Source of the DNA: a virus
Length of the DNA: 64,000 nucleotides
Virus record (IMG/VR): IMGVR_UViG_3300044946_000175
Span: 1 to 64,000 of that record
Direction: 5' to 3' (one strand)
Shown here: one piece after another, positions 1 through 64,000 of the stretch
Layout of the letters: the number at the start of each line of letters is the position of its first letter
How positions within the stretch are numbered: the stretch's first letter is position 1
Translations under genes and position numbers: made by a program
The notes under the pieces: generated by a model
The model's database searches: none
What the model was told of the DNA's origin: nothing
What the model saw: the letters and a program-made list of their open reading frames with translations, nothing else

Positions 1-11
1 AGTGTGATCGA

Positions 12-212
12 GTGGTTAAGATCATCCTGGAGTGTCTGGCGGATGGTCCCAAGAGTGCTTCTCAACTAGTGACTTTGACGAGAAAGAGCACAGATTACAT
101 CCAGTGTCAGTTACGTCGGAAGTGGGGCGAGTTGTGGGACCGCATTCGGAATCCGGAGAAGCGGCCTCCGAAGGTAACTGGTTGGCCGAACTATCTTTGG
201 AAGAAATTGTGA
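12..212 (+). CDS. C-terminal part of a putative winged-HTH protein (probably truncated at the window start)
   Basis: 'ILECLADGPKSASQLVTLT' resembles the start of an ArsR-like wHTH; the reading frame appears open towards the window edge. Confidence 0.4.
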   Translation: MVKIILECLADGPKSASQLVTLTRKSTDYIQCQLRRKWGELWDRIRNPEKRPPKVTGWPNYLWKKL

Positions 213-323
213 CTACTCCACAGTCGCTAAAGCGGCGTGGTTTCTACAGGGTTGTCCCTGATGCCCCTAAATGGTATCCGAAATCAAGAAGCTAAAGCCA
301 AAAAGCGTTTCATTCACGGGCCG

Positions 324-351
324 TTGTACTTGTCTTTTTGGGTGGTATATT
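324..351 (+). promoter_or_regulatory. sigma70-like promoter TTGTAC-N16-TATATT
   Basis: Hexamers read directly in an intergenic region; same 16-nt spacing as other promoters in the window. Confidence 0.45.
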
Positions 352-556
352 AAGGAGTAATAGGTCAAGCCAGCGGTGAGGGCGATCATTTTCCCGCAAA
401 GGCTGGCTAGGGAAATGAGGGCCACCAATTTTTTCGTAGCAGGAAAGGTAAAGGAGGCTTTATGCCGAAGACTTTTTCTCAATTTTCGGCAGAGGTTCTG
501 AAAAGGACACTGACAGATCCTTTATTCCTTCTGCTTGTTTTTGTTGTTTTGGGTTT

Positions 557-1147
557 TTGGATTTGGATTGCGAGATGAGAACGATTTGTGAGCGTATTGT
601 CGATCCGCCACAAGAATTGCAGGAGGGACAGCGTAATTGCTTCTGGTGCCAACGCGCGTTCTGGAAAGGCGAACTCACCAAAGATCATTTAGAACCGGCC
701 AGTTTGGGTGGTGCCGACGAGTACTGCAATCTAGTTCGTGCTTGCTCGGAATGCAATAATGAACGCGGGTTATTTCCAGCGATGTTTCGGCGAGGGCATC
801 AGACGTTTGCCAAAACTGATCCCCTGGCGCAGTCTTGGGCTGTCAAAAAGTACCTCGATAAGGTTGTTGAGGTTGTTACTTTGCAAATGGAATGGCGTGA
901 TCTGGAGATTCTTCGACTCGGGTGGTCGCCCTCGTGGGAAATTGTCATTCCCGAGAGCGCAGAAGACTGCGTGAAGATGTCCAAAAACGCGATTACATCG
1001 GCTAGGAGGCATTATGCTGCCAAGCAACAGTGGCGAGATCGGCTGGAGAACTATTATCGAGAACAGCGACTAAAGCGACAGCAGGAGGCGGCTTCAGCCG
1101 TGGCAGAAATGAACGGCCATTTATCTAATCTGAAAGGCAAAACATGA
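557..1147 (+). CDS. HNH endonuclease (McrA/HNH_5-like)
   Basis: CFWC...LTKDHLEP..LGG.D...NLVRACSECNNERG motif; ATG at 575 is the likelier start. Confidence 0.8.
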   Translation: MDLDCEMRTICERIVDPPQELQEGQRNCFWCQRAFWKGELTKDHLEPASLGGADEYCNLVRACSECNNERGLFPAMFRRGHQTFAKTDPLAQSWAVKKYLDKVVEVVTLQMEWRDLEILRLGWSPSWEIVIPESAEDCVKMSKNAITSARRHYAAKQQWRDRLENYYREQRLKRQQEAASAVAEMNGHLSNLKGKT

Positions 1148-1970
1148 TTGCGGTCGATACTGTTTTTTGCGATGTGGCGGACTGTATGTCCTGTGCTGAA
1201 CTATCCAGTAAAGAAGACGTGAAGGACATTCCGAGTATGGAAGCTGCGATTGTGAAGATAGGCTGGACCGTCCACCGGTCGGATGGCGGGAATGTGCATT
1301 ACTGTCAAACTCATCGCGATTTTAAGTCGGAGAAAGGCAAAACATGACATCAGTACAAATTGCATGGTTTGTTGTTGGGTTGCTCGGTTCGATTTTGATG
1401 GGAGGGATGGGCTTCTTTCTCGGTCGTATGATTGGCTTCAGGAAGGGACGTCACTGCGCATACGAAGAGTACAGCGCGATGATTCGTGGATTGGAGCAGG
1501 GCATTCCTTACGGCGAGATTCATCGACGGTTGGATGAGATTTACCAAAAACGTGTAGTATGAGGCGTTATGAGCACATCCAACAAACGAAAGTGTGAAAA
1601 GTGCGGGCATCGCTTTGATGTGTCTGATGGCAGCGACCGTTGGCAGTGTCCGAAATGCTTGACGAAAGATTTCATCTGTGACGACACTTCCGACGAACCT
1701 CTTCCGATGATTTCGGCTCATCCAGAGGTACTCAAGACTGCCCATCCGCGCGATATCATCTGCAACAAGGCCGGAATGGAGTTGTGGGAATTTGTGAATT
1801 CATGGTCGGAGCGGCACGGGCTTACCTGGGTCGAAAAGGCAAACATACTGAACATGACGCTTCTGCTCTGGTGTGAGTTGGGAGGGAATCAGGAATTGAC
1901 TGAGCAGATCGTGAAGACGCGGGAATTGTTCGTCGAGATGGGAAATGCGGAACGCGAGAAGGCAAACTAA
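1144..1970 (+). other. Three small hypothetical CDSs (1144-1347, 1344-1562 single-TM, 1569-1970 with N-terminal CxxC..CxxC zinc ribbon)
   Basis: ATGA stop/start overlaps at 1144 and 1344; CEKC/CPKC motif; hydrophobic stretch in 1344-1562. Confidence 0.65.
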
Positions 1971-2050
1971 TAAAACATAATGAGCATTATCGGTCTCAGG
2001 CATCAACCGATAGTTGTCAACCAAACTGATGCCATTTACGAAGGTGAAGT

Positions 2051-2605
2051 ATGAAAAGTCTGTTCTCGCTGGTTGCGATTCTGGTATTTTCCCTGCCAGC
2101 ATTCGCCCAAAAAGTCGAACCGATACATTGCCTCTTCGCAGGCCGGGTAATTGGCCAAGTCCAAAAGGAAGAAGGTTGGAGTGTTAGCATTGGTCTTATG
2201 AAGGATCGTAACAATCCTGATGCTTGGGGATATCGATTCAAGATTGGAGATCAAAAGCTCTTTCTCAATGGAACCGAGTGGAAAGCCGGAGAAGCAATCA
2301 GCCCAGATGGCGAATTCCACACGGAGATTATGCAATGGTATGCTCTCAATGAGCCTTGCGGAGTAGTTGAGAAAAAAGATGGATCTATTGATATTGTACC
2401 CCTCAAAGGGCGGCAAAAAGAGGACTGGCTAAAAGTTATAGTTGATGGAACTGGTCGCAAGAGAGGGACTTCAATCGCTGATCAATTCAAGAATCCCTCT
2501 CTTGCTGAAGTACGAGAGATCAGGAAAAACTACTTCGCCAAAAATCCTCTAAAGCCAGTTGATCCCAGAAATCTACCCATTACTCCCGCTCGCAAGTGGG
2601 ACTGA
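2051..2605 (+). CDS. Secreted hypothetical protein
   Basis: Sec signal peptide MKSLFSLVAILVFSLPAFA. Confidence 0.65.
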   Translation: MKSLFSLVAILVFSLPAFAQKVEPIHCLFAGRVIGQVQKEEGWSVSIGLMKDRNNPDAWGYRFKIGDQKLFLNGTEWKAGEAISPDGEFHTEIMQWYALNEPCGVVEKKDGSIDIVPLKGRQKEDWLKVIVDGTGRKRGTSIADQFKNPSLAEVREIRKNYFAKNPLKPVDPRNLPITPARKWD

Positions 2606-2612
2606 CCGAAAC

Positions 2613-2670
2613 AAACTGAAGAGTAGATGGTAAATTTGCGAAAGCAATAGATCGTCCTCTTCAGTTTTCT
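2613..2670 (+). terminator. Long hairpin with GAAA tetraloop, possible intrinsic terminator
   Basis: aaactgaagag (2613-2623) pairs with ctcttcagttt (2657-2667); inner ttgc-gaaa-gcaa. Confidence 0.45.
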
Positions 2671-2708
2671 CTAACTATGTTTCTCACAACTTCCTTGGAG
2701 ACAAAATT

Positions 2709-4283
2709 ATGAACGATCCTGACCTTTTGAATAAAATCCGTGACTTTGCCAAACGTGGTAAAAAGAATAATGCAACATTCGCAATTAATTACAATGGCGA
2801 TCAGATGAATATGGAGTTAATTGTTCAACTCGAAAACGGTGTATCCGCGGTGGCCAAAGCAACAAATTTTGAGGATCTTTTTAGACAAATTGAGGATCAA
2901 ATTTGAAACCGCAATAGTACATAAGCGATATTATCAGACTTTATTTACTAGCGGAGATCATAATGTCTTGGAAAGTTGAGAAATACGGCGACAGGCCCGA
3001 CACGTACGCACTCTTCGATCCATCCGGGTGTGTGGCCACGACTGGTACGAAAGAGCAAATGGACGCCGCGCTCGCTCACAACCAGCCCTCTGCATCAAAA
3101 ATCGAGCCGGAAATCAAACTTTCCGATGCCGAGGACTGGGACGTGGGCGATACAGTAATTGTGGTCTACTGGCGAGATTTTGTGGTCATGGAGCAGGACA
3201 AAGGCAATTGGGATATGGTCCACGGCACGGTGATATCGGTTGGGGCCACGAAGATTTGCCACGAAGTCGGACCTGCCTTCCCTCCTCGATGGGGTGGTGA
3301 CATGGAGGCAAACGAAAGATCGTCTCTGCGGCATCGGTCGAGGGAGTGGTGTTTTCATTCCGTTGAAGAAGCAAAAAAGGCAATTGAAAAGTTGCCTCCG
3401 AAGGGCAAGTAAATGATTTGCATTCCCGTACAAACTCCGAACCACAAGGACGACCATTTAGTAATCGTTCTTGACGTGGATAATTTTATTCGAATGGGTC
3501 AAGCCGATCCTGCTGAAGTAAAGTGCAAGGAACTCGGCAAACAACTCGTCAATCCTCGTATCATGATAACTCACGAGAAGATGACGCCGGATTTTGAAAA
3601 ACTCCTCAAGACTGGCGACGTGCGTAAGATCGTGGAGTTCCTGTCCCGTGGCTTCAAGTTCCTGCCGCATCTGGGCGACAGCGACGAAAAGCCGAAATCT
3701 ATTCTGAAAGGTAAGTAATGGAAGATCGAGAACCGCCCAAGCAAAAGAGCACCGGACCGATTCACATGAATTACGGCGACGAATCCAGGTCGGAAAGTCG
3801 AGGAGGATTAGTCAGTAATGTCGCGCATGGCTCGCAGCCACCAGTCTATCGAGAAGGGCCACAAGGAATGCCAATGCCTGAGATGGCAGCATCCTGTGAT
3901 GGGCCGCGTTACGATAACGGCCAGCGTCGTGAGGATGCTCTGGGAATGCTCGACCGGAAGATCGTCGAACTGGAGAGCAAGACGCGAGGTCTGGTTGCTC
4001 TTCGCAAAAACTTGGGCGAGAATCCAAGTCCTGAACTGGAAGAGATGGTCTGGCGGATCTTGCAGGGTGAATTCCGGAGAATGTAATGGACGGTCCTGAA
4101 GAACCTCCCAATCCTCTCTTGCAGCGAATAGCTTTTCTTGATCACGTGATTCGTTGTGGTCGGATGGGAATTGGGTGGAGTATGGATTTTTACGAACTGC
4201 AATTACTTCGCAGAGAACGTGAATGTTTAGCCAACAAGATATTCGAAGAATCTCTGATAAAATTAAGAAGGCAAAAGAAGTGA
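2709..4283 (+). other. Run of small hypothetical phage CDSs (2709-2906, 2963-3412, 3413-3718, 3718-4086, 4086-4283)
   Basis: Co-oriented, mostly abutting or overlapping ORFs; no recognisable domain. Confidence 0.6.
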
Positions 4284-6292
4284 AGGCTCCTGTCTGTCTC
4301 GTGATTACCTGTGACCAGCTTGCCGAACGCAAGGCGAAGTGCATCGAGCACTTTCGTGAGAAGGGCGTACGTGCCACGTTCATGCGTGGGTTGCATGGGG
4401 TGTCTGCCGGTCTGAGGACAGTCAGGGAATTCGAGACAGGACAGACCATCAGTAGCGGTCACGTCGCCTTGATTTTGAACCATTACACTGCATGGCAGTG
4501 CCTCGACTTGATCCTTCGCGACTCAGACGACTACGGTATCGTATTCGAAGATGATGCCGTGCTGCCGGACAACTTTTCTGAAGAGGTCTTTAAGGTCAAG
4601 GAGGAACTATTCCATCTTTTGCCGAAATGGGATCTAGTCTTCTTGGGTTCTGGTGATGCCGGAATCCGTACGTGGAACAAGATCACTGAGCGGCTTGGCG
4701 GTCCTACTTCACGTTATTGCCGACAGTCGTGGCCGTGGGGAAGTCACGCGCTCATGATCCGCAAGAAGGCAATCCCTATTTTGTCTCGACTCATGGCCGT
4801 TGCCGAACGGAATATGGATCAACAACTCTATGATCGCGTCCTCAAGGACAATCATCTCGAATGGTGCATGGTACTGCCTTCTCTCGTCCAGCAGAGAACT
4901 TACGACCACAAGTCCATCGGTATGCCTGAGTGGAAGCCGTCCACCCTCGATAATCCTGCCGAAGAGAAGACACAACAGCAGCCCTTCGAGGTAAGTCGCG
5001 AGCAGTACGCGGCGACAATGAAGTTGATCGATCCCTACGAATGCATCTATCGTGGGGAGTTTATGGAGGAAACAGGCATTGGTGCGGTGCAGGAAGAATG
5101 CTCTTATTGCGGCGGAACTGGAAGGATTTATGGCGAACGTCTCACTCTGGCGGATATACCGGAACAGTGTGGGATGTGCTGCAATGGATTCATCACGAAG
5201 AACAAGTCGATAGTCTTGTCGGAGTGCGCTCGTCTGAATGTACCCTGTCATGTTCGGGTAGATGTGAATGATGTGGTACTAGGAGAACGGAAAGTAATCT
5301 CGTGCGCGACCTGCGACGTTCGGTCGGAGATCCACCGCAATACGAACGTAGTCAAGCTGCCGATTCCGGACGGCCACTTCAATCCGTCAATGTGTCTGTA
5401 TCGCGGTGAACAACTGATCGTAGCTACTCGCGACTCCTGGGGCCATTCTGCATTAGGGTTGTGGAAACTGAAGAATAGCAAGGACGATTGGTTGGGAGAG
5501 TGGAGCGTCGAGCCAATCGGAAGTTTTCGGAGTTCGCATCCAGACGCTCCGAGATTGGAAGATCCTCGTCTACATCTTATGGATGGTTTTTATGCCGCTC
5601 TCAATTTGCCGGACAATTATCCTCCCAAGCTCGTGAGGGTTGGAACTGTAAAATTCAAAACCGATCTTTCTGGAATAGACGAAATACAAATTTACGATTC
5701 GCCTTTTGGTAACGCTTATGAGAAAAATTGGGTGCCATTCCTGTACTGCGGGATGCGACGGTGGATTTATGGGATCAAGCCAGAGCATATTATTTTGAAT
5801 CACAATGGCGAAGTTGTCTATAAGACAGACAATAAGTTGCCTTGGAAGGGCGGTGCATTGCGAGGTGGAGCAACACCAGTTCTTGTGCGAAAACCGGACG
5901 GAAGTCGTTGTTACTATCATTTCGCTCATGGCTGTCTCAAGACTCCCAAGGGAAACTGCTATACGATTGGTTGTGTCGTATTCGATTACGAACCGCCGCA
6001 TCGGGTTTTAAGGCAAACTGCTGTTCCTCTTGTCTGGCCGGAAGCATATCATGGCAACGAGGCAGTAGTTAAGCGGAACGTGGTGTTTCCAGGAGGAGCA
6101 GTACCCCACAACAATAATTGGTTTATAATTGCCGGAAGGGACGATACTGATTGCGTGCTTTATCGGCTTCCTTTTGAAGAAGTAGAAGCTGCTTTAACCG
6201 ACATTCCAGAAATCGACGAAGTCGTTTCGATAAGACAAACCCCTGTCTCCCTTGGTGTACTCGCAAAAGAAAGAAATGGTCTATTCGAATGA
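4280..6292 (+). CDS. Fusion: glycosyltransferase family 25 + Cys-rich zinc-binding region + GH130/GH43-like five-bladed propeller
   Basis: GT25 motifs 'LILNHYTAW..GIVFEDDA..WDLVFLG'; CSYCGGTG/CGMC; propeller motifs 'FNPS', 'LEDPRL', 'YEKNWVPF', 'LRGGA', 'VVFPGGAV', 'GRDD'; GTG at 4280 overlaps the upstream stop. Confidence 0.8.
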   Translation: MKAPVCLVITCDQLAERKAKCIEHFREKGVRATFMRGLHGVSAGLRTVREFETGQTISSGHVALILNHYTAWQCLDLILRDSDDYGIVFEDDAVLPDNFSEEVFKVKEELFHLLPKWDLVFLGSGDAGIRTWNKITERLGGPTSRYCRQSWPWGSHALMIRKKAIPILSRLMAVAERNMDQQLYDRVLKDNHLEWCMVLPSLVQQRTYDHKSIGMPEWKPSTLDNPAEEKTQQQPFEVSREQYAATMKLIDPYECIYRGEFMEETGIGAVQEECSYCGGTGRIYGERLTLADIPEQCGMCCNGFITKNKSIVLSECARLNVPCHVRVDVNDVVLGERKVISCATCDVRSEIHRNTNVVKLPIPDGHFNPSMCLYRGEQLIVATRDSWGHSALGLWKLKNSKDDWLGEWSVEPIGSFRSSHPDAPRLEDPRLHLMDGFYAALNLPDNYPPKLVRVGTVKFKTDLSGIDEIQIYDSPFGNAYEKNWVPFLYCGMRRWIYGIKPEHIILNHNGEVVYKTDNKLPWKGGALRGGATPVLVRKPDGSRCYYHFAHGCLKTPKGNCYTIGCVVFDYEPPHRVLRQTAVPLVWPEAYHGNEAVVKRNVVFPGGAVPHNNNWFIIAGRDDTDCVLYRLPFEEVEAALTDIPEIDEVVSIRQTPVSLGVLAKERNGLFE

Positions 6293-7932
6293 ACCAGCAA
6301 TCACCAAAGCGCCGTCCTGTTCGCAGCCAACCACAACCGCCGGATGGTCCGTTTGCTATCATCTCTACGCGAAATAAACGGTCCCAGTTTCCGCTGCCTC
6401 GCAATGTTCAGCCGAGCGATGCGATCAATATCCTGCTTCAGAATCCTCCCTTTCAGAATTTTCAGAGGATACTTCAGGACCAGGATACTGAAGTCGAGGT
6501 GGTGATGTATTCTCGCGGGCAGGTCGTGAAGGGGCCGTTTCTGGTCAAGGAACGCAAGGTCTATCAACCAGGTCCTCCTCTGTCGCAGAACGGCGTACCA
6601 ATCCCGACCGAGAATCTGGGTCATTTGAATCCACAAGTCCAGCAACAAGTCCATCTCCCGCCAGGGGAGCAGTTCGATGACGGGATATACGATGATCGGC
6701 TGTCGTCGGGAACCGAAGACGAATACGATCAGGCAACTGCTGGTGAGCTACTCCGAATGAAAATCGATAGTCTGGAGCGGCAGGCCGAGCACCTGAAAAG
6801 CCTCATCCCCCTCGTCGATCAGTTTCCGGTGGAGTCGCCGGAAGAATTGGGGATGAGGGAGCTTTTGCGTGTTGGGATGGAGAAAGAATAACCATTCTGC
6901 TGGATTTGAAACTTGTCTTTTGGAGACACACAGTGATCGATTCTGACGCACAGCTTTTGTCGTTACCGCTGGCTGATGGTTTGAGAAATCTGATCGAGCA
7001 GCACGGTATTGAGTTGGTGCTGAAAGCTGCTGACCACTTTCGTGCTCATGCGGGCATTCCGCCAGCGCCGACGGATCATATGTCGATGTTGGGACTGGGC
7101 AACGACTGCATTGATATCGCTCGTTTTCTGGCCGACCGTCAGAATAGTTCGGAATGCGTGCTGAAAGGCAATACAATAGCTAAGATTGTATCCACTTGCT
7201 TGTCGGTGGGGAATCTTTTGCAGGTCCAATATAAGCCGAAAACTCCAATCCAGTCTGTTTTTACCGATGCTGATGGTGTGGCGCACGAAGTCATACGAGG
7301 CGCGTGACTCTCAGATGAAAGTACCGATCTTTCTTCCGACAAGACTTTACTCGTATCCGTTCTCCGTTCAACAAAACCGTCCGAAATCCTACAGGAGCAA
7401 TCTCGTGGCCGATACAACTGCAACTCTCGAATCCATGACTAAACCGCCGGTCGGGGTTCAGTCATTAAAAACAATCAACCCTGCCGATTCGTTGTTCGCT
7501 CAAGGAATCGACTACAGTGATCCTCTTGCCGTGGCAAATGAAATGGAAGCGATATCTCTCGGTTTGCAAAAGCAGGCCGACTCGATTACTTCGGGTCACG
7601 GCTCACACTCCAATCCAGAATTCCTACTTCGCAAAGCCGCCGACATCGGACGGAGATGTTCGACGTTTTTGAAAGAGTTCATTGCGATCTGCTCCAAGAC
7701 AGAAGTGGAAAAAAGGTAAAAAATGAAAATCGGCGATAGTGTTTTGTTTAACTCTGAGTATCAAATGTCCAGGGGATTTGATCCGACAATGTTGTTGGAT
7801 TACTATGGATGTGGCAGGGTTATCGATGTACTCGAATCACCACCATGCAGATTAGTCAAGATTAAGTGGGAGAAGGTAGATTTGCCTTGGTGGTATGAGA
7901 CTAAAGCTGTGATTCTCGAAGGCAAAAAATAA
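6289..7932 (+). other. Hypothetical CDSs 6289-6891, 6906-7307, 7315-7719, 7723-7932
   Basis: Tightly packed co-oriented ORFs. Confidence 0.55.
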
Positions 7933-7944
7933 ATAAGCCTTTCT

Positions 7945-7976
7945 GAGAGCCCCAATCCTATGACTGGGGCTCTTTC
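7945..7976 (+). terminator. Hairpin upstream of the portal gene
   Basis: gagagcccca...tggggctcttt stem followed by a T-rich tract. Confidence 0.45.
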
Positions 7977-8031
7977 ATTTCTGCTGAATTTTGATACACT
8001 ATTCCAGTTCAAAGTCCACCGGAATAGTGTC

Positions 8032-10890
8032 ATGTCTGAAATTGATGTAGTTCGCCTTCGGCCCGACATTCCGACAAAGGCCGATTTTCATTCCGATCCA
8101 ACAAATCGGAAGCAGTGGACAATGGAAAATTTCCGCTTACCTAGCGGAGAAAGTATGCTAGGGCCGGACGCATTTCTAGTGCCTCCCAGTCGTGAGTTTA
8201 CTCAAATAGTTAATTCAGCAACCAAGGTTTATAGCTATCGTTTCGACGAAGCTATGAGGGACACATATGTAAACGCTCGTTCGATGATGAGAGACACGTT
8301 CATTCTCGGCCTTTTAGAAGAACGCATTCTTCCCACCATCAACCGCGACTGGCATCTCACCGTTGAAGATGAAAAAGATCCATTCCAGGTTCACGTTCGG
8401 GATAGCCTTACCAAAGTCGTGAAGAGAATCAAGGACTTCGACGCCATGCGTCGGCAGTTCATGATGGGGGCATGGTGGGGTCGTGGTGGCAATCAGTGGA
8501 ACTTCACACGACTGGAAGACTTGAACAATGCGTGGGGTATTGGAAATTGGGACCCCCTTCACGGCGATTCAATCCAGTTCACGTACGACGGCGTTCCGGC
8601 GATCATGCTCGACAGCATGACGACGGGTTGGTACGCGCGGAATGGAGCGAAATGGGGCATCGACTTGCGTTGGACGGATCGGGGTGGCACGGCTCTCTGC
8701 CTTCAGCGTCCATACTGGCGCGAGCGGTTTGGTATCTATCAGCACATCCGTCAGAAAGCTGATTATTTTGAAGGTGAACTGGCCGGATCGGTGCAGGGAT
8801 TCGGTTTGCGGGGTCAGGTCTATTGGCAGTATATCGCTCGATCCGATGCCTTGACGTGGATGCTGGCCTACATGCAGGCCGTCGGCATGATGGACCTGCT
8901 CGTCTTCAATTATCCAGCCGGGAATGAGGCCGCACGTCTCCAGCAAATCGCCAATGCTCAAGCCGTGATCGGTAAAGCCGCCATCGTCTGTCCTCGTAAT
9001 CCGCAGGGGAACTGGCCAGCCATCGAACAGATTCAGATGAATGAGGCCGGACTGAAGGCGTTACAAAACCTCGTGGCGGACTACTTTGATCGGAACATCG
9101 AGAGAATGATCGTCGGTCAAAGCATGTCGTCTGGCGGCGGACAGATGCAGGGGTTGGGCGATACGGGACGGGCATTTTTGGCGAAGGCAACTAAAGACGA
9201 GATTTTGATTCATGATGCAAATCGTCATGATAATGTATTGACTTATGATCTACTTGCGCCTCTCAAACGGTACAATTTCCCCACAGCTAAGTTCCCGGTT
9301 TATTTCAAGTCGCTCCTGCCGAATACAGAAGCAGCAGAGAAAGTTCGGAATGGTCTGGACCTCGTAAGCATTCAAGTGCCGATTAAGATGAACGAGTTGC
9401 GAGAGGCGGCTGGTTACGCTCATCCAGAGCAGGATGATGAAGTGGCAGGTGGACCTCCTCCAATGATGCCGATGGACCCGATGGGAATGTCAGGTGAAGG
9501 CGCGCCTCCCATGCTTCCGGCTGCTGGCGGCGCAACTACATTCGCGAATGCTGGCGGAGTCCAGGAACCGATGCCATTCTCGCGGGATTCTTGGGACATG
9601 CCGACAAGATTTATGGGAACGGCTCCGGGTGGGATGGGGACCACGCCATCTGGATTTGGTTTTCCTGGAGGAAGTAATACTTATCTGCCAGGAGGAAACT
9701 TCGGCAAAAGGCAAAAGAAGATCGGATTTACTCGATACGATTATCCAGTTCAGCCAATGACGCAAGAGCAGCCTTATCCGCGCGTGCTGGTGCGCGGGGA
9801 TACTATATGTGTGGATACCGGATTGGAGAGATTTACGCTTTATCCAGGCGATCAGCTTTACTCGGAATGGATTTCCTGGGTCGCTGCCAACAGACAAAAA
9901 GTTCGTTGGGCATCGGTTAGCGACCCGTCGATTGCTCCTCAGTTCGGTCAGACGCTGATTGCTCCCGAACAGTATCACAATCGACGCAGGCCGACGCACT
10001 ATAAGTACTACGATCAGATATTTGAAGATGCTGGTGGTGCATGGAAAGTACCTGATATCAAACATTACATCAACATGATGAGTATTCAGCCCCAAGCATT
10101 AAGTGTGAGCAAACTAGCGATTAACAATCTCAAACCAGGAGAAGAAGAGGCAGAAGACGAACTGCCTGGCCATCCAGAATTTATCGAACGTGCAGACCAG
10201 ACAGACCTCGAATTTCCGATCATGGTTATTCGTTACCCAGATGGAGATTGGATATGTGACGGCGTTCATCGATTGTGGAAGGCAAGAGCTAAAGGCATGA
10301 AGACTATTGAAGGCTATCTTATCACTAAAAACCAACTTGACGAAATTCCCCATCGCAGGTTACATGAGCAGTACCGGGGCTGGAAAAGACCGACGTACTA
10401 TCGGGCCGATACTGGAGGTCGAGAGCACTCTGAAACCGATGGCAAGTTCACTAATAAGAAAAATCCAGGTGGTAAGGGGGAGAACACTAAAAGACAAAAT
10501 ATTAAACGTCCCGAGTGGCGTTCGGAGAACCTGACCGATCCGAATACTCGCGTATCTAAAATTCTCAGTCATGTCAAGAGCGTGCCGCGACGGACAATCG
10601 ATCAGGCATGGAAAAAGGTAACTGGACAGTACGAGAAATTAAAGACAAAATATGGCCCGACATACGCACGCCTCATAGTAGGAAGCGCCATCGCGACACT
10701 GCCAATTCCAGTACCGGGTATTTCTCTCGCGACAGCGGGAACTATTACGGCAATTGCCATGCTTCATAAACGATTATTCGGCAACAAGAAACAGCCAACA
10801 CAGAATCGACGACTGCCGTTCGATCCTCGAACACAGGCTCGTCTTTTCCTTGATCGTTGTAGAATGAGACGCCATGCCACGACTAGCTAA
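8032..10890 (+). CDS. Portal protein (Mu gp29/DUF935-like) with a ~470-aa C-terminal extension including a ParB/Srx-like domain
   Basis: 'D..ILGLLEER', 'GFGLRGQVYW', 'IERMIVGQSMSS', 'LLAPL..YNFP' are portal-like; extension contains 'FPIMVIRYPDGDWICDGVHRLWKA'; first gene of the head module; ATG 8032 preferred over 7960. Confidence 0.75.
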   Translation: MSEIDVVRLRPDIPTKADFHSDPTNRKQWTMENFRLPSGESMLGPDAFLVPPSREFTQIVNSATKVYSYRFDEAMRDTYVNARSMMRDTFILGLLEERILPTINRDWHLTVEDEKDPFQVHVRDSLTKVVKRIKDFDAMRRQFMMGAWWGRGGNQWNFTRLEDLNNAWGIGNWDPLHGDSIQFTYDGVPAIMLDSMTTGWYARNGAKWGIDLRWTDRGGTALCLQRPYWRERFGIYQHIRQKADYFEGELAGSVQGFGLRGQVYWQYIARSDALTWMLAYMQAVGMMDLLVFNYPAGNEAARLQQIANAQAVIGKAAIVCPRNPQGNWPAIEQIQMNEAGLKALQNLVADYFDRNIERMIVGQSMSSGGGQMQGLGDTGRAFLAKATKDEILIHDANRHDNVLTYDLLAPLKRYNFPTAKFPVYFKSLLPNTEAAEKVRNGLDLVSIQVPIKMNELREAAGYAHPEQDDEVAGGPPPMMPMDPMGMSGEGAPPMLPAAGGATTFANAGGVQEPMPFSRDSWDMPTRFMGTAPGGMGTTPSGFGFPGGSNTYLPGGNFGKRQKKIGFTRYDYPVQPMTQEQPYPRVLVRGDTICVDTGLERFTLYPGDQLYSEWISWVAANRQKVRWASVSDPSIAPQFGQTLIAPEQYHNRRRPTHYKYYDQIFEDAGGAWKVPDIKHYINMMSIQPQALSVSKLAINNLKPGEEEAEDELPGHPEFIERADQTDLEFPIMVIRYPDGDWICDGVHRLWKARAKGMKTIEGYLITKNQLDEIPHRRLHEQYRGWKRPTYYRADTGGREHSETDGKFTNKKNPGGKGENTKRQNIKRPEWRSENLTDPNTRVSKILSHVKSVPRRTIDQAWKKVTGQYEKLKTKYGPTYARLIVGSAIATLPIPVPGISLATAGTITAIAMLHKRLFGNKKQPTQNRRLPFDPRTQARLFLDRCRMRRHATTS

Positions 10891-13800
10891 ACCGATGACT
10901 CATTTTCTTGAAGGCGTTCAGGACGACCGTGGGCAGCGGTTTCCTGCGCCTCCACGCGACTATCGCGGTCGGTGGTTTTCCATGCCTCCTCGCGATCATT
11001 CCATCCATCGCCGCACTCGTTACAAGGAACCAAGTCAGCCGGATACTCCAGAACCGCCTCCCGATGTGCAGGACGATCAAGGCGCACCTCCTTCTGCCGT
11101 CGAACAGCCACAGCGAGAACCACCGCGCCAGGAAAGATTCGTTTATCCAGATGAGCAACAGGAAGTAGCGCAAGAACGAGATAATGAAGTTTGGGAAGCA
11201 CGAGACGCGCAGAGACGTGAGGCTCTGGCACAGCATTTACGCCAGCGTCAGTCTCCGTCACAGCAACTCCCGCACGAAACTGGATCGCGCCCAGAGTGGA
11301 TGGATGATCCAAATACGCAATTGGAAGTAAGGACGAGGCCAGAAGCCCCATTACGCCCACCAAGTCCGAGTGAAGTAGAGGAAGGTGTATCTCCAGTCAC
11401 AGGGAACGTAAACCGTCCTCTGTCACCATTAGAAGAACAAAGTCGATGGCTGGAAGAGGCAGAGCGAGAAGAACGGCAGCGGATGATGGGAGAACCGCAG
11501 ACTGATGAAGGCGCGTCTTTAGATCACGAAGAAGTAGCCAGAAGGCTCAAAGATGAACGAAATCAACGAACGGCTGAAGCGCAATCAAGTGAAGTACAAG
11601 ACGAGACCGATCAACCGATAGAAGAGCCTGCCGGTGAGGCGCAGACTGATGAAGGCGAAACAATAGAAGAGATCGAGGAGGAACCAGAAGAAGAAGAGGA
11701 AGAAGAGGAAGAAGAGGAAGAAGAGATACCAGAATGGGATGGTTCAATCGATGAAGATGACGTGAATGCTGACAGAAGTTACGATCATATCGATTCTTAC
11801 TCTGAGTGGGATACGGATGGGGATGATGCATACGAGAATCAGCACAACGTATACATACAAAATGGTGAATATACTCCACCAGGACATCGCGATTCTGTAA
11901 GTGTATACCGGACGGTGGTCAGCAGAGAAGGAGATAGCAATGACGAATCTTATGGCGAGTGGACGACGGGGCATGGTGAGGCAAGACGGGAGGCACGCCG
12001 CATTGCCAGTGAGAATCAACAGGACGCTCCCGAGCCTGAAGAAGATATGTTGAACAGGAGTGGCCGCTACCAAACAGAAGTTCAAAGACAGCTTGATAGC
12101 AATGCAACCCTTCAAGACGAACCTGTTGCGGAATTGGCCGATGTTTACGACAATCGTGTGGGTGTTTTCTTGGAAGAGACTAGCTTTGATTATGCGGGAA
12201 ATAGCTACACGGCGTATCGATGGAACATTAACGACGGAGCATCGGTTGGAGAGTGGCGACTGAGTGAGGAGTTGGCTCAAGAAGGCGGAGAAGAGGAGGC
12301 TGCGGAATACATGGAGCGGTTTACGCGGGAAGGTGCTACGGAACGTGGCGAAGATCCCGATGAAGCCGTAGCGCGTAGTGCGGGAGGGGCACAGCAACTT
12401 CAGGCCGAACGGCAGCGAATCAGGCAAGAAAGACAAGCTTTGGACCAGCAATGGCGAATGGCCGGTACGGCAACGGAGCGTGCCGCCATGCTGAACTCTC
12501 CGATGCTGACGGAAATGCTGGACCAGGAACTCGCTCAGAACCCTAATTCCAACAACATCGCTCGCGAAGATTCTGAAATAGTGGACGTCTACGGTAACGT
12601 CACCATTCCGACGACATCCAATGCCGAAGTATCGCTCGTTCCAAGAGGTTGGAGGGTTCACGCTCACCGCGCTATGGTGGATGGTCAGCCTGTGGGCGGT
12701 TGGTTGCTAAACAGCGCCGATGCCGCGAACGCGGCACTTGAAGCAACCGCTCAAGCTGCCGAACAAAAAACGCGAGCAGCCGCCGCACAAGCCGGAGACG
12801 ATCCCGATGAAGCCGTGGCACGCACGGCGCAAGTAAGAGAGGATCGATTCGAAGCCCGGCGACGAGTAGAGCAAGAACGTCAGAGACGTTTGCTTGAGGA
12901 AGCAGCAGAAAGAAATAGGCAGGAGGAGCAGAGGGAACGCGAAAAGAATCGAGATTTGTATGCGATGGGCGATGCTGTGAAAGCGATATTGCCTGGTGGT
13001 GAATTTAAGCATGGACAGTTCAGACATCCACTGCCGGGCGGAGGGAAAGTTATGCTGACTGCCTATCCAGAGGAGAAAGGATTTGATTTTGCTTATACCG
13101 GTCCGGGGGGTGGCTACAGCACGGAAAAGCGTCCTGAAGGCGAGGCAATGCAGGTTCAGGCAGTCCTTCGGCATCTGGTCACAGGTATCGCCAAAGCGGG
13201 TTATGGTATCGGATACACTCCTACCGACAAACGACGCGGACGGATCAACGCTCGAATACTCATGCAGTCTGGATTTGAACCATTCAGAATCAATCCCGAA
13301 CATCCGGTTTGGGGACCGGCGACCAGTCCGCCAGAAGTCGTAAAGGCAAAATATAAAGAGTTGGTTGAGGCGACTAATAAGGCAAGTATATCAGAGTCAT
13401 ACGCGCGCAACGGAAATCCAACTCTCTACGCTCCTCATTACTGGTATGGAAGCCGTTATGATGATGAGCCTCGACAGGAAAGACAAACTCCACGTTCGTC
13501 TTCTATACAAGACGACAATGGCGGGCCGATCTCTCGTCCGCAGGCTCCAGAACGTCCAGCCTGGGTGGATAGTCCGGGTATGGCAGGAAGGGGAGTTCCA
13601 ACACCGCGCCGCGATCCTGCACCGACCCCGCAACAGATTGCGCAGCAGAAGCGGGAACGATACGAGCCGCCGGACGAGAATGTGCAGGACGAGCACGCGA
13701 GACCGATGAACACGCCTCGTGCTGATGTGCAAACTGATGAAGGCGAATCATTAGATAACGGTTGGGATGGTTGGGAAGAAGAACAGCAGAATTTCCCCAT

Positions 13801-14401
13801 ACAACGAAATCAAACTATGCAGCGTCGTCAAGAAGTACAACATGGTGAGCAAAAGGCAAATCATATAATCAAGAGTGTGTTTCCCGATGCCCGACCAGGA
13901 AGCTACGCCGAACCGAACAGAAATACGGTAATCTTTCCTGACGGAAGAGAAGCTGACATCGATTACGATCCGAATGATAACATGATTGAGTTGAATTACA
14001 TTAATCCAGAAGGAGATACAGCTAGTCGTGAAGAAATGAGACAAGGAACGATGAGCATGCTTCGTACCTTTAAGCAATTAGCATCGCGAGCGCATGCCGC
14101 TGGATTGAATTTCGGCTACGGTCAGCCGTCCGATAAGCGACGTGCAATGATGAACGCTAAGGTTTTGTTTGGTCTCGGCTACCAACCGTCGCCTTCGTAC
14201 GCTCACGAGTACAGGTGGGAACCGGCGACTGATTTGGATGAAGCGAGAGAGCGGTATGAAGAACACTTGGATTTTATTCGCCACTCGACTCTGCCGGAGC
14301 GGTACTCTCGAACGATTCCGTCGGTGAGGTACAGTTCTGTTCGCTCGCTTCCTGCCGAATCGTCCCGCCGAACTCGATCTTCCATCCATTCGAAAGTATG
14401 A
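10874..14401 (+). CDS. Large acidic, internally repetitive putative virion/internal protein (1175 aa)
   Basis: Lies between portal and protease; poly-Glu tract, QTDEG repeats, duplicated ~100-aa domain. Confidence 0.7.
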   Translation: MPRLAKPMTHFLEGVQDDRGQRFPAPPRDYRGRWFSMPPRDHSIHRRTRYKEPSQPDTPEPPPDVQDDQGAPPSAVEQPQREPPRQERFVYPDEQQEVAQERDNEVWEARDAQRREALAQHLRQRQSPSQQLPHETGSRPEWMDDPNTQLEVRTRPEAPLRPPSPSEVEEGVSPVTGNVNRPLSPLEEQSRWLEEAEREERQRMMGEPQTDEGASLDHEEVARRLKDERNQRTAEAQSSEVQDETDQPIEEPAGEAQTDEGETIEEIEEEPEEEEEEEEEEEEEIPEWDGSIDEDDVNADRSYDHIDSYSEWDTDGDDAYENQHNVYIQNGEYTPPGHRDSVSVYRTVVSREGDSNDESYGEWTTGHGEARREARRIASENQQDAPEPEEDMLNRSGRYQTEVQRQLDSNATLQDEPVAELADVYDNRVGVFLEETSFDYAGNSYTAYRWNINDGASVGEWRLSEELAQEGGEEEAAEYMERFTREGATERGEDPDEAVARSAGGAQQLQAERQRIRQERQALDQQWRMAGTATERAAMLNSPMLTEMLDQELAQNPNSNNIAREDSEIVDVYGNVTIPTTSNAEVSLVPRGWRVHAHRAMVDGQPVGGWLLNSADAANAALEATAQAAEQKTRAAAAQAGDDPDEAVARTAQVREDRFEARRRVEQERQRRLLEEAAERNRQEEQREREKNRDLYAMGDAVKAILPGGEFKHGQFRHPLPGGGKVMLTAYPEEKGFDFAYTGPGGGYSTEKRPEGEAMQVQAVLRHLVTGIAKAGYGIGYTPTDKRRGRINARILMQSGFEPFRINPEHPVWGPATSPPEVVKAKYKELVEATNKASISESYARNGNPTLYAPHYWYGSRYDDEPRQERQTPRSSSIQDDNGGPISRPQAPERPAWVDSPGMAGRGVPTPRRDPAPTPQQIAQQKRERYEPPDENVQDEHARPMNTPRADVQTDEGESLDNGWDGWEEEQQNFPIQRNQTMQRRQEVQHGEQKANHIIKSVFPDARPGSYAEPNRNTVIFPDGREADIDYDPNDNMIELNYINPEGDTASREEMRQGTMSMLRTFKQLASRAHAAGLNFGYGQPSDKRRAMMNAKVLFGLGYQPSPSYAHEYRWEPATDLDEARERYEEHLDFIRHSTLPERYSRTIPSVRYSSVRSLPAESSRRTRSSIHSKV

Positions 14402-14633
14402 GTGCGGTAGCAGTCTTTTTGAACGACAGTGAAGCGACATCCAGGAACCGCCTCTTCATTAAACTCTGCATGGTATCGCGTTGCAAGAACTTAAAGAGTC
14501 CGGCGCCGCTCTTTCGTCCAGTGAATCCAATATACTCCCGCTTGCCTTCTGGACTGACTAGCCAGATGGTGTAGTAGCTGCCATACAGGTGTTGTCGTTT
14601 GGCAGCTTCGGCAAAGGTCATCGGTGTTGACAT
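14274..14633 (-). CDS. Hypothetical protein, leaderless, antisense to the head operon
   Basis: Own promoter TTGCCT-N16-TAGGAT ends 6 nt before the ATG. Confidence 0.7.
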   Translation of the reverse strand: MSTPMTFAEAAKRQHLYGSYYTIWLVSPEGKREYIGFTGRKSGAGLFKFLQRDTMQSLMKRRFLDVASLSFKKTATALILSNGWKIEFGGTIRQEASEQNCTSPTESFESTAPAESSGE

Positions 14634-14639
14634 GTTTCT

Positions 14640-14685
14640 ATCCTACTCTACGAATAAGAAAAGGCAAGTTTATTTTTCGTCTTTT
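14640..14685 (-). promoter_or_regulatory. Palindrome-associated promoter
   Basis: aaaaggcaa-N9-tcgtctttt at 14659-14685; -35 at 14662-14667, -10 at 14640-14645. Confidence 0.7.
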
Positions 14686-14933
14686 TGAATTGAATACCGA
14701 ATAGGATCAAAGAGATTCAAGAGCAGATTGGTCGCTTTTAAGGCACAACTCCAATCGTCTTCATTCCAAACCGTCCGTTTATTCTTATACATGGATCGGT
14801 TTCCGGCATCCTGACCGGCATCGTAGGCGAGTTTGAAAGTCAGTCCTGCTGTAGCCACCTCAATAGCTTCTTCTCTGGGGATTTTTAGCGGTCTGGTTTT
14901 GAGGATAGAAATAGCAGTCATGTATGTCATCAT
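14670..14933 (-). CDS. Hypothetical protein
   Basis: 'LAYDAGQDAGNRSM.K.KRTVWNEDDW' looks like a conserved small phage protein; AAGGA upstream of the start. Confidence 0.6.
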   Translation of the reverse strand: MMTYMTAISILKTRPLKIPREEAIEVATAGLTFKLAYDAGQDAGNRSMYKNKRTVWNEDDWSCALKATNLLLNLFDPIRYSIQKDEK

Positions 14934-15001
14934 GTTTTAATCCTTGTGTTTTCAGCAGCGCGGACTTTTTATAGTCCTGTTTTAAAGGGTGGTGTCGGTG
15001 G

Positions 15002-15229
15002 TCATGACGATTCTCCTAATTTAGACCACCGCTCGTAGAACTCGTTTTCATGAATGATGGGAATGAGATATTCGACAGCAACGGAGATGCTTCTGAACCT
15101 GCCGACGATTCGGTCATTAATGAAACCACGAACGCTTTTGGATATGAGAGTTGTTCCTTCGTATCGATAGCCAAAATCTTGCAATAGTTGATTTAGTCTA
15201 ACTTCGTAAGTGGTTGTGAAAGGTTTCAT
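15002..15229 (-). CDS. Hypothetical protein, leaderless
   Basis: TTGCCT-N16-TAAGAT then 6 nt to the ATG. Confidence 0.65.
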   Translation of the reverse strand: MKPFTTTYEVRLNQLLQDFGYRYEGTTLISKSVRGFINDRIVGRFRSISVAVEYLIPIIHENEFYERWSKLGESS

Positions 15230-15235
15230 GAATCC

Positions 15236-15281
15236 ATCTTACATCATCAAAACCAAAAGGCAAATCAAAATTCTGTCTTTT
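15236..15281 (-). promoter_or_regulatory. Palindrome-associated promoter
   Basis: aaaaggcaa-N9-ctgtctttt at 15255-15281; -10 at 15236-15241. Confidence 0.7.
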
Positions 15282-15388
15282 CCTACACGATAAAACCACC
15301 CATATAGTATCGCCTAACTCCGTGCCGTCCCGACCGAAATTTTCAGAAATTCTCATTGCTTTCACTCCTGTAGGGGCATAATCTGGCT

Positions 15389-15505
15389 CATGACAAGATG
15401 TAACAGTCTGGTCACCATGAGATTGATCCTCTCAATGGGAACCTGGAACCGAACGCAACGATGTTCCAGGTTTGATCTTTGCGTTTGATTCCAGGCTTTT
15501 TATTT
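15389..15505 (+). ncRNA. Candidate structured leader RNA with an H-type pseudoknot
   Basis: 10-bp stem aacctggaac/gttccaggtt (15440-15472) whose loop cgaacgcaa pairs with ttgcgtttg (15479-15487); two further hairpins upstream. Confidence 0.4.
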
Positions 15506-18002
15506 GTTTCTGGAATCGAACGTGCGGACGAAAATCAAATCATCGATCTATTCACAACGTCGCACACAGCGCCAGCCGACTCTCTACCGACGCAATGGCA
15601 GTACTACCAATTACACTGGTCCGGACGCCACGCTTGATTTTTTGCAAACTCTTAACGATCCTCGTCGTTGGATAAAGCGTCCTGGCGTTCCCATTTTCAA
15701 ATGCCATCGTCGAATTGATCCGACAACCGGCAAAGAAATCGTTGTCGATGAGGTGAAGCTCTACGAAATCGCCCGCAATCTTCAGCGGATGCAGAAGCAG
15801 GGCGTTCCGATCCGCATGACATTGGGGCATACAGAACCGACCAAAGCTGAACCGCACCAACCGCCACTGGCCGGATTTTATGTGAATGCTCGCGTGGCTC
15901 CATTCGGACCACAACAAGAACCGGCAATTGTGGCGGACGAGTTGCTCGATCCGACTCACGCTCAAATACGCAAAAACTTTCCTTATCGTTCGAGTGAATA
16001 CTACGACGATGATAAGAGCATTACAGGTGTCGCTCTTTTGGCCCGCGATCCTTACCTGGATCTGGGCGTCGTCAGTTACTCCAAGAGCGTGAAGCTGCCG
16101 CTTAATTATCAACGACGTGACGGATCGTTCCCGGTGGTTTATCGGTATTCGATGGGCGATGGGAGACGTCGCGCCTACAGACAAGTCCGTCGTCCCGCTC
16201 GCTATTCGAGGAGAGGAAACACAATGCCAGCGCCACGACAACGACCTCAACCACAGCCGATGCATTCGTGGTTGCCGCAGTACAACCAACCGCTGCCGCC
16301 AACATCGCAAACCGGTTTGCCCATCGGCACTCCTTACGGTTACAGACCGCAGCCAGGCACCATGTACTCCGCGCCGTGGCCGCGTGATGGCGGATCGACT
16401 TACAGTCCTGGACAGCGGATTCCGCACAGTCACCGCGATGCGCCCAACCCACAGACGTACGCGGATTATGCCGGACCTCGTGGTGGACCGACGGGCCGGA
16501 TGCCGATGGGTCCGCGATCTTCTGGCAGTGCGCGGATAGGACAGAGGCATGTGGCCGCTTCGATCAATCCTCACATTCAGTCTCACATGCCGCGACCGGC
16601 CACTCCGATGCCCGGAATGCGCGGCTCTCTGCACCAAGCTCCCCGTCCAACTCAAAGTTCCCGCCAACCGCGATACGCGCGATACGCGGATGAACTGGAC
16701 GAGGAGGAATTCGGTGCAGGCGAAGACGCTGGTTTTGAGGCTGGTGAAGAAGCCGGTTTCGCTGGCGGTGAGATGGCAGGTGAAGAGATGATGGGTGGTG
16801 GAATGCCAATGGGAGGTATGGGCGAAGATGCCGGTATCGAATCCGTCCTGCAAAACCTGGAAATGGCCATTGAGGGTCTACAGGAGGTTCTCGGTGGTGG
16901 AGAGGAGTTTCCAGAGGCCGGAGCCGAAGGATTAGGGCCACCAAACACGCCGTTTCCGGAAGAGGAAGTGGAAGAAGAGGAATTTCCCACTCCTGCATCG
17001 CGTTATCGGCAGAACGCGCAGCGTCCGGCCCGATACGCCGAACATCCGCGTTACGAATCTCACACACCCTCTCCTTATTCCCAACTGACCCACGCCCGTC
17101 AACGCGACGTTCGCACTGATCGTGGCCAGCATCGTTACCAGAACCCGGAGAATCCCATGCGATATGGCTCGCCATCACCATCGCGAGTGACGTATGATCG
17201 CCGACTCGCTCAGATGAATTACGAGCTACAGCAGAATAGCTACGCGCTGGAGCAACAGCGGCGCGTGAATGAACTGCTGCTCTACGAGCGAGATCAGGCC
17301 GACCTTGCCGCGTGTGAAGCAGAGATCAGCCGTCTCGCCGGGATGGGCTATCTGGTGGACGATTACGAAGTCGAAGAACTTCGCAGAAAGCCGTTCCACG
17401 AGCGGGGTCACTACATCGCCTACATCATGGATCGGATTCAGAAGATCGGCACAGAACAACTCCCACCAGTACTCGGTGACCCGACGCCTGGACCGACGCC
17501 GGACATGAGCTATCCGCTGACCAAGGAGGAGATGCAGGAAGTGCTGGCTATCACCGGCAACAATCGTGATCCTGCTCACTACAAGCGGGCCGTGGAGATG
17601 GTGCGATACCAGCGCGCCCAGGGCGGTCAAGGTCAGGCTCCGATTCCCCAGAACCGACTGCCGATGCAGTACCAGGCACCGGCACCGCAGTATCCGGCTG
17701 GTCCGGCCTATCGGCCTCCGGCTCCGGAATTCGATCCGTACGACTCGCGAGCTTACCAAGGACTGACGCATTCAGCCGAATACGAAAATCAGTTCGCTCC
17801 CGGTTACGGCGATGTGCCTCCCGAGCAGTACCAGCCGACCATGTACGGACAGGTTCCGGAACCTGATCCACGACAGCAAGGATTCGATGAGTACACGCCG
17901 CCTCCCGGCTCGCGTTTGAGCCGTAGTCCCTATCCAGAAGGTGGAATGGGCGGAATGGACCTGTCGGAATTCGGTCAGCCGAACGATAACTCGGGCTGGT
18001 AG
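15504..18002 (+). CDS. Prohead protease (Mu gpI-like) fused to a long low-complexity scaffold
   Basis: 'MTLGHT', 'AIVADELL', 'FPYRSSEYY', 'ITGVALLARDPYLDLG' His/Ser motifs; coiled-coil C-terminal half; upstream of MCP; start may be GTG 15522. Confidence 0.75.
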   Translation: MFLESNVRTKIKSSIYSQRRTQRQPTLYRRNGSTTNYTGPDATLDFLQTLNDPRRWIKRPGVPIFKCHRRIDPTTGKEIVVDEVKLYEIARNLQRMQKQGVPIRMTLGHTEPTKAEPHQPPLAGFYVNARVAPFGPQQEPAIVADELLDPTHAQIRKNFPYRSSEYYDDDKSITGVALLARDPYLDLGVVSYSKSVKLPLNYQRRDGSFPVVYRYSMGDGRRRAYRQVRRPARYSRRGNTMPAPRQRPQPQPMHSWLPQYNQPLPPTSQTGLPIGTPYGYRPQPGTMYSAPWPRDGGSTYSPGQRIPHSHRDAPNPQTYADYAGPRGGPTGRMPMGPRSSGSARIGQRHVAASINPHIQSHMPRPATPMPGMRGSLHQAPRPTQSSRQPRYARYADELDEEEFGAGEDAGFEAGEEAGFAGGEMAGEEMMGGGMPMGGMGEDAGIESVLQNLEMAIEGLQEVLGGGEEFPEAGAEGLGPPNTPFPEEEVEEEEFPTPASRYRQNAQRPARYAEHPRYESHTPSPYSQLTHARQRDVRTDRGQHRYQNPENPMRYGSPSPSRVTYDRRLAQMNYELQQNSYALEQQRRVNELLLYERDQADLAACEAEISRLAGMGYLVDDYEVEELRRKPFHERGHYIAYIMDRIQKIGTEQLPPVLGDPTPGPTPDMSYPLTKEEMQEVLAITGNNRDPAHYKRAVEMVRYQRAQGGQGQAPIPQNRLPMQYQAPAPQYPAGPAYRPPAPEFDPYDSRAYQGLTHSAEYENQFAPGYGDVPPEQYQPTMYGQVPEPDPRQQGFDEYTPPPGSRLSRSPYPEGGMGGMDLSEFGQPNDNSGW

Positions 18003-18119
18003 CATTCCAACTAAAGACAAAATTTGAAATTGCTTTTTAACTCGCGCGGAGAGTTTGACATGCTGCTCATATCGATCTTGTTGGTACTGTTGCTGGTAGC
18101 GGGTCTATTTCTTGGAATC

Positions 18120-18590
18120 ATGGACTCCGACTGGGATTTCAACTTCAGTCCGTCTGGTAATATCTATCCCTCTCGATTTGTCATGCTCGACAGCACGACG
18201 CAGGGGGGTTGTTTCATGGGTGGACTCAACGCCATGTGCGTTGGCGCTACTCCACAAGCAACGGAGTTTGCGCCAGGACAGCTTGGTAATACCCAACCAC
18301 CCTACGTCTATGCGGTGGGGACCGATCCAAACCTGCCTCCTGGATCGCAATCTCGCGTGGGGGTCTACGGACCCGGACGCAACTGTCTGGTGGACGTCGA
18401 TCCGGCCTTTGCCGGTCAGATCAAGCCGGGATCTTTGATCGTCTGCTCCAACTCAGGATTCGCTACACTCGCATCACCGTTTGGACCTTGGAATCAATGG
18501 ATTGCTGGAATCTCCAGAAGTTTTGCCAATGGCGGTCAGACGGTGAACGTGAAACTGGTGATCTTTCCTTGGTCTCCCACGGGTTCGTAA
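18120..18590 (+). CDS. Capsid decoration/cement protein
   Basis: 'GNIYPSRFVML..VGVYGPG..IKPGSLI.CSNSGFA..AGIS...ANGGQTVNV' pattern; between protease and MCP. Confidence 0.65.
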   Translation: MDSDWDFNFSPSGNIYPSRFVMLDSTTQGGCFMGGLNAMCVGATPQATEFAPGQLGNTQPPYVYAVGTDPNLPPGSQSRVGVYGPGRNCLVDVDPAFAGQIKPGSLIVCSNSGFATLASPFGPWNQWIAGISRSFANGGQTVNVKLVIFPWSPTGS

Positions 18591-18650
18591 TTCTTCCGCG
18601 AAGTGAAGACAAGTATACATTTAGTCTTTTCTTGTTGATGGAGTTTCGCC

Positions 18651-20189
18651 ATGCCTCCGACAATGATTCAGCCCGGTTTCAACGTCCAACACCGTCACGC
18701 TCGCGCCGTGCCGACGATGTATGCCGCGCCCGGTTCCATCGATCCTCGCAGCATTCCCCGTCCGCAGCTTCCGGCACCCAATCCGGCGCTTGGTGAGCGG
18801 ATGCGTCAACGCCGTTGGCAGGAGCGAGAGCGAGAGACGTACTACCAGCTTCGGCACGCGCCGATGCCGCACCAGTACACCCAAGACCGACCACATCTTG
18901 AATATGGCGGCGGTTCGGGCGACCCTCGTACTCAGTTTCTTCCGCAAGGTCCGCCCACGGGATTCCAGGCTCGTGGTCTGAATCAGTCGTACATCGACGC
19001 TGGCGGACGTGCGCCAACCGTATACTCCGATCCCCGTGCGCTCGTGGCTCGTGCGTCTCGTCCCACCTATGCCTACAATCGCGTTCTAGGTGTACAGAAA
19101 TCGCCGACCATGTACGCCGGTCTGGGAACGTGGCCCAATCAGTACTTTCCTGGTGGTTCCAATACGTACATCGCTTCCTACGAAGCGACTGGTCTGCTCC
19201 TCAAGTACACGCGAAACCCGACGTTCTTCCGCATCAACCGCTATCTCAAAGAGATGACGGTCAAGAACGACATGGGTTACTATCTGACGCTCGATGGTGA
19301 CTCTCCTTACCGCGTGCTTTCCATCAATGACTATCTCTGGGAAGATGGCGTGGACGCTCCCGGTGGCCGTCAAGAACGGCAGGGATTCGCATTCCAGCCA
19401 TACCGCACCACTCGGTACACTTTCCCGTTTTCTTTGGGCAGGAAGGGCGTGCAGCAGGCGGTATGGGCAATCGTGGCTGAACATGCCGCGATGCAGGCTG
19501 CGAAGGCCATGACGGTACGGACGTTGATCATGGTGAATTTGATCAATGCTGCCGCAAACTGGACCGGTCCCGGTTTCACGAACACATCCGCTGCTTCCGG
19601 CGCATGGTCCACGCAGGGAGGGGCTTCGGTTAATCCGATTCCTTACCTGCAAAACGACATCAACACGGCATTAATCGGTGTTGAGCAAGCAACTGGTGGC
19701 ATCGTCACGGATGAGGAAGCACTGACCTTTACCATGAATCCGCAGGAAGGTCGAAAGGTATCGGCTGCCGACGAGTACCGTGGATACATCAAGGGTTCTC
19801 CTGACGCTCTCGCTGCCATTACCGATCAGAGAAATCCGAACCGCAAGTACGGACTGGCTCCGTTCATCTACGGCTTGCGACTGGTGATCGAGAATGCAAT
19901 CGTGGTGACGACACCCAAGTCCGCCAATGTCGCTTCGCCAGCCGCGCAGTCGAGGTCGTACATCTGGCCGCAGGCGATTGCCATGATCGCTTCCAGGCCG
20001 CAGGGGATCGTTGCACCAGAAGAACAAACGTTGGACTTTTCGACAATTTGTGCCCGCTTCTATGAAAATCAGACCGTAGAAACCAAGTCCGATCCAGATC
20101 AACGCCGGGAAATGGGTCGTGTTGTGGAGGACTATTGCCTGTCGCTTTCGGCCCCGCAGACCGGGTGGCTTTTCACCGGAGCTAGCTGA
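18651..20189 (+). CDS. Major capsid protein (HK97-fold by inference) with a ~160-aa Pro/Arg/Tyr-rich propeptide
   Basis: Synteny after protease and decoration gene; 'LTFTMNP', 'GLAPFIYGLRLVIE', 'RVVEDY....APQTGWLF'; ~350-aa core. Confidence 0.8.
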   Translation: MPPTMIQPGFNVQHRHARAVPTMYAAPGSIDPRSIPRPQLPAPNPALGERMRQRRWQERERETYYQLRHAPMPHQYTQDRPHLEYGGGSGDPRTQFLPQGPPTGFQARGLNQSYIDAGGRAPTVYSDPRALVARASRPTYAYNRVLGVQKSPTMYAGLGTWPNQYFPGGSNTYIASYEATGLLLKYTRNPTFFRINRYLKEMTVKNDMGYYLTLDGDSPYRVLSINDYLWEDGVDAPGGRQERQGFAFQPYRTTRYTFPFSLGRKGVQQAVWAIVAEHAAMQAAKAMTVRTLIMVNLINAAANWTGPGFTNTSAASGAWSTQGGASVNPIPYLQNDINTALIGVEQATGGIVTDEEALTFTMNPQEGRKVSAADEYRGYIKGSPDALAAITDQRNPNRKYGLAPFIYGLRLVIENAIVVTTPKSANVASPAAQSRSYIWPQAIAMIASRPQGIVAPEEQTLDFSTICARFYENQTVETKSDPDQRREMGRVVEDYCLSLSAPQTGWLFTGAS

Positions 20190-20306
20190 ACAAAGAGAAG
20201 AATTCAAATTGCTTGACTCTTGTCTAGCTTTTGGTAAAAATAACAAGCCATGTCCTCGTAAGACATGGCTTGTTTCACATACCAACTCTATACTGGAGAG
20301 TCAGTC

Positions 20307-21125
20307 ATGCTCGACGTTGATTTTACACATCCGAACAATCGCTGGACATTAATCGGACCAGGAAGCAGAAAAGGATATGTGAAGGTTCAGTGTTCATGTC
20401 CAGACAAAACGATCAAGGAAATTTACGTCTATGACATCAATAAAGGCAAATCTCTTTCTTGTGGTTGTCTTCGTAAAGAAGTGATGAGTGAGACAAAAAG
20501 AACACACGGGATGTCGAAAACGGCAATCTACAATACTTGGTGTCTAATCATCAGAAGAACGGAAAACGAAGACGATCTCAGATGGGAGGATTACGGTGCT
20601 CGTGGAATTAAGATGTGTGCGAAGTGGCGAGAATCCTTTGAGGCATTTTATGCTGATATGGGAGATCCGCCGTCCGATGAGTATACCATTAATCGAATCG
20701 ATAATGATGGAAATTACGAACCGGGAAATTGTCATTGGGCAACTGATTCGGAGCAACAAAACAACAAACGTAACAACCGACTGATCGAATGGAATGGCCG
20801 CACTCAAACGATGGTTCAGTGGGAGCGTGAACTGGGTTTTCGGGAAGGCACGCTCAAGAATCGGCTCGATCAAAACAACTGGACTGTCGAGCGGGCGATG
20901 ACGACTCCGGTAAGGACAAAGAAGAAAATCACATACAATGGAAAGACGCAGGCCATCGATGAATGGGCTGAGGAGTACGGACTGACTCCCGCGATGCTGC
21001 GATCTCGGTTAAATCTAGGAATTCCATTCGAGACTGCTATAGCAACTCCTGCCTATCATTGGAAAGGCAGAGGAAATCCGATTCCGAGAGAAGCAGAAGA
21101 AGGCGAATCATGCCACAAGAAATGA
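20307..21125 (+). CDS. Free-standing HNH homing endonuclease with C-terminal DNA-binding repeats
   Basis: 'SCGC', 'YGARGIKMCAKW..SFEAFYADMG', 'TINRIDNDGNYEPGNCHWAT..EQQNNKR'; GGAG 8 nt before ATG 20307. Confidence 0.85.
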   Translation: MLDVDFTHPNNRWTLIGPGSRKGYVKVQCSCPDKTIKEIYVYDINKGKSLSCGCLRKEVMSETKRTHGMSKTAIYNTWCLIIRRTENEDDLRWEDYGARGIKMCAKWRESFEAFYADMGDPPSDEYTINRIDNDGNYEPGNCHWATDSEQQNNKRNNRLIEWNGRTQTMVQWERELGFREGTLKNRLDQNNWTVERAMTTPVRTKKKITYNGKTQAIDEWAEEYGLTPAMLRSRLNLGIPFETAIATPAYHWKGRGNPIPREAEEGESCHKK

Positions 21126-21442
21126 AAGGCCGAAGAATCCCCGTCGTCGATCCGATGGCCGATCCTTATGACTTGCTTAAAGAGCCGGGGGATTATTATG
21201 GACCGACGATGTTTTGTGGCTATTTGTCAGTTTGGTACATACTTCCAAATGCAAAAGATGATCCACGAGCAATCGGATTGCATCACTGCAAGATCGACCC
21301 TCCGCAGTTTCATTCGTTGATTGAAGAGTCGGATGGAACTCTGACCCTTCGAAATTCCATCGGAGCAGGCCCACCTAACTACTACTGGCATGGATTTTTG
21401 AATCAGGGTGATTGGATGCTGACACAGAGGGATAAAAAGTGA
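21110..21442 (+). CDS. Hypothetical protein (DUF6527-like motif)
   Basis: 'DGTLTLRNSI....YWHGFLNQGDW' C-terminal motif. Confidence 0.45.
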   Translation: MPQEMKGRRIPVVDPMADPYDLLKEPGDYYGPTMFCGYLSVWYILPNAKDDPRAIGLHHCKIDPPQFHSLIEESDGTLTLRNSIGAGPPNYYWHGFLNQGDWMLTQRDKK

Positions 21443-22287
21443 ACATCGATCAAGCACGAGACGGCGGATCGAGTATCGCGGATGAGCCGCCAGCGGAGCC
21501 GTACGTCCCGAACGAAGAGGCCACTACACTCTTGCGGAAGTACGCCGCCAATCCAACGTTTTATCGAATCAATAAGTACGCCGCGTCCACCCGTGTTGAC
21601 AGGCTGACTGAAACGCAAAAGCAGTTCGTGCCAGAGACTACTCGGTACATGTACTACTTCGGTCTTCCGCGAGTCAATAAAAGTGACATTGCCGTGGCTG
21701 AGTACGCCGCGATGCAGGTCGCAAAAGCAATGACAGCGCGGACCATGTTTGCCGTGGATACGCTAAGTTGCCGGTCGCTGTGGGGAAGTGCGGCAAGGTA
21801 CAAGTTTCCAAAGACAAAAGAGGAATGGGAATTCTTTTTGGAGGTGTGGGCAGGTCGAAATAAGTCGCTAGACCGCGAGAACTTCGTGTTGGTGATGAAT
21901 CCCACTCGGGCGAGCGATTGGGCGCAGTCCAAAGAAGTAGTCGAATGGCTCAATAGTGGTGTCGGTCAACGCATGGCAGATGTAATGGATCAGAGAAATC
22001 CGAACCGCAAGTATGGGCTTCACTCGCGACCATTCGGTATCAAGACGGTTGTCGAGAATGCAATTAAGGTCGATCTCGAAATCGAACCCAAACGCCAATA
22101 CGTCTGGCCGAGAGAACTCTGCTGCGTGCTTTACGTTCCGCACGAGCATGGTGATCCGTTCGACGCCACACTTCGGATGAGCATGGAAGAAGAAATGACA
22201 GTTGAGCAGAAGAGCGACAGAGGCAGAGTTGTTGAGGACTACTCGTTCATCGCTCCGAATTCCAGGACTGGTTGTTTGTTAGTGTGA
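21439..22287 (+). CDS. Internally deleted paralog of the major capsid protein
   Basis: Collinear with 18651-20189: EAT.LL.KY..NPTF.RIN.Y, TTRY, VAE.AAMQ.AKAMT.RT, MNP, DQRNPNRKYGL, ENAI.V, Y.WP, GRVVEDY. Confidence 0.9.
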   Translation: MNIDQARDGGSSIADEPPAEPYVPNEEATTLLRKYAANPTFYRINKYAASTRVDRLTETQKQFVPETTRYMYYFGLPRVNKSDIAVAEYAAMQVAKAMTARTMFAVDTLSCRSLWGSAARYKFPKTKEEWEFFLEVWAGRNKSLDRENFVLVMNPTRASDWAQSKEVVEWLNSGVGQRMADVMDQRNPNRKYGLHSRPFGIKTVVENAIKVDLEIEPKRQYVWPRELCCVLYVPHEHGDPFDATLRMSMEEEMTVEQKSDRGRVVEDYSFIAPNSRTGCLLV

Positions 22288-22322
22288 AAGACAAAACAAG
22301 AAATCCAAACTAAGGAGAATTT

Positions 22323-22610
22323 ATGTCTGAGGAACCAACCAGAACGAAGATCGTGATTTTTAACTATCCTGCTGGTAACGAGTTGGCCAAAAAACAGCAG
22401 ACAGAAAATGCTGCGATGCTCGTCGATTGCATGACCATCGCGTGCCCTCGCGATCCGCAGGGAAACTGGCCAGCGGTTGAGGAGGTTGTTGCAATAGAGA
22501 TCAGCGACATTCGATTGACGGCGGCAATCGAAGTGTTGAAACTTGGTAAGGCAGAGGAGAGGTTGCGAAAAGAAGCCCTTGACGTGGTTGTGGGGTATTT
22601 GAAAGGCTGA
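22323..22610 (+). CDS. Small protein carrying a fragment of the portal protein
   Basis: IFNYPAGNELAKKQQTENA...CPRDPQGNWPAVE vs portal VFNYPAGNEAARLQQIANA...CPRNPQGNWPAIE; AAGGAG RBS. Confidence 0.85.
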   Translation: MSEEPTRTKIVIFNYPAGNELAKKQQTENAAMLVDCMTIACPRDPQGNWPAVEEVVAIEISDIRLTAAIEVLKLGKAEERLRKEALDVVVGYLKG

Positions 22611-22621
22611 AAAGATAAATC

Positions 22622-22783
22622 ATGACCAGAAATCCCAAATATGCTGCTGTTTTAGCGATTCTTCAGCTTGTCTTGGGGATTTATTTGCTGGACGCAGGAA
22701 AGACTTTGTTGGGAGGTTTTACGATGTGGTGCTGCGGAGTGAACACAGTGCTTATGATTAATACACAACCAAAAACGACGTAG
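22622..22783 (+). CDS. Small membrane protein (53 aa, below the ORF-track cutoff)
   Basis: MTRNPKYAAVLAILQLVLGIYLL...; stop codon abuts the next ATG. Confidence 0.5.
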   Translation: MTRNPKYAAVLAILQLVLGIYLLDAGKTLLGGFTMWCCGVNTVLMINTQPKTT

Positions 22784-23155
22784 ATGTTGTATCTTTTTAC
22801 CACCGCTGCCGAACTTGCCAAGTCGCGTTCACGCCCGACTGTGGGCATTATGATCCATCTCGACACGGGCAAGAAATATTTCTTTCCCTCTCCCACGACA
22901 GTCATTCAAGGACAGCCGGTTCCTGCATTTCTTGGGGGGATTTTAGCCGAGCAAGCACTGGGTCGCGAACTGATCGAACTGCCGAGCACGAAGATCGAAT
23001 ATGGTTTAAATGAGAAGGGTACTTGGACCTGTCTGAAGGTGCTGAAACATGCTATAACAGAAGAAGCACCGGCGGATCAGTCCGTGCCGGTATCGCCGAA
23101 AGAGCCCACTCCGGACGATTATGCTGCCGTGGCGGTGATAGGAAAAGACGGATGA
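22784..23155 (+). CDS. Hypothetical protein
   Basis: Translationally coupled on both sides. Confidence 0.6.
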   Translation: MLYLFTTAAELAKSRSRPTVGIMIHLDTGKKYFFPSPTTVIQGQPVPAFLGGILAEQALGRELIELPSTKIEYGLNEKGTWTCLKVLKHAITEEAPADQSVPVSPKEPTPDDYAAVAVIGKDG

Positions 23156-23673
23156 TTACCTACGAAGAATTTGAGCAATTGGTGACGAACGCTCAGCGCG
23201 CCCTGGACCAATTGAAGGAAGGTTTGGTGCAGTACAAGCCGCCACGTCCGACTGGCCCCTGCGCCGAAATCACCATTGACGAGAAACAACACGTATTTTT
23301 TGTCGAGTTCACGGATAATAAAGGGCCGTTTCTGAGACAGACATACGAAGGTGATTTTGCTTCTCCAGATCCTCCACTTCAGCCAGTCATGCAGACGATC
23401 ATGACTTCTGCTTTGATCTGGATAGAAAAACAATGTCCAGGAATCATGGAGGATAATGTCAGCGTGGTCTTGACGCAGAGACAGGCCAGATTGTATGGAC
23501 GATCCTTTGAAAATAAGGCACATATCAAAGGCGCACCGGATGCTTTGACTGCTGTTTGCGAGCAGAGGAATCCTCATCGGCGGTACTCGCTCTGTCCATT
23601 CCTTTACGGAATTCGGTTGCGGATCGAGAATCGGAAAGAAGAAGATCTTGTGGTATTGCAGGAGGTGGGATGA
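23152..23673 (+). CDS. Protein whose C-terminal half is a fragment of the MCP (putative A-domain)
   Basis: HIKGAPDALTAVCEQRNPHRRYSLCPFLYGIRLRIEN vs MCP YIKGSPDALAAITDQRNPNRKYGLAPFIYGLRLVIEN. Confidence 0.85.
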   Translation: MITYEEFEQLVTNAQRALDQLKEGLVQYKPPRPTGPCAEITIDEKQHVFFVEFTDNKGPFLRQTYEGDFASPDPPLQPVMQTIMTSALIWIEKQCPGIMEDNVSVVLTQRQARLYGRSFENKAHIKGAPDALTAVCEQRNPHRRYSLCPFLYGIRLRIENRKEEDLVVLQEVG

Positions 23674-24266
23674 TGTCGATACCCCAAACATCCAACTCCA
23701 GTCTCGTACCGTATGTTTCGGCGATCCAGACATTCGGTTTCTTCTCGCAAAAAGTCATAGCTGATATGCTGAAGGCAAACACTGATTCGCCTCGTCCTTC
23801 TTATCTAGCGTGTATTGATCCGAACAACTACTTTGGTCGGAAATGGTTGCAGCACATTGGATTCGGTGCCGGAGAAATTGAATCAGCGGTTGTCGTGGCT
23901 TCTCGGTACACACCAGCCGATCTTATGAATTTGACCGGCGTGAGCCAGATTCTACTTCAAGGCTTGAACGCAGCCAGGGCGCTATGGTCTGCCTACAAAA
24001 TTTTGAAACCTGGTACGGCTCGTCCTGAAGAATGTCCTGCTGCTCGTGAAAGTTTTGAGATGCTTACGCAGTTGAGAGATGGCGAAAAACTATTTAGCTT
24101 CCAAGAATCGGAAAAAGCAGGACTTGTTGCCGTGATTCCGCCTAATCCTTATGCCCTCGCGCCAGGGCAGTCTACAATTGTCCCTCGCCTGGTACGTCTC
24201 TTTCCCACATATGGTATCAATTCATTACTGAATCGTGGTGGTTACAATCGTGGCGGTGACTGCTAG
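23670..24266 (+). CDS. Head-tail adaptor (Mu gp36/DUF1320-like)
   Basis: 'GEIESAVVVASRYTPADL', 'SFEMLTQLRDGEKL'; GGAGG RBS; position after the capsid genes. Confidence 0.65.
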   Translation: MMSIPQTSNSSLVPYVSAIQTFGFFSQKVIADMLKANTDSPRPSYLACIDPNNYFGRKWLQHIGFGAGEIESAVVVASRYTPADLMNLTGVSQILLQGLNAARALWSAYKILKPGTARPEECPAARESFEMLTQLRDGEKLFSFQESEKAGLVAVIPPNPYALAPGQSTIVPRLVRLFPTYGINSLLNRGGYNRGGDC

Positions 24267-24850
24267 ATATGCGTCCAGATTTTTCTTTTAAGTATGTTGC
24301 AGATTAAAGCCGGACTCACGTTGTAATGTTCGGCTATCTGGCGTTGTGATACGAATTCACCAGCAGCATAGCAACGGCGGATTTCAAGGACGATGCTTTC
24401 GTCCAAAACAGCCATGTTGTTCTTGGCTCCGTTCTGATCTCGGTTATGTCCGTGAGACACACGATCATCGATGTTTTCTTGTTTAGTTCCCCAACGAAGA
24501 TTCTCGACTCGATTATTTTTGGCATCACCGTTCAGATGGCGACATTCCATGCTTTCTGGACGGGGACCAACAAAAGCAAATAAAACAAGATGATGGACTG
24601 AATATCGTTTGTGTTTTTTGTTTGGTCCGCATAAAGTCACACGGCAATGTCCATATGTGCTGCTTGGATCGGTAAGCAAATCGGACCAGTTATTATTGAG
24701 CAAGTTAGGGTTCGTAGTTCGGCGAGTTTGCACACTTCCATCATCTCCAACCCGATACCCCGAATAGCCCAGAAAATCCAGCGTCCGATAGCAAACGTCG
24801 GAAATTTCGTCGTAAAAGAACTGGTGGCTGGTAGAATTGACATCGAACAT
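24263..24850 (-). CDS. HNH homing endonuclease (NUMOD4/HNH_3-like with C-terminal HTH)
   Basis: 'GYRVGDDGSV', 'VHHLVLFAFVGPRP..MECRHLNGD..NNRVENLRWGT..EN'. Confidence 0.9.
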   Translation of the reverse strand: MFDVNSTSHQFFYDEISDVCYRTLDFLGYSGYRVGDDGSVQTRRTTNPNLLNNNWSDLLTDPSSTYGHCRVTLCGPNKKHKRYSVHHLVLFAFVGPRPESMECRHLNGDAKNNRVENLRWGTKQENIDDRVSHGHNRDQNGAKNNMAVLDESIVLEIRRCYAAGEFVSQRQIAEHYNVSPALICNILKRKIWTHI

Positions 24851-24977
24851 GGCCGTTTGCTCCTTTTAAGCAAGTGGTCGTGGCGGGTGGGAAGTGTCCA
24901 CTTCACTTCCTACCCGTTAGTTTATAAAACATGCTCTGTCAGACCAACGATTTGAACCTCTTTTTCAGGGGTTTTCC

Positions 24978-25595
24978 ATGACCGAACTCATCGACCGGCG
25001 AAAAGCAATCCAGGCAGTAGCATCTTCTGCTGTCGCTGCACTGATTCCCGTTTCAGAGTCCACTTCGGCTCAGTCCGAACCTCCGCACGTCGCGCCGGGT
25101 GAGTGCATTACCGCTTCTGTTGTCGTGACCGTGGTCGACAAGTGGGAGAAGAACAAAACCTCTCAGTTTCCGAATGGCTTTATCATTCCATCGGCAGTGA
25201 TTCGAAAAGCTCTGGATGACAAGCTCTTTGGTTCGGTCTGCATTCGCGCATCGAACCACATCAATGTAAAGAATGAATGCGATGCAGAGATTGTCGGTCA
25301 TGTCGCGGGTTGGCGATTTGTCGAATTTTTCGTCGGTTCGGATGGGAGCATTGTGCCGCTCAAAAACAAATGTCTTGTGGCTGACATCATCGTGCAAGCC
25401 AAGGCATTTATCGGCAAAGCCGTTCGCCTGTCCAGTTTCGATGTTTATGGTCCGGATGGTGTCTGCACGGAGATTCGCGGCGTGGACTGCGTGTTCTTGA
25501 CTGACAATCCGTGCTGGCCGGACGAAAAGATTCCTGAAGGCAAGTATGTCAATATTGGTGTGTGCAATGAAGGGGTTGACGTGCCACTCAAATAG
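24978..25595 (+). CDS. Divergent prohead-protease-like protein with a Tat-like N-terminus
   Basis: IDRRKAIQAVASSAVAAL; NH..IVGHV..CLVADII..RLSSFDVY..VFLTDNP parallels GH..LAGFY..AIVADEL..YRSSEYY..ALLARDP of 15504-18002. Confidence 0.5.
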   Translation: MTELIDRRKAIQAVASSAVAALIPVSESTSAQSEPPHVAPGECITASVVVTVVDKWEKNKTSQFPNGFIIPSAVIRKALDDKLFGSVCIRASNHINVKNECDAEIVGHVAGWRFVEFFVGSDGSIVPLKNKCLVADIIVQAKAFIGKAVRLSSFDVYGPDGVCTEIRGVDCVFLTDNPCWPDEKIPEGKYVNIGVCNEGVDVPLK

Positions 25596-25604
25596 AGGAA
25601 AGTC

Positions 25605-26153
25605 ATGCCAGCCGTAGAAACATTCCAATATCATGTTAATGGTCCCTGCATCCCACAATCACAGGTTGGGTCTGGGGGTGCATACGCCGCTCTGGGTGTC
25701 TGTGAAGAGGGCGTGGACATTGCTCTTCAGCAAGCGGTCCACGACATCAAGCACGATGGCGCTGGCGGACAGGACGGCTTTGAAGCAGAGAACATCATTC
25801 TCAACTCTGCCGTCACCGCAAGATTCTCGCTCGTGCCTTATGGTGGTGCCCTCATCAACACTCTGCGGGGATTCGCGCAGGGTCAGCCGTTCGACCTGCC
25901 GGACGGCATCATACCGCAGCCGGGTACTCTGTTCGGACTCAATAACCTCCTGCCGGGTTTGTACATCCCTACTTTCTTCGATTCTGACGGTCCTTGGACA
26001 TTTCTGAATTGTCGTGTGGTGAATCCAGGTAGCAATCGCGTATCGACCAAGGAATCCCGCCCGCAGTTTGAGTTTCGTAACTTCAATTACGTCGATCCGT
26101 CGATTGCTGCGACCATTCTCGGGAACGTTCTGTACAAGAGGGCCTCACCGTAG
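25605..26153 (+). CDS. Tail tube / major tail protein
   Basis: 'LGVCEEGVDI....HDIKHDG.GG'; beta-rich 182 aa; upstream of the frameshifting chaperone. Confidence 0.65.
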   Translation: MPAVETFQYHVNGPCIPQSQVGSGGAYAALGVCEEGVDIALQQAVHDIKHDGAGGQDGFEAENIILNSAVTARFSLVPYGGALINTLRGFAQGQPFDLPDGIIPQPGTLFGLNNLLPGLYIPTFFDSDGPWTFLNCRVVNPGSNRVSTKESRPQFEFRNFNYVDPSIAATILGNVLYKRASP

Positions 26154-26159
26154 ACTGAT

Positions 26160-27340
26160 GTTTATGCTAGAGGATAGCAGGTAAAATATCTTTGCAACTA
26201 AACGCTAGGTAGATGCTAAAACGTCTGTTGTTTTTGGGGCTGGTTTACGAACAGCCCAAGCACTCAAATTGAGCGCGGCGTTGAGATCGGCATTCACGGA
26301 GAGTCCGCAATGCATGCAGACAAACTCAGACTGATTCTTGCGATTTGTCTTTTCGCAGTGTCCACACTTGGAGCAGGCGCGGCTGCTGTTTCGTGGATCG
26401 ACGGCAACGACAGGCACGCCTGCCAGTCGAGCTTTGTACTCCACGAAAGTTCTGAGTTGTGCGAATGCCCAATTACCGAAACGACGACGAAATCTTCGGC
26501 CAACCGTATCCTCGATTCGGTTTCGGATTCCCTTGAGGTCTTCAAGAGCGATTCCCAATCGAAGTGTCTTTGCCTTTTCGACCAGTCGCTTGCTAATGTT
26601 ATGGTTTGTCCATGTTTGAAATCGACGCTGACGACCGGACATGGACTTCAACCGACGTTTTGCATTCTTGGTTCCTTTTCGTTGGTATTGTTTGCGAGCA
26701 GTCATCCGACGTTTGCGGTTTCGTTCGACACAAGTACCAGAGAATTGCTCTCCGGTGGAATCGGTGGCAATATTAGCAATTCCGAGATCGACTCCCAAGA
26801 AGTTTTTAATTTCCAATATTGGATCTTCGGGAATGTCGCATGTGGCAAACAAGAAGAATTTTCCATCTCGATAAACCAGATCTACTTGTCCTTTAAGGCG
26901 GGCAAGATTGGCTTTTTGATAATCACCGAAAATGTAAGGAACGAGAATGCGGCCATTCAAAGTCAAAATCGAAACTTTGTCGCATCCCTTCCACGACAGA
27001 ATTCGCTCATCGTATGTTATTCCTCCGGTAGATTTAAAAATTGGACAAATAGATCTGTCTCGCTTAAAACACTCAGCGGCTTTACCAATGGCACGAATAG
27101 CCATCTGAGCCGACAAGCCGAACCGCTCACGAAGTTCTCGGTAGCAGAGTTTTTGAATCGATGGAGCAGAAAACAAGCCAGCGTCGAATCCTGCTTTTGC
27201 GGCAAACGATGCAGCGGCATTGCATGCTCTCAATGTAACGAGCAAAAAAGAGGCCTGTTCGTCAGTAGGCAGCAGTCGAACTTGAACGGTTAGTTTCATG
27301 ATTGTATTATAGGGAGTGCCGGACTCCCTAACAATATCGA
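26160..27340 (-). mobile_element. Solo-TnpB (IS1341-like) element without tnpA
   Basis: Subterminal hairpin tagggagt-gccgg-actcccta at 27310-27330; antisense insertion in the tail operon; right boundary uncertain. Confidence 0.65.
26205..27299 (-). CDS. tnpB: TnpB RNA-guided endonuclease (IS200/IS605 family)
   Basis: RuvC motifs GVDLG, IALEDL, NADLNAA intact; zinc ribbon CSKC..CMHC; 'VDPRNSSR'. Confidence 0.95.
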   Translation of the reverse strand: MKLTVQVRLLPTDEQASFLLVTLRACNAAASFAAKAGFDAGLFSAPSIQKLCYRELRERFGLSAQMAIRAIGKAAECFKRDRSICPIFKSTGGITYDERILSWKGCDKVSILTLNGRILVPYIFGDYQKANLARLKGQVDLVYRDGKFFLFATCDIPEDPILEIKNFLGVDLGIANIATDSTGEQFSGTCVERNRKRRMTARKQYQRKGTKNAKRRLKSMSGRQRRFQTWTNHNISKRLVEKAKTLRLGIALEDLKGIRNRIEDTVGRRFRRRFGNWAFAQLRTFVEYKARLAGVPVVAVDPRNSSRACSKCGHCEKTNRKNQSEFVCMHCGLSVNADLNAALNLSAWAVRKPAPKTTDVLAST

Positions 27341-27364
27341 TTATGCCGATTTTGGGAGTTCACC

Positions 27365-28108
27365 GTGATAATCGTCCACATCACCAAACCGAGTGGAGTT
27401 GCTTTTGAAATCACATTCAAGGACGGCACGCCGGAACCGAAGATCCTGGCTAGTATCACCAAGAATCGGCAGATGTACGGGCGCGTCGGGACGATCAAGA
27501 GGACCGATCCGACTTTTGGCAGGGAAACCGAATACGATGATCCGAACGCCCCGTGGGCACTGGATCATCCCGAGACATGCATTGATATCGGTATGGAAGG
27601 TCCAGGACGCACGTTTGTTGTCACCAAGAGACTCAAAGGTCCGCCGCTGAAGAAGCTGGAAGCGACGAAAGACGCACCTCTACCATCTCCACCAACAGAA
27701 GCGCCGAAAACAACGTCGCCGGAACCGACTACGTTAAGATAAAAAAGCAAAATAAAAATGGATGCAACTCAAGAACAGCTTCGATATCCATATGTTCCAA
27801 AAAAATGTCTTGGCGGTCCTATTGAATTCTGCTTAAAAACAGGCAATCCGAAACTTCGTTATTTGTTTTTTGATATGGATGAAGCATCCCACTTAAAACA
27901 ACCTGTAGATGAGTGGCCGTGTGCTCTCGATGGCGAACCGCATACGCCGGGATCGGTGACGGAACGTGGAATAGTTCCCGACAATGAGCGAAATCGCACA
28001 CGTTATCAGACCCTACTGCGAAAATTCTTCGATTCGAAAATTGAGGCAACTTTACAAGTAGTCCTCACTGAAATTCGAGCAGTAAAGAAGCATCTAGGTA
28101 TTGATTGA
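27365..28108 (+). other. Two hypothetical CDSs (27365-27742, 27758-28108)
   Basis: Co-oriented ORFs in the tail region. Confidence 0.55.
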
Positions 28109-28222
28109 AAGGCAAAATAATGGATTTTCTTTTCATAATTCTTGCACTTGCCTTTCCATCCATGCTCTACTGGATCGGAGTGGAGTTCAGACAAGTCATA
28201 TCAATTTTTCGAAAGTACTAAA

Positions 28223-28714
28223 ATGCGCCTCTGGACTTGGCTCAAGGAAAAGTGGACCGGTCAACGTCTGCATCAGAACATCTTTCACTTTCTGGACGGG
28301 GCCGGAAAGCGTTCGGCTGATCCCGCCGTCGTGGAATCCATCCTGGCCGATAAACTAGGGGATGAGTGGCGGGACGAGTTCTTTTCGTTCTTTCGTCCCG
28401 ATCCGTTCGGGGTGATCGGAGAAGAGGCTGACAGGCATCGCGAGCAAAAGAACGAGAAGCGCCGGAAGATCCTGGATACCATCTGCGAAGCGTTTCGAGT
28501 GGATGAATTCGACGATCAAGACCCTCACAGCATGACGCGAGAAGCTCTGGACGGACTTCTGATGGGTTTCATCATGTACTGCGACGATCTGATTGCGAAC
28601 GCCCGCCCTTTTGGGAAGCCTCAATCGCGGGCCTCCCCTGGGGCCGACAGCCCACCTACGTCGAGTGGTGCGGATGCTTCCTCAACCGAAGACACATTAA
28701 AAATGACCGGCTGA
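28223..28714 (+). CDS. Tail assembly chaperone (gpG-like) with a -1 frameshift extension to 28761
   Basis: In-frame slippery C CCT TTT at 28606-28612; -1 frame open to TAG 28759-28761, 3 nt before the next gene. Confidence 0.75.
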   Translation: MRLWTWLKEKWTGQRLHQNIFHFLDGAGKRSADPAVVESILADKLGDEWRDEFFSFFRPDPFGVIGEEADRHREQKNEKRRKILDTICEAFRVDEFDDQDPHSMTREALDGLLMGFIMYCDDLIANARPFGKPQSRASPGADSPPTSSGADASSTEDTLKMTG

Positions 28715-28764
28715 CAGAGTTCGTATCGGCTATATCAAAAGCCCTCAAACGCGCAGGTTAGCTA

Positions 28765-30444
28765 TTGGACGCAGAGGAACTATTTGCCTTAATTGAATCT
28801 CATAGCGCAGCCATCAAAAAGCTGCACAGTGAAGCTTCGTCCATAAACTCTGAGATTCTTTCACTTCAAGAAAAGCACAAGGAAGCAGAGAACAAGGAAC
28901 AGTCTCAGGAAGAAATCAACGAAGCCATCAAGCGACGGCAGGCAGTCCTGGAGCAATTCGTCGAGCACGCGACGGAGAGGGCCGAACTGCAAAAACAGGC
29001 TGATCCGGCTCGAAATAGTCCACGTCCCAACGAAGACATTGCCGCCCTCCGAATCCGCGCAGCGCAGGCCGATCTGAAGGCAAAGAGAGAAGCGCGAGCA
29101 AAACCGCCAGAAACCGAAGAAACGGCACCAGAAGCTCCGGCGATTCCAGGAGGTGTTTCGCCTCCTTCCCCGCCAGTCACATCCGCTCCCATTCCGCCAC
29201 TTCCACCTCCTCCACCACCTTCACTATCGAGTGTGCTCGCTCCAGATTTGAGTGCTGTTACTAAAGCTAAATCTGCTGGAGGCAAGCAGCACTTCGACGT
29301 AACCGGGAAAGATGCAACTGGTGCTGTCAAGACTGTTTCCGTCACGACTGCAAAGAACAGGGAAGATGCGCGTCGAACAGCTCGCCTTCATGGACTCAGT
29401 GGTGCACTGGTTGCGGAGCGAAACAGGAAGAGTGAACGCGCAGCCGCTCGTGCTGAACGCACTGGAGCTTCCACACCAACCGGAACGGGGCCGACTGGCG
29501 CGGAAGCGGCTCCGGCAGGCGGAAGTCCTCCTTCATCTCCTGGCGCTCCTCATGGTGGTGGTAGTTCTTCTCCTCCTTTATCGCCTCCTTCATCGGGTGG
29601 TGGAGTTGTGCAGGTCCACGACGCGCAAATGTTTGTGCTCGTGACAAAGATTCAGGAAAGAATAGAGAAAGCCAAGACAGAAGATGATAAAAAGGAAGGC
29701 GAAGCAAAGCGAGAGGATGATACAAAAGGCAAAACTACTACTGGTAAAAAAGGCAAACCAACAACACCTTCGCGCACTTATGGGAAACTTCACAAAGGGT
29801 CGATATACAGTAAAGCTCGACGCGAAGAACGTCTGGAGCGGAGGTTCGGTACGAAGGCTCCGAAAAGAAATCCTTTAAGAAGAGTGGCACTTCGGAGAGG
29901 CAAGAAAGCCATAAAGCGTATTGCTGAGAAGGCACCGAGTACGCCGGGCGGTTTGGCAGGCGCGACAGGCGTCGAACTGGCCAATTTTGCTGGACCTATA
30001 GGAGAGTTTGCCGTTGCTGTTGCCGCGTTTGGTGTGGCGGCATACGAATTTGCTCGGCATGAAGAAAAGGAAATTCGTCGGTTGTCTGAATACGGTGCTG
30101 GTCAAGCGATTGGAATTGGTACACTCGATGCCCATCGTCAACTCCGTGACGCGAAAACAGCAGGAGAGACCGGCGGATCGGCGCAAGATTTGACTGCGGC
30201 AATAGACAAGCTCGAAGATGCTCTTCAGCCGATCATTTCCTTGCTGACGAACATAACTAATGAGACTCTCGCTCCTATTCTGGAGGTCTTGACGCTACTC
30301 TTGAATGCAAATAGGCCGCTTGTTGAGGTATTGAATGCTATATTGCGGTACTTTACCGGAAGTAGAGAAAAACTAGCAGTTAATTGGGACTTAATCGAAA
30401 AGGCGGCAGAACGCGAGCGAGGACGAGATCGGAGGTGGCCATGA
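28765..30444 (+). CDS. Tape-measure-position protein (atypical, Pro/Ala/Lys-rich)
   Basis: Directly follows the G/GT pair; helical Ala/Gly-rich hydrophobic C-terminus. Confidence 0.55.
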   Translation: MDAEELFALIESHSAAIKKLHSEASSINSEILSLQEKHKEAENKEQSQEEINEAIKRRQAVLEQFVEHATERAELQKQADPARNSPRPNEDIAALRIRAAQADLKAKREARAKPPETEETAPEAPAIPGGVSPPSPPVTSAPIPPLPPPPPPSLSSVLAPDLSAVTKAKSAGGKQHFDVTGKDATGAVKTVSVTTAKNREDARRTARLHGLSGALVAERNRKSERAAARAERTGASTPTGTGPTGAEAAPAGGSPPSSPGAPHGGGSSSPPLSPPSSGGGVVQVHDAQMFVLVTKIQERIEKAKTEDDKKEGEAKREDDTKGKTTTGKKGKPTTPSRTYGKLHKGSIYSKARREERLERRFGTKAPKRNPLRRVALRRGKKAIKRIAEKAPSTPGGLAGATGVELANFAGPIGEFAVAVAAFGVAAYEFARHEEKEIRRLSEYGAGQAIGIGTLDAHRQLRDAKTAGETGGSAQDLTAAIDKLEDALQPIISLLTNITNETLAPILEVLTLLLNANRPLVEVLNAILRYFTGSREKLAVNWDLIEKAAERERGRDRRWP

Positions 30445-32720
30445 TCGCTTACAATGGGATCTCTCTGACGTATGCTCAAACACTAACTCACATCATGGGA
30501 CCGGTTAAAGATCCATCTGGATCGGACCAGTTATTCACCAAAATACGTTTTAAGGTCAAGGCACTTCTATATTTAAATCAACTCGATTCTTCTATTTTTC
30601 TTTCTCCGTCTAACGGAGACGACTCTACTGTTGCAGATACCCTGACTCGCATTCGACACATGCTGACGGCTCCACGAAAACCGCTGTTCTGGGATTCATC
30701 TACGCCATTCGGCGCACAGGTCCCTGCTACGCCTTCTGTGTACATCAGCCTTCCGAGTGGCATGGACGATGCTAATGGACCCTGGCCTGATCCTGATGCT
30801 TTTTCTGCTGTCTATGTGACTCCTACAGCAATTGAGGTGACTTGGGCCTGTGAGGTGTCTCTCGTTGATTGTCAGGCAGGCAAGGCCGGTGTCGGTGGAA
30901 TCATACAGCCTCTCTCCATACGATGGTCCGACAGCATTAGTGTGGATAAATACTGGAAAGCAACTTACCATCGTATCGGGACACTCATTCGTTCTTCACT
31001 CGGAGCCGACGTCGAATCATTCAGACGGAGCGGAGTGATGCTCCCGACGTCTCCGGGAGTGCCTGGACAGGTTCCGCCTGGATTCAGGAGGATATTTGCC
31101 GACTATAAAATCTCTCCCGACGGGCTGCGGTGCGATTTTCAGTTTCGGGACGAGCAGATTCGATATGCTCCAGCGTTTCCTGCTATAGATATGGACATCA
31201 TCCAGTCGGAGACATTCCCCAATCTTTCTGGCGTCCGTACTGGTGAAGTGACTGTTCAATTAGTAGGGTGTCAACAAGCGAGTGTCATTACTCTTGCCGA
31301 CCTCGCGCTAGCGATTCTGAAGATACGGCTATGGGCCGCGTCTCCCCTCAACGATCCCAAGACTTATGCGGTTTTAGGCAACTCAATGATTCGTACGAAG
31401 GAGACAGTCGATGGCGTGCTGGTTACTGCGATGGGTACGTATAAAACAGCAGGAAACCAACAGCGGGAGACAAGTTTTAGCAAGGCATTCGATTTTGGTC
31501 TTGGTCCATTTGCCATTGTTAGAGATGCTATTAATGATGCCTTTGGTGGTGGTGTTGCAAAGCCGACTGGCACCGGAGCCGATCCGACTGCAAATCCAAA
31601 ATTCAACTGGATCGGTGCGGGGACTACTCCCATTGCAGGTCAGCCTCCTACTGATCCTATAAACCCACTAGCAAATTCATCAGGGACTACAACTATCACC
31701 GGTCCAAGTTCTTCGGTCTTTGATCCTCTGGCAGTGTTTATCGATCCGGTAATGACTAATGGAGGACCGTCACTACCGGGAGGTGGGACTTGTACCTGGG
31801 GATTGGGCAATGCTATCGGGTTGTTCGCTTCGATTTTGCGCGATCCCTGCGGAGGTTTCGATGAAATTTCTCCATCTTCTAGCAGTCCAGGAGTTTCCGG
31901 CACTTCTGAGTCCAGTTCTGATTTTATCGGAGGGGGTGGTGATTTTGGGGGTGAAGAGTTTTTAGCAAAGCGACTTAAATTCAAATCCGTTAACGGAAAA
32001 AAGATAGGCGAAGATGATCCCGGCGACGGCATAGGACCGACCGGATCGACTTCTTTTACTGCTGATGTACAGATCCAAGGACAGACTGACCCCGCGCTCC
32101 TTTCTGCGGCCTATGCGGATATTGCCGGTGAGTCCGCACCTAGTTTTATCACAACGATTTCTGATACGGGACTGTTTTATTACGACGGACTGCCTGGGGT
32201 TTACGACTTCTGGCAGTGCATGTCGGAGTATGAGGACGATCCCGGTGTGATCGTGATGCCTACCTGTAATCCAAACGGTATTAACCTTGCCGTTCAGATA
32301 GCCTCTCCACAACTCACACTTCGAAAGAGATGGGCAGCAAAACGCACCGGAGCACCTCCGATCCTTCCGCCAAAACAATCGACCGATCCGAATTTGATCT
32401 ATGTGGGCGGGGTGGCCGGACTGCCGGAAATGACTGTGGGGCCAGATGGCGTGTCGATCATTTACGAAGCTGTAGGTCATTACGTTTACCAAGCTCTCGA
32501 TCCGTCCAAAGTACAAGAAACCGCAGCGATCCCGCCATTCTTACTCTCTTCATCTTTGACGCCAGCGAATGGTTGGTACGATGTTTATGGACCGACTGGG
32601 AACAATCCTCAGTCTGGAAGTGGTGTAGGAGCATCGGGTGGAGGAGGTGTTTCGGGCAGTTACACCAATGGAGTTGACGTGTTGGGTAATACTCCTATCT
32701 CGATCCTCTTTCCGAACTGA
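30441..32720 (+). CDS. Tail/baseplate structural protein
   Basis: GGAGG RBS, ATGA overlap, Gly/Ser/Pro-rich linkers, position after the tape-measure slot. Confidence 0.55.
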   Translation: MIAYNGISLTYAQTLTHIMGPVKDPSGSDQLFTKIRFKVKALLYLNQLDSSIFLSPSNGDDSTVADTLTRIRHMLTAPRKPLFWDSSTPFGAQVPATPSVYISLPSGMDDANGPWPDPDAFSAVYVTPTAIEVTWACEVSLVDCQAGKAGVGGIIQPLSIRWSDSISVDKYWKATYHRIGTLIRSSLGADVESFRRSGVMLPTSPGVPGQVPPGFRRIFADYKISPDGLRCDFQFRDEQIRYAPAFPAIDMDIIQSETFPNLSGVRTGEVTVQLVGCQQASVITLADLALAILKIRLWAASPLNDPKTYAVLGNSMIRTKETVDGVLVTAMGTYKTAGNQQRETSFSKAFDFGLGPFAIVRDAINDAFGGGVAKPTGTGADPTANPKFNWIGAGTTPIAGQPPTDPINPLANSSGTTTITGPSSSVFDPLAVFIDPVMTNGGPSLPGGGTCTWGLGNAIGLFASILRDPCGGFDEISPSSSSPGVSGTSESSSDFIGGGGDFGGEEFLAKRLKFKSVNGKKIGEDDPGDGIGPTGSTSFTADVQIQGQTDPALLSAAYADIAGESAPSFITTISDTGLFYYDGLPGVYDFWQCMSEYEDDPGVIVMPTCNPNGINLAVQIASPQLTLRKRWAAKRTGAPPILPPKQSTDPNLIYVGGVAGLPEMTVGPDGVSIIYEAVGHYVYQALDPSKVQETAAIPPFLLSSSLTPANGWYDVYGPTGNNPQSGSGVGASGGGGVSGSYTNGVDVLGNTPISILFPN

Positions 32721-32725
32721 ATTTT

Positions 32726-34135
32726 ATGGCAATCAATCTTACAGAACTATTTGAAAGCATTGGAAGGATTGGCCATACAGCGTATCTCATCAATATCGCT
32801 CAGGCTGGACAACCTCCTACTTTTGAGGAACTTGCAACCGAAGCATGGATGAATGAGCTTTGGATAGTCAATCTCATACAAACGTATGACACACTGATTC
32901 GCTCAGAGTCGGTTCCGATGGGGCAGTGGCAAGCTGCCGCTACTAACATCCTTCTCGGCATGGTGGCACTAGCAGATCCTACCTTCGGGGGTGGTGTTTC
33001 GAATGCTTTAGGTTATATCTACAATCAAATGGTCGCCCAGGGACAGACAGTCAAAGAAGCAGCACTTGGGTCATCCTATACACCGTTTACAACGAATATA
33101 GGTAGTGGGAATGTCTGCGTGGTTCTGGTCCGTGCTGATGGTATGTCTCTTCAGAATACAGTTCCCGAGACAGGTCAGTTATCCATCACTGCTGACAGTT
33201 TCACGGGCGGCGCGACGGTCGGTCAGGAGCCGTGGCAGTACGTGGGAGTTCCCAATCTCTCATCGCAAGGAACGGGAGTTCCGACCGGAATCTGGAACTG
33301 GGACTGGCCTACCGGATCGGGTGTAGTTGTCGGTGGTAATTGCATTTCTGCTTTACAAAACGCATCTGCATCCGGTAACTATCTCACCAACGGAGCATTT
33401 TCTAATTGGAACGCCACACCAGCACCATCGAATTGGAATCTTTTGACTGGAATCTGGGGAGTAACGGCTCAGCAGTCTTCTACCTCACTCGTTACTGGTG
33501 GTTTTTCTGTACAGTTTAATGTTGGTGCGACTAATGAGTTGACGCAACAGTTCGGATCATCAGCTACGACTGGGGCTGCTGCCGGAACGACAGTCCTTCC
33601 GACTTCTTATGCAGGTTATGCCTTTAACATCTTCCTGAGATCGACTGGCGTAATGACTGGAGGTGTGTTAACCGTTTCTCTTGTCAATGCTGCAAACAAT
33701 GCAGTAATTAACGATCAGGCAGGAAACCCACAAACATTTAATATTAACTTGTCTGGGCTGTCATCAGCCGAATGGACACCCTTCACGATTCCATTCCGCC
33801 TTCCAACCAATCCGCCAGAAAATTATCAACTAGCGCTTACGACCTCAACACCACCGGCGGGAGCGAATCTTTTGCTGGACTGTGCGGCTTTTTGTGCTCC
33901 TATTAATCTCTATGTTGGGGGGCCGAATCTTGCAGTATTCTCCAACCCATCTGCTCCTTTTCATGCCGTTCCTTTGCAAGATGGGTGGTCGGTTGTGTTG
34001 ACGAATGATCGCGGAGGGTCGCAGTATCTCGCAACCATGCAGGCTTTGTGGAATAGGCTATTTCAGGCTCCTGGTTTGATTTTACCATACGCGGCAAGCC
34101 CGACATTGCCGGATACTCTAATTACCAATCCGTAG
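32726..34135 (+). CDS. Virion structural protein with a carbohydrate-binding-like jelly-roll
   Basis: 'NYLTNGAFSNW...PSNW' CBM4/9-like start; extremely low Lys content. Confidence 0.5.
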   Translation: MAINLTELFESIGRIGHTAYLINIAQAGQPPTFEELATEAWMNELWIVNLIQTYDTLIRSESVPMGQWQAAATNILLGMVALADPTFGGGVSNALGYIYNQMVAQGQTVKEAALGSSYTPFTTNIGSGNVCVVLVRADGMSLQNTVPETGQLSITADSFTGGATVGQEPWQYVGVPNLSSQGTGVPTGIWNWDWPTGSGVVVGGNCISALQNASASGNYLTNGAFSNWNATPAPSNWNLLTGIWGVTAQQSSTSLVTGGFSVQFNVGATNELTQQFGSSATTGAAAGTTVLPTSYAGYAFNIFLRSTGVMTGGVLTVSLVNAANNAVINDQAGNPQTFNINLSGLSSAEWTPFTIPFRLPTNPPENYQLALTTSTPPAGANLLLDCAAFCAPINLYVGGPNLAVFSNPSAPFHAVPLQDGWSVVLTNDRGGSQYLATMQALWNRLFQAPGLILPYAASPTLPDTLITNP

Positions 34136-34334
34136 TTTGATAGGGACCAGAGCGGTTGAGTGGAATTGTTTGTCGGGCAACTAAATCTTCTGCACATCCG
34201 GCGGGAAGGATGATCCATTTGTAATCTCCTCCGACTGACATCTGAGCTTCGTTTAGATTGTCGAATTGCATTCGATCAATATAGCGACCTTGTGAATCTG
34301 TTTTCAAAGCCACATAGGGTTTAAAGAAATTCAT
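34122..34334 (-). CDS. Small leaderless hypothetical protein, antisense to the tail operon
   Basis: TTGCCT(34363-68)-N16-TACAAT(34341-46) then 6 nt to the ATG. Confidence 0.65.
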   Translation of the reverse strand: MNFFKPYVALKTDSQGRYIDRMQFDNLNEAQMSVGGDYKWIILPAGCAEDLVARQTIPLNRSGPYQTTDW

Positions 34335-34400
34335 TCTGTTATTGTAGGATCTAGTAGATAAAAGGCAATTTTATTTTTGTCTTTTTATAATGGTGCGGTT

Positions 34401-36527
34401 TTGTCTTGGAATTTCGTTCAATCGTCGAGCGATCAATTCGGAAGCGTCTCCACGACACAGACGCTTCCATACAACACCAATGTGACCGTTGGTGATCTAC
34501 TCATCGTTGATATTGGATTCACTTCCGGAATCTCTTTTGGCCCTCCGTCTGTAGCCGATTCTCAGGGCAATGTTTACGTAAGGACAGGATTTGAGCACGA
34601 TATCGGAAATACCATCGGGATTGCACAATACGTTGCCATCGCAAAAGCCACGGGAGCCAACACAGTATCGGTCACACCAACGACGACGACTCTTCTGACG
34701 TTTGCGATTCACGAATACAGCGGTAATGCAACTTCTGGTGTAATCGATATGCCAGAAACCAATACCGGAACTGCGGCCACGACGCTCACCACGGGCTCTA
34801 TTCCGGTCAACAATCCTGGGGAGATGATCCACGCTGCCTTTGCGCAGATTACGAGTTCACAAACTCCAACACAGGGAGCGGGCTTTACGATTCGGGAAGA
34901 TCAGACGGGTACACTATCTCAGATTGCTCTGTTCACCGAAGATGATTTTCCTGTCTCGACCGCCACTGCCGCGACAGCTACCGTTTCTCTGGGGGTGACC
35001 TATGTGGCTATCGGCACGTCTTTCTTACCGACAGGTCTGACCCCACCACCAGACTTGTCCGTCACTCAAGCGCAAGTACGTACTGTTCCCAACAAAATCT
35101 ATGTTAATGTTCCGCCTTCCGCGAACGATGTATCTATTCCGCCTCCTCCACCTCAGCCAGAAACAAATGTCAACTTCGTGGCGAGGGGCTACAAACCGAC
35201 GGTCATTACAAATGAAACGAGGCCGATATATTCGTTCATCCCGCAGGATATATCGACCATTCCAGAAACAAATGTCAACTTCGTGGCGAGGGGGTATAAA
35301 CAGACTAATCTTTTGCCTTCTCAGTCGTTTGCTCCGCACGACCAAACCATAATACCGAACGAGGCCGACACGAGTCTGACAATCATCGGGTATCATCCGA
35401 CTAGTCTCACGAGGCCAGTGCCGTCGTTCGCGCCAGAGGACCAGACGACTGTTCAAGAAACAAATGTCAATCTTGTGGTTCGTGGCTACCACCCAACTTC
35501 GATTTGGTCAGTGCCTCCGTTCGCGCCGCACGACCAGTCAAACGAGGCAGGTCCGAATTTCGTGGCGCGGGGCTACCATTCGGCTCCGATCTTATTCGCG
35601 CCTCCGTTCGCGCCTCACGATCAATTACCCGAAGAAAACCCACACCTGACCGTACGGGGTTACAAACCGACCAGTCTTACCAGGCCAGTCCCGTCGTTTG
35701 CCTATGAAGACATCCCGTTTTATCCCGAGATCGACTTCGTGGCGAGGGGCTACCGCCAGACCACGATCTGGTCGGTGCTTCCGACTGCTCCACACAATCA
35801 GTCGAATGAAGCAGCTACGAGCGAGACAGTACGCGGCTATCAAGCGACTAATCTTACGAGGCCGGTGCCTTCCTTCACTTCTGAAGATCAGACTACTGCG
35901 CAAGAGACGAACATCGACTTCGTGGCGCGGGGATACCATTCAATCACGATTCAGTCGGTGCTTTCATCCGCTCACGAAGATCATTCAAACGAGGAGAATC
36001 CGCACTTAGTCGTGCGGGGTTACAAGCCCACAACCATTACCAGACCAGTTCCATCGTTTTCTTATACAGACATCCCGTTCTATCCGGAAATCGACTTCGT
36101 GGCGCGTGGATATCAGCCTCCTCGCATCAACATGCCGACTGTGTTCGAAAACCAAACCGTCGTACCGACAGAGGCCAATACCAGTGAAATCGTAAGAGGC
36201 TATCAATCAACTAATCTCAATCGACCGTTTGCTTCCAAGGATGTGACTGCCTATCCAGAAACGATTGTCAACTTCACGGCAAAAGGCTACCAGCCGACCA
36301 GTCTCAACAAACCGGTGCCTTCATTCGCGCCTCACGATCAATCGGCGACTCCGAGTGAGGCCAACACGAGTCAAGTTGTTCTCGGTTATCAACCGACCAG
36401 TTTTAATATGCCGGTATCTCCATTTGCTCCCCAAGACCTGTCCTTTGTACCGACTATAGGGGCTTACGTTCTGCCAATCTTTGTATCATTAGTGGGTCTA
36501 AGAAGCTATCTGTCAAAGGATTCTTGA
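34401..36527 (+). CDS. Fibre/adhesin-like virion protein: beta-sandwich head + 14 repeats of ~30-35 aa
   Basis: 'VTVGDLLIV..SVADSQGNVY..IHEYSG' head; repeat ETN(V/I)NFVARGY.PT....PSFAP.DQ; TTG start at 34401 preferred. Confidence 0.7.
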   Translation: MSWNFVQSSSDQFGSVSTTQTLPYNTNVTVGDLLIVDIGFTSGISFGPPSVADSQGNVYVRTGFEHDIGNTIGIAQYVAIAKATGANTVSVTPTTTTLLTFAIHEYSGNATSGVIDMPETNTGTAATTLTTGSIPVNNPGEMIHAAFAQITSSQTPTQGAGFTIREDQTGTLSQIALFTEDDFPVSTATAATATVSLGVTYVAIGTSFLPTGLTPPPDLSVTQAQVRTVPNKIYVNVPPSANDVSIPPPPPQPETNVNFVARGYKPTVITNETRPIYSFIPQDISTIPETNVNFVARGYKQTNLLPSQSFAPHDQTIIPNEADTSLTIIGYHPTSLTRPVPSFAPEDQTTVQETNVNLVVRGYHPTSIWSVPPFAPHDQSNEAGPNFVARGYHSAPILFAPPFAPHDQLPEENPHLTVRGYKPTSLTRPVPSFAYEDIPFYPEIDFVARGYRQTTIWSVLPTAPHNQSNEAATSETVRGYQATNLTRPVPSFTSEDQTTAQETNIDFVARGYHSITIQSVLSSAHEDHSNEENPHLVVRGYKPTTITRPVPSFSYTDIPFYPEIDFVARGYQPPRINMPTVFENQTVVPTEANTSEIVRGYQSTNLNRPFASKDVTAYPETIVNFTAKGYQPTSLNKPVPSFAPHDQSATPSEANTSQVVLGYQPTSFNMPVSPFAPQDLSFVPTIGAYVLPIFVSLVGLRSYLSKDS
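35155..36450 (+). repeat. 14 imperfect ~90-105 bp coding repeats
   Basis: Recurring 'ttcgtggcg(a/c)g(g/t)gg.ta' and 'gttcgcgcc' blocks. Confidence 0.85.
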
Positions 36528-36564
36528 TAAAATTTCATTTTCTCTCTGCAAGAGGGTTTGTAGA

Positions 36565-38111
36565 ATGGACGGCGACGAGAAAGACACGTACGAAAAAGCA
36601 CTGGCTCGATTCGAGGCCGATCCGTGGAATGAAGACAAACTTCCTGATTGTCGGTTACACGAAAACAACCGTCCAATCGTCAAGAGCGAACGATATGGAC
36701 ACATGGCGGAAGTATTCTGCGCCAACTGCCATAAGGAAACCGGCGGGTTCGTGACGAATGAATGGGCACGGAAGATTTTTTACCTGTGCCCAAACTGTGA
36801 AAAGTGGGGTCGGGTTCCTGGACTGAAGACGATCCCCGAAGCTGTAGTTCGTGGTGAGGAGCCTCTGATTCCAGGAATGCCGATTGACTTCAGGTTTGAG
36901 GGCGATGTGACGACTCAAATAGCCATTATCAACGGTGACGGCAAGATTCTGTGGAACTCCGCCGTTCCATCCAATGGCATTCCTCATAGCCTGAACGTCA
37001 ACCTCGATGGTTCGATCAATACAACTGAGGGGCAGAAGATAATGCCCCCATTCCGCATTGCCGTGGTGGTTGTACCTGATGATATGGAAACGCCTGTGAT
37101 TCCGGTCGTCACACAACCGTCGATTACTTCACTCGATCTTTCTAGTCTTGGAGGGTAAACAATGGCCAGTCAGAAGTGCAGCTTCATCGACCGCGACAAC
37201 AAACCGCTCGGTGAATTTGAAGTGGAGTATCTGGATCAGGCCACGGCGAATGTTCCGGGAGCACGTCAAGTGCTTCCCGGCTGCGTCGCAATGCCTGATG
37301 GTCGGGTATTCATGCGCAAGAACGAGAACTCCGATCAGTATCTCGAAACCGCGCGTCCTTGCAACCTCATCTTCGCGGACGGCAAGAAGGAGCCGGTGTC
37401 GATCTTCCAGCCATCTCCGCCAGTCGTGACCAAAGGCGGGAAGACATTCAAGCGACTCAATGAGGATTTGTACAAAGAGGTCGTGGCTGCGGCGCTTTGA
37501 GATTAACTTGAGGTGGAATTGATCACTCCTGCCTCTTGCGAACCTGGAATCGTACAAGACTTTGTTTTTGAAGCCATCTTTGATTCCATGCTCACGAGGA
37601 CAGTCGCATGTACTATTTCCGCATCAACGGTCCAGCCGCCGGTCCACCTACTTTCACATCCAATGGATCGGCACTGACAGAATCCGATCACTATCGACTC
37701 CTGACCGTTGCTGAGCAAGAAACGGCCAAGCTCATGGAGGTGATGGGCACGGCACGCTCCGGTACGGCTGGCGGTGGTTCTCTTCGCGGTCGGCGCTACG
37801 GCACGCCCTCCTCGTCCGGCACATCAGTGACTCCGGCTCCGGTGAATCCCGGTACAGGAATCAATAGCGTCGTCATTGCTGCCGGAACGACAGCCTTTAC
37901 CGCACCCACGGCAGGCAGCACGGCAACGAATCTCCTCTCCATCGGTCTGGCTCAGACTGGTGGTCAAGGTGGTTGGGTGACTCCATTCGATGGGGCTGGT
38001 ATCGATCTGATGCCCAATGGTGGGGCGAACGGGAACTTCGATATCCTCTCGATCTTCAACGCTGCTTCGGTCACGTTTGATTGCTCGTTAGGATTTAGAG
38101 AGGGCAGCTAA
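36565..38111 (+). other. Three CDSs: 36565-37158 (CxxC..CxxC), 37162-37500, 37608-38111 (Gly/Thr-rich virion protein)
   Basis: Co-oriented ORFs; amino-acid composition. Confidence 0.6.
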
Positions 38112-38132
38112 TTCCCGAACTAAACGCGGGCT

Positions 38133-38735
38133 TTATGTGACATGCTTCCATCTGGCCCGCGTCACAGCGCCTCGTACTGCACCAAATGGTTTATTATATT
38201 TTCTACAAATCTGAGTAATCATAGCTCCACTATCGTATTCGATTCGCATAATTCGAACCAGGTCTTCCGTTAGTACGGCATTTCCATTACCTTCTCCGCG
38301 ACTGCTTGTTCCGTGTTTTATTTTGTCTGCTGCATTGCCTTGCGGTGTATCCCATCTGAGATTGGATAATTTATTGTTTTGCTGATCGCCATCGTTATGG
38401 CATCCTTCCATTCCAAGCGGACGAGGGCCAACGAACGCTTCAAGAACTAGACAATGAACGAGAATTTCCTTTCTGTAGTAATGGCGGTAAAGACCAAATA
38501 TTGAATACGATTTGTTATTTAACCTTGATTTACGTCGTTTCCATACAGTTCCGACTATTAAGACTGATCCGCTTCCGTTACCTTTGCCTCTTTTGCCGTG
38601 ATATGAACAATTCCAAACCGATCCGTCATCCCCTACTCGATAGCCTGGAAATCCCATAAAATCCAGCTTGCGGTAACAAACATCGTTTTCAGGATCGCAA
38701 TGGAATTCTGGAATGCTAGAATAGCCGTCTGACAT
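38133..38735 (-). CDS. HNH homing endonuclease, paralog of 24263-24850
   Basis: 'DVCYRKLDFMGFPGYRVGDDGSV', 'VHCLVLEAFVGPRPLGMEGCHNDGD..NN.LSNLRW'; ATG 38735 has GGAG upstream. Confidence 0.9.
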   Translation of the reverse strand: MSDGYSSIPEFHCDPENDVCYRKLDFMGFPGYRVGDDGSVWNCSYHGKRGKGNGSGSVLIVGTVWKRRKSRLNNKSYSIFGLYRHYYRKEILVHCLVLEAFVGPRPLGMEGCHNDGDQQNNKLSNLRWDTPQGNAADKIKHGTSSRGEGNGNAVLTEDLVRIMRIEYDSGAMITQICRKYNKPFGAVRGAVTRARWKHVT

Positions 38736-38853
38736 GGCCTTTGCTCCAGTTAAGCAAGGTTGTGTGGGTGCGGGTGACAGGGGATCACCCGCACCCAAAT
38801 TTTATGAAACAGTCGGAGTGAGGAAAGTGCCGAGTCCTCCAGGCAACGCTTTA

Positions 38854-39171
38854 ATGTCTGGTTCGTGTCAAAAGTCTGCCGGAGACCGCGTTCGCATCCC
38901 GACAGATTATGGGAATGAAAATCTCCTCGTCGATAACGCACAAGTCGTCAACGGCGTTCTTGTTTTGCCTTATTCGATAGTCGCATTTAGTGTTACTGCC
39001 ACTCCGGCAGACCTCACCGTAACTGGTGTACAATTGGATAGTCAATACCAGATTTCAGCATTGATTTCAGGAGGTACTTCAGGACAAACTTATTTTATTA
39101 CTTATTCAATCACTCTTTCCGATCCGGACCAGACGACTATCGTGCGCACCGGCGCTCTTCAGGTGTTGTGA
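38854..39171 (+). CDS. Small Ig-like fibre-tail adaptor protein
   Basis: 'K..GD.V....DY', 'ALISGGTSGQTY.ITY.IT' motif. Confidence 0.5.
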   Translation: MSGSCQKSAGDRVRIPTDYGNENLLVDNAQVVNGVLVLPYSIVAFSVTATPADLTVTGVQLDSQYQISALISGGTSGQTYFITYSITLSDPDQTTIVRTGALQVL

Positions 39172-39182
39172 AAAGGCAACTT

Positions 39183-39833
39183 ATGAGCATCCCTCCTTCA
39201 CCGACTGATCCGCTCTATCAAGACGAACCACAACCGTTTGGTTCGATGGGTTTCCCTCAAGAATTTCTCGAAGACATTCGCATGCAAATCGTCAACGCAA
39301 GCGGCACTTCTGGACTTACCAAGGATAAAGTTTTTTGGAGCCGACACAGCACTACCTCCCATCTGAAATTTCCGCCCGCCGATCAGTTCGTGGCGCTCTC
39401 GCTTCCTTCTATGATGGTCAATCAAAACTATGTGACGGGTGGGGGAGTTTACAATACTCAGTTCGACGGGACAGTTCTCGTCAGAATTTTCGACAGGATT
39501 GAGTCGGACATCGAGAACCGAGACGCCAATCAACTTACCGATCAGGTATTGGGGCAGTTGAAATTCAGCCAACAAATACTAACTTGTCTTCAGACCTGGA
39601 ATGGGCCGATAGATAACGAAGACGGCGATTCGGTCTTCAATCGCCCTATGCGTCTGATCGGGTCCATCGACCTGCCCGACAGAGATGGACCGAACGGCAC
39701 GCGGTGGGGGATCACGCAGGCACGTTTCGAACTACCGTTTGTGGCCGACCTCAGTTATCCTTATCCGTCTGGCGGAAGTCCTCCTCCTGTTCTCACAGGT
39801 CCAAATTATTGGTCACGTAACTACTTTGGTTGA
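39183..39833 (+). CDS. Putative tail terminator/completion protein
   Basis: Size and alpha/beta pattern; weak inference. Confidence 0.35.
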   Translation: MSIPPSPTDPLYQDEPQPFGSMGFPQEFLEDIRMQIVNASGTSGLTKDKVFWSRHSTTSHLKFPPADQFVALSLPSMMVNQNYVTGGGVYNTQFDGTVLVRIFDRIESDIENRDANQLTDQVLGQLKFSQQILTCLQTWNGPIDNEDGDSVFNRPMRLIGSIDLPDRDGPNGTRWGITQARFELPFVADLSYPYPSGGSPPPVLTGPNYWSRNYFG

Positions 39834-39947
39834 TAGAATGATCAACGTCGTCAAGGGAATCTTTGTGTGTTTGCTCTCAGCCGCCCTCGTGGGCGGATTG
39901 GGATTAATAGCTTTGTGTTTGCTATTTCACAAATAAAGGGGATACTC

Positions 39948-40691
39948 ATGCTTCGAGCAAAATGGATTAGTTTGTCTCTACTAGTTTGCCTTTTCGCCAT
40001 TATCATCGGCTCGACCAACGCCGAAGCCGGTCCATTCAGGCGATTCAAAGAAAGACGGCAAGCAACAGCTTGCGCGACTGCACCTTCGGCTACGCTGACG
40101 ATTCCATTTGCGAAGGTCGGCCCGGACGCACTGACGCTTGCGAAAGTCCGCAGCGCCTCTCTCAAGGCAAAGGCTCTCGCGACCGCTCCGAAGAAAGCAA
40201 CTACCAACGCCGTACCCGTCCAGATCAGCCTGAATGCGGGAGTGTTGTCGATTACCGCTTCACCAGGAGGAGCACTCGCGGAGATCACCGGTACACCGGC
40301 AAATATTTCCGTCTACTGGGTCGGGATCGCAACAGGACTGTCGAACACCCAGACGTTCGGTCCCGTCAACTCAATCCAGTTCTTCGGGGCAACTGATACT
40401 GGAGCGTTCAACGAATACCTCAACTTCACGGCAGTTTCCGATAGTGCTGTTTTTGCTGGAGCGAACGTCGAGAACATTTTTTATGGCTGCTTCGGCGGCG
40501 GTCTTTCCTCGTCGGTCACCACATCCGCGAGTTGCTTCAACGAGATTGTGACGATGTCCGCAACGACATCGGTTACAGTCATCGGATCAACTCCGACCGG
40601 TGCCGTTATTCCCTATTACAGTGGCGGGACCGTGAACCTCACGCCTTCCAATCTCGCCAGCAATCCGAATTGGTACGTGTATCAGAATTAG
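39948..40691 (+). CDS. Secreted/surface protein
   Basis: Signal peptide ending AEA followed by GPFRR; Thr/Ser/Gly-rich. Confidence 0.55.
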   Translation: MLRAKWISLSLLVCLFAIIIGSTNAEAGPFRRFKERRQATACATAPSATLTIPFAKVGPDALTLAKVRSASLKAKALATAPKKATTNAVPVQISLNAGVLSITASPGGALAEITGTPANISVYWVGIATGLSNTQTFGPVNSIQFFGATDTGAFNEYLNFTAVSDSAVFAGANVENIFYGCFGGGLSSSVTTSASCFNEIVTMSATTSVTVIGSTPTGAVIPYYSGGTVNLTPSNLASNPNWYVYQN

Positions 40692-40728
40692 TTTTTGATC
40701 TTCCTGAAGTCGCCCAAGGTTTTCGTCA

Positions 40729-41515
40729 ATGGCTGGTGGGCCTCTCGCACCCTGGAGTATCGATTTAAGCCAGGGTTCCGGGAACCTCTCTTCGCAACTC
40801 TACGTACCAGCAACAAATACTAACGGTGCAGGTAGTATTGAGGGTATCGGAGTTGTAGCTTCGCTTGCAACCGATTCTCCAGCTATCCTCAAATTCCTCA
40901 TGCCAGCGGGCTCGATTCCGAGCGGTACGTTGAAGCTCTGTCTTGACGGTTTTGCGAACGCCACGACTGGTACGGCCAAAGTCACCGTAAAGGATATCAA
41001 TGTCGCGGCGGGAAACAGTCTCGGTACGGCTTCGTTGACTTCAGAGACTCAGCTTTCTCAAACGTGGGCAACAGCCGACATCATCGTGCGGAACAAGATC
41101 GTATTGACCAGCACACCGAATCCACTTGACTGGCTCATTGTCGTTCTGGATTTCAATGCGACTGGTTGGACTTTGGCACAGAATAGTGTGTGGGTGCCAA
41201 GTGCGATTTGGGAGCCATAACATGCCCATCCTCAATTCAACTCAGATCGCGGCGGCAGCCCGGAACTGTGCGAATGTTCTGTTCGTCATTCCTGGCGCAA
41301 CCGCCATTCTTAATCTCACCCAACTCATAACAGCAGTTACAGCTTGCGATACTGCAATGAGTCTCACCCCAGCAGCGTTTGCCTCTACCTACAGTTCAGC
41401 AGGTAACGTCGCTGCCGGTCTTGGGACGGCGATCTTTGCATCCGTTTCTGGAATAACTCAGGCGCAAGCCGCCGTGGTGTTAGAGTCTTGGACTCAGCAG
41501 GCGGCATTGGTTTAA
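40729..41515 (+). other. Two small virion-type CDSs (40729-41220, 41222-41515)
   Basis: Ala/Thr-rich, abutting, upstream of the LamG gene. Confidence 0.55.
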
Positions 41516-41531
41516 TTCGAGGACGTGAAGT

Positions 41532-43187
41532 GTGGCACGCGGATTCAACGGATCGACCGACGCCGTCTACAGCACTTCCGCGCCGATGTCTACGGCCGTT
41601 ACCAACTTCACCATGTCCTGTTGGTGCTATCCGACTTCGATCTCAGCAGAGCAAGTAGTAATAGGCAACGGAAGTGATACAGACGGTAGTGGATTTTCGT
41701 TAGAAATCGACAACTCGTGGCAGATCCTGATTTTTGGCGTGCAGAGATTTGATACCGGTGTTGATGTATTTCCTTATCTCAACACGTGGGTTCACATAGC
41801 TCTGGTAAATACCGCTGGATCATCTCAATTTTGGCTTAATGGAGTGGCTATCGGAGGAACAGACAGCACAGGTTCTGGCGGAACTCCACAAGTCTGGACG
41901 ATTGGAGGCGATCAGTACCCGTCACACGGATCGTTTATCCGTAATCTGCAAGGGAACGTTGCCGATGCTGCATTCTGGAATGTGCCGCTTCTTCAATTTG
42001 AATTGCAGGGGCTTGCATCTGGCAGGAGGCCCGGACGATTTCGCCGCCCATCACTCAAATTTTGGATGCCACTGGATGGCCTTGCATCACCGGAGCCAGA
42101 CCTTTCTGGCAACGCCAACAATGGCACGTTGAGTGGCACGACAAAGGTGTTTGGGCCACCATTTGGCCCGTTTACGTGGACAAAAGGAACATATCTGCCA
42201 TCAGGGACAAGTCCTCCGCCTCCTCCAACTACCGAAACCAATATCAATTTCATAGCGACTGGTTATAGACCAACTATTCTTTTGCCTTCTCAGCAATTCG
42301 TATCGCAACTAGGAACAGCCCTGCCTCCTCCGCCTGCTACTGCCGAAACCAATATTGATTTTACAGTGCAGGGCTACAAACCAACCAGTCTCAACAAACC
42401 GACTTCTCCGTTCGCTCCACAAGATATTACGACCTATCCAGAGACGAATGTAAACCTCACAGTCAGGGGCTATAAACCAACTATTATTTTGCCTTCTTTA
42501 TCATTCGCTCCGCAAGACGTCACGACTTATCCGGAAACCAACACCAATTTGATTGTGCGTGGTTACAAATCAACCACGATCTATTCCGTGCCTCCATTCG
42601 CACCCGAAGACCAGACCGCACCGCCCAGTGAAGCAAACACAAGCCTGACTGTGCGGGGTTACACCTCGACTCTCATTCGACCGATTCTGTCGTTCGCTCC
42701 TCAAGATGTATCGAGCACGCCACAGTCTGAAACCAACACCAACTTCACCGCGATTGGCTATAAATCAATCACTCTTTTGCCTTTTCATTCTTTCGCTCCT
42801 GAAGACCAGACCGCGCCACCGAACGAAGCGAATACGAGTCAGATTGTAAAAGGCTATAAGCCGACTGATCTTCAACCCGCTCAATCATTCGCTCCGCAAG
42901 ACGCATCGAGTATTCCGCAGCCCGAAACAGATGTCAATCTCGTGGTGCGGGGATATCATCCGACCAGTCTCACGAGGCCAATTCCGTTCTTCGCGCCGAA
43001 AGACCAGACGACTGTTCAAGAAACGGACGTGAATTTCGTGGCGCGTGGCTATCGACCAACGAAGTTCCAATTCGTTTTTCCTTCCTATTCGCCATACGCG
43101 CCATCTGTTATAATAACTGCTCAGGTCTGGCAATACTTGGATATGGAAATGAACGCTGGATTCTACTCGCTAGACATGGGACTTTGA
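41532..43187 (+). CDS. LamG/concanavalin-A-like domain + 9 stalk repeats
   Basis: 'FNGSTD..NFTMSCW.YP..NTWVHIAL..FWLNGV..WTIGG..GNVADAAFWNVPL'; same repeat as 34401-36527. Confidence 0.8.
   Translation: MARGFNGSTDAVYSTSAPMSTAVTNFTMSCWCYPTSISAEQVVIGNGSDTDGSGFSLEIDNSWQILIFGVQRFDTGVDVFPYLNTWVHIALVNTAGSSQFWLNGVAIGGTDSTGSGGTPQVWTIGGDQYPSHGSFIRNLQGNVADAAFWNVPLLQFELQGLASGRRPGRFRRPSLKFWMPLDGLASPEPDLSGNANNGTLSGTTKVFGPPFGPFTWTKGTYLPSGTSPPPPPTTETNINFIATGYRPTILLPSQQFVSQLGTALPPPPATAETNIDFTVQGYKPTSLNKPTSPFAPQDITTYPETNVNLTVRGYKPTIILPSLSFAPQDVTTYPETNTNLIVRGYKSTTIYSVPPFAPEDQTAPPSEANTSLTVRGYTSTLIRPILSFAPQDVSSTPQSETNTNFTAIGYKSITLLPFHSFAPEDQTAPPNEANTSQIVKGYKPTDLQPAQSFAPQDASSIPQPETDVNLVVRGYHPTSLTRPIPFFAPKDQTTVQETDVNFVARGYRPTKFQFVFPSYSPYAPSVIITAQVWQYLDMEMNAGFYSLDMGL
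42230..43070 (+). repeat. 9 coding repeats homologous to 35155-36450
   Basis: ETN.N..VRGYKPT...SFAPQD units; near-identical ~70 bp at ~42953 vs ~35390. Confidence 0.85.
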
Positions 43188-43188
43188 T

Positions 43189-43953
43189 GTGTTGATCAAC
43201 TATGCCTTGGATTCGAATTCGGTGATCGTTCGTGTCAAAATTAGGCAAGACACGACAGGTGCTGCGCCCGGTAAAGGCTTTACTGGACTCACTAATACTA
43301 GTTCTGGGCTGATCGTCAGCACGATTGCTGACTCCGAAGCAGTTCCTGTTTCATATACGTCTGCTGGATCGACTATCGAAGCCATTCCGACTTTGGGTCA
43401 GTACACTGCGCCAGCCGCCAACAACTGCCGTCTTCAGTTGGTGAGCGATGCTCTTAACCCCGGAGTTGTGGAGCTTCAGTTCGCCAATGCTCGCTTTGCT
43501 GTACCTGGATCGAAAAGTTTGCTGATCTCGATTACTGGCGTGGCGGGGATGATGGATTGCGACGTGTCGATACCGCTTCTGGCCGTCGATCCCTACAATG
43601 GTGAAGATTTCGGTCTTCCTGTGCTTGCACAGCTTGATGGAGCATTCGTTTCGGACTCGTCCGTATTCTCGGTAGCGGCTTTGCAGAATGCACCGGGCGG
43701 TACTGGCGGACCTGTTACTGTTGGCGGGTACATTCCAGGCCAAGATCCGGCTTCGTTGGTATTTGGGCAAATGGTGGATGGCGGTTTTGACTTTCTGCAA
43801 ATTCAAAAAATGGAAGCCGCTGTGCTGCTCGGTCGATCTTCTGGACTTCCAGAAGGGCAGCCAGTTTATCTTTCGGTTAATGGTGGCATTGTTCGTGTTT
43901 CCGGAAATGCCGTCAACGGGAACCGGACCCTCTTGGTTCTGAATCCGAATTGA
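43189..43953 (+). CDS. Virion structural protein
   Basis: 'GKGFTGLT...PGVVELQFANARFA' resembles phage appendage anchor proteins. Confidence 0.5.
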   Translation: MLINYALDSNSVIVRVKIRQDTTGAAPGKGFTGLTNTSSGLIVSTIADSEAVPVSYTSAGSTIEAIPTLGQYTAPAANNCRLQLVSDALNPGVVELQFANARFAVPGSKSLLISITGVAGMMDCDVSIPLLAVDPYNGEDFGLPVLAQLDGAFVSDSSVFSVAALQNAPGGTGGPVTVGGYIPGQDPASLVFGQMVDGGFDFLQIQKMEAAVLLGRSSGLPEGQPVYLSVNGGIVRVSGNAVNGNRTLLVLNPN

Positions 43954-44419
43954 GTTCGACCGTGGCTGACTTACCTACCCTATCGGAATTGCTCGACAAG
44001 AAATTGCCGAATCGAAAGCCAAAATCGAAGTTTGTCAGTGCGTGGCTATGTGATGGAAAGGACTGCTTTGTAGTATTTGATTTTGTCGAGCGTGGGCTGA
44101 CTGGAAAGGAGCAGCTTGAAAAAGCTGGATGGTTGGTCGAAGCGTACAGAAGCGAAATTATTCGCGCCTTTTGTTCAAAATGCAGAAAGACAAAATCTAA
44201 ATTCGCCTAATCTTCGCCCATCAGAAGGAGATAGAGATGAGCAAGGGTTTGGCATTCTGGTTGATTTTCCTGATTTGTGTGATCTTTGGTGTATATCTGG
44301 GCTGGCCTGAACAAGGTGCTGGCTATATTAGCTTTCGTCCTCTTGGGATGAACCTGGTTCAATTCTTACTAATTGGTCTTTTGGGGTGGTCCGTAAACGG
44401 ACCACCGATAAAAGGATGA
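43950..44419 (+). other. Small Cys-motif protein (43950-44210) and a two-TM membrane protein (44237-44419)
   Basis: CDGKDC..CSKC; hydrophobic 60-aa ORF with AAGGAG RBS. Confidence 0.55.
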
Positions 44420-44431
44420 CAGCCAGGGAGA

Positions 44432-46849
44432 TTGGATTTGGCTTTGCAATACGCTGGAATCGATCTTTGTCCTCTTACGCCTTTAATGAGCGAAAGATTA
44501 GAACAGTTTTGGCAACGGGAATCGCCCAAGCTCTGGTCCACTCCTGGATATCTCGTCAACAATCTAGACCGCTTGCCGATTCCATCTCTTCCTAAAATTG
44601 GCCCTCCTGATTTTAATGTTTTGCGATGGCCAAATACCGCTTCTCGTTGGGCCGAATTCATCGGTTTTGTGGGCGGTGCAAACGCGCAGGCCATCGAAGC
44701 TAATGTCGGTTTCAATAGTCCGACACCTCAACCGCTGATCATTTCGGATGACACCAATGGCACATCGGTCACGGCAACGGAGATGTATCTGATCGGGTTC
44801 CGGCCCATCTTCATTCAAACATTAGGGCAACAACTATGGCTGATGTATCTAACGGACGAAAGATTTTATTGGTGGATGAATGATTTCAACTACAGCTTTA
44901 CATCCGGCATGGATACTTGGTCGCAGTTGCTTACAAATCTGATTGCTTCCGTGACGGATACAGTTCCTACTATTCCCGCCATTCCTGGTGGATACGGAAC
45001 GCCAGCCAGCGGCACCCCTTCTGTTCGATGGTCACAATCAGGCAAACCGATTCCTCTGATAATTGATGCCGTTGCCGCGACCGTAGGACTGCGCATGACG
45101 TTCGGGTTGGATGGTTCGATCACATTCGTGGATGCCACTACAGCACAAACAAACAGCAACAATCAGTACAACCAGAATGCCTCTAACCTTGTCTTGGGCG
45201 GGTACAGTTCAATCAATGAGCTAGTGGGTACTATTCCAGAAAAAGTCTCGGTGTCTTTTTGGGGTCCGCCAGATCAAATCACGGCAGTCACACTGGAAAG
45301 TCTGTCACTGCTCGCTTTTGGTGGAGTCACGGGAGTTTCAAACACGTCTGGTTACGTGCGCGCTGATGCAAACATTGGCAACATACCATCGGGATATGCA
45401 ACACAGGCCGCGACCGATTATTACAATTGGCTGCTTTCTTATACCGATGCTACTTTCAGGAGCATTCAAGCCTGGACTCCGACAGGAATGGAAGATCGAA
45501 TCGAGTGGGAGTACATGCCTGGGCGTCAGAACTTCAAACTGACGAATTCGTTGACCGAAAACGAGAATCTGACAAAGATGCCGTGGGAGCGAGTGCTGAC
45601 GCGAGTAGTACGCAAAGATTGGGGGGATAATAATCTTTATGGCGATGGTCCATTGGTAGTAAATACTTGCATTCCAGTCGTCTTGACTTCTTATTACAGC
45701 AATAGCTTGGGTTATTGTTGGCAGCAACTCACCTACTCTTCCACACCTCCCGTGTCTCTATCGCCGCTCTCTCCACCAGCCACGGGATGCAACCTGGTCA
45801 ATGCTGACGGAAATCAGTGCTTGAATCCAGGACGAAAGGGAATAATGTGTCCCATCCCTGGAACAAAGGGTTACGTGATACAGCTATGGCCTGAACCAAT
45901 AGTGACTTCTATATGCGACACTAAAGCCGTTGTCGATGATGTGAGCGTGGTGACTAGTATACAAGTTCAATCTTATAATTCACGACTGGTCAATACTACT
46001 TGCAACGAACTCTGTATTACGGACCCAGTGCAGTGCTGTCCTGATCCACTAGTAGCGCCTTCGCTCTCGTGTCCTGACATTATCAGTCAAGCTCCTACTT
46101 TACTATTGACAGTATCGGGTTTTGGAGGAGGTTGGGCTAATCTCAACAACATCGTAAACATGGTCCTGACTGGCTCTCAGCCATGTCCAGACGGTCCGGC
46201 GCTCTGCTGGACAGGCATTATTAACGGGTTCTTCTTCTCGCCATCGAATCCAGATTGCACTCCTCCGGACGACGGAACGAGTACCCAGGTGGTTGTAGGT
46301 GCTGCATGCGGAACTAACGACTGTTTTGGCAATGCCACGATAGGAGTTGGGATGTCTGTAGTTTCGACTGTTCCTGGAGGAACTGGGTACATAGCAACCA
46401 GTGCTCAGAATTATGAGACTCTTTACGCGCAAGGAGACGGCACCTATTCCACCGTAAATCCTTGCGGGAATAATGCTCCGAAAGGTAACGTCAATTTCGA
46501 TGGGACCATTTGCGGGGCTACCGACCCGGCTCTTTCTGGAAATCAAGGCACGTTTACGGTCGCGCTCGGTGGAATGATGATGGCATCTTCAGGTCACGCC
46601 GTCGTGCCTGAATTGACTCCGGAGCAAAAGGCAAAGATTGCAGAAGCAGTAGCTAAGATGAGGAAACATCTGGCTCTAAAGACTCGCAAATCGGGAATTC
46701 AGCCATTCTTGGACAAGAGAGCCGCCGAAATCCGACAGAAGAATCCGAACATCACGGAAGAAGAGTTACAAAATCGTCTCAAGAGAATCCAAGAACTAAT
46801 TGAGAGTCCGGACTGTCCGGCTTGTCCAAAACCGGAGACAAAACCATGA
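44432..46849 (+). CDS. Putative baseplate hub/tail-tip protein with a Cys-rich C-terminal half
   Basis: 'YLTDERFYW', 'LIIDAVAATVGLR.TFGLDGSI' hub-like; ~20 Cys in the distal part. Confidence 0.5.
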   Translation: MDLALQYAGIDLCPLTPLMSERLEQFWQRESPKLWSTPGYLVNNLDRLPIPSLPKIGPPDFNVLRWPNTASRWAEFIGFVGGANAQAIEANVGFNSPTPQPLIISDDTNGTSVTATEMYLIGFRPIFIQTLGQQLWLMYLTDERFYWWMNDFNYSFTSGMDTWSQLLTNLIASVTDTVPTIPAIPGGYGTPASGTPSVRWSQSGKPIPLIIDAVAATVGLRMTFGLDGSITFVDATTAQTNSNNQYNQNASNLVLGGYSSINELVGTIPEKVSVSFWGPPDQITAVTLESLSLLAFGGVTGVSNTSGYVRADANIGNIPSGYATQAATDYYNWLLSYTDATFRSIQAWTPTGMEDRIEWEYMPGRQNFKLTNSLTENENLTKMPWERVLTRVVRKDWGDNNLYGDGPLVVNTCIPVVLTSYYSNSLGYCWQQLTYSSTPPVSLSPLSPPATGCNLVNADGNQCLNPGRKGIMCPIPGTKGYVIQLWPEPIVTSICDTKAVVDDVSVVTSIQVQSYNSRLVNTTCNELCITDPVQCCPDPLVAPSLSCPDIISQAPTLLLTVSGFGGGWANLNNIVNMVLTGSQPCPDGPALCWTGIINGFFFSPSNPDCTPPDDGTSTQVVVGAACGTNDCFGNATIGVGMSVVSTVPGGTGYIATSAQNYETLYAQGDGTYSTVNPCGNNAPKGNVNFDGTICGATDPALSGNQGTFTVALGGMMMASSGHAVVPELTPEQKAKIAEAVAKMRKHLALKTRKSGIQPFLDKRAAEIRQKNPNITEEELQNRLKRIQELIESPDCPACPKPETKP

Positions 46850-47373
46850 CAAGAATCGAAGCACTACTAAACAAATATAAATCAGACAAATGTACAGCAC
46901 ATTCGTATGGTGATTTTTACGACAAGCTCCTTACGCCATTGTGCGATAAAGAGATTTGCCTTTTGGAAGTTGGTATTCTGGAAGGTGCGTCACTACGCGC
47001 GTGGTCCGAGTTCTTGCCACTCGCGACGATTATCGGATTAGATAATTATGCAAATCCTATCTTACTGCCCAATCGTTGTACTCTGGCACGAGCCGACTCG
47101 ACGAATCTGGAGCAGGTCAACACAGCACTAGGCGAATTAACGTTTGATATTGTGATCGATGACGCCTTACATTGGATCGACAACCAAAAAAAGACCTTCG
47201 AGAATCTTTGGATGAGAGTAAAACCAAACGGCTACTATATTATTGAAGATATCCAGTGTATCGACGAAGCGAAACCTGTATTCGATCCTCTTGGATTCGA
47301 ATTCATCGATCTGCGCAGCAAGAAGAACAGAGGTGATGACGTTCTAGCAGTCATAAGAAAACCCGCGCAGTGA
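46846..47373 (+). CDS. Class I SAM-dependent methyltransferase (MycE-like sugar O-methyltransferase type)
   Basis: 'SDK..AHSY..FY', 'LLEVGILEGASLRAW', 'FDIVIDDALH', 'GYYIIEDI'. Confidence 0.85.
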   Translation: MTRIEALLNKYKSDKCTAHSYGDFYDKLLTPLCDKEICLLEVGILEGASLRAWSEFLPLATIIGLDNYANPILLPNRCTLARADSTNLEQVNTALGELTFDIVIDDALHWIDNQKKTFENLWMRVKPNGYYIIEDIQCIDEAKPVFDPLGFEFIDLRSKKNRGDDVLAVIRKPAQ

Positions 47374-47433
47374 ATTCGCATGACGCCATAGTCGTTATCC
47401 AATAAAATCTTCCGTGCTCGAACTCATGAGGAG

Positions 47434-47823
47434 ATGCACAAGATGCCGGAAGAACCAGAGGCCAAGGGATCGATCGCTTCCACAGTTCAGCAGTCGAATG
47501 CTCTCATCCGTACCATCACCAGCGCTCCAGCGGATGCCTTCCTGCGAATTGCAGTGCTCGCTGCTTGCGTCATGATCTACATTCTGTTCTCTCGATTGCT
47601 GGACGAGGTGCGCACATCGACGGCATTTCAGGTCCGTGACAATGCTGAACAGGCCGAGCGGTTGCGACAGGACTGCCGCCAGCGAGAGGAGGAATCACAG
47701 AAGTGGCAAGCAGCGGAACGAGAGAAGGATCGGCGGTTTCACGCGGATCAGGCCGATAAATGGCGCGCAACAATATCCGGACTGGCAGCGAAGATCGAAC
47801 CAAGAAGCAAGGGACTGGACTAA
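47434..47823 (+). CDS. Single-TM coiled-coil protein (possible lysis protein)
   Basis: One hydrophobic segment followed by a charged coiled coil. Confidence 0.45.
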   Translation: MHKMPEEPEAKGSIASTVQQSNALIRTITSAPADAFLRIAVLAACVMIYILFSRLLDEVRTSTAFQVRDNAEQAERLRQDCRQREEESQKWQAAEREKDRRFHADQADKWRATISGLAAKIEPRSKGLD

Positions 47824-47824
47824 C

Positions 47825-48262
47825 TCACTTTATCGACACTGTGCATCCCTCAACCTCAAGCACAAAATCCACCCGCTTGCCTCGATTGATACCGTCCTTC
47901 ACGATGCCCTTCACCCATCCTACGACTACAATCGAGCGCTTGTTGTCGGTCAGTGGTTCGATGCATATGAACGCGACAATGGGGGGAGCATTCTTCAAAC
48001 CTGTGTAGTACAAGATCCGATTCCCTTCGACTTGATACGTTTCTTGCGGCAGGCCCACCAAATTCACTTCGATCTTTCGACCTTTCCAGTAGCCATCAGC
48101 CGTTCCAAGATCGAAATCGCGGTAGTAGTTCACCACATCCATTATTCCGACTTTTTGTGCCAGTTCGGTCGATTTTTTGGTAGACTGGCAGGCAAAGACG
48201 AATATGACCAGTGCGATAATCGAGAAGAGAAGACCAACCAAAGCGGAGCGGGGCGATTCCAT
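47825..48262 (-). CDS. Membrane-anchored OB-fold (tRNA_anti-like) putative lipoprotein
   Basis: 'VFAC' lipobox; 'Y......AD..WKGR.IEV', 'VVG.VKG', 'EVEGC'. Confidence 0.55.
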   Translation of the reverse strand: MESPRSALVGLLFSIIALVIFVFACQSTKKSTELAQKVGIMDVVNYYRDFDLGTADGYWKGRKIEVNLVGLPQETYQVEGNRILYYTGLKNAPPIVAFICIEPLTDNKRSIVVVGWVKGIVKDGINRGKRVDFVLEVEGCTVSIK

Positions 48263-48682
48263 GAGCGATCCTCAGAAGCAAGGATGTGGCGGATGTGGAA
48301 AGCAGCCTACCAAAAGAGTAGATCAGAGTACCCACTCGTTCCATGTTAGCAGGTTCCTTTTTCACCTCTCGCGGATAATTTCGCCTGAAATTAATCCCTC
48401 AGTGGAAACTTCAGGCGAGAGCGGAAAAGACAGTCTAACGATGGCACCAGGAACGTGTACATCGCCTTGCATGGGCGAGATGAATCCGTGCTTCCTCTGG
48501 TGTCCCGGCGCTGCGGGAGCGATGTCCTGCGCCGTGGGTGGACTGAGTGACGGGATCTGCGCGTTCGATTTTACCAGCAAGACTTTCTACACCGATCATA
48601 CCGGCAGCGTGAAAGACATCTGTGGTAGACTGGCGACTCTCGAAGGAGACGTGAAGGCAATAAAGAAGCCTGCGGAGTAAAA

Positions 48683-48946
48683 ATGACTGGATACACTGCT
48701 GCCGTGCTCGTACTAGGATGTGGCTTGATCGTCCTGAAGTTGGTCGTCGGTTGGATTACGGCTACCGGTCACGAAGTGCCTTGGCCGCTGTGGGCCTACG
48801 GTGGAGTTACCCACACAATGCTTGGATTTGTGCTGATTCGTAATGGAGGCAAACTAAACGACAGGACGAGAAATATGGTTAAAGATTTGATTGGATTGTC
48901 AGAAGGAGAGAAAACGAATGCAGCCAAACAAGACAAAGAAAAATAA
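48683..48946 (+). CDS. Two-TM membrane protein (holin candidate)
   Basis: Two hydrophobic helices, charged C-terminal tail, GGAG RBS. Confidence 0.4.
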   Translation: MTGYTAAVLVLGCGLIVLKLVVGWITATGHEVPWPLWAYGGVTHTMLGFVLIRNGGKLNDRTRNMVKDLIGLSEGEKTNAAKQDKEK

Positions 48947-49075
48947 TTCCATACAACTCACTCCGGCCCGACCGGACCCTCCCGCAAGGTGGGGGATTTG
49001 ATCGGACCCCGATCTGATCGGATACCCGGTCGGGCTGTTTAACCTTGCAAAATCCTTGCACTATCGGGGGAAATC

Positions 49076-49945
49076 ATGGCTATCACGAGAAAGCTTGGAG
49101 CGATACTACCCATTCGTACCTTTGATGCAGGTCGTTTCAAGGTTCAGATCTACAAAGGTGGGAAGATAAGAGTCATTCCCAAGTTCTCGGCTCACTATGA
49201 CAAGTCAAAAGACACCGCGCCTCCGCCTGTTACTACCGACTGGCTCACCAAGGCAATCGCTGCAATTCGTGAGGCATACGGCAATACAACCCAAGGCGAT
49301 TGTGTTATTGCTTCGTTGCTTCATCGCATTGGAGCGTGGACGGGTAATGAACTCGGCACACCGGCACTGTCGAGCGATGCGCAAGCCCTGAAATGGTACG
49401 CGAACATTTGCGGTCCCGGTGACCAGGGCTGCGTGATCGTTGACGTGCTCCAATATGCACAGCAACACGGAATTCCATGCGGCGCGAAGAAGCACAAGAT
49501 CAATGGATTTGTGAGTGTAGACAACACGAACCAAAACGAGGTCCAGGTCTGTGCCGAAGTGTTCGGCCCGGCTCAGAATATCGGCATTAACTTGCCTTCT
49601 GCGTGGTACGACAACGCCAATGGCAACGGGTTCGTGTGGAACAACATCACAGGCAATCTCCAAATTGTCGGAGGACACGATGTCGCTATAATAGATGTCA
49701 GTGCGTTAGGGGTTGTGATTGCGACCTGGGCCATGTATGGTACGATTACCTGGGAGGCACTGGCCAACACTCAGATCGTGACCGAGATGCACTGCTCGCT
49801 CTCGCCAGACTGGGACTCACAGAACAATCTCGCACCCAACGGTATCAACGCCACGACACTCGCGCAGGATCTTGTTTTGGTTGGTCAGGGAACGACTCCT
49901 CCATACCCACCAACACCAACGCCGTCGTTGGTTCTGAAGGCGTGA
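49076..49945 (+). CDS. Papain-like cysteine peptidase
   Basis: 'N..QGDCVIA' (Cys), 'DQGC', 'VGGHDV' (His), 'ATW'. Confidence 0.65.
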   Translation: MAITRKLGAILPIRTFDAGRFKVQIYKGGKIRVIPKFSAHYDKSKDTAPPPVTTDWLTKAIAAIREAYGNTTQGDCVIASLLHRIGAWTGNELGTPALSSDAQALKWYANICGPGDQGCVIVDVLQYAQQHGIPCGAKKHKINGFVSVDNTNQNEVQVCAEVFGPAQNIGINLPSAWYDNANGNGFVWNNITGNLQIVGGHDVAIIDVSALGVVIATWAMYGTITWEALANTQIVTEMHCSLSPDWDSQNNLAPNGINATTLAQDLVLVGQGTTPPYPPTPTPSLVLKA

Positions 49946-50024
49946 AAAGACGAATAATTTGTTTCGAGCGAATCGGTGTAGATTCGCTCTTCTGAACACA
50001 CGCTTATCTCGGGGGATAAGAGCG

Positions 50025-51314
50025 ATGTTAAAGCCTGTTCCGTATGGCGGTGAAATAAAAAGGAACATCGTCGGTCACATTTGGCCGACGAAGAATGGAG
50101 TTTGGCGGACGTCGGTCGCCTACATTCTTCGCCGGGCCGATTTGTTCAACGGACAGAAAATCATCTCGGTTGTAACGGACGATTCGACCGACAAACTGGC
50201 GGACGTGAAAGCCGCATTTGCTGGAATGAAGCAGGTCGATTTTTTGCATTTTAAAAACAATCCGGTGTTGGGTGAAGTCGTCAGTTTCGAAGAGCTACTC
50301 CACCGCGTGGAAAGTATTGCTACTAATGAGCTTACATATTATTTCCACGCAAAAGGGTCCAAATATCGACCCGGCGAGCAGCCGATGGTGAAGCATTGGG
50401 TTGATGTGATGCATGCTAACATGCTCGACTACCCGTCGCTGATCGAGGATTCACTCCGCTCGCATGCGATCTGCGGGACGTTCATCAAGAGCGGCAATCA
50501 ATTCGGCGGACTCGATCCTTCGTGGCACGCAGCCGGGACGTTTTTGTGGTTTAGAAACGCTGCCATCTTCGGCAGTACGCTCTGGAGGCGAATTCCTAAA
50601 ACGTGGTGGGGCACGGAAGCATGGCCTGGTATCGTCTGTCCTCGCGAGCATGCCGATTGTCTCATGATGGAAGGTATGGCTCCTACCATGCAACTCTATC
50701 GCCGCGACTACTGGAAAAACGAGGTCAATCCGAAATGGCTGGCATGGCAGGTGTACAACTGTGGACTACATCGACACAATTCGTACTCGGAAGTTTTCAA
50801 CACGTTGAAACTTACTAACGTCAAAAAGATCGTAGTGGCTGGTCCACAGCGGTCAGGCACGATGATCGCTGCCAAGATCCTGGCTCACGATCTTAAATTG
50901 CCTTTTCATTCTGAAATTGAATTCGACACGCACGACTTCATGAAGTTCATGAAATTGATACAATCAAAAGAGTCGTTTGTGGTCCAGGCTCCTTCGATGT
51001 CCGCTTACGTCCATCAGTTGCCGTGTACCGCGATCTGGATGCAGCGTAGTCATCAAGACGTACTCCGCTCCGAGCGTCGTATAAAATGGGGCGCGGAAGA
51101 GCAATTGGAGCGGAATCGATACTTTACACGAGAGCACGGATCGTCAGCGGCAATTAAACACGAGGCGTGGGAACGATTCCAGCGCATCGAACTCGGAGAG
51201 CGTGCTTTCGATCTGTCCTACGATTCGCTCAGTACGCATCCTCTCTGGGTGCCGGAAGACGGCAGAAAGGAGTTTGGACCCCGACAAACGAAACCTGAAT
51301 ATCCAAATGCGTGA
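50025..51314 (+). CDS. Fusion: glycosyltransferase-like domain + P-loop sulfotransferase-like domain
   Basis: 'YFHAKG...W...M', 'HAAGTFLWF', 'EAWPG'; 'IVVAGPQRSGT' PAPS-binding loop, 'MQRS..DV..S', 'LSYDSL'. Confidence 0.65.
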   Translation: MLKPVPYGGEIKRNIVGHIWPTKNGVWRTSVAYILRRADLFNGQKIISVVTDDSTDKLADVKAAFAGMKQVDFLHFKNNPVLGEVVSFEELLHRVESIATNELTYYFHAKGSKYRPGEQPMVKHWVDVMHANMLDYPSLIEDSLRSHAICGTFIKSGNQFGGLDPSWHAAGTFLWFRNAAIFGSTLWRRIPKTWWGTEAWPGIVCPREHADCLMMEGMAPTMQLYRRDYWKNEVNPKWLAWQVYNCGLHRHNSYSEVFNTLKLTNVKKIVVAGPQRSGTMIAAKILAHDLKLPFHSEIEFDTHDFMKFMKLIQSKESFVVQAPSMSAYVHQLPCTAIWMQRSHQDVLRSERRIKWGAEEQLERNRYFTREHGSSAAIKHEAWERFQRIELGERAFDLSYDSLSTHPLWVPEDGRKEFGPRQTKPEYPNA

Positions 51315-51349
51315 TTTTTAACTTCTTTACTCACAAAAGGAAAAAGGCA

Positions 51350-51826
51350 ATGAAACGTTTAGTGTTCGCAGTGACAGTGTTCGTCACTTTGTTTTCCGCA
51401 GGCATCGCCGGTGCTCAGTGCAACAGTGCAGCCAGCGCTAGCAGTTGTTCTACTTCGGCCAGACACGGACTGTTTTATAAACTGACGCATCGACATCAGG
51501 GTACTGTGGCTTCGGCATGCGCGACCCAGACGATCAGTACGGTAGTCCAGACCACGACCGTCACGACTCAGGTTCAGAAAAAGCCTGTCGGCGGTAAAAG
51601 ATTCAGCGGAGTTTTTCTGGACGCGGCCAAGGCCGAACTCAAGCGAATCGTGGTATCCACCGGTCGGCTGACAGAAGCAGGTTACGATCAGGCATTGGCG
51701 AACTACACAACCAAGGACGCCGTAAATTGGTCTGGATTTTTAACCTTTTTGAACGGACTCTTGGCCGACGCTCCTGAAATTATAGCGTTAGTCCAGCAGA
51801 TAATCGCATTGTTTGGTGGTGGTTGA
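51350..51826 (+). CDS. Secreted hypothetical protein
   Basis: Signal peptide MKRLVFAVTVFVTLFSAGIAGA; amphipathic C-terminal helix. Confidence 0.6.
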   Translation: MKRLVFAVTVFVTLFSAGIAGAQCNSAASASSCSTSARHGLFYKLTHRHQGTVASACATQTISTVVQTTTVTTQVQKKPVGGKRFSGVFLDAAKAELKRIVVSTGRLTEAGYDQALANYTTKDAVNWSGFLTFLNGLLADAPEIIALVQQIIALFGGG

Positions 51827-51877
51827 GGCTTTTGGTTTCTTTCCATCGCCCATTTTTCCTAACGGAGTAATTAGCTC

Positions 51878-52327
51878 ATGAAATGGATTATCTTGTTTTT
51901 CGCTGTGATTCTGACGGCTGGTAGTTCACTCGCTGCTGAAGATGCGCTCGATGAAGTCAATGCCTTGCGTGCCAAACGAGGACTTCCACCGTTCATTCGC
52001 GATGATGGATTGACTGAAGGCGCAAAGAAGATCGCCGACTATCGAGCGGCGAATTTGATCTTCGGTCACGTCATGAATGGTTCGTATGCACTCGATCACT
52101 CATTCGTTCCGGCAGGAACGCGAGTCGATACGGCAGGTTGCGCGGCGTATCCGCCAGAGTATGGTTGGCTCTCCTGTGCCGTCAATGAAGCTTACACATA
52201 TGCCGGAGCCGCATATGCAATTGGCTCAGACGGAAAACGTTACATGCATCTATTTTTATCTGGTGGTTCAGCAGCAACGCAGACGACCAGCTATGCGGCA
52301 TATCGTCGTGTATTTAGACGACGATGA
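51878..52327 (+). CDS. Secreted CAP/SCP-domain protein
   Basis: 'ALDEVNALRAKRGLPPF..D..L...A...A.....FGH', 'YAGAAYA...DG..Y'. Confidence 0.7.
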   Translation: MKWIILFFAVILTAGSSLAAEDALDEVNALRAKRGLPPFIRDDGLTEGAKKIADYRAANLIFGHVMNGSYALDHSFVPAGTRVDTAGCAAYPPEYGWLSCAVNEAYTYAGAAYAIGSDGKRYMHLFLSGGSAATQTTSYAAYRRVFRRR

Positions 52328-52363
52328 TCCAATCCGCAAGGATTGGTGTTAGGTAGGGAAAGA

Positions 52364-52398
52364 GCAATACGCCGGGGATGGATTCTCCGGCGTATTGC
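52364..52398. terminator. Strong hairpin ending the structural/lysis region
   Basis: 15-bp stem gcaatacgccgggga/tctccggcgtattgc; second hairpin ccaatcc-gcaa-ggattgg at 52329-52346. Confidence 0.6.
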
Positions 52399-52562
52399 CT
52401 TCAGTGCCTTTAGTCAGTCTGGCGGCACTTCTTCAGGAGTTTTAGCTCGTAAGCCAGTTCGCATTGTAATTCCTCCAGTTCTTCAATCCTATCCCACAAA
52501 AACCTAAAAGACAAATTAAAAACCATTCTTTGACTTTACTTCATCCGTAATGCATATTTCTG

Positions 52563-54359
52563 ATGGACAGTCTTTCCAAACAACTGACATCGGAGACGGC
52601 GATGGTAATGGATACTATTCGGGCTGAAGAGCGGCGTAAAGCAGCATATTTGAATTATGATTATAGTGTAAGCAAACTGACTCTGGCCGAAGTGCTGGAG
52701 GTCGATCTCGAACACATAGAACAGTATAACCGAAAGGTCATTACTGGCGGAGAACTCGACTGCCTCTTTCACTGGGGTGTCCTCCCCCATCGTCTGTTTG
52801 ATAGACTTCAGAGCGTGGTCTGAAAAGACAAAATTTTAACTTGCCTTTTCACTCCTGGATGGTAAGATGGGTGTGTAGGACGAAATCACCACCACACAGG
52901 AGCAAAGTTATGAATATGCGTTTCTGCTCTGCTACTGGCCGAATGATGCACAAATTCAATCCCGAAACACACCAGTGCGCCTGCGGTCGATGGGAGCGCG
53001 GTTTTAAGCCAAAGACTGGTCCAGTCAAGCCACGGGCAGAGTGTCAAATTTGCGAAGGTCAGTGGGCTCTTGAAAGTACAGGCTGCATCGGACATCACGG
53101 ATACAAGCGTCCTGGATGCGGTTTTATCGCTGGTGACTGCATGGGCGTGGACCACAAACCATATCCAGCGACGGACGCGCTGGAAAAGTACGAAATCTGC
53201 CTGATGGGGATCTTGGCTCGTGCTCAAGATAACCTGACAGAACTGCCAACACTGACGGAGTTTCATCATCAAATGACCAGATCGCGAAAAGAACCAAAGA
53301 CGGTAGTGGTCAAGAAGGGTGATGAATACAGACTCGATCTGGAATACAGACAATATGTTCCTTCTTTTGACGATTTGGTGAAAAGACGTGGAACCGAACT
53401 GGTCCAAAAAATCGAGTCTCTTCGAAGTGAACTGGTGCGCGTAAAAACACGAATCACAAAGGCAAAACAATGAGTAAGCGTAAAAACGTTCATGTTATTG
53501 TCACTACAGAATCAACCCTCGCCACAAAGGAAGTTCCTTATGTGTCTGGTTGGGGCGAAAACGCCAAAGCGTTTCGGGTTGACGGAGACGTAATGAAGAT
53601 CGACATCAATGACGATGTCGGGAAAGGATTAGTGAGTTTTGTGATCCGGGAGGATGGATCGCTTATCGTTACTAATTATCAAGGAGTCTACAGCCTATTT
53701 CTCGGCAGTAATGTGCGATTGGAGAACGTGATGCCCTGGAGTGAAACCCAAACAGGAGCAGACAAATGCTGAAGAAAGACATCGTTGTCGGCGGTCTCTA
53801 CAAGGCCAAAGTGTCCAACAAAATCGTAACGGTACGGGTGGACAAGATCCGCACGTCTTACGGAACTGGTCGTACTCGCGATGCTACCGTTTACGATGTG
53901 ACAAATCTTACAACGAAGCGAACGACTACATTCCGGAGCGCGGCAAAGTTCCGAGAGTCCGTACAGACATGGACTACTTTGGTTTCAATCAAATCGAACA
54001 GACCGCGATTCAAAATAGGAGATCGAATCAAGATCGGTCCAAATACGATAGGTTATGAAGGGCATTACAAAGCTGGTGATGAAGGGACCATAAAAAAAAT
54101 CGAATGGGACAAAGGCGGAGGCGGACATGCGCCTGGGTGGGTCTGCACAGTCGATATTTCGGCTTCTGCCTACTCAAAGTTCTGGGAAGAGCTTCTGGAG
54201 CCGGTCATGGAGGGTGAGAAGCGCACGGATTTTCCTGTCCAGAATGCTCCATCTGCGGAGACTACCTCGAATCGGGCTGGTGTCATTCCTGCTACAAATT
54301 TACCGAAAAATAAGCCAGGAACGTGGCAACTGTCGGATGATTTACCGGGTAGTTATTAG
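52563..54359 (+). other. Early-type hypothetical CDSs 52563-52823, 52910-53473 (CQIC..HHGY Zn motif), 53470-53772, 53766-54359
   Basis: Co-oriented; RBS AGGAG before 52910 and 53766. Confidence 0.6.
52822..52868 (+). promoter_or_regulatory. Palindrome + promoter
   Basis: gaaaagacaa-N9-ttgccttttc; TTGCCT-N16-TAAGAT. Confidence 0.75.
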
Positions 54360-54378
54360 TCTTTTTGCAAATTCTGCA

Positions 54379-54425
54379 AAAAGGCAAAATAATTAGTTGC
54401 CTTTCACCAGAATCGAAACTAAGAT
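54379..54425 (+). promoter_or_regulatory. Palindrome + promoter
   Basis: aaaaggcaa-N9-ttgcctttc; TTGCCT-N17-TAAGAT. Confidence 0.75.
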
Positions 54426-54469
54426 GAAAGTGTAAGTCGAAGTGACTTACCTAATCACTCAGGAGACTT

Positions 54470-55216
54470 TTGATGTCCAATCTCATGCTTCACTCGGGCG
54501 GTCGTCAGGCAACCATCGAAGAGGTCCGCGCCGTCGTCACTCCGGCTCCGGAGGGTCGCTGGCATCCCACTTCACACATTACCGTTCTGGACAGCGTCCG
54601 CGAGACTCTCACTGGTGCTGGCTACACGATCAAGGCCGAAAAGTACGGTCTGGCCCGTAATGATCACCGCTTCTTTGGCATCCTGGACCTGGAAACTCCA
54701 CTCGTGACTGGTGTTGGTCTGTCCGTGGGTGTCCGAAACAGCACAGACAAGACCTTCCCGTTGGGATTTGCGGCTGGTTCCCGTGTGTTTGTCTGCGATA
54801 ACCTTGCCTTCAGCGCGGAGTTGATGGTTCGCCGCAAACACACCAGGTTCGGCCTTCAGCGGTTCGGTAATGCGATTGGAGAGGCAGTTGCTTCACTCAC
54901 GTCCTTCAAGGACGCCGAAGCAGATCGCATCAAGAAGCTGGCCGATATGGAATTGACGGCACGGGATGCTAGTCACATCATCCTGACCGCCTATCGGCGT
55001 GGTATTATCAACACGCAGCAGATTTCGGACGTCATCAAGGAATGGGAAGAGCCTCGTCATAAAGACTTCCAGCCCCGTACCGCGTGGAGTTTGTTCAATA
55101 GCTTCACGGAGATTCTTCGGGATCGGGCCATCAAGAATCCCCAGGCGTTCGTGGCTTCCACCATTCGCCTGAATGGACTGATGCTGCCCGAAGCGACTCC
55201 TGCTCTGGCTGTGTAA
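54470..55216 (+). CDS. DUF932/DUF945 family protein
   Basis: 'WHPTSH', 'GVRNSTDK', 'AGSRVFVCDNLAFS', 'RKHT', 'TAWSLFNSFTE'. Confidence 0.8.
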   Translation: MMSNLMLHSGGRQATIEEVRAVVTPAPEGRWHPTSHITVLDSVRETLTGAGYTIKAEKYGLARNDHRFFGILDLETPLVTGVGLSVGVRNSTDKTFPLGFAAGSRVFVCDNLAFSAELMVRRKHTRFGLQRFGNAIGEAVASLTSFKDAEADRIKKLADMELTARDASHIILTAYRRGIINTQQISDVIKEWEEPRHKDFQPRTAWSLFNSFTEILRDRAIKNPQAFVASTIRLNGLMLPEATPALAV

Positions 55217-55228
55217 CCGGCAGTTCCG

Positions 55229-55259
55229 AGAAAAGGCAGGATTATATCTTGCCTTTTCT
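55229..55259. promoter_or_regulatory. Palindrome copy (no clear -10; may also act as a terminator)
   Basis: agaaaaggcag-N9-ttgccttttct. Confidence 0.7.
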
Positions 55260-55295
55260 TTATGTCAAAACACCCCAAACATAAAAAGGCAAAAC

Positions 55296-56790
55296 ATGAA
55301 CGCTACTTCAAAAATCCTTTGGCTCCGCGAGCGCATCCGCGATCAACAAAAGTGGATTGAAATGAATGGTGGTGATCTTGCCGGTTATCGGGCACGATAC
55401 GGAGATGTGAACTATGCTCCGTTGAACGCCGATGGTAGTATTCGTACATTCACTATTCCGACTGAGAGACAGACGCCAGAGCTTATCGAAGGACTAAAGC
55501 GGATAGACTCCGTGCGATTTGTCGTTCCCATGTACGCTGACGGCGGTTCCAAAATCTGGGAAGCCGATGTGATGGCTTACGACAAGCTGGTGGATGAATT
55601 ACTCGAACTGGAGAAACAGCATCCAGAAGCAGCACGGACGGCTGGCATTGCTGATCCTCGTCCGGTTGTTATTAAGTGCATGAAGAATTACGATCCCGAA
55701 CGCGATCTGAAGTATTTCGGATCGCTAGTGCATAGTTGGGATAATAGCCCCCGACCTTCAAATGGAGAAATAGCTGCAAGTTCTATAGCTCATAATCTGC
55801 TCCAAAATCTCGGCAAACTGGACGAGTCGGCGCAACGAGGTGTGGTTGCTTTTGTCGAACTGCTCATGCGGGGCGAAGTCAAACGAGCTAGTGAGATTTT
55901 GAGGGGCAAATAAAAGGCAAAATTCTGACTTGCCTTTTCTGGAATCGGTTGTAAGATTCTGGTAACTCAAACTCAGGAGCTTGCTATGCCGAATTCTGTT
56001 ACCGTTATGCATTACGGAGTCGAGGGAACTGGTCGTACTGTGACTGAGGCAAAGAAAGATGCCGGTAAGAAGATCGAGAAGGCGTTGGAGGGCAGCTATA
56101 CGCCGCAGATTCTTGCGTGGCGTGGTTATGTCGCTTTGGTCTATCGCGATATGCAGGGATGGCAGAGTCGTCTCATCATGGACCCGGAGCGAGGCGTCAT
56201 CGACGGTCCTGTCCACGGATCGCATTACGGAGACGAAATCAAGGAAGCGGTGGATGCAGCCAACAGTAATCTTGCTCAACTTGGTTGGAAGCCTGAAGAT
56301 TGCCTGGAATGTCCGTCCATCCTTACCACACGCGAGCAGCAGAGCGATTTTCGGCACTGGTGCAAGTTTCAGTTGCGATATAAGGCAGCGAAGAGTGCTG
56401 GCTTGAACGACAACGAAGCTCATTCCTTCGCCGGATATAACCCGTCAACGCCGGAACTTCAGACGAGAGTTCCACAAGAGGCTCTGGCTGCATTCGGCGT
56501 GGCTGAGTCGAAGGCGATTTAATGGCTGTTCAGTTTGTATCGAAATTCAAACCGACCAGTTCAGAGGAGGAAGACAAATGAATAAAAAAGACATATTCAT
56601 CCGCGCCTTGGCTGAATTCTTGGTGAAGGACCAAGCTAAAAAGAGTGTGGAACTGGCAATGGGGAATGAACACGCCAAGCAGTGGGCGGATCTCAGGAGC
56701 GCCTCTCCGCTGTTCGACTATCCAACAGTTGAAGAGGCTGAAAAGAGCCTGAAGGAATTTTTCTCTAACAAAACAGGAAAAGGCAAATGA
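55296..56790 (+). other. Hypothetical CDSs 55296-55913, 55986-56522, 56578-56790
   Basis: Co-oriented; AGGAG and GAGGAGG RBS before the last two. Confidence 0.6.
55912..55957 (+). promoter_or_regulatory. Perfect palindrome + promoter
   Basis: aaaaggcaa-aattctgac-ttgcctttt; TTGCCT-N16-TAAGAT. Confidence 0.8.
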
Positions 56791-56917
56791 CAACCGAGAC
56801 AGCAAAGTTTATACTCGACGTATTTCCGGTCTGTTTTTTGATCGTAACCATACCCGGCTTCATCCTGGTGTTTTTGCTGCTAGTGAAGTCGATAATTTCT
56901 GTGGGAGATAGAGATAA

Positions 56918-57412
56918 ATGAATAAAAGATTTCCTCCACGATTGAATTACGGCAGTACGATGGAGTTCTCCGTCGCGCACGGATTTCTCGAAAACGGTCC
57001 ATCGAAGTCAAAGCCAAAACTGCCGCGATTGTTGCAGTTTGTCCTTCCTCCCTTCCAGCGTGGCGAGGTGTGGACCACTACGCAAAAATCGCGATTCATC
57101 GAGTCGTTGTGGTTGGGTCTGCCGATTTCTGTCTATGCTTACAATGAGTCGCCTACCTTCGGCGAAATCGACTACTGGCTCATCGATGGGCAACAGAGAT
57201 GGACGGCAATTCGAGACTTTGTAGAGAATAAATTCGAAGTGTTCGGCGGGTTGAAGTATAGCGACATGAACGAGTGCGAATTGAGGCAGTTCAAGAACAA
57301 ACGATTTCCTGCCATCTTGATCAATAGTGACGACGTGAAGGAGTTGCAGGATATATATGAGCGGCTGGCTTATGGCGGAACTGCTCACGAAAAATCAGGA
57401 GAAAGCAAATGA
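56918..57412 (+). CDS. Stand-alone DUF262 (GmrSD N-terminal, ParB-like) protein
   Basis: 'LPPFQRGEVW...QKSRFIESLWLGLPI', 'LIDGQQRWTAI'. Confidence 0.85.
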   Translation: MNKRFPPRLNYGSTMEFSVAHGFLENGPSKSKPKLPRLLQFVLPPFQRGEVWTTTQKSRFIESLWLGLPISVYAYNESPTFGEIDYWLIDGQQRWTAIRDFVENKFEVFGGLKYSDMNECELRQFKNKRFPAILINSDDVKELQDIYERLAYGGTAHEKSGESK

Positions 57413-58467
57413 AACTTGACGACGACAAGACTGAGGCAACTTTGTGGATGATCTTTTCGTGCGTTGCCTTGTTCGGTCTCTTATCGCACGAGGGAGTCCG
57501 ACAGGCTAAGGGTCCGGATGATAACGCAGAGCGTGACGCGGCCGCAAGCGCTGATAGAATGCTCAGGAGATTCAAAAAAAGATTCGACCAAGATTCTGAG
57601 TCGTTCGGAAAGGCAAAATAATGATTCGTCCAAAATGGACTACCGCTAAACCGACCCAACCCGGCTGGTACTGGTATCGTCAGGGAGCAGGTGGTGAGAT
57701 AATTGTTTCTCTTCATCAATACAACGATTCATTCATTATACGATTTTCTGGTAACGGCCAGAGCTTTGATTTTGATGAAGTGGTTGCAGAATATCCGGGC
57801 GCTGAGTGGGCCGGGCCGTTAGAAAAGCCTTAAAAATTCCGTCAAGAATCCGTAGCACGATAACCCCATCTTCTGCGAGTGTATTTCCAGAGGCTTCTGC
57901 GCTCCATTACTTTCGATAGAATAAAACCGATCAATAACCTGAACCTGGAAAGTTCATATGAATGCTAGACCGAACGCGAAAGAATTGAGAGAAAAGGCTG
58001 CTGAACTCAAAGAGGCAAAGAATGCCATCAAGACGGTGCCTCTTACCGTCGAGAACGTGGATCGTCTGGATGCGACCACTTCAAATGCAAAAGCATCTGC
58101 CAAACCGAAGCCGGAAAAGAAGCAAAAACCACCAAAAGACCCAAAAGACATAAAACCACCCCAACCGCCAGACCCTAACTCCAAGAGAAGTCAGAAAAAG
58201 CTCAAAGGACGGCTCCCGCACGGTTCCAGGTTCGACAATTTCGTTTATGATGGCGAGAAAGTGGAGTGGACGGGGATACTCACAGTTCCTGGATTCGAGG
58301 TATTTAGGGACCGGGCCAATGGCGTGATGACTCTGTTTTCCAGACTTGATAAAGCCTATCGAAGAGCGGCGAAGGAACGAGAGTCTGCCTCACCCGTTCC
58401 ACCATCGCCAGAGCCGAACTGCGAGCAGCACACTGGCAATGATGACCAAAATCGCGATGGCGAGTAG
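57409..58467 (+). other. Hypothetical CDSs 57409-57621, 57621-57833 (PTQPGWYWYR..EWAGPL), 57958-58467
   Basis: Coupled ORFs with motifs typical of small phage proteins. Confidence 0.6.
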
Positions 58468-59173
58468 TATCGGTAGTTCCAGAGTTGCATATCCAGCTTT
58501 GCGTTTCATGGATTTTTCTTGACCTCGAAACTTGATGGGCATAGACTTTTGGGGTGGATTAAACGGAAAGAGCGAGTTTTCCCGCAAAGAAAAGACTCGC
58601 TCGACCGTCACGTCAGTGTGAGCACATTCTATGTGACACACCGACCATAAGCAATTCCACAATTCAAAAATTCTTTGCGTATAGCCTCCAGGTTTGAGGC
58701 GACGGAAATGCCATACATCTGCGGACTGGCGAGCAATAGCGGTATGGGAACCGGCTTGGCGTTGTAGTAGCGGGAGTTCCCCACTACCAGCCAAAGTCGG
58801 CTGGCTGCATTTTCTCGATTGAAAAGAGGGAATGCTATCGGTTTGTTGAGGTGACGGGTGGGTGAATTTATTTCACTGGCTTTGTCCAACTGTGCAAGCA
58901 GTTCCATGCGTTCGGGGGTAGGTGGCTGGCGCTCCTTAATAGAGCATGGAGTCGTGGGGGTCAGCATGGGCTGGCGTCCGGAGCGACTGTAAACAAGACT
59001 CCGGACCAAACGAAAGCGAGGATGAGGGGTGACGCATTCGTGAAGTAGCTCCGTATCGTTTCAAGATCATTTAAATCTTGGAATGGTACGGGGCTACTCC
59101 GCTCAGAATCCAGGATCAACATTCCATTTCAGAGTTGGTTGTGTTTAGCTTTGTGTGTTGGAAGTGAGGTGTT

Positions 59174-59734
59174 TTGATGGATGCAGTACAATATGCGAAA
59201 TACCTAAGATCGGATCATTGGATTGAGTTCAGCAGTCATGTCCGGAAGAGTCGATGCTTTTGTTGTGGTGTTGAGAAGACTGGTTTGCACGTCCATCACA
59301 TAACATACGAACGTGTTGGGAAAGAACTGGAACAGGATGTTGTGACAGTATGTAATGGATGTCACATCAAAATCCACAAGAGAGTCAAGAGAGGAACCAA
59401 ACTTGAAGATGCACATTTTGTCGTCAAGAAGTCGATGACGAGTCGAGAGGGACACCTGGTCGGGAAGTGGTGTTCGTGGCCGCGCCTTTTGAATCCGTCA
59501 CTACAACAAACCATCGGCAAGTTGAAAGCCTTTCTAGTTCTCAAGGGTCTTTTGGAAGATGGGAGGGCATCAAAGCTCGCATACCGCTTGAAGTTCGCTC
59601 GGGTAGTAAATGGTAAAGAGAGATGGCACAAAATGCGGTTCATTGATATGGCGAGAGCGGATCGTAAGATATGGAGGTGTAGGCAACAAGGAAAGGCAAT
59701 TTATCCATCGCTCCGCAAACGCGCTCTTATTTGA
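59174..59734 (+). CDS. HNH endonuclease
   Basis: 'YLRSDHW..CFCC..LHVHHITYER.G.E...DVVTVCNGCH..IH'. Confidence 0.8.
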   Translation: MMDAVQYAKYLRSDHWIEFSSHVRKSRCFCCGVEKTGLHVHHITYERVGKELEQDVVTVCNGCHIKIHKRVKRGTKLEDAHFVVKKSMTSREGHLVGKWCSWPRLLNPSLQQTIGKLKAFLVLKGLLEDGRASKLAYRLKFARVVNGKERWHKMRFIDMARADRKIWRCRQQGKAIYPSLRKRALI

Positions 59735-59744
59735 AAAGGCAAAA

Positions 59745-60221
59745 ATGAAAATTCAACTCTTCTTCGATGGCGGATGTACTCCCCGTAATCCAGGAGGAAC
59801 CGGTACGTGGGCCTACGTCATCAAAGGTCTGACTGAAGCCGACGTGGAAGGGTACGGTGCATTACAGGCTTCTCCCAAGATGACCAACAACGTCGCGGAG
59901 TACGTGGCGCTTGGGAAGGGTCTGCGATTTCTGGCCGACTACCAGAGTACCGACGCGGCAAAGGTCTTGACGAGCCTGGAGATAAGAGGCGACTCCAAGC
60001 TGGTTGTAAACCAACTGACCGAAGAGTGGAAGTGCAACAAGGAACATCTTCAGAAGCTTCGTGCGCGCTGTTGGGAGTTGTTGGAGCAGATCAAGTGTTC
60101 GTGGACTACGGAGTGGATTCCTCGTGAAGAGAACTCACGAGCCGATGCTCTGGGTCACAAGGCTTATACCGAAGCGACCGGACAGCCTTATCCCGATACG
60201 ATCAACGGCAGGCGGATATAA
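59745..60221 (+). CDS. rnhA: Ribonuclease HI (archaeal/Actinobacterial-type)
   Basis: 'LFFDGG...NPG', 'TNNVAEY.AL..GL', 'IRGDSKLVVNQ', 'WIPREENSRADAL'. Confidence 0.9.
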   Translation: MKIQLFFDGGCTPRNPGGTGTWAYVIKGLTEADVEGYGALQASPKMTNNVAEYVALGKGLRFLADYQSTDAAKVLTSLEIRGDSKLVVNQLTEEWKCNKEHLQKLRARCWELLEQIKCSWTTEWIPREENSRADALGHKAYTEATGQPYPDTINGRRI

Positions 60222-60476
60222 ATGGACGATCCTTATTATGAGGTTCGGAGCGAGATTGAAGCCCATGAGAAGTTGCTGAAGTCCCATCCTGATTGTCAAA
60301 GGATGTGGGATGTCTGGGTCGCCCACCCCGACAAAACCAAGAGTGCATTGAATCCTCGTGAGATGGCTGAAGTCTGGGGCGTTTCGGAGTTGAGGCGGCA
60401 TCCTCTATTTGTGCGGTATATCGCGGGTAAGATGGGAGCGGTTTAGCGGCAAGTCGATAAGAACCTAACTAATAAC

Positions 60477-60504
60477 TTGCCTTTTCATCTTCCTGTGTTA
60501 AAAT
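60477..60504 (+). promoter_or_regulatory. Promoter, leaderless configuration
   Basis: TTGCCT-N16-TAAAAT, 7 nt before ATG 60512. Confidence 0.7.
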
Positions 60505-60511
60505 CCCGACA

Positions 60512-61195
60512 ATGGAACTTTCCGAGCAAGTCTGGTGGGAAGTAGAAGCCGACAACGGTAAGTGGGCAGGTCTGGTCGATCCGACCTGGATCACTTCCAC
60601 AGTGATTGCTCTGTGTCAGCAGATCGAAAAGAGTAAAGACGCCTCGCTCCTGCCGATCCTGGCCGATGCGCTCCATATGGATGCTGGTTGTGAGGATGCA
60701 CTGTTGTTGAAGTTCTTGCGCGAGAACGTGGTCATTAGAATCGCGAGTATAAATGGGCCAATGGGATCTTATAAATGTCGTAGAGATAAAGGCATGTCCC
60801 GCGAAGTCATCGCCAGTCAAATAGGCAAATTGAGTCGTTTTTTTGATGGTGGTGATCATGTGTTTATTGACGATTGGAAAGCTTACCAGGACGCCAAGCG
60901 AAAGCACTATCTCGCGCAGGAGCAGTGCAAAAACTATCTCACGAATCCAGACATCAAGGCCGCTCTCCTGGCGCTCCCTCATCCCCATCCGGCTTTTAGG
61001 CAAAGTAAGAAATGGTGGGATTATTGCTGCTGGTTTACTGAAAAGCGGCTCTATCCGACTCTGCTTCGCAAATTGAAGGAATTGATGAAGGAGAACAAGA
61101 GTTTTGCCGTAGTGGTTGAGGAATCGAAGCACGAGAGAGTCGCCACTGCTCCGCTTGTGTCTGGGCAGAGAGTGTTAGACTGGGATGATGTTTAG
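60512..61195 (+). CDS. Protein with a Planctomycete-type 'LPILADAL-x-DAGC' motif
   Basis: 'DPTWITSTVIALCQQI....LLPILADALHMDAGCED..LL.FLR'. Confidence 0.65.
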   Translation: MELSEQVWWEVEADNGKWAGLVDPTWITSTVIALCQQIEKSKDASLLPILADALHMDAGCEDALLLKFLRENVVIRIASINGPMGSYKCRRDKGMSREVIASQIGKLSRFFDGGDHVFIDDWKAYQDAKRKHYLAQEQCKNYLTNPDIKAALLALPHPHPAFRQSKKWWDYCCWFTEKRLYPTLLRKLKELMKENKSFAVVVEESKHERVATAPLVSGQRVLDWDDV

Positions 61196-61208
61196 AGTAT
61201 TGGAGAAT

Positions 61209-61254
61209 AAAAGGCAGAATTTTAATTTGCCTTTTGTGGTTTGGGGAGTAAGAT
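61209..61254 (+). promoter_or_regulatory. Palindrome + leaderless promoter
   Basis: aaaaggcag-N9-ttgcctttt; TTGCCT-N16-TAAGAT, 6 nt before ATG 61261. Confidence 0.8.
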
Positions 61255-61260
61255 GAATTT

Positions 61261-62725
61261 ATGAAACAATGTACCAAACTCGTCTGTAAGCAGACCTTCT
61301 CATTTAAAGTCGATGGAGAAGGCAGAGTTACTACTTTTCGAGAAGGGCAGGAATTCTGGATAACTAATACGGAGACGCATCAAAAGAACAGCGGAAGTGT
61401 GAACGTGGCGAGAAAAGGTCAGAAGTGGGGCTACAGTTTCACTGCGGAGCAAGTTACTCAGTTTTTTGTGGAAAAGGAAGATTAATAGTTTGCCTTTTCT
61501 GGTGTTGCTTCTGGCCAGATGGCAGACCCAAAATGGAAAGCATTGGCTGGAGCTTTATCGGGACGGCGACAGCTACTACTACAGAGGAGACGACTGCGGA
61601 GGTGTCCTGGGCCGTCTGCCTGGAACTGAGGTTGCTATTGCCAAGATAGAAGCTGGAGCAGTGAGTTGTCTCAAGAGTGATTTTCCTAGCACAAAGAAGG
61701 TGAAGTAATGGTTGGAATAGATACTGCTGGTTGTGCTGTACTTGAAGGTCTGGTCGAGAAGCATGGCTTGTCTGGAGTCGTCGCGGTACTGAGTGATATT
61801 TGCTCCGTAAAAGTAGAAGAGGCTGAAATGCCACTAAAGGAAGGGTGGATTATGCTGAGTCGTGCGTTTTATCTGCTTATCGATACGTGTCATAAGTACA
61901 AATTACCAGGAGTTGAGCGATGACAAAGAAAGAACTAGAAGTTCTGGAACGAATCGAAGAAAAGGCGCACGTAGCCCAACAGACAATCATACGGACGCGA
62001 GACAAGAAGAAGTGGCGCTTGCAGGAATTAGCGGAGAAGAAGATCGATGCTCAAATGGAGGTGGAGTTCGGTAAGCGCATCGAGAAGGCTGTTACTACTT
62101 ATAACGATGCGCAGGTCGCGGTCAAGAAAGCTCGCATTGAATTCGCCACGGCGAACGCGCCATTTCTCATTGGCACGAAGATGGTCAAGTGGGATAAGAA
62201 GTATAACTGCTGGTTGAGTAGTTCGACCACCCCAAACCCCATCGTCGAGCTTGCTGCTGGTGTCTTCGACGTCGTTACTGATGACACCGTTTTTCCTGAA
62301 GGTATGTCTCAGTACAAGAAGCCGCGAGTCGGTTCGTATATCATTCGACTCACGCGCAAGGACGGTACGCTCGGCATCAAGTTCGAGCAGCTCATTCTTG
62401 ACGGTTACAGAAAAACAACGGACTGGCTTCCCGTAGGCAAAAAACCAAAGAAAGAGAAGGCAAAATAATGGTTTTTGAAATTGGTAAAAACTATCTGTTC
62501 GAATCGATCACCAGTAACCTTTATGTAGGTCGCTTAGTCGAGGTTGGTTTCAGCGGTGAAGTGTTACTGGAAGACGCGGCTTGGATCAGCGAAACGGGTA
62601 GGCTCAATGAGTTTGTTCGTACCGGAAGCGCTGAAGGAATGGAGGTGGAATTAATAGGCACAAAAGGACTTCGATACGCTTCGTGGAATCCTTGGCCGCA
62701 TAAACTTTTCGAGGAGACGATTTAG
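61261..62725 (+). other. Small hypothetical CDSs 61261-61485, ~61502-61708, 61708-61923, 61920-62468, 62468-62725 (Sm-like beta protein)
   Basis: Coupled ORFs; 'IGKNYLF..Y.GRL...LEDAAWI.ETGR' in the last one. Confidence 0.6.
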
Positions 62726-63021
62726 TGTTTCCTTCTGATTTTTTGCCAGAACATCTTACCAGCACTGTGCTGGCTTTGTGTGATGTCGTATCGACGGACA
62801 GAGTGGTCTTTCCTATTTTGGCAGATGCTTTGCAGGATGCAGGATGTGAGAATGAACGTATGTTGGAATTTTTGAGGACCGACAATCATCCTGAGATTGA
62901 TTCGATTTTTTCAGGAGAAGTTAGATACGGGTCATGGTCAAGGTCAAGGTCAGGGTCAGCAGGGTCAAGGTCAGAGTCAGCAGGGTCAAGGTCAAGGTCA
63001 TGGTCATGGTCATGGTCATGA
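62725..63021 (+). CDS. ILADALQDAGC-motif protein with a Ser-Arg/Ser-Trp dipeptide tail
   Basis: Translation ends GSWSRSRSGSAGSRSESAGSRSRSWSWSWS. Confidence 0.6.
   Translation: MFPSDFLPEHLTSTVLALCDVVSTDRVVFPILADALQDAGCENERMLEFLRTDNHPEIDSIFSGEVRYGSWSRSRSGSAGSRSESAGSRSRSWSWSWS
62930..63021 (+). repeat. Hexamer tandem repeat GGTCA(A/T/G)
   Basis: About 14 imperfect units with two cag interruptions. Confidence 0.9.
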
Positions 63022-63042
63022 ATATTACTAAGAGGCAAAATA

Positions 63043-63958
63043 ATGGTTGTCTTATGCATCGACGGTCTGAACACCGGTGAATCGACTCCGTTCGACGGTC
63101 AGTACGTGCAGGAGTACGATCCGTCGAAGCAGGGATTTGATCCGACCGGAAGGCCGATGCTGTGTCATCTGGCTACTACTTCCGATCCTAACAAGGCGCT
63201 ACAGTTCAAGGATTGCGTGGAGGCACTGGAAGCATGGAAGTTGGTGGATTCCAGGAATCCCGTGCGGGCAGACGGACAGCCCAACCGACCGCTGACGGCA
63301 TTTAGCGTGCTGGTGATCGATCTGGAGAAGGCGAAGGAAGGACTCGTGCTATGAAACTCATGAGTTTGAAAGACACGAACTACAAAAATCTGAATTCGTG
63401 GTTGCGCGCGACAATCTTGCGCTTTGCAAAAGCCGAAGTCGAGGATTCTTGGAAGAGTTCTCGCGACCCTGAATGTTTTTCATTAATTGAAGAGGAACTG
63501 CGAGCGGCTGAACACGAACTCAAGTCCGTCTTGGCTTGTGTGGATGCCGTCATAGATCACGACCTTCGCGCGAGGTTTTCGGCATGAGCAAACTCATTGG
63601 TATTATCGATTATCGGGACGGCTGGATGTGCGTCAAAACTACTGACAACGATCTGGACAAGCCGCAGAAGTGCATCAGTTGGTGGCCCATCGAGCGTGAG
63701 TATCCTGGCGAGCGGAACGTTCTGGATCTGACCGGCAATGAGGCCGAGATTGAAGACGGACTGGTCATGTTCAGAATGACCAAAGAAAAGGCATGGAACT
63801 GGGCGAAGCGGCGACCGCTGTCGGATGGCGGGAAAACCTTTCCTATTGCTACGGAAGTGGTTCCTATTGTTTGCCCAAAAGTGCGCAAAGGTATTTCTAC
63901 TCGCTATCGCCTGGGGCGGTGGGAGAAGGGTTTGCGGAGCGGCTGGACGGTGGCTTAA
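63043..63958 (+). other. Hypothetical CDSs 63043-63354, 63351-63587, 63584-63958
   Basis: ATGA-coupled ORFs; 'PVRADGQPNRPLTAFSV' looks like a conserved motif. Confidence 0.6.
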
Positions 63959-64000
63959 TATTTTTGGAACAATCCCTAGCTAAGTGTTGGTTGGTTAATT

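Follow-up and report, generated by a model that had tools for sequence, protein, structure and literature searches.

Genes and mobile elements at the locus

The cluster belongs to an uncultured soil phage of about 119 kb, of which we analysed a stretch of 64,000 nucleotides (the window; positions 1 to 64,000 of IMG/VR record IMGVR_UViG_3300044946_000175). It is a variable insertion hotspot within the late head operon (Table 1). Relatives show the order MCP - g123 - g236 - g182 (synteny in L001-L003 and nine further long-MCP loci). In the window, this order is interrupted by several accessory ORFs and by two genes for HNH homing endonucleases, and a TnpB gene lies nearby. An extra MCP-like ORF is absent from eight of the nine relatives with a complete MCP-to-g236 interval, while the related phage L006 carries two short MCP paralogues, both between its MCP gene and g236, and no portal piece.

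Table 1. Features of the head region in the window.
Feature	Position	Strand	Description
Portal protein, 976 aa	7960..10890	+	phrog_113, E 8.7e-13; F95 piece has its parent-like segment at 8896-9033
Major capsid protein (MCP), 512 aa	18651..20189	+	P-, Y-, R- and Q-rich N-terminal extension of ~165 aa, then HK97-type core
Hairpin, 15-bp stem	20242..20274		covers start codon of first HNH gene
First HNH homing endonuclease, 286 aa	20265..21125	+	phrog_3377, E 1.5e-65; inside cluster
g127	21110..21442	+	small ORF; start uncertain, frame open from 21059; stop overlaps F282 start (GTGA)
F282	21439..22287	+	compact MCP paralogue, predicted HK97 fold; undescribed family
F95, 95 aa	22323..22610	+	residues 10-55 copy a portal segment
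53-aa ORF	22622..22783	+	hydrophobic, membrane-protein-like sequence
g123	22784..23155	+	small conserved core gene, not an insert; usual place between MCP gene and g236
F173	23152..23673	+	chimeric ORF with an MCP A-domain piece at residues 77-160
g236	23670..24266	+	conserved head-region gene; next core gene after MCP
Second HNH homing endonuclease, 195 aa	24263..24850	-	Pfam HNH_3, E 8e-13; inside cluster
F205	24978..25595	+	twin-arginine-like leader; final 33 aa resemble start of g182
g182	25605..26153	+	conserved; comes after g236 in relatives
TnpB-like gene	26205..27299	-	Pfam Cas12f1-like_TNB, E 2.6e-22, and OrfB_IS605; borders hotspot

The ORFs of F282, F95, F173 and F205 are all intact and co-oriented, as a sequence-only reading of the window had stated. 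The signs of translation that it pointed to are also present, as read directly in the sequence: the GTGA overlap of g127 and F282, a strong, consensus-like AAGGAG 8 nt ahead of the ATG of F95, and ATGA overlaps that join F173 to g123 and to g236. For g236 the likely start is the ATG at 23670, and tblastn matches in many loci begin near query residue 41. Homologues of g123 stand at the same position in L001, L003, L006, L009, L011 and L016. Neither g127 nor the 53-aa ORF gave a family match, and g127 gave no internal match.

The assembly chimera that the same reading had considered is unlikely, since a contig of run X1 (possibly the source sample) covers 18000-27300 with 0 differences, and identical pieces of the locus occur in runs of two other studies.

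The two HNH genes and the TnpB gene had gone unmentioned in the sequence-only reading. Homologues of the first HNH gene lie directly after the MCP gene in four of 12 related loci (tblastn; L008, L010, L016 and L018). The second has three paralogues in the genome; its homologues lie directly after g236 in L001 and L006, and another follows g469 in L003.

Many of the 107 homologues of the MCP lie on contigs of 100-108 kb, and the neighbours of the MCP in the protein atlas include the clusters Phage_capsid_4 and Phage_cap_E. Modelled alone, the MCP gave a poor AF2 model (pLDDT 39); it is homologous to F282, whose predicted model has the HK97 fold.

F282 belongs to an old family of short MCP paralogues

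The resemblance of F282 to the MCP is clear. Residues 22-282 align with MCP 173-509 at 31% identity over 342 columns (E 5e-30), and the MCP-family profile matches F282 in three blocks (E 3e-33). F282 is without the N-terminal extension, and its E-loop is reduced from about 50 to about 18 residues. At the DNA level, close likeness to the MCP gene is limited to a single patch of 32 nt.

A profile search of 1.84 billion representatives returned 52 matches at E <= 0.001. Among the best 15, 12 have 244-306 aa; two of the rest are true MCPs, of 339 and 496 aa, and the third is part of L006 p306 (206 aa). The family comprises at least 17 very divergent proteins of 244-306 aa. The 16 aligned with F282 share 19-36% identity with it, have open frames throughout, and hold motifs and derived deletions in common (N-terminal extension gone, E-loop a stump). 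The tree separates 17 paralogues from 23 true MCPs by a branch with an SH-aLRT of 100; the end branches of the paralogues measure 0.5-2.8 against a median of 0.34, and F282 evolves several times faster than the MCP. Judged by these sequences, the family is old, fast-evolving, patchily distributed and undescribed.

Thus, with at least 17 intact, very divergent members and a confident HK97 fold prediction, there is strong evidence that F282 is a genuine head-derived gene and not a decaying duplicate, as had been proposed. That it is a recent truncated copy of this phage's own MCP did not hold: a sister relationship between the two was rejected (AU test, p 0.007). Three related virus records (46-104 kb) contain the MCP only, which marks the F282-type paralogue as accessory. 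Genomic context is at hand for three of the 17 members (the window and two in L006), and the member P0114 and the MCP P0086, each on a contig of 28,283 bases, suggest a fourth. Another member, P0119, has a clear twin-arginine export signal, at odds with a cytoplasmic role in assembly.

Predicted docking of F282 on the MCP

The AF2 model of F282 is a confident HK97 fold (pLDDT 92.7, pTM 0.88), and Foldseek matched it to HK97-type proteins: 3bjq (TM 0.62-0.66), encapsulins and phage capsids. The F282-MCP complex prediction scored 0.66 (0.66, 0.70 and 0.64 in the runs) against 0.00 for the best control, although by the tool's own warning such a score may reflect memory of solved HK97 capsomers. 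Of 80 solved complexes, 58 reached the mark set for this score, as did 2 of 110 mismatched pairs. The runs shared at least 75% of their contacts, with partner pLDDT of at least 79.

The predicted site on the MCP is the usual capsomer interface. MCP residues 210-230, which lie in the presumed E-loop segment that F282 is missing, contact F282 68-104, spine helix included, and A-domain packs against A-domain. F282 and the MCP have identical residues at 35 of 52 positions in the predicted interface and at 69 of 207 elsewhere (Fisher p 1e-5), a test that is partly circular since model confidence is highest at conserved sequence and the spine helix is the fold core.

These results could also fit an ordinary structural component of the head of this phage: a subunit dedicated to the vertices (pentons) or to the surroundings of the portal, comparable to T4 gp24, itself a paralogue of gp23. 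F282 is an MCP paralogue in the head operon, has a GC3 of 0.60 close to the 0.62 of the MCP, and is predicted to pack against it. As described for T4, gp24 forms the pentamers at eleven vertices (PMC3012670). Like F282, gp24 is an additional capsid-fold protein, and its gene lies in the head cluster beside that of the major one. However, gp24 is described as a conserved structural component of T4-type heads, whereas the F282 family is missing in most relatives (the three virus records and eight of the nine loci above), evolves fast and is present as two different copies in L006. Besides, the E-loop, which in HK97-type shells is described as overlapping the neighbour's spine helix (PMC8569155), is nearly gone in F282. 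We therefore regard a regular head subunit as improbable.

The sequence-only reading had also proposed immune decoys: MCP- and portal-like proteins that would titrate, but not activate, host sensors (Avs-type STAND NTPases, CapRel-type toxin-antitoxin fusions), keeping the sensors occupied while the real head proteins accumulate. The genes are accessory, patchy, fast evolving and co-transcribed with the MCP gene, as is typical of conflict genes. Moreover, a 2026 preprint describes Avs proteins as binding the conserved core folds of virion proteins, the MCP among them (10.64898/2026.01.04.697583), and F282 is predicted to retain the core fold. Yet one would expect a retained core fold to set off a sensor, not to keep it quiet. 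Of the 16 aligned family members, only 6 retain the QRNPNRKY motif and 10 have lost it, and its position at the predicted subunit-subunit interface explains its conservation without a sensor. PADLOC, whose models describe defence and not counter-defence proteins, found nothing, and no phage-encoded capsid or portal decoy was found described in the open-access literature searched. A decoy role thus seems rather unlikely.

F173 and F95 are younger pieces of head genes

F173 and F95 carry the pieces that had been claimed for them. Residues 78-160 of F173 match MCP 331-415 in the A-domain (42%, E 1e-20), and residues 10-55 of F95 match the portal at 54% over 46 aa (E 1e-16). The F173 piece derives from a true MCP and not from the short-paralogue family, since it scored 73 bits with the MCP profile and -1.2 bits with that of the paralogues.

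Whether each copy is closest to its own genome's gene had a divided answer. It is so for F95, which shares 25 of 46 residues with its own portal compared with 19 and 15 of 46 for two relatives. It is not so for F282, as seen above, nor for F173, with 42% identity to its own MCP and 33-46% to those of relatives (alignments of at least 79 aa); the 54% reached with the L018 MCP spans only 44 aa. No relative of F95 was found among 5.8 billion proteins of 52-167 aa. Both are younger ORFs, specific to this lineage, and as they stand without relatives, the case for selection on them is confined to open frames and operon coupling.

For F205, the sole internal likeness is that of its last 33 aa to the first residues of g182 (38%, E 8e-5 in a 14-protein set). 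The protease-like nature proposed for it was not borne out: against the presumed protease/scaffold gene (15504-18002, 832 aa), BLASTP gave E 4.5 and hhalign with a six-row profile gave a probability of 0.08%. F205 had no match in Pfam at E up to 10, in PHROGs (E limit 0.01), or in NCBIfam and PADLOC (E limit 0.1). The presumed parent itself was called a protease by none of the searched libraries.

Altogether, the parts are of unequal age and do not occur as a set, with L006 lacking a portal piece and F95 standing alone; they do not form the one system that had been suggested.

The mobile elements raise another explanation, that the pieces are functionless by-products, duplicated from head genes by homing-endonuclease cuts and repair or other illegitimate recombination, with frames that stay open only because they are recent or harmless. 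Two HNH genes and the TnpB gene lie in or beside the cluster, and duplicated gene ends adjoin HNH genes both in L003 (g469) and in the window (F205/g182). F95 is without a database relative, and the insert is missing in most relatives. Homing endonuclease genes of phages are also described as clustering near essential genes, including capsid genes (Barth et al. 2023, PMC10448857). The explanation fails for F282, given its intact family with 19-36% identity, conserved core motifs and confident fold prediction. F173 aligns with the MCP over 85 stop-free codons with one in-frame gap and has ATGA overlaps on both sides, and F95 has its consensus-like ribosome-binding site. Apart from the 32-nt patch in F282, no piece is close to its parent in DNA, so the pieces are not recent. 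Taken together, by-products without function are an unlikely account of the cluster.

The 'HEG islands' described in that study resemble this locus in having HNH genes that some relatives carry and others lack at a given site, adjoining the capsid gene and bordering variable DNA. As described there, intact essential genes are exchanged between endonuclease genes, whereas the window holds truncated paralogues and pieces of capsid and portal genes as separate ORFs.

A hotspot of putative interface mimics

F282, F173 and F95 are genuine genes, and their products probably bind head proteins. The reading that we prefer, with a probability of about 0.45, is a hotspot that holds head-derived accessory ORFs of differing age, whose products would mimic subunit interfaces and alter or cap capsid assembly. 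Among the three roles proposed from the sequence alone, a dominant-negative or assembly-modulating one fits best, given the predicted capsomer-type docking on the MCP.

Under this mechanism, the accessory ORFs would have derived from head proteins at different times. F282 would sit on the MCP in place of a capsomer neighbour. There it could take up the E-loop of the adjoining subunit on its spine helix, with the two A-domains packed against each other. Unable to donate an E-loop to the next subunit, F282 would cap the assembly of capsomers and shell or change its course. The capsid affected may be the phage's own or that of a co-infecting relative; a cap that poisoned assembly of its own phage would be costly, which counts against this mechanism. 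F173 has these A-domain contact elements as well and might engage the MCP similarly. Recombination and repair around the homing endonucleases are the probable origin of the small chimeric ORFs, which would afterwards have been retained in frame within the translationally coupled operon; neither a cleavage site of a homing endonuclease nor a junction left by recombination was identified.

A comparable case is Ccm of the staphylococcal satellite SaPIbov5, described as filling pentamers and so changing capsid shape and size (Hawkins et al. 2021, PMC8569155), a likeness of fold and proposed role. As far as Ccm is described there, both proteins are extra HK97-fold homologues of a phage capsid protein and dispensable for the normal capsid; Ccm acts by joining assembly, and the same is proposed for F282. 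However, Ccm is a satellite protein that works against the helper phage, whereas F282 is encoded by a phage and adjoins that phage's own MCP gene. Ccm is also described with a delta domain, an N-arm and a full E-loop, whereas F282 has no N-terminal extension and an E-loop stump.

Genome context and head genes

The virus record is a single contig of 119,161 bases, the window being its first 64 kb, with no N and a G+C content of 0.50. Curated libraries gave almost no matches across the window proteins, the phage collection gave neither a DNA nor a protein match, and a first scan for relatives using the MCP as the only query found none. The features discussed here are listed in the table.

Features of the head-gene region and related genes (positions in the window unless marked genome)
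Feature	Position	Strand	Details
Portal	7960-10890		976 aa; phrog_113, E 8.7e-13
Portal segment resembled by F95	8896-9033		
g832	15504-18002		832 aa
MCP	18651-20189		512 aa
MCP N-terminal extension	18651-19150		first ~165 residues
32-nt patch in the MCP gene	19824-19855		
Inverted repeat/hairpin	20242-20274		15-bp stem, over ATG of first HNH gene
First HNH endonuclease	20265-21125	+	phrog_3377, E 1.5e-65
g127	21110-21442		
F282	21439-22287		
32-nt patch in F282	21988-22019		
F95	22323-22610		
g53	22622-22783		53-aa hydrophobic ORF
g123	22784-23155		
F173	23152-23673		
g236	23670-24266		
Second HNH endonuclease	24263-24850	-	Pfam HNH_3, E 8e-13
F205	24978-25595		
Leader of F205	24978-25080		twin-arginine-like
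g182	25605-26153		
TnpB-like gene	26205-27299	-	Pfam Cas12f1-like_TNB, E 2.6e-22; OrfB_IS605
Large protein	34377-36527		716 aa
HNH_3 paralogue	38133-38798	-	
Large protein	41532-43187		551 aa
Small paralogue	60512-61195		
Small paralogue	62725-63021		
Small paralogue	genome 64721-65692		
HNH_3 paralogue	genome 67267-67815	+	
HNH_3 paralogue	genome 88556-89119	+	

We accepted the 512-aa protein as the MCP because of its 107 homologues (many encoded on contigs of 100-108 kb), the Phage_capsid_4 and Phage_cap_E clusters among the Atlas neighbours of its core (residues 165-512), and its homology to F282, which is modelled with an HK97 fold. Its own AF2 model reached a pLDDT of 39 on a 19-row alignment and was left unused. 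PDB sequence searches with the MCP alone, the MCP profile and the portal core gave no meaningful match; thus, the portal piece of F95 could not be placed on a solved structure. The N-terminal extension of the MCP is rich in P, Y, R, and Q; it is kept in the long-type MCPs and absent from the 338-350-aa MCPs of remoter relatives. The block from g832 through g188 to the MCP gene has a G+C content of 0.53-0.58, compared with 0.50 for the genome and 0.45 for the HNH genes.

Three of the four ORFs resemble head proteins

The sequence-only reading had taken four ORFs downstream of the MCP gene as truncated copies of the phage's own head proteins, which could act as decoys, dominant-negative inhibitors, or modulators of the head. 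An all-against-all comparison of open frames upheld three of the likenesses. The alignment of F282 runs from residue 22 to the C-terminus and covers MCP residues 173-509 (31% identity, E 5e-30), and the MCP profile matches F282 at E 3e-33. Residues 78-160 of F173 align with MCP residues 331-415 (42%, E 1e-20), and residues 10-55 of F95 align with a segment of the portal (54%, E 1e-16). The fourth, F205 as a copy of the prohead protease, was rejected, with no detectable likeness to g832 or to any protease family: BLASTP against the g832 product gave E 4.5, hhalign against a 6-row profile of that gene gave a probability of 0.08%, and Pfam returned nothing at E up to 10. No library searched named the g832 product, which the sequence-only reading presumed to be a protease or scaffold, as a protease.

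All four frames are open and in the same orientation, as had been described, and the signs of translation were also found: in the sequence, AAGGAG stands 8 nt 5' of the F95 ATG, g127 ends in a GTGA overlap with the start of F282, and ATGA overlaps join g123 to F173 and F173 to g236. A six-frame search of 20150-27400 found no further out-of-frame MCP remnants. Pfam, PHROGs, NCBIfam, and PADLOC had no match for F282, F95, g123, F173, or F205; the same was true for g127 in these four libraries, for g53 in NCBIfam and PADLOC, and for g236 in Pfam, PHROGs, and PADLOC.

An assembly chimera is unlikely, because a single contig from run X1, possibly the source sample, covers 18000-27300 without a difference and identical pieces also occur in runs of two other studies. 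Run X2 is uninformative over 21421-22975, where it has no cover and no contig joining across. Over 18000-27300 every piece from the three runs compared was identical to the window, so pN/pS was not computable. None of the runs listed for this region was of RNA, which says nothing for or against expression.

The F282 family of compact capsid paralogues

A word-based search found no close relative of F282. A profile made of F282 and two ORFs of the related locus L006, searched against 1.84 billion representatives, retrieved 52 proteins at E up to 0.001, and 12 of the first 15 matches were proteins of 244-306 aa. The 16 aligned family members present 19-36% identity to F282, every one as a complete open frame. 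The family is derived relative to true MCPs: the N-terminal extension of ~165 aa is absent, and ~18 residues, vs. ~50 in the MCP, lie between the N-arm motif and the RY(C)FPF strand. We take this ~50-residue stretch as the E-loop; MCP profile positions 186-226 correspond to 7 residues in F282, which has no full-length E-loop hairpin. The family also has three common deletions of 6-8 residues and the motifs WPxDL and xT(L/I)RFxF, and its C-terminus often reads NPEFAFALTW. In losing the N-terminal extension and E-loop, the family has shed exactly what is needed for extending a shell.

In a tree of 40 rows (17 paralogues and 23 true MCPs of the long, middle, and short types), a branch with SH-aLRT 100 has the 17 paralogues on one side and all 23 true MCPs on the other. 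P0113 is the closest row to F282, at 36% identity and with a support of 98. When only three paralogues were included, in an earlier tree, they fell on the long-MCP side; taken together, the two trees give the family a deep origin, close to where the MCP types separate. Both place F282 away from the distant short-MCP clade, and its origin as a copy from that lineage was rejected. A recent self-copy was rejected as well: constraining F282 to group with its own MCP lowers the log-likelihood by 58 units (AU test, p 0.007). Whether each copy is closest to the gene of its own genome, a check suggested in the sequence-only reading, came out differently for each ORF: F95 is closest to its own portal, F282 is not the sister of its own MCP, and F173 is about equally far from all long MCPs.

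At the level of related genomes, the MCP itself was the only match in three whole virus records (46-104 kb), and no F282-type protein is present at the locus in eight of nine relatives. A gene that forms the shell would be expected in every related genome. The end branches of the paralogues are 0.17-2.8 (at least 0.75 in 13/17), vs. a median of 0.34. The F282 family is therefore an old and accessory one, with a patchy distribution and fast evolution. Functionless debris is excluded for F282: the end branches are long yet the ORFs stay open, which requires selection on the protein. A degenerate DNA pattern of the common C-terminal motif had no match in viral contigs, and P0112 and P0119 as single queries found no related loci.

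Within the MCP and F282 genes, a 32-nt patch over the DQRNPNRKYG motif is identical at 30/32 nt, in proteins that are 31% identical. Its Arg codon AGA occurs in the MCP and F282 only and in 0/11 MCPs of relatives. Of the 99 residues identical in the two proteins, 46 have the same codon in both genes, 34.4 being expected, and eight such codons stand in a row (P about 0.01, in a test chosen after the repeat was seen). Local gene conversion between MCP and F282 is hinted at; shared codon bias may explain the pattern instead.

Predicted fold and docking on the MCP

The AF2 model of F282 from a 61-row alignment has a pLDDT of 92.7 and a pTM of 0.88. Foldseek found 103 PDB matches at E up to 0.001, including 3bjq (TM 0.62-0.66), encapsulins, and the capsids of phages NF5, YSD1, PhiM1, T5, and Che8; in BFVD, the named matches were nearly all capsid or head proteins. 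F282 is thus modelled with the N-arm, spine helix, P-domain sheet, and A-domain of the HK97 fold, and it is homologous to the MCP in sequence.

We predicted the complex of MCP residues 160-512 and F282 alongside three controls. The score was 0.66 (runs 0.66, 0.70, and 0.64) vs. 0.00 for the best control, a value reached by 58/80 solved complexes and 2/110 mismatched pairs; as a model result, it may reflect likeness to solved capsids, through the model's memory of HK97 shells. The runs agree in at least 75% of contacts, with a partner pLDDT of at least 79. The predicted contacts are those of capsomer neighbours: MCP residues 210-230, the segment taken for the E-loop, would lie on F282 residues 68-104, including the spine helix, and the two A-domains would pack together. 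The DQRNPNRKYG motif (F282 184-193) is among the most confident predicted contacts. According to Hawkins et al. 2021 (PMC8569155), E-loops overlap the spine helix of the adjacent subunit.

F282 equals the MCP at 35/52 predicted interface residues vs. 69/207 elsewhere (p 1e-5), in a test that is partly circular. Within the family, predicted interface positions are slightly more conserved (0.31 vs. 0.22, p 0.03). The family has kept the surfaces predicted to touch the neighbouring subunit.

The reading we favour is a mimicry of the capsomer interface, in which F282, and perhaps F173, would bind the MCP there. F282 would accept the E-loop of its neighbour but could not donate one, and for that reason would cap or alter assembly. 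The analysis shows the homology, the fold, the family, its accessory status, and the integration into the operon; binding, the effect on assembly, and the capsid targeted, which may be the phage's own or that of a co-infecting relative, are inferred.

An insertion hotspot with homing endonucleases

The sequence-only reading omits the two HNH genes, the hairpin, and the TnpB-like gene. We compared 44 related loci, 12 of which have a long-type MCP and some downstream DNA. The usual order in relatives is portal ... g832 - g188 - MCP - g123 - g236 - g182. Homologues of the first HNH gene stand directly after the MCP gene in four of the 12 (L008, L010, L016, and L018) and are absent there in the eight others; those of the second stand after g236 in L001 and L006. 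Both HNH genes encode an HNH nuclease domain and are present or absent at the same site among relatives. The complete MCP-to-g236 interval was available in nine relatives, and eight lacked an MCP-like ORF, in agreement with a six-frame profile search across every locus. The ninth (L006) has MCP-like ORFs of 306 aa and 274 aa, flanking its g123 homologue on either side.

From this gene order, the DNA between the MCP gene and g123 (the first HNH gene, g127, F282, F95, and g53) is a hotspot insertion, and the DNA between g123 and g236, which encodes F173, is likewise an insertion into a variable hotspot. Barth et al. 2023 (PMC10448857) report that the homing endonuclease genes of phages cluster close to essential genes, including those for the capsid. 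Recombination around HNH endonucleases is a plausible source of the chimeric ORFs; neither an HNH target or cut site nor a recombination junction was identified in this region.

The hairpin may sequester the start codon of the first HNH gene. The TnpB-like gene, between g182 and the next plus-strand genes, is a mobile element bordering the head-gene hotspot. The second HNH gene is one of four HNH_3 paralogues, 28-41% identical to one another and scattered over the genome. In L003 (16805-17560), a minus-strand HNH gene is followed by a start-less copy of the last ~31 residues of the neighbouring g469 homologue, ~75% identical in protein and with no blastn match.

The smaller ORFs

Against the profile of true MCPs F173 reached 73 bits, and against that of the short paralogues -1.2 bits. 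Its origin as a decayed F282-type paralogue was thus rejected, and the piece came from a real MCP, separately from F282. Its identity is 42% to its own MCP and 33-46% to the other long MCPs (alignments of at least 79 aa). The piece, MCP residues 325-415, holds both A-domain elements of the predicted interface.

F95 matches its own portal at 25/46 residues and those of two relatives at 19/46 and 15/46. It had no relative among proteins of 52-167 aa, and functionless debris is possible for this ORF.

F205 starts with a twin-arginine-like leader. By Atlas features it neighbours proteins with Tat signals, but none of them reaches a score of 0.9, and for that reason the likeness is a lead only. Its last 33 residues resemble the first residues of g182, and it adjoins the second HNH gene. 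The protease copy is not real, and the parts do not form the single system that had been proposed.

Relation to known capsid-fold proteins

To our knowledge, extra capsid-fold proteins are known in few settings only: T4 gp24, the satellite protein Ccm, and the encapsulins. The F282 family, undescribed so far, would belong with those that act through assembly, and is a phage-encoded, accessory, fast-evolving addition to them. The open-access literature gave no paper on MCP paralogues that are encoded by phages and lack an E-loop, and none on separate ORFs that preserve pieces of a capsid or portal protein.

The closest analogue of F282 is Ccm of SaPIbov5, a capsid homologue encoded by a satellite, which occupies the pentamers and thereby redirects the shape of the capsid (Hawkins et al. 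2021, PMC8569155). For F282, co-assembly with the MCP would be a possible counterpart, predicted by a complex model that may reflect likeness to solved capsids. Ccm retains the delta domain and the E-loop (PMC8569155), whereas F282 has an E-loop stump. Moreover, Ccm is encoded by a satellite, whereas F282 is part of the head operon of the phage itself, where stops and starts overlap and core phage genes flank it.

A structural subunit like T4 gp24, a conserved vertex protein (PMC3012670), would be conserved beside the MCP gene in relatives. F282 is not, and such a role is unlikely because the F282-type protein is absent from relatives.

As a proposal only, F282-type proteins could instead be immune decoys that bind a host sensor or its signal. 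PADLOC had no match for them, but its models cover defence proteins, not counter-defence ones; against the proposal, the shared motif is kept in only six of 16 family members.

If F282 and its kin do cap or redirect capsid assembly, phages would have in them a new tool for conflict with one another or with the host, and HK97-type shells a natural design for an inhibitor. A broader view would be that large phages repeatedly evolve and keep head-protein "interface mimics" (E-loop-less capsid paralogues, and A-domain or portal pieces, some with export signals). Such mimics would make up a widespread class, not yet described, that antagonizes or regulates assembly, sits in homing-endonuclease-rich hotspots, and serves in competition among co-infecting phages or in countering the sensing of virion proteins by the host, with the F282 family as its first structurally defined member. 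We consider this generalization rather improbable.

P0119, a short MCP paralogue from another metagenome, carries a clear twin-arginine export signal at its start (SRRNWLQ, a hydrophobic stretch, and AIA), which none of the readings explains.

Finally, two further repeat families were observed in the genome. The two large proteins of 716 aa and 551 aa have repeated internal segments in common, 38-47% identical. A small paralogue set with no known function comprises three genes, with 51% identity over 57 aa and 34% over 65 aa.

What the first reader, a model, noticed from the sequence alone, without database searches (positions are those of the whole stretch)
21439..22287. MCP paralog missing the propeptide and the predicted protruding loops
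Collinear with the MCP from YEATGLLLKY to the C-terminus. It lacks the ~160-aa propeptide. The ~45-aa segment GYYLTLDGDSPYRVLSINDYLWEDGVDAPGGRQERQGF is replaced by ~10 aa, and DPDQRREM is missing before GRVVEDY. By position in the HK97 fold these would be the E-loop and a P-domain loop that make inter-subunit contacts (inference). A 26-nt exact DNA match (gatcagagaaatccgaaccgcaagta at 19824-19849 and 21988-22013) within otherwise diverged DNA suggests constraint or gene conversion. A loop-less capsid monomer would suit a chain terminator, vertex protein or soluble decoy.
Basis: partly seen in the sequence, partly recalled or inferred. Interest (0 to 1): 0.8.

Follow-up and report, generated by a model that had tools for sequence, protein, structure and literature searches.

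The report
Loop-less capsid-protein paralog family in phages
A soil phage that probably infects Planctomycetota keeps, just behind its capsid gene, an intact cut-down copy of that gene that retains the side of the protein which receives a neighbouring subunit but has lost the arm that reaches out to the next one, so it probably binds capsid protein without being able to build a shell.

Summary
ORF 21439-22287 (PAR, 282 aa) is collinear with the 512-aa capsid protein (MCP, 18651-20189). It lacks the N-terminal 172 residues, the E-loop and the tip of the long P-domain hairpin, and shares an exact 26-nt patch with the MCP.

It is not a relic or a singleton.
- PAR is predicted to fold as an HK97 protein.
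- Its frame is far too open for neutral decay.
- It belongs to a small, fast-evolving, monophyletic family of E-loop-less MCP paralogs.
- A second phage (L092) carries two such genes at the same place, between the MCP gene and the next conserved head gene. Three other relatives carry none.

PAR keeps the MCP residues of the face that receives a neighbour's E-loop and A-domain helix: 32 of 44, against 62 of 203 elsewhere. The opposite face is largely deleted. A complex prediction places it beside the MCP like a capsomer neighbour.

My best reading is a one-sided, non-propagating pseudo-subunit that binds MCP. Its physiological role is open: assembly cap or chaperone, shield or decoy against host MCP sensors, or interference with rival phages.

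Earlier notes of this scan describe similar truncated capsid paralogs on other DNA. My literature searches found no paper describing such a family.

The parts
18651..20189 (+). Major capsid protein (MCP), 512 aa. Residues about 1-165 are a low-complexity N-terminal extension; residues about 166-512 are the HK97-fold core.
   Evidence: 107 homologues with E <= 0.001 among 8000 candidates. AF2 core pLDDT is mostly 80-90. Foldseek top hits are 3bjq, HRP29, HK97 and other phage capsids. It lies downstream of a Mu-type portal gene at 7960-10890. No Pfam or PHROG hit.
19824..19849 (+). 26-nt exact repeat, copy in the MCP gene (codons for DQRNPNRKY)
20242..20274 (.). 13-15 bp hairpin between the MCP stop codon and the HNH gene. 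It could be a terminator or attenuator after the MCP gene, or a 5' leader of the homing endonuclease gene.
   Evidence: Function not tested.
20307..21125 (+). HNH homing endonuclease (HNH1). The ORF is open from 20265; the likely start is the ATG at 20307, behind GGAGAG.
   Evidence: phrog_3377, E 1.5e-65; sequence read. Its homologue in L092 sits elsewhere, inside the protease/scaffold gene, so it is a separate mobile insertion.
21427..21432 (+). Shine-Dalgarno-like GAGGGA, 6 nt before the GTG start of PAR. The GTG overlaps the stop codon of the upstream ORF (GTGA).
   Evidence: read directly
21439..22287 (+). PAR: a 282-aa HK97-fold MCP paralog without the N-terminal extension, the E-loop and the P-hairpin tip. 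It is a member of the short-paralog family.
21988..22013 (+). 26-nt exact repeat, copy in PAR
22323..22610 (+). 95-aa ORF whose residues 10-55 copy portal residues 313-358. It has a strong AAGGAG ribosome-binding site.
   Evidence: 54% identity over 46 aa, E 9e-19; tblastn on the genome; sequence read
22784..23155 (+). 123-aa ORF of unknown function. A homologue precedes the second short paralog in L092.
   Evidence: 30% identity over 89 aa to L092 9741-9980
23152..23673 (+). FRAG: a 173-aa ORF (ATGA overlap with the preceding stop codon) whose C-terminal 85 aa are an MCP A-domain piece (MCP 331-415)
   Evidence: 42% identity, E 6e-21. hhalign probability 98.8 to the MCP profile against 70 to the short-family profile. 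It keeps 13 of 20 'donor' A-domain contact residues.
23676..24266 (+). Conserved head-module gene (ORF open from 23556) that follows the MCP gene after a short gap with no MCP-like gene in relatives L006 and L008. It marks the far edge of the variable insert.
   Evidence: 42-49% identity to L006, L008 and L092
24263..24850 (-). HNH_3 homing endonuclease (HNH2), at the same position in L092
   Evidence: PF13392, E 8e-13

Best explanation
PAR is a functional gene kept by selection. It encodes a stripped-down HK97-fold copy of the phage's capsid protein and belongs to a small, old, fast-evolving family of such copies. These sit in a variable slot just downstream of the capsid gene in some roughly 100-kb phages, probably of Planctomycetota.

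The protein keeps the surface that, in a capsomer ring, receives the neighbour's E-loop (on its spine helix) and the neighbour's A-domain helix (on its QRNPNRKYGL loop and VENA strand). It has lost its own E-loop, its N-terminal extension and the P-hairpin tip, and it does not conserve the A-domain helix and GSPDAL loop that it would offer to the next subunit.

It should therefore dock onto the 'donor' side of an MCP monomer or an open capsomer as a pseudo-subunit that cannot recruit a further subunit or lock into a lattice.

Shown here: homology, fold, family, synteny, selection on the open frame and the asymmetric conservation.
Inferred: binding to the MCP, and its one-sidedness.
Open: what the binding is for. 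I rank an accessory control of MCP assembly or availability (cap or holdase for free MCP) first. Masking MCP from host sensors and interference with co-infecting relatives are sub-readings that share the same molecular mechanism.
For: Fold: AF2 pLDDT 86.4, pTM 0.83. VIA Z 18.2 (rmsd 3.4 Å, 242 residues aligned) to 3bjq_D, and Z 12.5 to HK97 prohead II 2gp1_A.

Selection: the nucleotide p-distance to the MCP is 0.527, ordered 3rd > 1st > 2nd codon position (0.66, 0.51, 0.41). Neutral drift to that distance left 0 of 5000 simulated frames open (mean 10.6 stops); at half that distance, 1 of 5000. An SD-like site, a GTGA overlap and tight packing with neighbouring ORFs were read.

Family: HMMER over 1.84 billion representatives gave 42 hits. 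I examined the 11 hits between 212 and 316 aa that matched most of the query. Ten of them (255-316 aa) share the loss of the E-loop, and all but P0123 also lack DPDNRRE. The eleventh, P0115, is an N-truncated ordinary MCP. In a 36-row tree the 12 short proteins form one clade (SH-aLRT 100), sister to the long-N-terminus MCP clade (93). Their terminal branches are 0.5-2.2, against 0.02-0.33 for the MCPs.

Synteny: L092 carries, in order, MCP (P0024), short copy A, an o123-like ORF, short copy B (P0114), an o236-like gene and HNH2(-). Longest-contig lengths also tie P0117 to MCP P0051 (84,803) and P0111 to MCP P0087 (28,283).

Binding: complex prediction on MCP 166-512 plus PAR scored 0.62, against 0.00 for the best of 3 controls. 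That mark was reached by 58 of 80 solved complexes and 2 of 110 mismatched pairs. The runs share at least 71% of contacts, and the partner's pLDDT is at least 80. In the model the MCP contributes its E-loop (220-231, 245-246), helix 338-355 and GSPDA 382-386. PAR contributes its spine helix 84-104, residues 183-193 and 207-211.

Asymmetry: PAR is identical to the MCP at 32 of 44 of its contact residues, against 62 of 203 aligned non-interface residues (p 3e-7). Without the possibly converted DQR/KYGL residues it is 25 of 37 (p 3e-5). Of the 39 positions equivalent to the MCP's contact residues, 19 are deleted, against 61 of 264 elsewhere (p 0.0015). Ten of the 12 short-family members show the same excess on the receiving face (p < 0.05), and 0 of 9 true MCPs of the 340-aa clade do.

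Accessory nature: 3 of 5 related records with DNA at hand (L006, L007, L008) have no such gene anywhere in the record. None of 80 IMG/VR MCP loci has a second MCP-like match within the flanks fetched (up to 10 kb where the contig allows).
Against: - The complex pass may only reflect likeness to solved capsomers, as the tool warns. My own alignments were used, so its calibration holds only roughly.
- The contact lists come from that same model, which may favour conserved residues.
- Where the 'donor' positions are still aligned, they are not less conserved than background (5 of 20 against 62 of 203, p 0.8). The asymmetry rests on the excess on the receiving face plus the deletions.
- Two of 12 family members (L092 short copy A and P0123) show no excess on the receiving face.
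- In one search's alignment 4 of the 12 have lost the NPNRKYGL loop altogether (L092 short copy A, P0116, P0117, P0123). Only about five keep a near-complete form of it.
- Within the family, the receiving-face columns are only slightly more conserved than the rest (0.349 against 0.292).
- The PAR model was built on an alignment made mostly of full MCPs (A1).
- There are no expression or virion-proteome data.
- A one-sided binder made alongside the MCP should interfere with the phage's own assembly. Nothing here shows how that is avoided or exploited.
Confidence: 0.5

Rival explanations
1. Anti-sensor decoy or shield. PAR, together with FRAG and the portal-fragment ORF, exists to defeat host pattern-recognition proteins that sense the HK97 capsid fold or the portal. 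It would do this either by covering the capsomer-forming surface of free MCP or by occupying the sensor without activating it.
For: [quoted passage not shown] Avs4 and Avs11 sense portals (PMC13581612, passages read).
- The 2.3-kb stretch 21439-23673 holds three intact ORFs copied from exactly these proteins.
- PAR and FRAG keep complementary A-domain faces within MCP 331-415. PAR keeps 9 of 12 receiving-face and 4 of 20 donor residues; FRAG keeps 13 of 20 donor residues.
- Fast evolution, patchy presence and copy-number change are typical of conflict genes (general knowledge).
Against: - No host sensor was looked for or found.
- No known anti-defence family matched: there were no Pfam or PHROG hits.
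- A fragment that resembles the trigger could just as well activate a sensor.
- The receiving face stays MCP-like, which argues that its partner is the MCP itself rather than a rapidly changing host protein.
Confidence: 0.17
2. Minor shell subunit. PAR is built into the capsid at special positions (pentons, or sites next to the portal), like T4 gp24 or the satellite protein Ccm.
For: - It is an MCP paralog encoded next to the MCP gene, as gp24 is to gp23 (PMC3012670, abstract and passages).
- Ccm is a capsid-protein homologue at 24% identity that occupies the pentons (PMC8569155, passages).
- The complex model places PAR in a capsomer-like position.
- Its GC3 of 0.60 resembles the MCP's 0.62, against a genome GC of 0.50.
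Against: - PAR lacks the E-loop, the N-terminal part and the P-hairpin tip. Ccm keeps an E-loop, an N-arm and a delta domain.
- The face it would offer to the next ring member is deleted or unconserved. A homopentamer would need both faces to match each other, yet only one stays MCP-like.
- The gene is absent from 3 of 5 relatives and is doubled in L092.
- It evolves 5-20 times faster than the MCP.
Confidence: 0.12
3. Weapon against co-infecting relatives. PAR is a dominant-negative pseudo-subunit that caps the MCPs of competing phages of the same lineage.
For: - It has the same molecular features as the best explanation.
- The receiving face matches the consensus of the whole long-MCP clade (28 of 44), so it could bind relatives' MCPs.
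- It sits among homing endonucleases, which also act during co-infection.
- A precedent exists for capsid homologues used as weapons: Ccm.
Against: It matches its own MCP equally well (32 of 44), so self-poisoning is not avoided in any visible way. There are no data on co-infection.
Confidence: 0.1
4. Non-functional relic. PAR is a decaying leftover of a duplication of the capsid gene driven by homing endonucleases or recombination.
For: - The slot is a hot spot with two HNH genes.
- In L092 an HNH ORF (2036-2890) begins with a duplicate of the N-terminus of the next gene, so such insertions do create partial gene copies in this lineage.
- L007 has unrelated ORFs in the same slot.
- No orthologue above 40% identity was found.
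Against: - 0 of 5000 neutral simulations keep the frame open.
- The divergence pattern by codon position is that of a coding sequence.
- Ten other family members are intact proteins despite 1-2 changes per site.
- All deletions are in frame and fall in loops.
- There is a ribosome-binding site and a coupled start codon.
Confidence: 0.05

Closest known systems
The phage's own HK97-fold major capsid protein family (long-N-terminus clade, about 485-512 aa; no Pfam or PHROG model matched)
   Same: They are homologous over the whole core (31% identity by BLASTP; 37% in alignment A1). They share the P-domain spine helix, the A-domain, the long P-hairpin, and the motifs AAMQxAKAMTxRT, DQRNPNRKYGL, VENA and GRVVEDY.
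   Different: PAR has no N-terminal extension, E-loop or P-hairpin tip. The GSPDAL motif is lost. 11 of the 23 invariant MCP columns are changed or deleted (my reading of the invariant-column lists). It evolves 5-20 times faster and is optional.
T4 gp24 vertex protein, a paralog of gp23
   Same: It is a second HK97-fold protein related to the major capsid protein of the same phage (PMC3012670, abstract and passages). That the two T4 genes are neighbours is my recollection.
   Different: gp24 forms pentamers at 11 vertices and is an essential shell protein that can be bypassed only by gp23 mutations. That gp24 keeps a full HK97 fold with an E-loop is my recollection and was not read here. PAR lacks the E-loop and is absent from 3 of 5 relatives.
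SaPIbov5 Ccm, a capsid-protein homologue of a phage satellite
   Same: It is a diverged capsid-protein homologue (24% identity) that joins the helper phage's capsid protein and redirects assembly. It cannot form capsids alone (PMC8569155, passages).
   Different: Ccm is encoded by a satellite, not by the phage. It keeps a delta domain, an N-arm and an E-loop, and it builds the pentons. That paper's supplementary interaction tables were not seen.
Family 4 'A-domain encapsulins' (DUF1884)
   Same: They are natural, heavily truncated HK97-fold proteins kept as intact genes (PMC8346489, passages). They are a closer analogue of FRAG than of PAR.
   Different: They are about 100 aa, consist of the A-domain only, are cellular (mostly archaeal) and are paired with enzymes. 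PAR keeps both the P- and A-domains and is a phage gene beside its MCP gene.
Two-component Family 2B encapsulin shells
   Same: Two HK97-fold paralogs work together (PMC11071501, search listing and start of abstract only).
   Different: There, both proteins are shell-forming. Nothing was read on loop loss.

Membership tests
HK97-fold capsid protein superfamily | A-domain plus P-domain with a long spine helix and a long P-domain beta-hairpin | tested here: met
   AF2 pLDDT 86.4. Z 18.2 to 3bjq_D, Z 12.5 to 2gp1_A, and 493 of 993 chains with Z >= 8. Foldseek probability 1.00 to capsids and encapsulins.
HK97-fold capsid protein superfamily | Extended E-loop hairpin that lies over the neighbouring subunit | tested here: not met
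   MCP about 204-247 is replaced by about 10 residues. The PAR model runs from strand 49-52 through a short loop to strand 68-75.
HK97-fold capsid protein superfamily | N-arm or N-terminal assembly (delta or scaffold-like) region | tested here: not met
   PAR starts at the equivalent of MCP residue about 173. Its residues 1-15 have pLDDT below 50. The nearly invariant MCP residues P167, N171 and T172 are not kept.
HK97-fold capsid protein superfamily | Self-assembly into capsomers and closed shells | not testable with these tools
   Only a 1:1 MCP-PAR prediction was possible, because one complex job was allowed.
Vertex or penton paralog (T4 gp24 type) | Conserved, essential partner of the MCP across the lineage | tested here: not met
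   3 of 3 related IMG/VR records (77%, 69% and 82% complete) hold only the MCP. L092 holds two copies.
Vertex or penton paralog (T4 gp24 type) | Both ring-forming faces kept, so that homopentamers can form | tested here: inconclusive
   The receiving face is kept (32 of 44). The donating face has 19 of 39 positions deleted, with the rest at background identity. No homo-oligomer prediction was run.
Satellite capsid-redirecting homologue (Ccm type) | Encoded by a satellite or island that parasitises a helper phage | tested here: not met
   PAR lies inside the head module of a 119-kb virus record that has its own portal and MCP genes.
Family 4 A-domain encapsulins | About 100 aa, A-domain only | tested here: not met
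   PAR is 282 aa and has a P-domain and a spine helix. No Pfam hit, including DUF1884.
Short E-loop-less MCP paralogs of long-MCP phages (unnamed; defined here) | 255-316 aa. Shared loss of the N-extension and E-loop, and in most members of the DPDNRRE tip. One clade apart from the MCPs. Encoded between the MCP gene and the next conserved head gene. | tested here: met
   Alignment A3. Clade support SH-aLRT 100, with PAR pairing with P0109 at 98. Synteny was seen in 2 of 2 members whose DNA was available, the window and L092.

The most novel reading that the evidence does not exclude
The slot behind the capsid gene is an 'interface-mimic' module. The phage keeps cut-down copies of the virion proteins that bacterial pattern-recognition receptors sense: the capsid protein twice (PAR keeps the receiving face; FRAG keeps the donating A-domain face) and a 46-residue portal piece. 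It would use them to mask free capsid and portal protein, or to jam the sensors. That would be a new anti-defence principle: self-derived decoys of core structural proteins.
Probability: 0.15. Interest if true: 0.9.

Novelty: new variant of a known kind. Interest (0 to 1): 0.62.

Why it matters
Second capsid-fold proteins are known as shell parts (T4 gp24), as satellite weapons (Ccm) and as cellular mini-domains (Family 4 encapsulins). I found no description of a phage-encoded capsid copy, kept by selection, that retains one ring-forming face and has lost the other, in 7 full-text searches.

If it binds capsid protein one-sidedly, it is a natural capping reagent for HK97 assembly. It would give a handle on two open questions: how phages keep free capsid protein from assembling too early, and how they keep it from being seen by host sensors of the capsid fold.

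Unchecked earlier notes of this scan report comparable truncated capsid paralogs in unrelated phages and in an archaeal virus. The phenomenon may therefore be general rather than a curiosity of one soil phage.

Tried and rejected
- Pfam and PHROGs gave nothing for the MCP, PAR, FRAG or the small neighbouring ORFs.
- The word-indexed protein search found only PAR itself plus 3 MCPs. With the family profile it recovered only PAR and P0131 besides MCPs, so the family size rests.
- IMG/VR scans with the MCP alone, P0109, P0110, P0114 and P0123 and alignment A6 found no further short-family locus.
- The Planctomycetota genome sample gave 1 match in 401 genomes, the centre genome's own MCP. The family was not found in the genomes searched.
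- The ESM Atlas returned only generic phage-capsid clusters.
- Expression: no RNA holder was listed. Three soil-metagenome DNA runs hold the stretch, and one of them may be its source. The contigs laid on it were identical, so there was no polymorphism from which to estimate dN/dS.
I tried no fold test.
- I considered that PAR travels with HNH1 as one cassette and rejected it, because the HNH1 homologue in L092 lies elsewhere.
- I considered that FRAG is a decayed member of the short family and rejected it, because it matches the MCP profile far better.
- I considered the 26-nt patch as a nucleotide-level functional site and could not test it. Shared derived synonymous codons make conversion the simpler reading.
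- Rows dropped: P0115 was left out of the tree and the face counts as an N-truncated ordinary MCP. Of the 42 hits, only the 11 between 212 and 316 aa with near-full coverage were aligned. P0126, P0133, P0142 and the hits of roughly 320-380 aa were not examined.
Full report
**Setting.** The window is the first 64 kb of a 119,161-bp IMG/VR virus record, estimated 85% complete.
- It carries a Mu-type portal gene at 7960-10890 (PF06074, E 1e-24).
- Neither Pfam nor PHROGs recognises the MCP. It has 107 homologues with E <= 0.001 among 8000 candidates. Its AF2 core matches phage capsids, including HK97.
- Seven of eight hits in species genomes are MAGs of the Planctomycetota lineage and one is Chloroflexota. 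The host is therefore probably a planctomycete. Only 1 of 401 sampled genomes of that phylum matched, and that was the centre genome itself.

PAR (21439-22287) aligns collinearly with MCP 173-509 at 31% identity, E 9e-31.
- It lacks MCP residues 1-172.
- MCP about 204-247 is replaced by about ten residues, and six residues of DPDQRREM are missing. In total 80 of 347 core residues are gapped.
- In the MCP model the first segment is a long beta-hairpin (strands 208-214 and 246-263). The second is the tip between strands 466-481 and 486-499. These are the E-loop and the P-domain hairpin tip.
- The 26-nt repeat is exact and occurs only twice in the genome.

**The 26-nt patch.** It covers the only long run of identical residues, DQRNPNRKYGL.
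- Elsewhere only 43 of 102 identical residues share a codon. Eight matching codons in a row has a chance of about 0.42^8, or 1e-3; this is my own arithmetic.
- Three other MCP genes that encode the same nine residues (L006, L092, and L095 with K for R) match only 21-22 of 26 nt. PAR shares its own MCP's GAT, CAG, AGA and AAT codons.
- A short gene-conversion tract between the two resident genes is the simplest reading.

**PAR is a real gene.**
- It has an SD-like GAGGGA six bases before a GTG that overlaps the preceding stop codon. Its neighbours are equally tightly packed.
- Divergence from the MCP is 0.51, 0.41 and 0.66 at codon positions 1, 2 and 3. Neutral drift to that divergence kept 0 of 5000 frames open, and 1 of 5000 at half the divergence.
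- AF2 gives pLDDT 86.4 and pTM 0.83. A caveat is that the alignment used was mostly full MCPs.
- The model matches 3bjq_D at Z 18.2 and HK97 prohead II at Z 12.5.

**PAR has a family.** A full HMMER pass over 1.84 billion representatives gave 42 hits.
- I aligned the 11 hits between 212 and 316 aa. Ten share the missing E-loop, and all but P0123 also lack the P-tip. P0115 is a truncated ordinary MCP.
- In a 36-row tree (P0115 left out) the 12 short proteins, including two from L092, form one clade (SH-aLRT 100). It is sister to the long-N-terminus MCP clade (93).
- Terminal branches are 0.5-2.2 in the short clade, against 0.02-0.33 for the MCPs. PAR has the shortest branch (0.49) and pairs with P0109 (98). 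Long-branch attraction cannot be excluded, but the shared deletions argue for one origin.

**Context.**
- In relatives L006 and L008 the MCP gene is followed, after a short gap with no MCP-like gene, by the homologue of window ORF 23676-24266. L007 has two unrelated ORFs in between.
- None of these three records has a second MCP-like gene anywhere. None of 80 IMG/VR MCP loci has one within the flanks fetched (up to 10 kb where the contig allows).
- The JGI contig L092, whose MCP is 64% identical, carries two short copies in the same slot. The second follows a homologue of window ORF 22784-23155. An HNH gene sits on the opposite strand at the same far edge.
- Longest-contig lengths tie two further short proteins to MCPs.
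- The family is therefore optional, variable in copy number and syntenic.

**Which surfaces are kept.** The complex prediction (MCP 166-512 plus PAR) scored 0.62, against 0.00 for the best of three controls.
- That mark was reached by 58 of 80 solved complexes and 2 of 110 mismatched pairs. The runs share at least 71% of contacts, and the partner's pLDDT is at least 80.
- The pass may reflect likeness to solved capsomers.
- The geometry is the textbook intracapsomer one. The MCP's E-loop lies on PAR's spine helix, as described for other HK97 capsids (PMC8569155, passages). MCP helix 338-355 and the GSPDA loop meet PAR's DQRNPNRKYGL loop and VENA strand.
- Taking the tool's contact lists, PAR is identical to the MCP at 32 of 44 of its own contact residues, against 62 of 203 aligned non-interface residues (p 3e-7). 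Without the possibly converted residues it is 25 of 37 (p 3e-5).
- Of the 39 positions equivalent to the MCP's contact residues, 19 are deleted, against 61 of 264 elsewhere (p 0.0015). The 20 that remain are at background identity (5 of 20, p 0.8).
- In true MCPs the two faces are equally conserved (0.70 and 0.72).
- Ten of 12 short-family members repeat the excess on the receiving face. L092 short copy A and P0123 do not. None of 9 control MCPs of the 340-aa clade shows it.
- Weaker points: within the family the receiving face is only slightly better conserved than the rest (0.349 against 0.292). Four of the 12 members have lost the NPNRKYGL loop altogether.

**Reading.** A protein that keeps the MCP-like receiving face, but has no E-loop, N-extension or P-tip and does not conserve the donating A-domain face, is best explained as a partner of the MCP's donating side that cannot propagate a ring or a lattice.
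- A homopentameric vertex protein would not need one face to stay MCP-like.
- A relic would not stay open.
- The purpose of the binding is not shown. The candidates are a cap or holdase for free MCP, a shield or decoy against host sensors of the capsid fold (Avs7, 8 and 10 engage the capsomer-forming A-domain region; PMC13581612, passages), and interference with co-infecting relatives.

**Neighbours that bear on this.**
- FRAG (23152-23673) ends in an 85-residue copy of MCP 331-415. It derives from a true MCP, not from the short family.
- Within that stretch FRAG keeps 13 of 20 donating-face residues, against 17 of 53 elsewhere (p 0.016). PAR keeps 9 of 12 receiving-face residues, against 13 of 53 elsewhere (p 0.002). 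The two copies thus keep complementary faces.
- ORF 22323-22610 copies portal residues 313-358.
- A genome-wide self-comparison found no other self-copies among the 12 ORFs tested, apart from HNH paralogs.

**Comparison with what is known.** T4 gp24, SaPIbov5 Ccm, Family 4 A-domain encapsulins and two-component encapsulins are the nearest known cases. None combines phage encoding beside the MCP gene, loss of the E-loop and one-sided conservation of the interface. Seven full-text searches found no description of such a family. Unchecked earlier notes of this scan list similar truncated capsid paralogs in other viruses.

Noticed in passing
window 22323-22610: A 95-aa ORF with a strong AAGGAG ribosome-binding site. 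Its residues 10-55 are 54% identical to portal residues 313-358 (E 9e-19). It is a stand-alone portal fragment in the same slot as the capsid copies.
   Followed up: partly
window 23152-23673: A 173-aa ORF whose last 85 residues copy the MCP A-domain (331-415). It keeps the GSPDAL-type motif and 13 of 20 'donating-face' residues. Its N-terminal 76 residues match nothing in the genome.
   Followed up: partly
L092 2036-2890 and 2887-5172: The HNH endonuclease ORF begins with a near-duplicate of the first 45 or so residues of the downstream protease/scaffold-like gene (both start MRRPTFYD...IPYGPDATA). This looks like a homing-endonuclease insertion that duplicated the 5' end of its target gene.
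   Followed up: no
window 20242-20274: A strong 13-15 bp hairpin between the MCP stop codon and the HNH gene. The annotated ATG at 20265 lies inside it. The likelier start is the ATG at 20307, behind GGAGAG.
   Followed up: partly
window 24263-24850 (-), 38139-38735 (-), genome 67483-67815 (+): Three paralogous HNH_3 endonuclease genes are scattered in the genome (38-41% identity to one another).
   Followed up: no
window 26205-27299 (-): A 364-aa ORF that matches phage transposase families (phrog_12300, E 2e-45; phrog_506). It is probably a TnpB/IS605-type gene inside the structural region.
   Followed up: no
window 18651-19145 (MCP residues 1-165): A Pro/Gln/Gly/Arg-rich N-terminal extension, conserved in the 485-512-aa MCP clade and absent from the 340-aa clade. 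It is low-confidence in the AF2 model. Whether it is a cleaved propeptide or a scaffold-like domain is unknown.
   Followed up: no
L007 11568-12664: In this relative, the slot between the MCP gene and the next conserved head gene holds two unrelated ORFs (103 and 262 aa). The slot is therefore a general hot spot for accessory genes.
   Followed up: no

What the first reader, a model, noticed from the sequence alone, without database searches (positions are those of the whole stretch)
22323..22610. Mini-protein carrying only a ~45-aa segment of the portal
FNYPAGNE..K.QQ..NA.......CPRDPQGNWPAVE matches the portal segment encoded at ~8900-9030 (FNYPAGNEAARLQQIANA...CPRNPQGNWPAIE), followed by an unrelated helical tail. 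In Mu-gp29/HK97-type portals the region between the stem helices is the clip, which docks terminase and adaptor (inference from position). It has a strong AAGGAG RBS. A free clip mimic could regulate packaging or decoy a portal-sensing NLR-like Avs protein.
Basis: partly seen in the sequence, partly recalled or inferred. Interest (0 to 1): 0.75.

Follow-up and report, generated by a model that had tools for sequence, protein, structure and literature searches.

The report
Free-standing copy of portal clip domain
An uncultured soil phage carries a small extra gene that is a stand-alone, long-kept copy of the outward-facing "clip" of its DNA-packaging portal; related phages put the same piece into other small proteins and even into a GroES co-chaperonin, so it looks like a selected molecular mimic whose target is still unknown.

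Summary
ORF 22323..22610 (95 aa, AAGGAG 5 nt before the ATG) matches portal residues 313-358 at 25/46 identities (E 8e-19). A profile comparison limits the homology to residues 8-55.

AlphaFold models place the portal segment as strand-helix-strand-strand between the two long stem helices, which is the clip. The mini-protein has the same fold plus a two-helix tail.

The gene has no orthologue. An exhaustive search found 11 other non-portal proteins with the clip: small stand-alone proteins, DUF2158 fusions, a chimera with a terminase fragment, and four GroES proteins with the clip inserted in the roof hairpin.

These copies keep the clip core and tip loops but lose the portal-invariant stem-junction residues.

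The mini-gene lies in a variable island between the putative capsid gene and a Mu gp36-like adaptor gene. The island is absent from three relatives and also holds two partial copies of the putative capsid gene.

Function is untested. My best guess is a soluble clip mimic, most likely a decoy for clip-docking host sensors. The rivals are a terminase or adaptor regulator and a neutral remnant.

The scan has noted similar mini-clip genes on other DNA (I did not check those notes).

The parts
22312..22317 (+). AAGGAG ribosome-binding site, 5 nt upstream of the ATG
   Evidence: read directly from the sequence
22323..22610 (+). mini-protein gene, 95 aa
   Evidence: intact ORF. Present letter for letter as a singleton cluster in the protein collection. 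AF2 mean pLDDT 84.6.
22344..22487 (+). clip-domain module of the mini-protein (residues 8-55): strand 8-16, helix 20-32, strand 37-43, strand 52-57
   Evidence: BLASTP residues 10-55, E 8e-19. hhalign residues 8-55, probability 99.2%. AF2 pLDDT above 92 for residues 11-50.
22488..22607 (+). tail without detectable homology, modelled as a two-helix hairpin (63-74, 79-94)
   Evidence: not aligned by hhalign. AF2 pLDDT 74-80.
7960..10890 (+). portal gene (976 aa): Mu-type portal domain plus a long C-terminal extension
   Evidence: Pfam PF06074, E 1.3e-24. phrog_113 portal. Foldseek hits to solved portals.
8896..9033 (+). parent segment: the portal clip domain (residues 313-358)
   Evidence: BLASTP. 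Its position between the stem helices in the AF2 model.
20265..23673 (+). variable accessory island that holds the mini-gene. Contents: HNH endonuclease (20265..21125), 282-aa partial paralogue of the putative capsid protein (21439..22287), mini-gene, 53-aa hydrophobic ORF (22622..22783), 123-aa ORF (22784..23155), and a 173-aa protein with a capsid-protein fragment (23152..23673).
   Evidence: In three related phage records the putative capsid gene is followed after 332, 579 or 1,297 bp by the homologue of 23670..24266. Paralogy to the putative capsid protein. HNH: phrog_3377, E 1.5e-65. G+C is 41-55% in the island against 56-60% in the capsid gene.
18651..20189 (+). putative major capsid protein (512 aa), parent of the two partial copies that flank the mini-gene
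   Evidence: Named by gene order only. No Pfam, PHROG, NCBIfam or PDB sequence hit. It is 57-60% identical in the relatives.
23670..24266 (+). conserved 198-aa gene just downstream, candidate Mu gp36-like head-tail adaptor
   Evidence: Atlas: feature score 0.94 with 181/256 shared features; structure TM 0.82 by the row, to clusters carrying PF07030 in 15% and 38% of members. 34-49% identical homologues in all three relatives. No HMM hit.
24263..24850 (-). second HNH endonuclease gene, bounding the region
   Evidence: Pfam HNH_3, 8.1e-13; phrog_59, 2.9e-34

Best explanation
The 95-aa gene encodes a soluble, free-standing copy of the portal's clip domain. [quoted passage not shown] A private two-helix tail replaces the stem helices and stabilises the copy.

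Shown:
- It is a true, old paralogue of the clip and is kept at the protein level.
- It retains the clip core and the two tip loops (FNYPxGN and PRxPxGNWPAVE).
- It has lost the residues that tie the clip to the portal stem.
- It sits in a non-core, variable island next to two partial copies of the putative capsid protein.
- Related phages carry the same module on other carrier proteins, including GroES.

Inferred: the protein works as a molecular mimic. It offers the docking face of the clip away from the portal ring and so competes for a factor that binds the clip.

Most likely target (inference only): a host immune sensor that recognises the portal through its clip, as SpbK does and as Avs4 does in part. 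A lone clip could occupy such a sensor without giving it the clustered or whole-portal signal that it needs to fire.
For: 1. Homology and fold: sequence; models.

2. Old and selected. Of 25 identical residues, 13 differ by synonymous codons. The residues kept are the ones kept across the family. In 13 non-portal copies against 71 portal modules, these stay near-invariant in both sets: F316, N317, Y318, P319, G321, A325, N332, A333, G338, R346, P348, W352, P353, A354, V355 and E356. Portal-invariant M311, D312, K339, Q357, M360 and N361 are free to vary in the copies. From the strand-helix-strand-strand topology, with both ends joined to the stem, the two conserved loops must lie at the distal tip (my inference).

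3. Recurrence. An exhaustive phmmer run over 1.84 billion representatives gave 47 hits at E<=1e-3: the query itself, 1 low-complexity false hit, 34 portals or portal-position hits, and 11 non-portal proteins.
- Four of the 11 are Cpn10/GroES split by the module at the roof hairpin.
- Those four are only 44-49% identical to each other yet carry the insert at the same place, so the chimera has persisted.
- One is a clip+DUF2158 fusion.
- One (P0082) also carries a terminase fragment (38% over 48 aa, E 6e-6; tblastn hits on all four terminase genes).

4. Tie to the resident portal. A related record (G002) has a 105-aa protein whose degenerate clip shares its own portal's unusual residues. It groups with that portal at SH-aLRT 99.

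5. Accessory status. The island is absent from 3 of 3 related records that I examined in full.

6. The proteins copied here and in relatives (portal, putative capsid, terminase) are the ones bacterial sensors most often detect.
- PMC12847820 (passages read): SpbK docks on the clip domains of the assembled portal and is activated by the resulting clustering. A clip-helix mutation allows escape. [quoted passage not shown]
- bioRxiv 10.64898/2026.01.04.697583 (passages read): further Avs families sense the portal and the capsid protein.
Against: - No binding partner is known, and no experiment or expression data exist.
- The host and its defence systems are unknown.
- A decoy that binds a sensor could also trigger it. 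A heptameric GroES display of clips would cluster a SpbK-like sensor rather than disperse it.
- The mini-protein's clip is not especially close to its own portal. The own portal ranks 23rd of 71 portal modules (49% identity against a best of 53%), so close mimicry of the resident portal is not evident here.
- The gene is a singleton with no orthologue among 5.8 billion clusters.
- Only 1 of 5 related IMG/VR records has a second clip copy, although three of the five are fragments.
- The gene sits in the late morphogenesis operon directly upstream of the adaptor candidate. That fits an assembly role equally well.
Confidence: 0.35

Rival explanations
1. Regulator or chaperone of the phage's own packaging and neck assembly. 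The free clip binds the large terminase or the gp36-like adaptor. It either holds them soluble or idle until procapsid portals are available, or it times the switch from terminase to neck proteins.
For: - The clip is the established docking site for terminase and adaptor (general knowledge of portals; stated in PMC12847820, passage read).
- The gene is co-oriented with, and about 1 kb upstream of, the adaptor candidate in the late operon.
- The tip loops that the copies retain are also near-invariant in the 71 portal modules compared, as expected for a surface that meets conserved phage partners.
- One relative's protein fuses a terminase N-terminal fragment to a clip, which could be read as a link between interacting parts.
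Against: - Three related phages with the same portal, terminase and adaptor genes lack the gene and the whole island. Assembly therefore does not need it.
- Partner sites on portals are usually formed between neighbouring clips in the ring (general knowledge), and a lone clip cannot reproduce that.
- This reading does not explain why partial capsid copies sit beside the gene.
Confidence: 0.25
2. Portal-directed subunit mimic. The free clip docks side by side on the clip of a portal monomer or incomplete ring. There it caps or poisons ring assembly, either of a co-infecting related phage (competition) or of the phage's own portal (dosage control). The partial capsid copies would act likewise on capsid assembly.
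For: - Clip domains contact their neighbours in the dodecamer (stated for YonE in PMC12847820, passage read).
- The neighbouring genes are partial copies of the putative capsid protein, another self-assembling protein.
- The mini-clip is about equally distant from all portals of the clade (45-53% identity), so it is not tuned to its own portal.
Against: - It would be expected to harm the phage's own assembly.
- No evidence of lateral binding was obtained, because this pair was not co-folded.
- The residues lost in the copies include the stem junctions but not obviously a lateral face, so nothing specific supports the idea.
Confidence: 0.12
3. Neutral leftover. The gene is a fragment captured by illegitimate or homing-endonuclease-associated recombination in a recombination hot spot. 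It is translated or not, and has no function.
For: - The island starts with an HNH endonuclease gene, and another HNH gene lies just after it.
- The site is variable between relatives.
- The gene is a singleton.
- Fragment boundaries differ between the non-portal copies; some run on into the next stem helix. That is what random capture would give.
Against: - Synonymous sites are saturated, yet the frame is open, the start has a strong ribosome-binding site, and the family-invariant fold residues are kept.
- The model is confident (pLDDT above 92 over the module).
- In the GroES lineage the insert has survived divergence to 44-49% identity.
- The G002 copy follows its own portal's peculiarities.
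Confidence: 0.15

Closest known systems
Clip domain of Mu-type portal proteins (Pfam Portal_Mu PF06074; solved relatives JBD30 8rka, G20c 4zjn, Mu 9khx)
   Same: Sequence homology (E 8e-19) and the same strand-helix-strand-strand fold. Both keep the family-invariant residues of the core and tip loops.
   Different: It has no stem, wing, crown or tunnel loop. A private two-helix tail replaces the stem. The portal-invariant junction residues are lost. It is encoded as a separate 95-aa gene in an accessory island.
Truncated, diverged paralogues of head genes in giant phages (SPN3US gp117, a cryptic paralogue of prohead protease gp245; PMC5694885, passages read)
   Same: A phage keeps a short, diverged second copy of one of its own head-morphogenesis proteins. 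The function is unknown, and similar copies occur in related phages.
   Different: A different parent protein: protease there, portal clip here. gp117 keeps most of an enzyme fold, whereas this gene keeps only a 48-residue docking module, and that module also occurs grafted into unrelated carriers.
Clip-directed bacterial sensors: SpbK-YonE (PMC12847820) and, in part, EcAvs4-portal (as summarised in the same paper)
   Same: They show that the clip is a surface that host immunity reads. That is the premise of the decoy reading.
   Different: These are host proteins and their target, not phage mimics. No phage-encoded clip decoy is described there, nor in my searches. The host and sensors of this phage are unknown.
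Phage co-chaperonins of the GroES family (Cpn10, PF00166)
   Same: Four relatives of the mini-protein's module sit inside otherwise ordinary Cpn10 sequences.
   Different: The window's own record has no Cpn10. The clip insert at the roof hairpin turned up in none of my paper searches.

Membership tests
Portal protein (Portal_Mu, PF06074) | Full portal fold: wing, two stem helices, clip, tunnel loop, crown | tested here: not met
   Only residues 8-55 align to the portal profile. No Pfam hit for the 95-aa protein. The AF2 model has the clip plus two short helices only. It is a fragment paralogue, not a portal.
Portal clip domain (sub-domain of PF06074 portals) | Sequence homology to the segment between the stem helices | tested here: met
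   BLASTP E 8e-19. hhalign probability 99.2%. The segment lies between helices 234-259 and 313-339 of the portal model.
Portal clip domain (sub-domain of PF06074 portals) | Three strands and one helix, with both ends on the same side | tested here: met
   Mini model: E8-16, H20-32, E37-43, E52-57, pLDDT above 92. The portal model has the same order. Searches of solved structures with the small model were uninformative: Foldseek gave nothing at E<=0.001. In VIA-align all Z were <=4.0, with Mu portal 9khx residues 220-277 only at Z 2.7, rank 49.
Portal clip domain (sub-domain of PF06074 portals) | Assembly into a 12-fold ring that docks terminase and adaptor | not testable with these tools
   The oligomeric state was not modelled. 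The one co-fold (with the adaptor candidate) gave no verdict and is recorded only under Tried and rejected.
Core head-tail connector / neck protein | Conserved in related phages at the same place in the morphogenesis operon | tested here: not met
   tblastn of the mini-protein against three full related records hits only their portal genes. In all three, the capsid gene is followed directly by the adaptor-candidate homologue.
Anti-defence decoy / mimic protein | Binds a host immune sensor and blocks its activation | not testable with these tools
   The host and its sensors are unknown, and there are no expression data. Support is only circumstantial: the accessory island, the neighbouring partial capsid copies, and literature showing that the clip is sensed (PMC12847820).
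GroES / Cpn10 (PF00166) | Cpn10 fold flanking the module | tested here: not met
   No Pfam hit for the mini-protein and no Cpn10 anywhere in the record. The Cpn10 context applies to P0077-P0080 only.

The most novel reading that the evidence does not exclude
Phages of this clade, and by unchecked notes of this scan other clades too, keep a repertoire of self-derived fragments of exactly the virion and packaging proteins that bacterial pattern-recognition immunity reads: portal clip, capsid protein and large terminase. The fragments are displayed alone or on carrier scaffolds such as a GroES heptamer. They would act as competitive antagonists that occupy sensors without delivering the whole-fold or clustered signal needed for activation. 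That would be a new class of anti-defence genes, made from the phage's own structural genes.
Probability: 0.25. Interest if true: 0.9.

Novelty: new variant of a known kind. Interest (0 to 1): 0.6.

Why it matters
The portal clip is the hub where terminase, neck proteins and at least two kinds of bacterial immune sensor meet the phage head. A free clip, kept by selection and re-used on several carriers, is a natural, ready-made probe for whatever reads that surface.

If it is a decoy, it defines a way for phages to blunt pattern-recognition immunity with pieces of their own conserved proteins. It would also explain similar orphan mini-genes seen in other phage groups. If instead it regulates packaging or neck attachment, it is a new control point in head assembly.

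Either way the hypothesis is directly testable with a 95-residue protein. The GroES-clip chimeras are a striking, undescribed architecture (none found in my paper searches).

Tried and rejected
Searches that found nothing useful:
- tblastn of the mini-protein and of the portal against 50,697 phage records: no match.
- Single-sequence scans of IMG/VR with the mini-protein and with the portal: no relative.
- A genome-contig scan with the portal alignment: none.
- A word-indexed search for near-length homologues: only the query itself.
- A profile search with a module-only alignment: 8 small proteins, all but two (P0085, P0086) already known. P0086 is identical to the G002 small protein.
- An IMG/VR scan with the GroES-clip protein P0077: 11 loci, all ordinary 90-93-aa GroES without an insert.
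- Pfam, PHROGs and NCBIfam gave nothing for the mini-protein and most neighbours.
- PDB sequence searches gave nothing for the portal profile, the adaptor-candidate profile or the putative capsid protein.
- The record has no Cpn10 and no Terminase_6N match. The large terminase was found by PHROGs at 117098..118798.

Structure searches with the small model:
- Foldseek gave no match at E<=0.001; the top rows were tubulin noise.
- VIA-align against 48,161 chains gave only Z<=4.0 for generic strand-helix-strand folds, with the Mu portal at Z 2.7, rank 49.
- The ESM Atlas gave unnamed clusters and no usable lead for the mini-protein.

Co-fold: mini-protein with the adaptor candidate gave 'no answer' (score 0.00 against a mark of 0.32; the controls were not run). 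This is neither support nor evidence against binding. Terminase, portal and homo-oligomer co-folds were not run, because the cap is one job.

Expression: no RNA holder is listed. Three soil DNA metagenome runs hold the stretch or parts of it, and one may be the source. Laying their contigs showed identical fragments and no variants, so there was no polymorphism to analyse.

Ideas I dropped:
- Gene conversion or nucleotide-level function. The only exact repeat of 16 nt or more between the island and the rest of the genome is a 26-nt stretch shared by the capsid paralogue and the capsid gene. Identical-codon fractions (12/25, 50/103, 13/36) look like saturated divergence.
- The 205-aa ORF 24978..25595 as a copy of the 832-aa head protein.
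- The mini-protein as a core neck protein: rejected by synteny.

Origin of the copies: unresolved. On a 51-column tree, 12 non-portal modules fall on one side of a branch (SH-aLRT 89), with warnings that long branches meet. AU tests reject none of the alternatives:
- all 13 non-portal modules as one clade, p 0.45;
- P0077 with its presumed own portal, p 0.21;
- the mini-protein with its own portal, p 0.27.
Only the G002 copy groups firmly with its own portal (SH-aLRT 99).

Limits:
That P0068, P0083, P0077 and P0076 lie on the same contigs as portals P0045, P0028, P0061 and P0013 is therefore inferred only from equal contig lengths.
- Five of the 34 'portal' hits (P0070, P0071, P0072, P0075, P0081) were judged by the position of the module and not checked against Pfam.
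- Supplementary files of papers were not consulted.
Full report
What is there.

The window is the first 64 kb of a 119,161-bp IMG/VR virus record, with CheckV completeness of 85%. ORF 22323..22610 (+) encodes 95 aa. AAGGAG lies at 22312-22317, five bases before the ATG.

The portal is the 976-aa product of 7960..10890. Its residues 106-485 match Pfam Portal_Mu (E 1.3e-24), and it also matches phrog_113.

BLASTP aligns mini residues 10-55 with portal residues 313-358: 25/46 identities, no gaps, E 8e-19. A six-frame search of the whole record finds only these two sites. An all-against-all BLASTP of 1,050 ORFs gives the same pair. A profile comparison with a 24-sequence portal alignment aligns residues 8-55 only (probability 99.2%), so the 40-residue tail is unrelated.

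Which part of the portal it is.

I modelled portal residues 50-510 with an alignment of 24 homologues (mean pLDDT 70.5). The segment corresponds to model residues 264-309. It forms strand 264-270, helix 274-285, strand 291-297 and strand 306-309, at pLDDT 77-86. It lies between long helices 234-259 and 313-339. After these come a disordered loop (340-354) and a long helix (355-390). This is the canonical order stem helix, clip, stem helix, tunnel loop, long wing helix.

Foldseek matches the model to solved portals: JBD30 8rka at E 1.6e-10, then G20c, P74-26 and Mu.

The SpbK paper describes the clip of another portal in the same terms. It has three strands and one helix, connects the two stem helices, and forms the base of the ring where terminase and tail dock (PMC12847820, passages read).

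The mini-protein, modelled with 27 sequences, has the same elements: E8-16, H20-32, E37-43, E52-57, with pLDDT above 92 for residues 11-50. Two helices follow (63-74 and 79-94, pLDDT 74-80).

Is it kept by selection?

Of the 25 residues identical between the copy and the portal, 12 use the same codon and 13 differ synonymously. The duplication is old.

I compared 71 portal modules with 13 non-portal modules column by column.
- The non-portal copies keep F316, N317, Y318, P319, G321, A325, N332, A333, G338, R346, P348, W352, P353, A354, V355 and E356 (10-13 of 13 in each column).
- Residues that are invariant or nearly so in portals are free in the copies: M311, D312, K339, Q357, M360 and N361.

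Both ends of the module join the stem. The loops after strand 1 (YPxGN) and between strands 2 and 3 (PRxPxGNWP) must therefore sit at the far tip, and the lost residues sit at the stem junction and the near loop. This is my inference from topology, because I had no access to coordinates. The copies thus keep the fold and the exposed tip and drop what ties the clip to the rest of the portal.

Relatives.

The gene has no orthologue. A word-indexed search of 5.8 billion clusters returned only the query itself.

An exhaustive phmmer run over 1.84 billion representatives returned 47 proteins at E<=1e-3:
- the query itself;
- one low-complexity false hit (P0067);
- 34 portals or proteins with the module at the portal position; 29 of these were also found as portal homologues, and 5 were not checked against Pfam;
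- 11 non-portal proteins (sequences).

The 11 non-portal proteins are:
- small proteins with the module at the N-terminus (P0068 111 aa, P0073 64 aa, P0083 155 aa);
- a fusion to DUF2158 (P0074; a second one, P0085);
- proteins with the module in the middle or at the C-terminus (P0069, P0076, P0082);
- four Cpn10/GroES proteins (P0077-P0080) in which Pfam sees the Cpn10 domain split in two.

The four GroES proteins are only 44-49% identical to each other. In all four the insert sits at the same point, after the AVGPG motif, where GroES has its roof hairpin. One of them also lacks part of the mobile loop. That chimera has therefore survived long divergence. This is the strongest sign that a clip outside a portal can be functional.

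P0082 additionally contains a stretch similar to the N-terminal region of the large terminase, up to a GKT motif. It is 38% identical over 48 aa (E 6e-6), and tblastn hits the terminase genes of all four phage records.

P0069, P0082 and P0083 match the portal beyond the clip, into the next stem helix. The fragment boundaries therefore differ between the copies.

Link to the resident portal.

Contig lengths tie P0068, P0083, P0077 and P0076 to the contigs of portals P0045, P0028, P0061 and P0013.

Among 71 portal modules, the presumed own portal ranks as follows:
- P0077: 1st. They share GD and GNWEAVE.
- The G002 small protein: 2nd, tied.
- P0068 and P0083: 4th.
- The window's mini-protein: 23rd (49% against a best of 53%).
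- P0076: 47th.

In the related IMG/VR record G002, a 105-aa ORF 3 kb upstream of the portal carries a degenerate clip (FYYPAED...VVSRPTTYTGPMVE). It mirrors that portal's own odd residues (FYYPTGD...VVPRPVNYNGPMVE). It groups with that portal at SH-aLRT 99.

For the other 12 copies the 51-column tree cannot decide between one old origin and several. They form one side of a branch at support 89, with long-branch warnings, and the AU tests reject nothing.

Only 1 of 5 related IMG/VR records has a second copy. Those records are 18-82% complete.

Genomic setting.

- The 282-aa product of 21439..22287 is a partial paralogue of the 512-aa protein of 18651..20189 (30% identity, E 7e-31, with large internal gaps).
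- Residues 78-160 of the 173-aa product of 23152..23673 match residues 331-415 of the same protein (42% identity, E 2e-21).
- The 205-aa ORF 24978..25595 has no similarity to the 832-aa head protein.
- These two pairs and the portal/mini pair are the only paralogue pairs among head genes in the record.

The 512-aa protein is the putative capsid protein by gene order only. No family or PDB hit supports the name.

tblastn of the window's genes against three fully fetched relatives shows that their capsid gene is followed after 332, 579 or 1,297 bp by the homologue of the 198-aa gene 23670..24266. The block 20265-23673 is absent from them. That block holds an HNH endonuclease, the capsid paralogue, the mini-gene, a 53-aa hydrophobic ORF, a 123-aa ORF and the 173-aa protein. 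The gap in G002 seems to hold a relative of the 123-aa ORF. I judged this by eye; it was not scored.

The 198-aa protein resembles Mu gp36-type adaptors in the ESM Atlas (feature score 0.94; structure TM 0.82 by the row). This is a lead only.

A second HNH gene lies at 24263..24850 on the other strand. G+C falls from 56-60% in the capsid gene to 41-55% in the island.

The mini-gene is therefore an accessory gene in a variable spot of the late operon, not a core neck gene.

How it most likely works.

Shown: the protein is a selected, soluble copy of the clip that keeps the tip and loses the stem ties. It is non-core, it sits beside partial capsid copies, and the same module recurs on other carriers.

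Inferred: it acts as a mimic that competes for something that binds the clip.

Three classes of clip binders are known: neighbouring clips, terminase and adaptor, and host sensors.
- SpbK docks on the clips of the assembled ring and is activated by the resulting clustering. A clip-helix mutation allows escape.
- Further Avs families sense the portal and the capsid protein (bioRxiv 10.64898/2026.01.04.697583, passages read).

A lone clip could occupy such sensors without providing the cluster or the whole fold. Together with the accessory location and with the fact that the proteins copied (portal, putative capsid, terminase) are the commonly sensed ones, this makes me rank the decoy reading first, at 0.35.

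The other readings rank as follows:
- Regulator or chaperone of terminase or adaptor: 0.25.
- Portal-directed subunit mimic: 0.12.
- Neutral leftover: 0.15.
- Something else: the remainder.

Points against the decoy reading:
- No sensor or host is known.
- A decoy may trigger the sensor it binds.
- A heptameric GroES display would cluster a sensor rather than disperse it.
- This mini-clip is not particularly close to its own portal.

The single co-fold allowed (mini with adaptor candidate) gave no verdict. No RNA run holds the region.

What is known.

I found no description of a free-standing portal clip, a clip decoy or a GroES-clip chimera in full-text searches.

The nearest published parallel is the cryptic truncated paralogue of the prohead protease in SPN3US-like giant phages. 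[quoted passage not shown]

Notes of this scan report similar mini-clip genes in a crAss-like phage, in huge groundwater phages and in another soil phage with a Mu-type portal. I did not check them. They suggest that the phenomenon is wider than this clade.

Verdict.

The gene belongs to a sparse but recurrent set of extra-portal clip modules that are under selection. Its function is open.

I class it as a new variant of a known kind: a known domain in a new, free-standing and grafted form. I score interest at 0.6. It would score higher if the self-derived decoy idea proved true.

Noticed in passing
proteins P0077, P0078, P0079, P0080 (not in the window): GroES/Cpn10 proteins of related uncultured phages carry the roughly 48-aa portal clip inserted at the roof hairpin. 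The four are 44-49% identical with the insert at the same site, and P0079 also lacks part of the mobile loop. The window's own record has no Cpn10.
   Followed up: partly
protein P0082 (not in the window): This 325-aa chimera combines an N-terminal domain, a stretch similar to the N-terminal region of the large terminase up to a GKT motif (E 6e-6), and a C-terminal portal clip.
   Followed up: partly
window 21439-22287 and 23152-23673: Two intact ORFs on either side of the mini-gene are partial paralogues of the 512-aa putative capsid protein (30% identity, E 7e-31; and 42% over 85 aa, E 2e-21). All three share the QRNP(N/H)R(K/R)Y motif region.
   Followed up: partly
window 21988-22013 and 19824-19849: A 26-nt exact repeat links the capsid paralogue and the capsid gene. 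It covers the conserved DQRNPNRKY codons. It is the only exact repeat of 16 nt or more between the island and the rest of the record, and it is probably chance given the run of identical residues.
   Followed up: yes
window 7960-10890 and portal homologues P0003-P0066: Portals of this clade are 567-2,075 aa long, with variable C-terminal extensions. The precomputed Pfam labels on these include 2'-5' RNA ligase-like (PF13563), ParB (PF02195), and in a few an ADP-ribosyltransferase-toxin-like or ATLF-like domain. They may be cargo domains fused to the portal.
   Followed up: no
related records G001:C1:16240-18210 and G003:C1:32601-34988: The large terminase homologue aligns in two blocks separated by about 350 bp (G001) and about 790 bp (G003). 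It is contiguous in the window's record and in G002. An intervening element (intron, intein or endonuclease gene) is possible.
   Followed up: no
window 557-1147, 20265-21125, 24263-24850, 38133-38798; record 67276-67818, 88613-89122: The record holds many HNH endonuclease genes, and four of them are mutual paralogues. Two bracket the region that holds the mini-gene.
   Followed up: no
window 22622-22783 and 22784-23155: A 53-aa hydrophobic ORF and a 123-aa ORF follow the mini-gene, and neither has a family hit. The 579-bp gap between capsid and adaptor genes in G002 encodes a peptide that looks related to the 123-aa ORF (GAKHFFPGGT against GKKYFFPSPT). I judged this by eye.
   Followed up: no
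window 4223-6292: The 689-aa protein just upstream of the portal region is conserved in all three relatives (36-42% identity). It has weak glycosyltransferase-25 and GH130-like Pfam matches below the curated cut-offs. It is not the terminase, which lies at 117098..118798 of the record.
   Followed up: no
proteins P0054 and Atlas rows: There are faint hints of a Planctomycetota host. One source names portal homologue P0054 'TIGR02996 family', and Planctomycetota is the commonest phylum in one Atlas row. The runs that hold the DNA are soil metagenomes.
   Followed up: no
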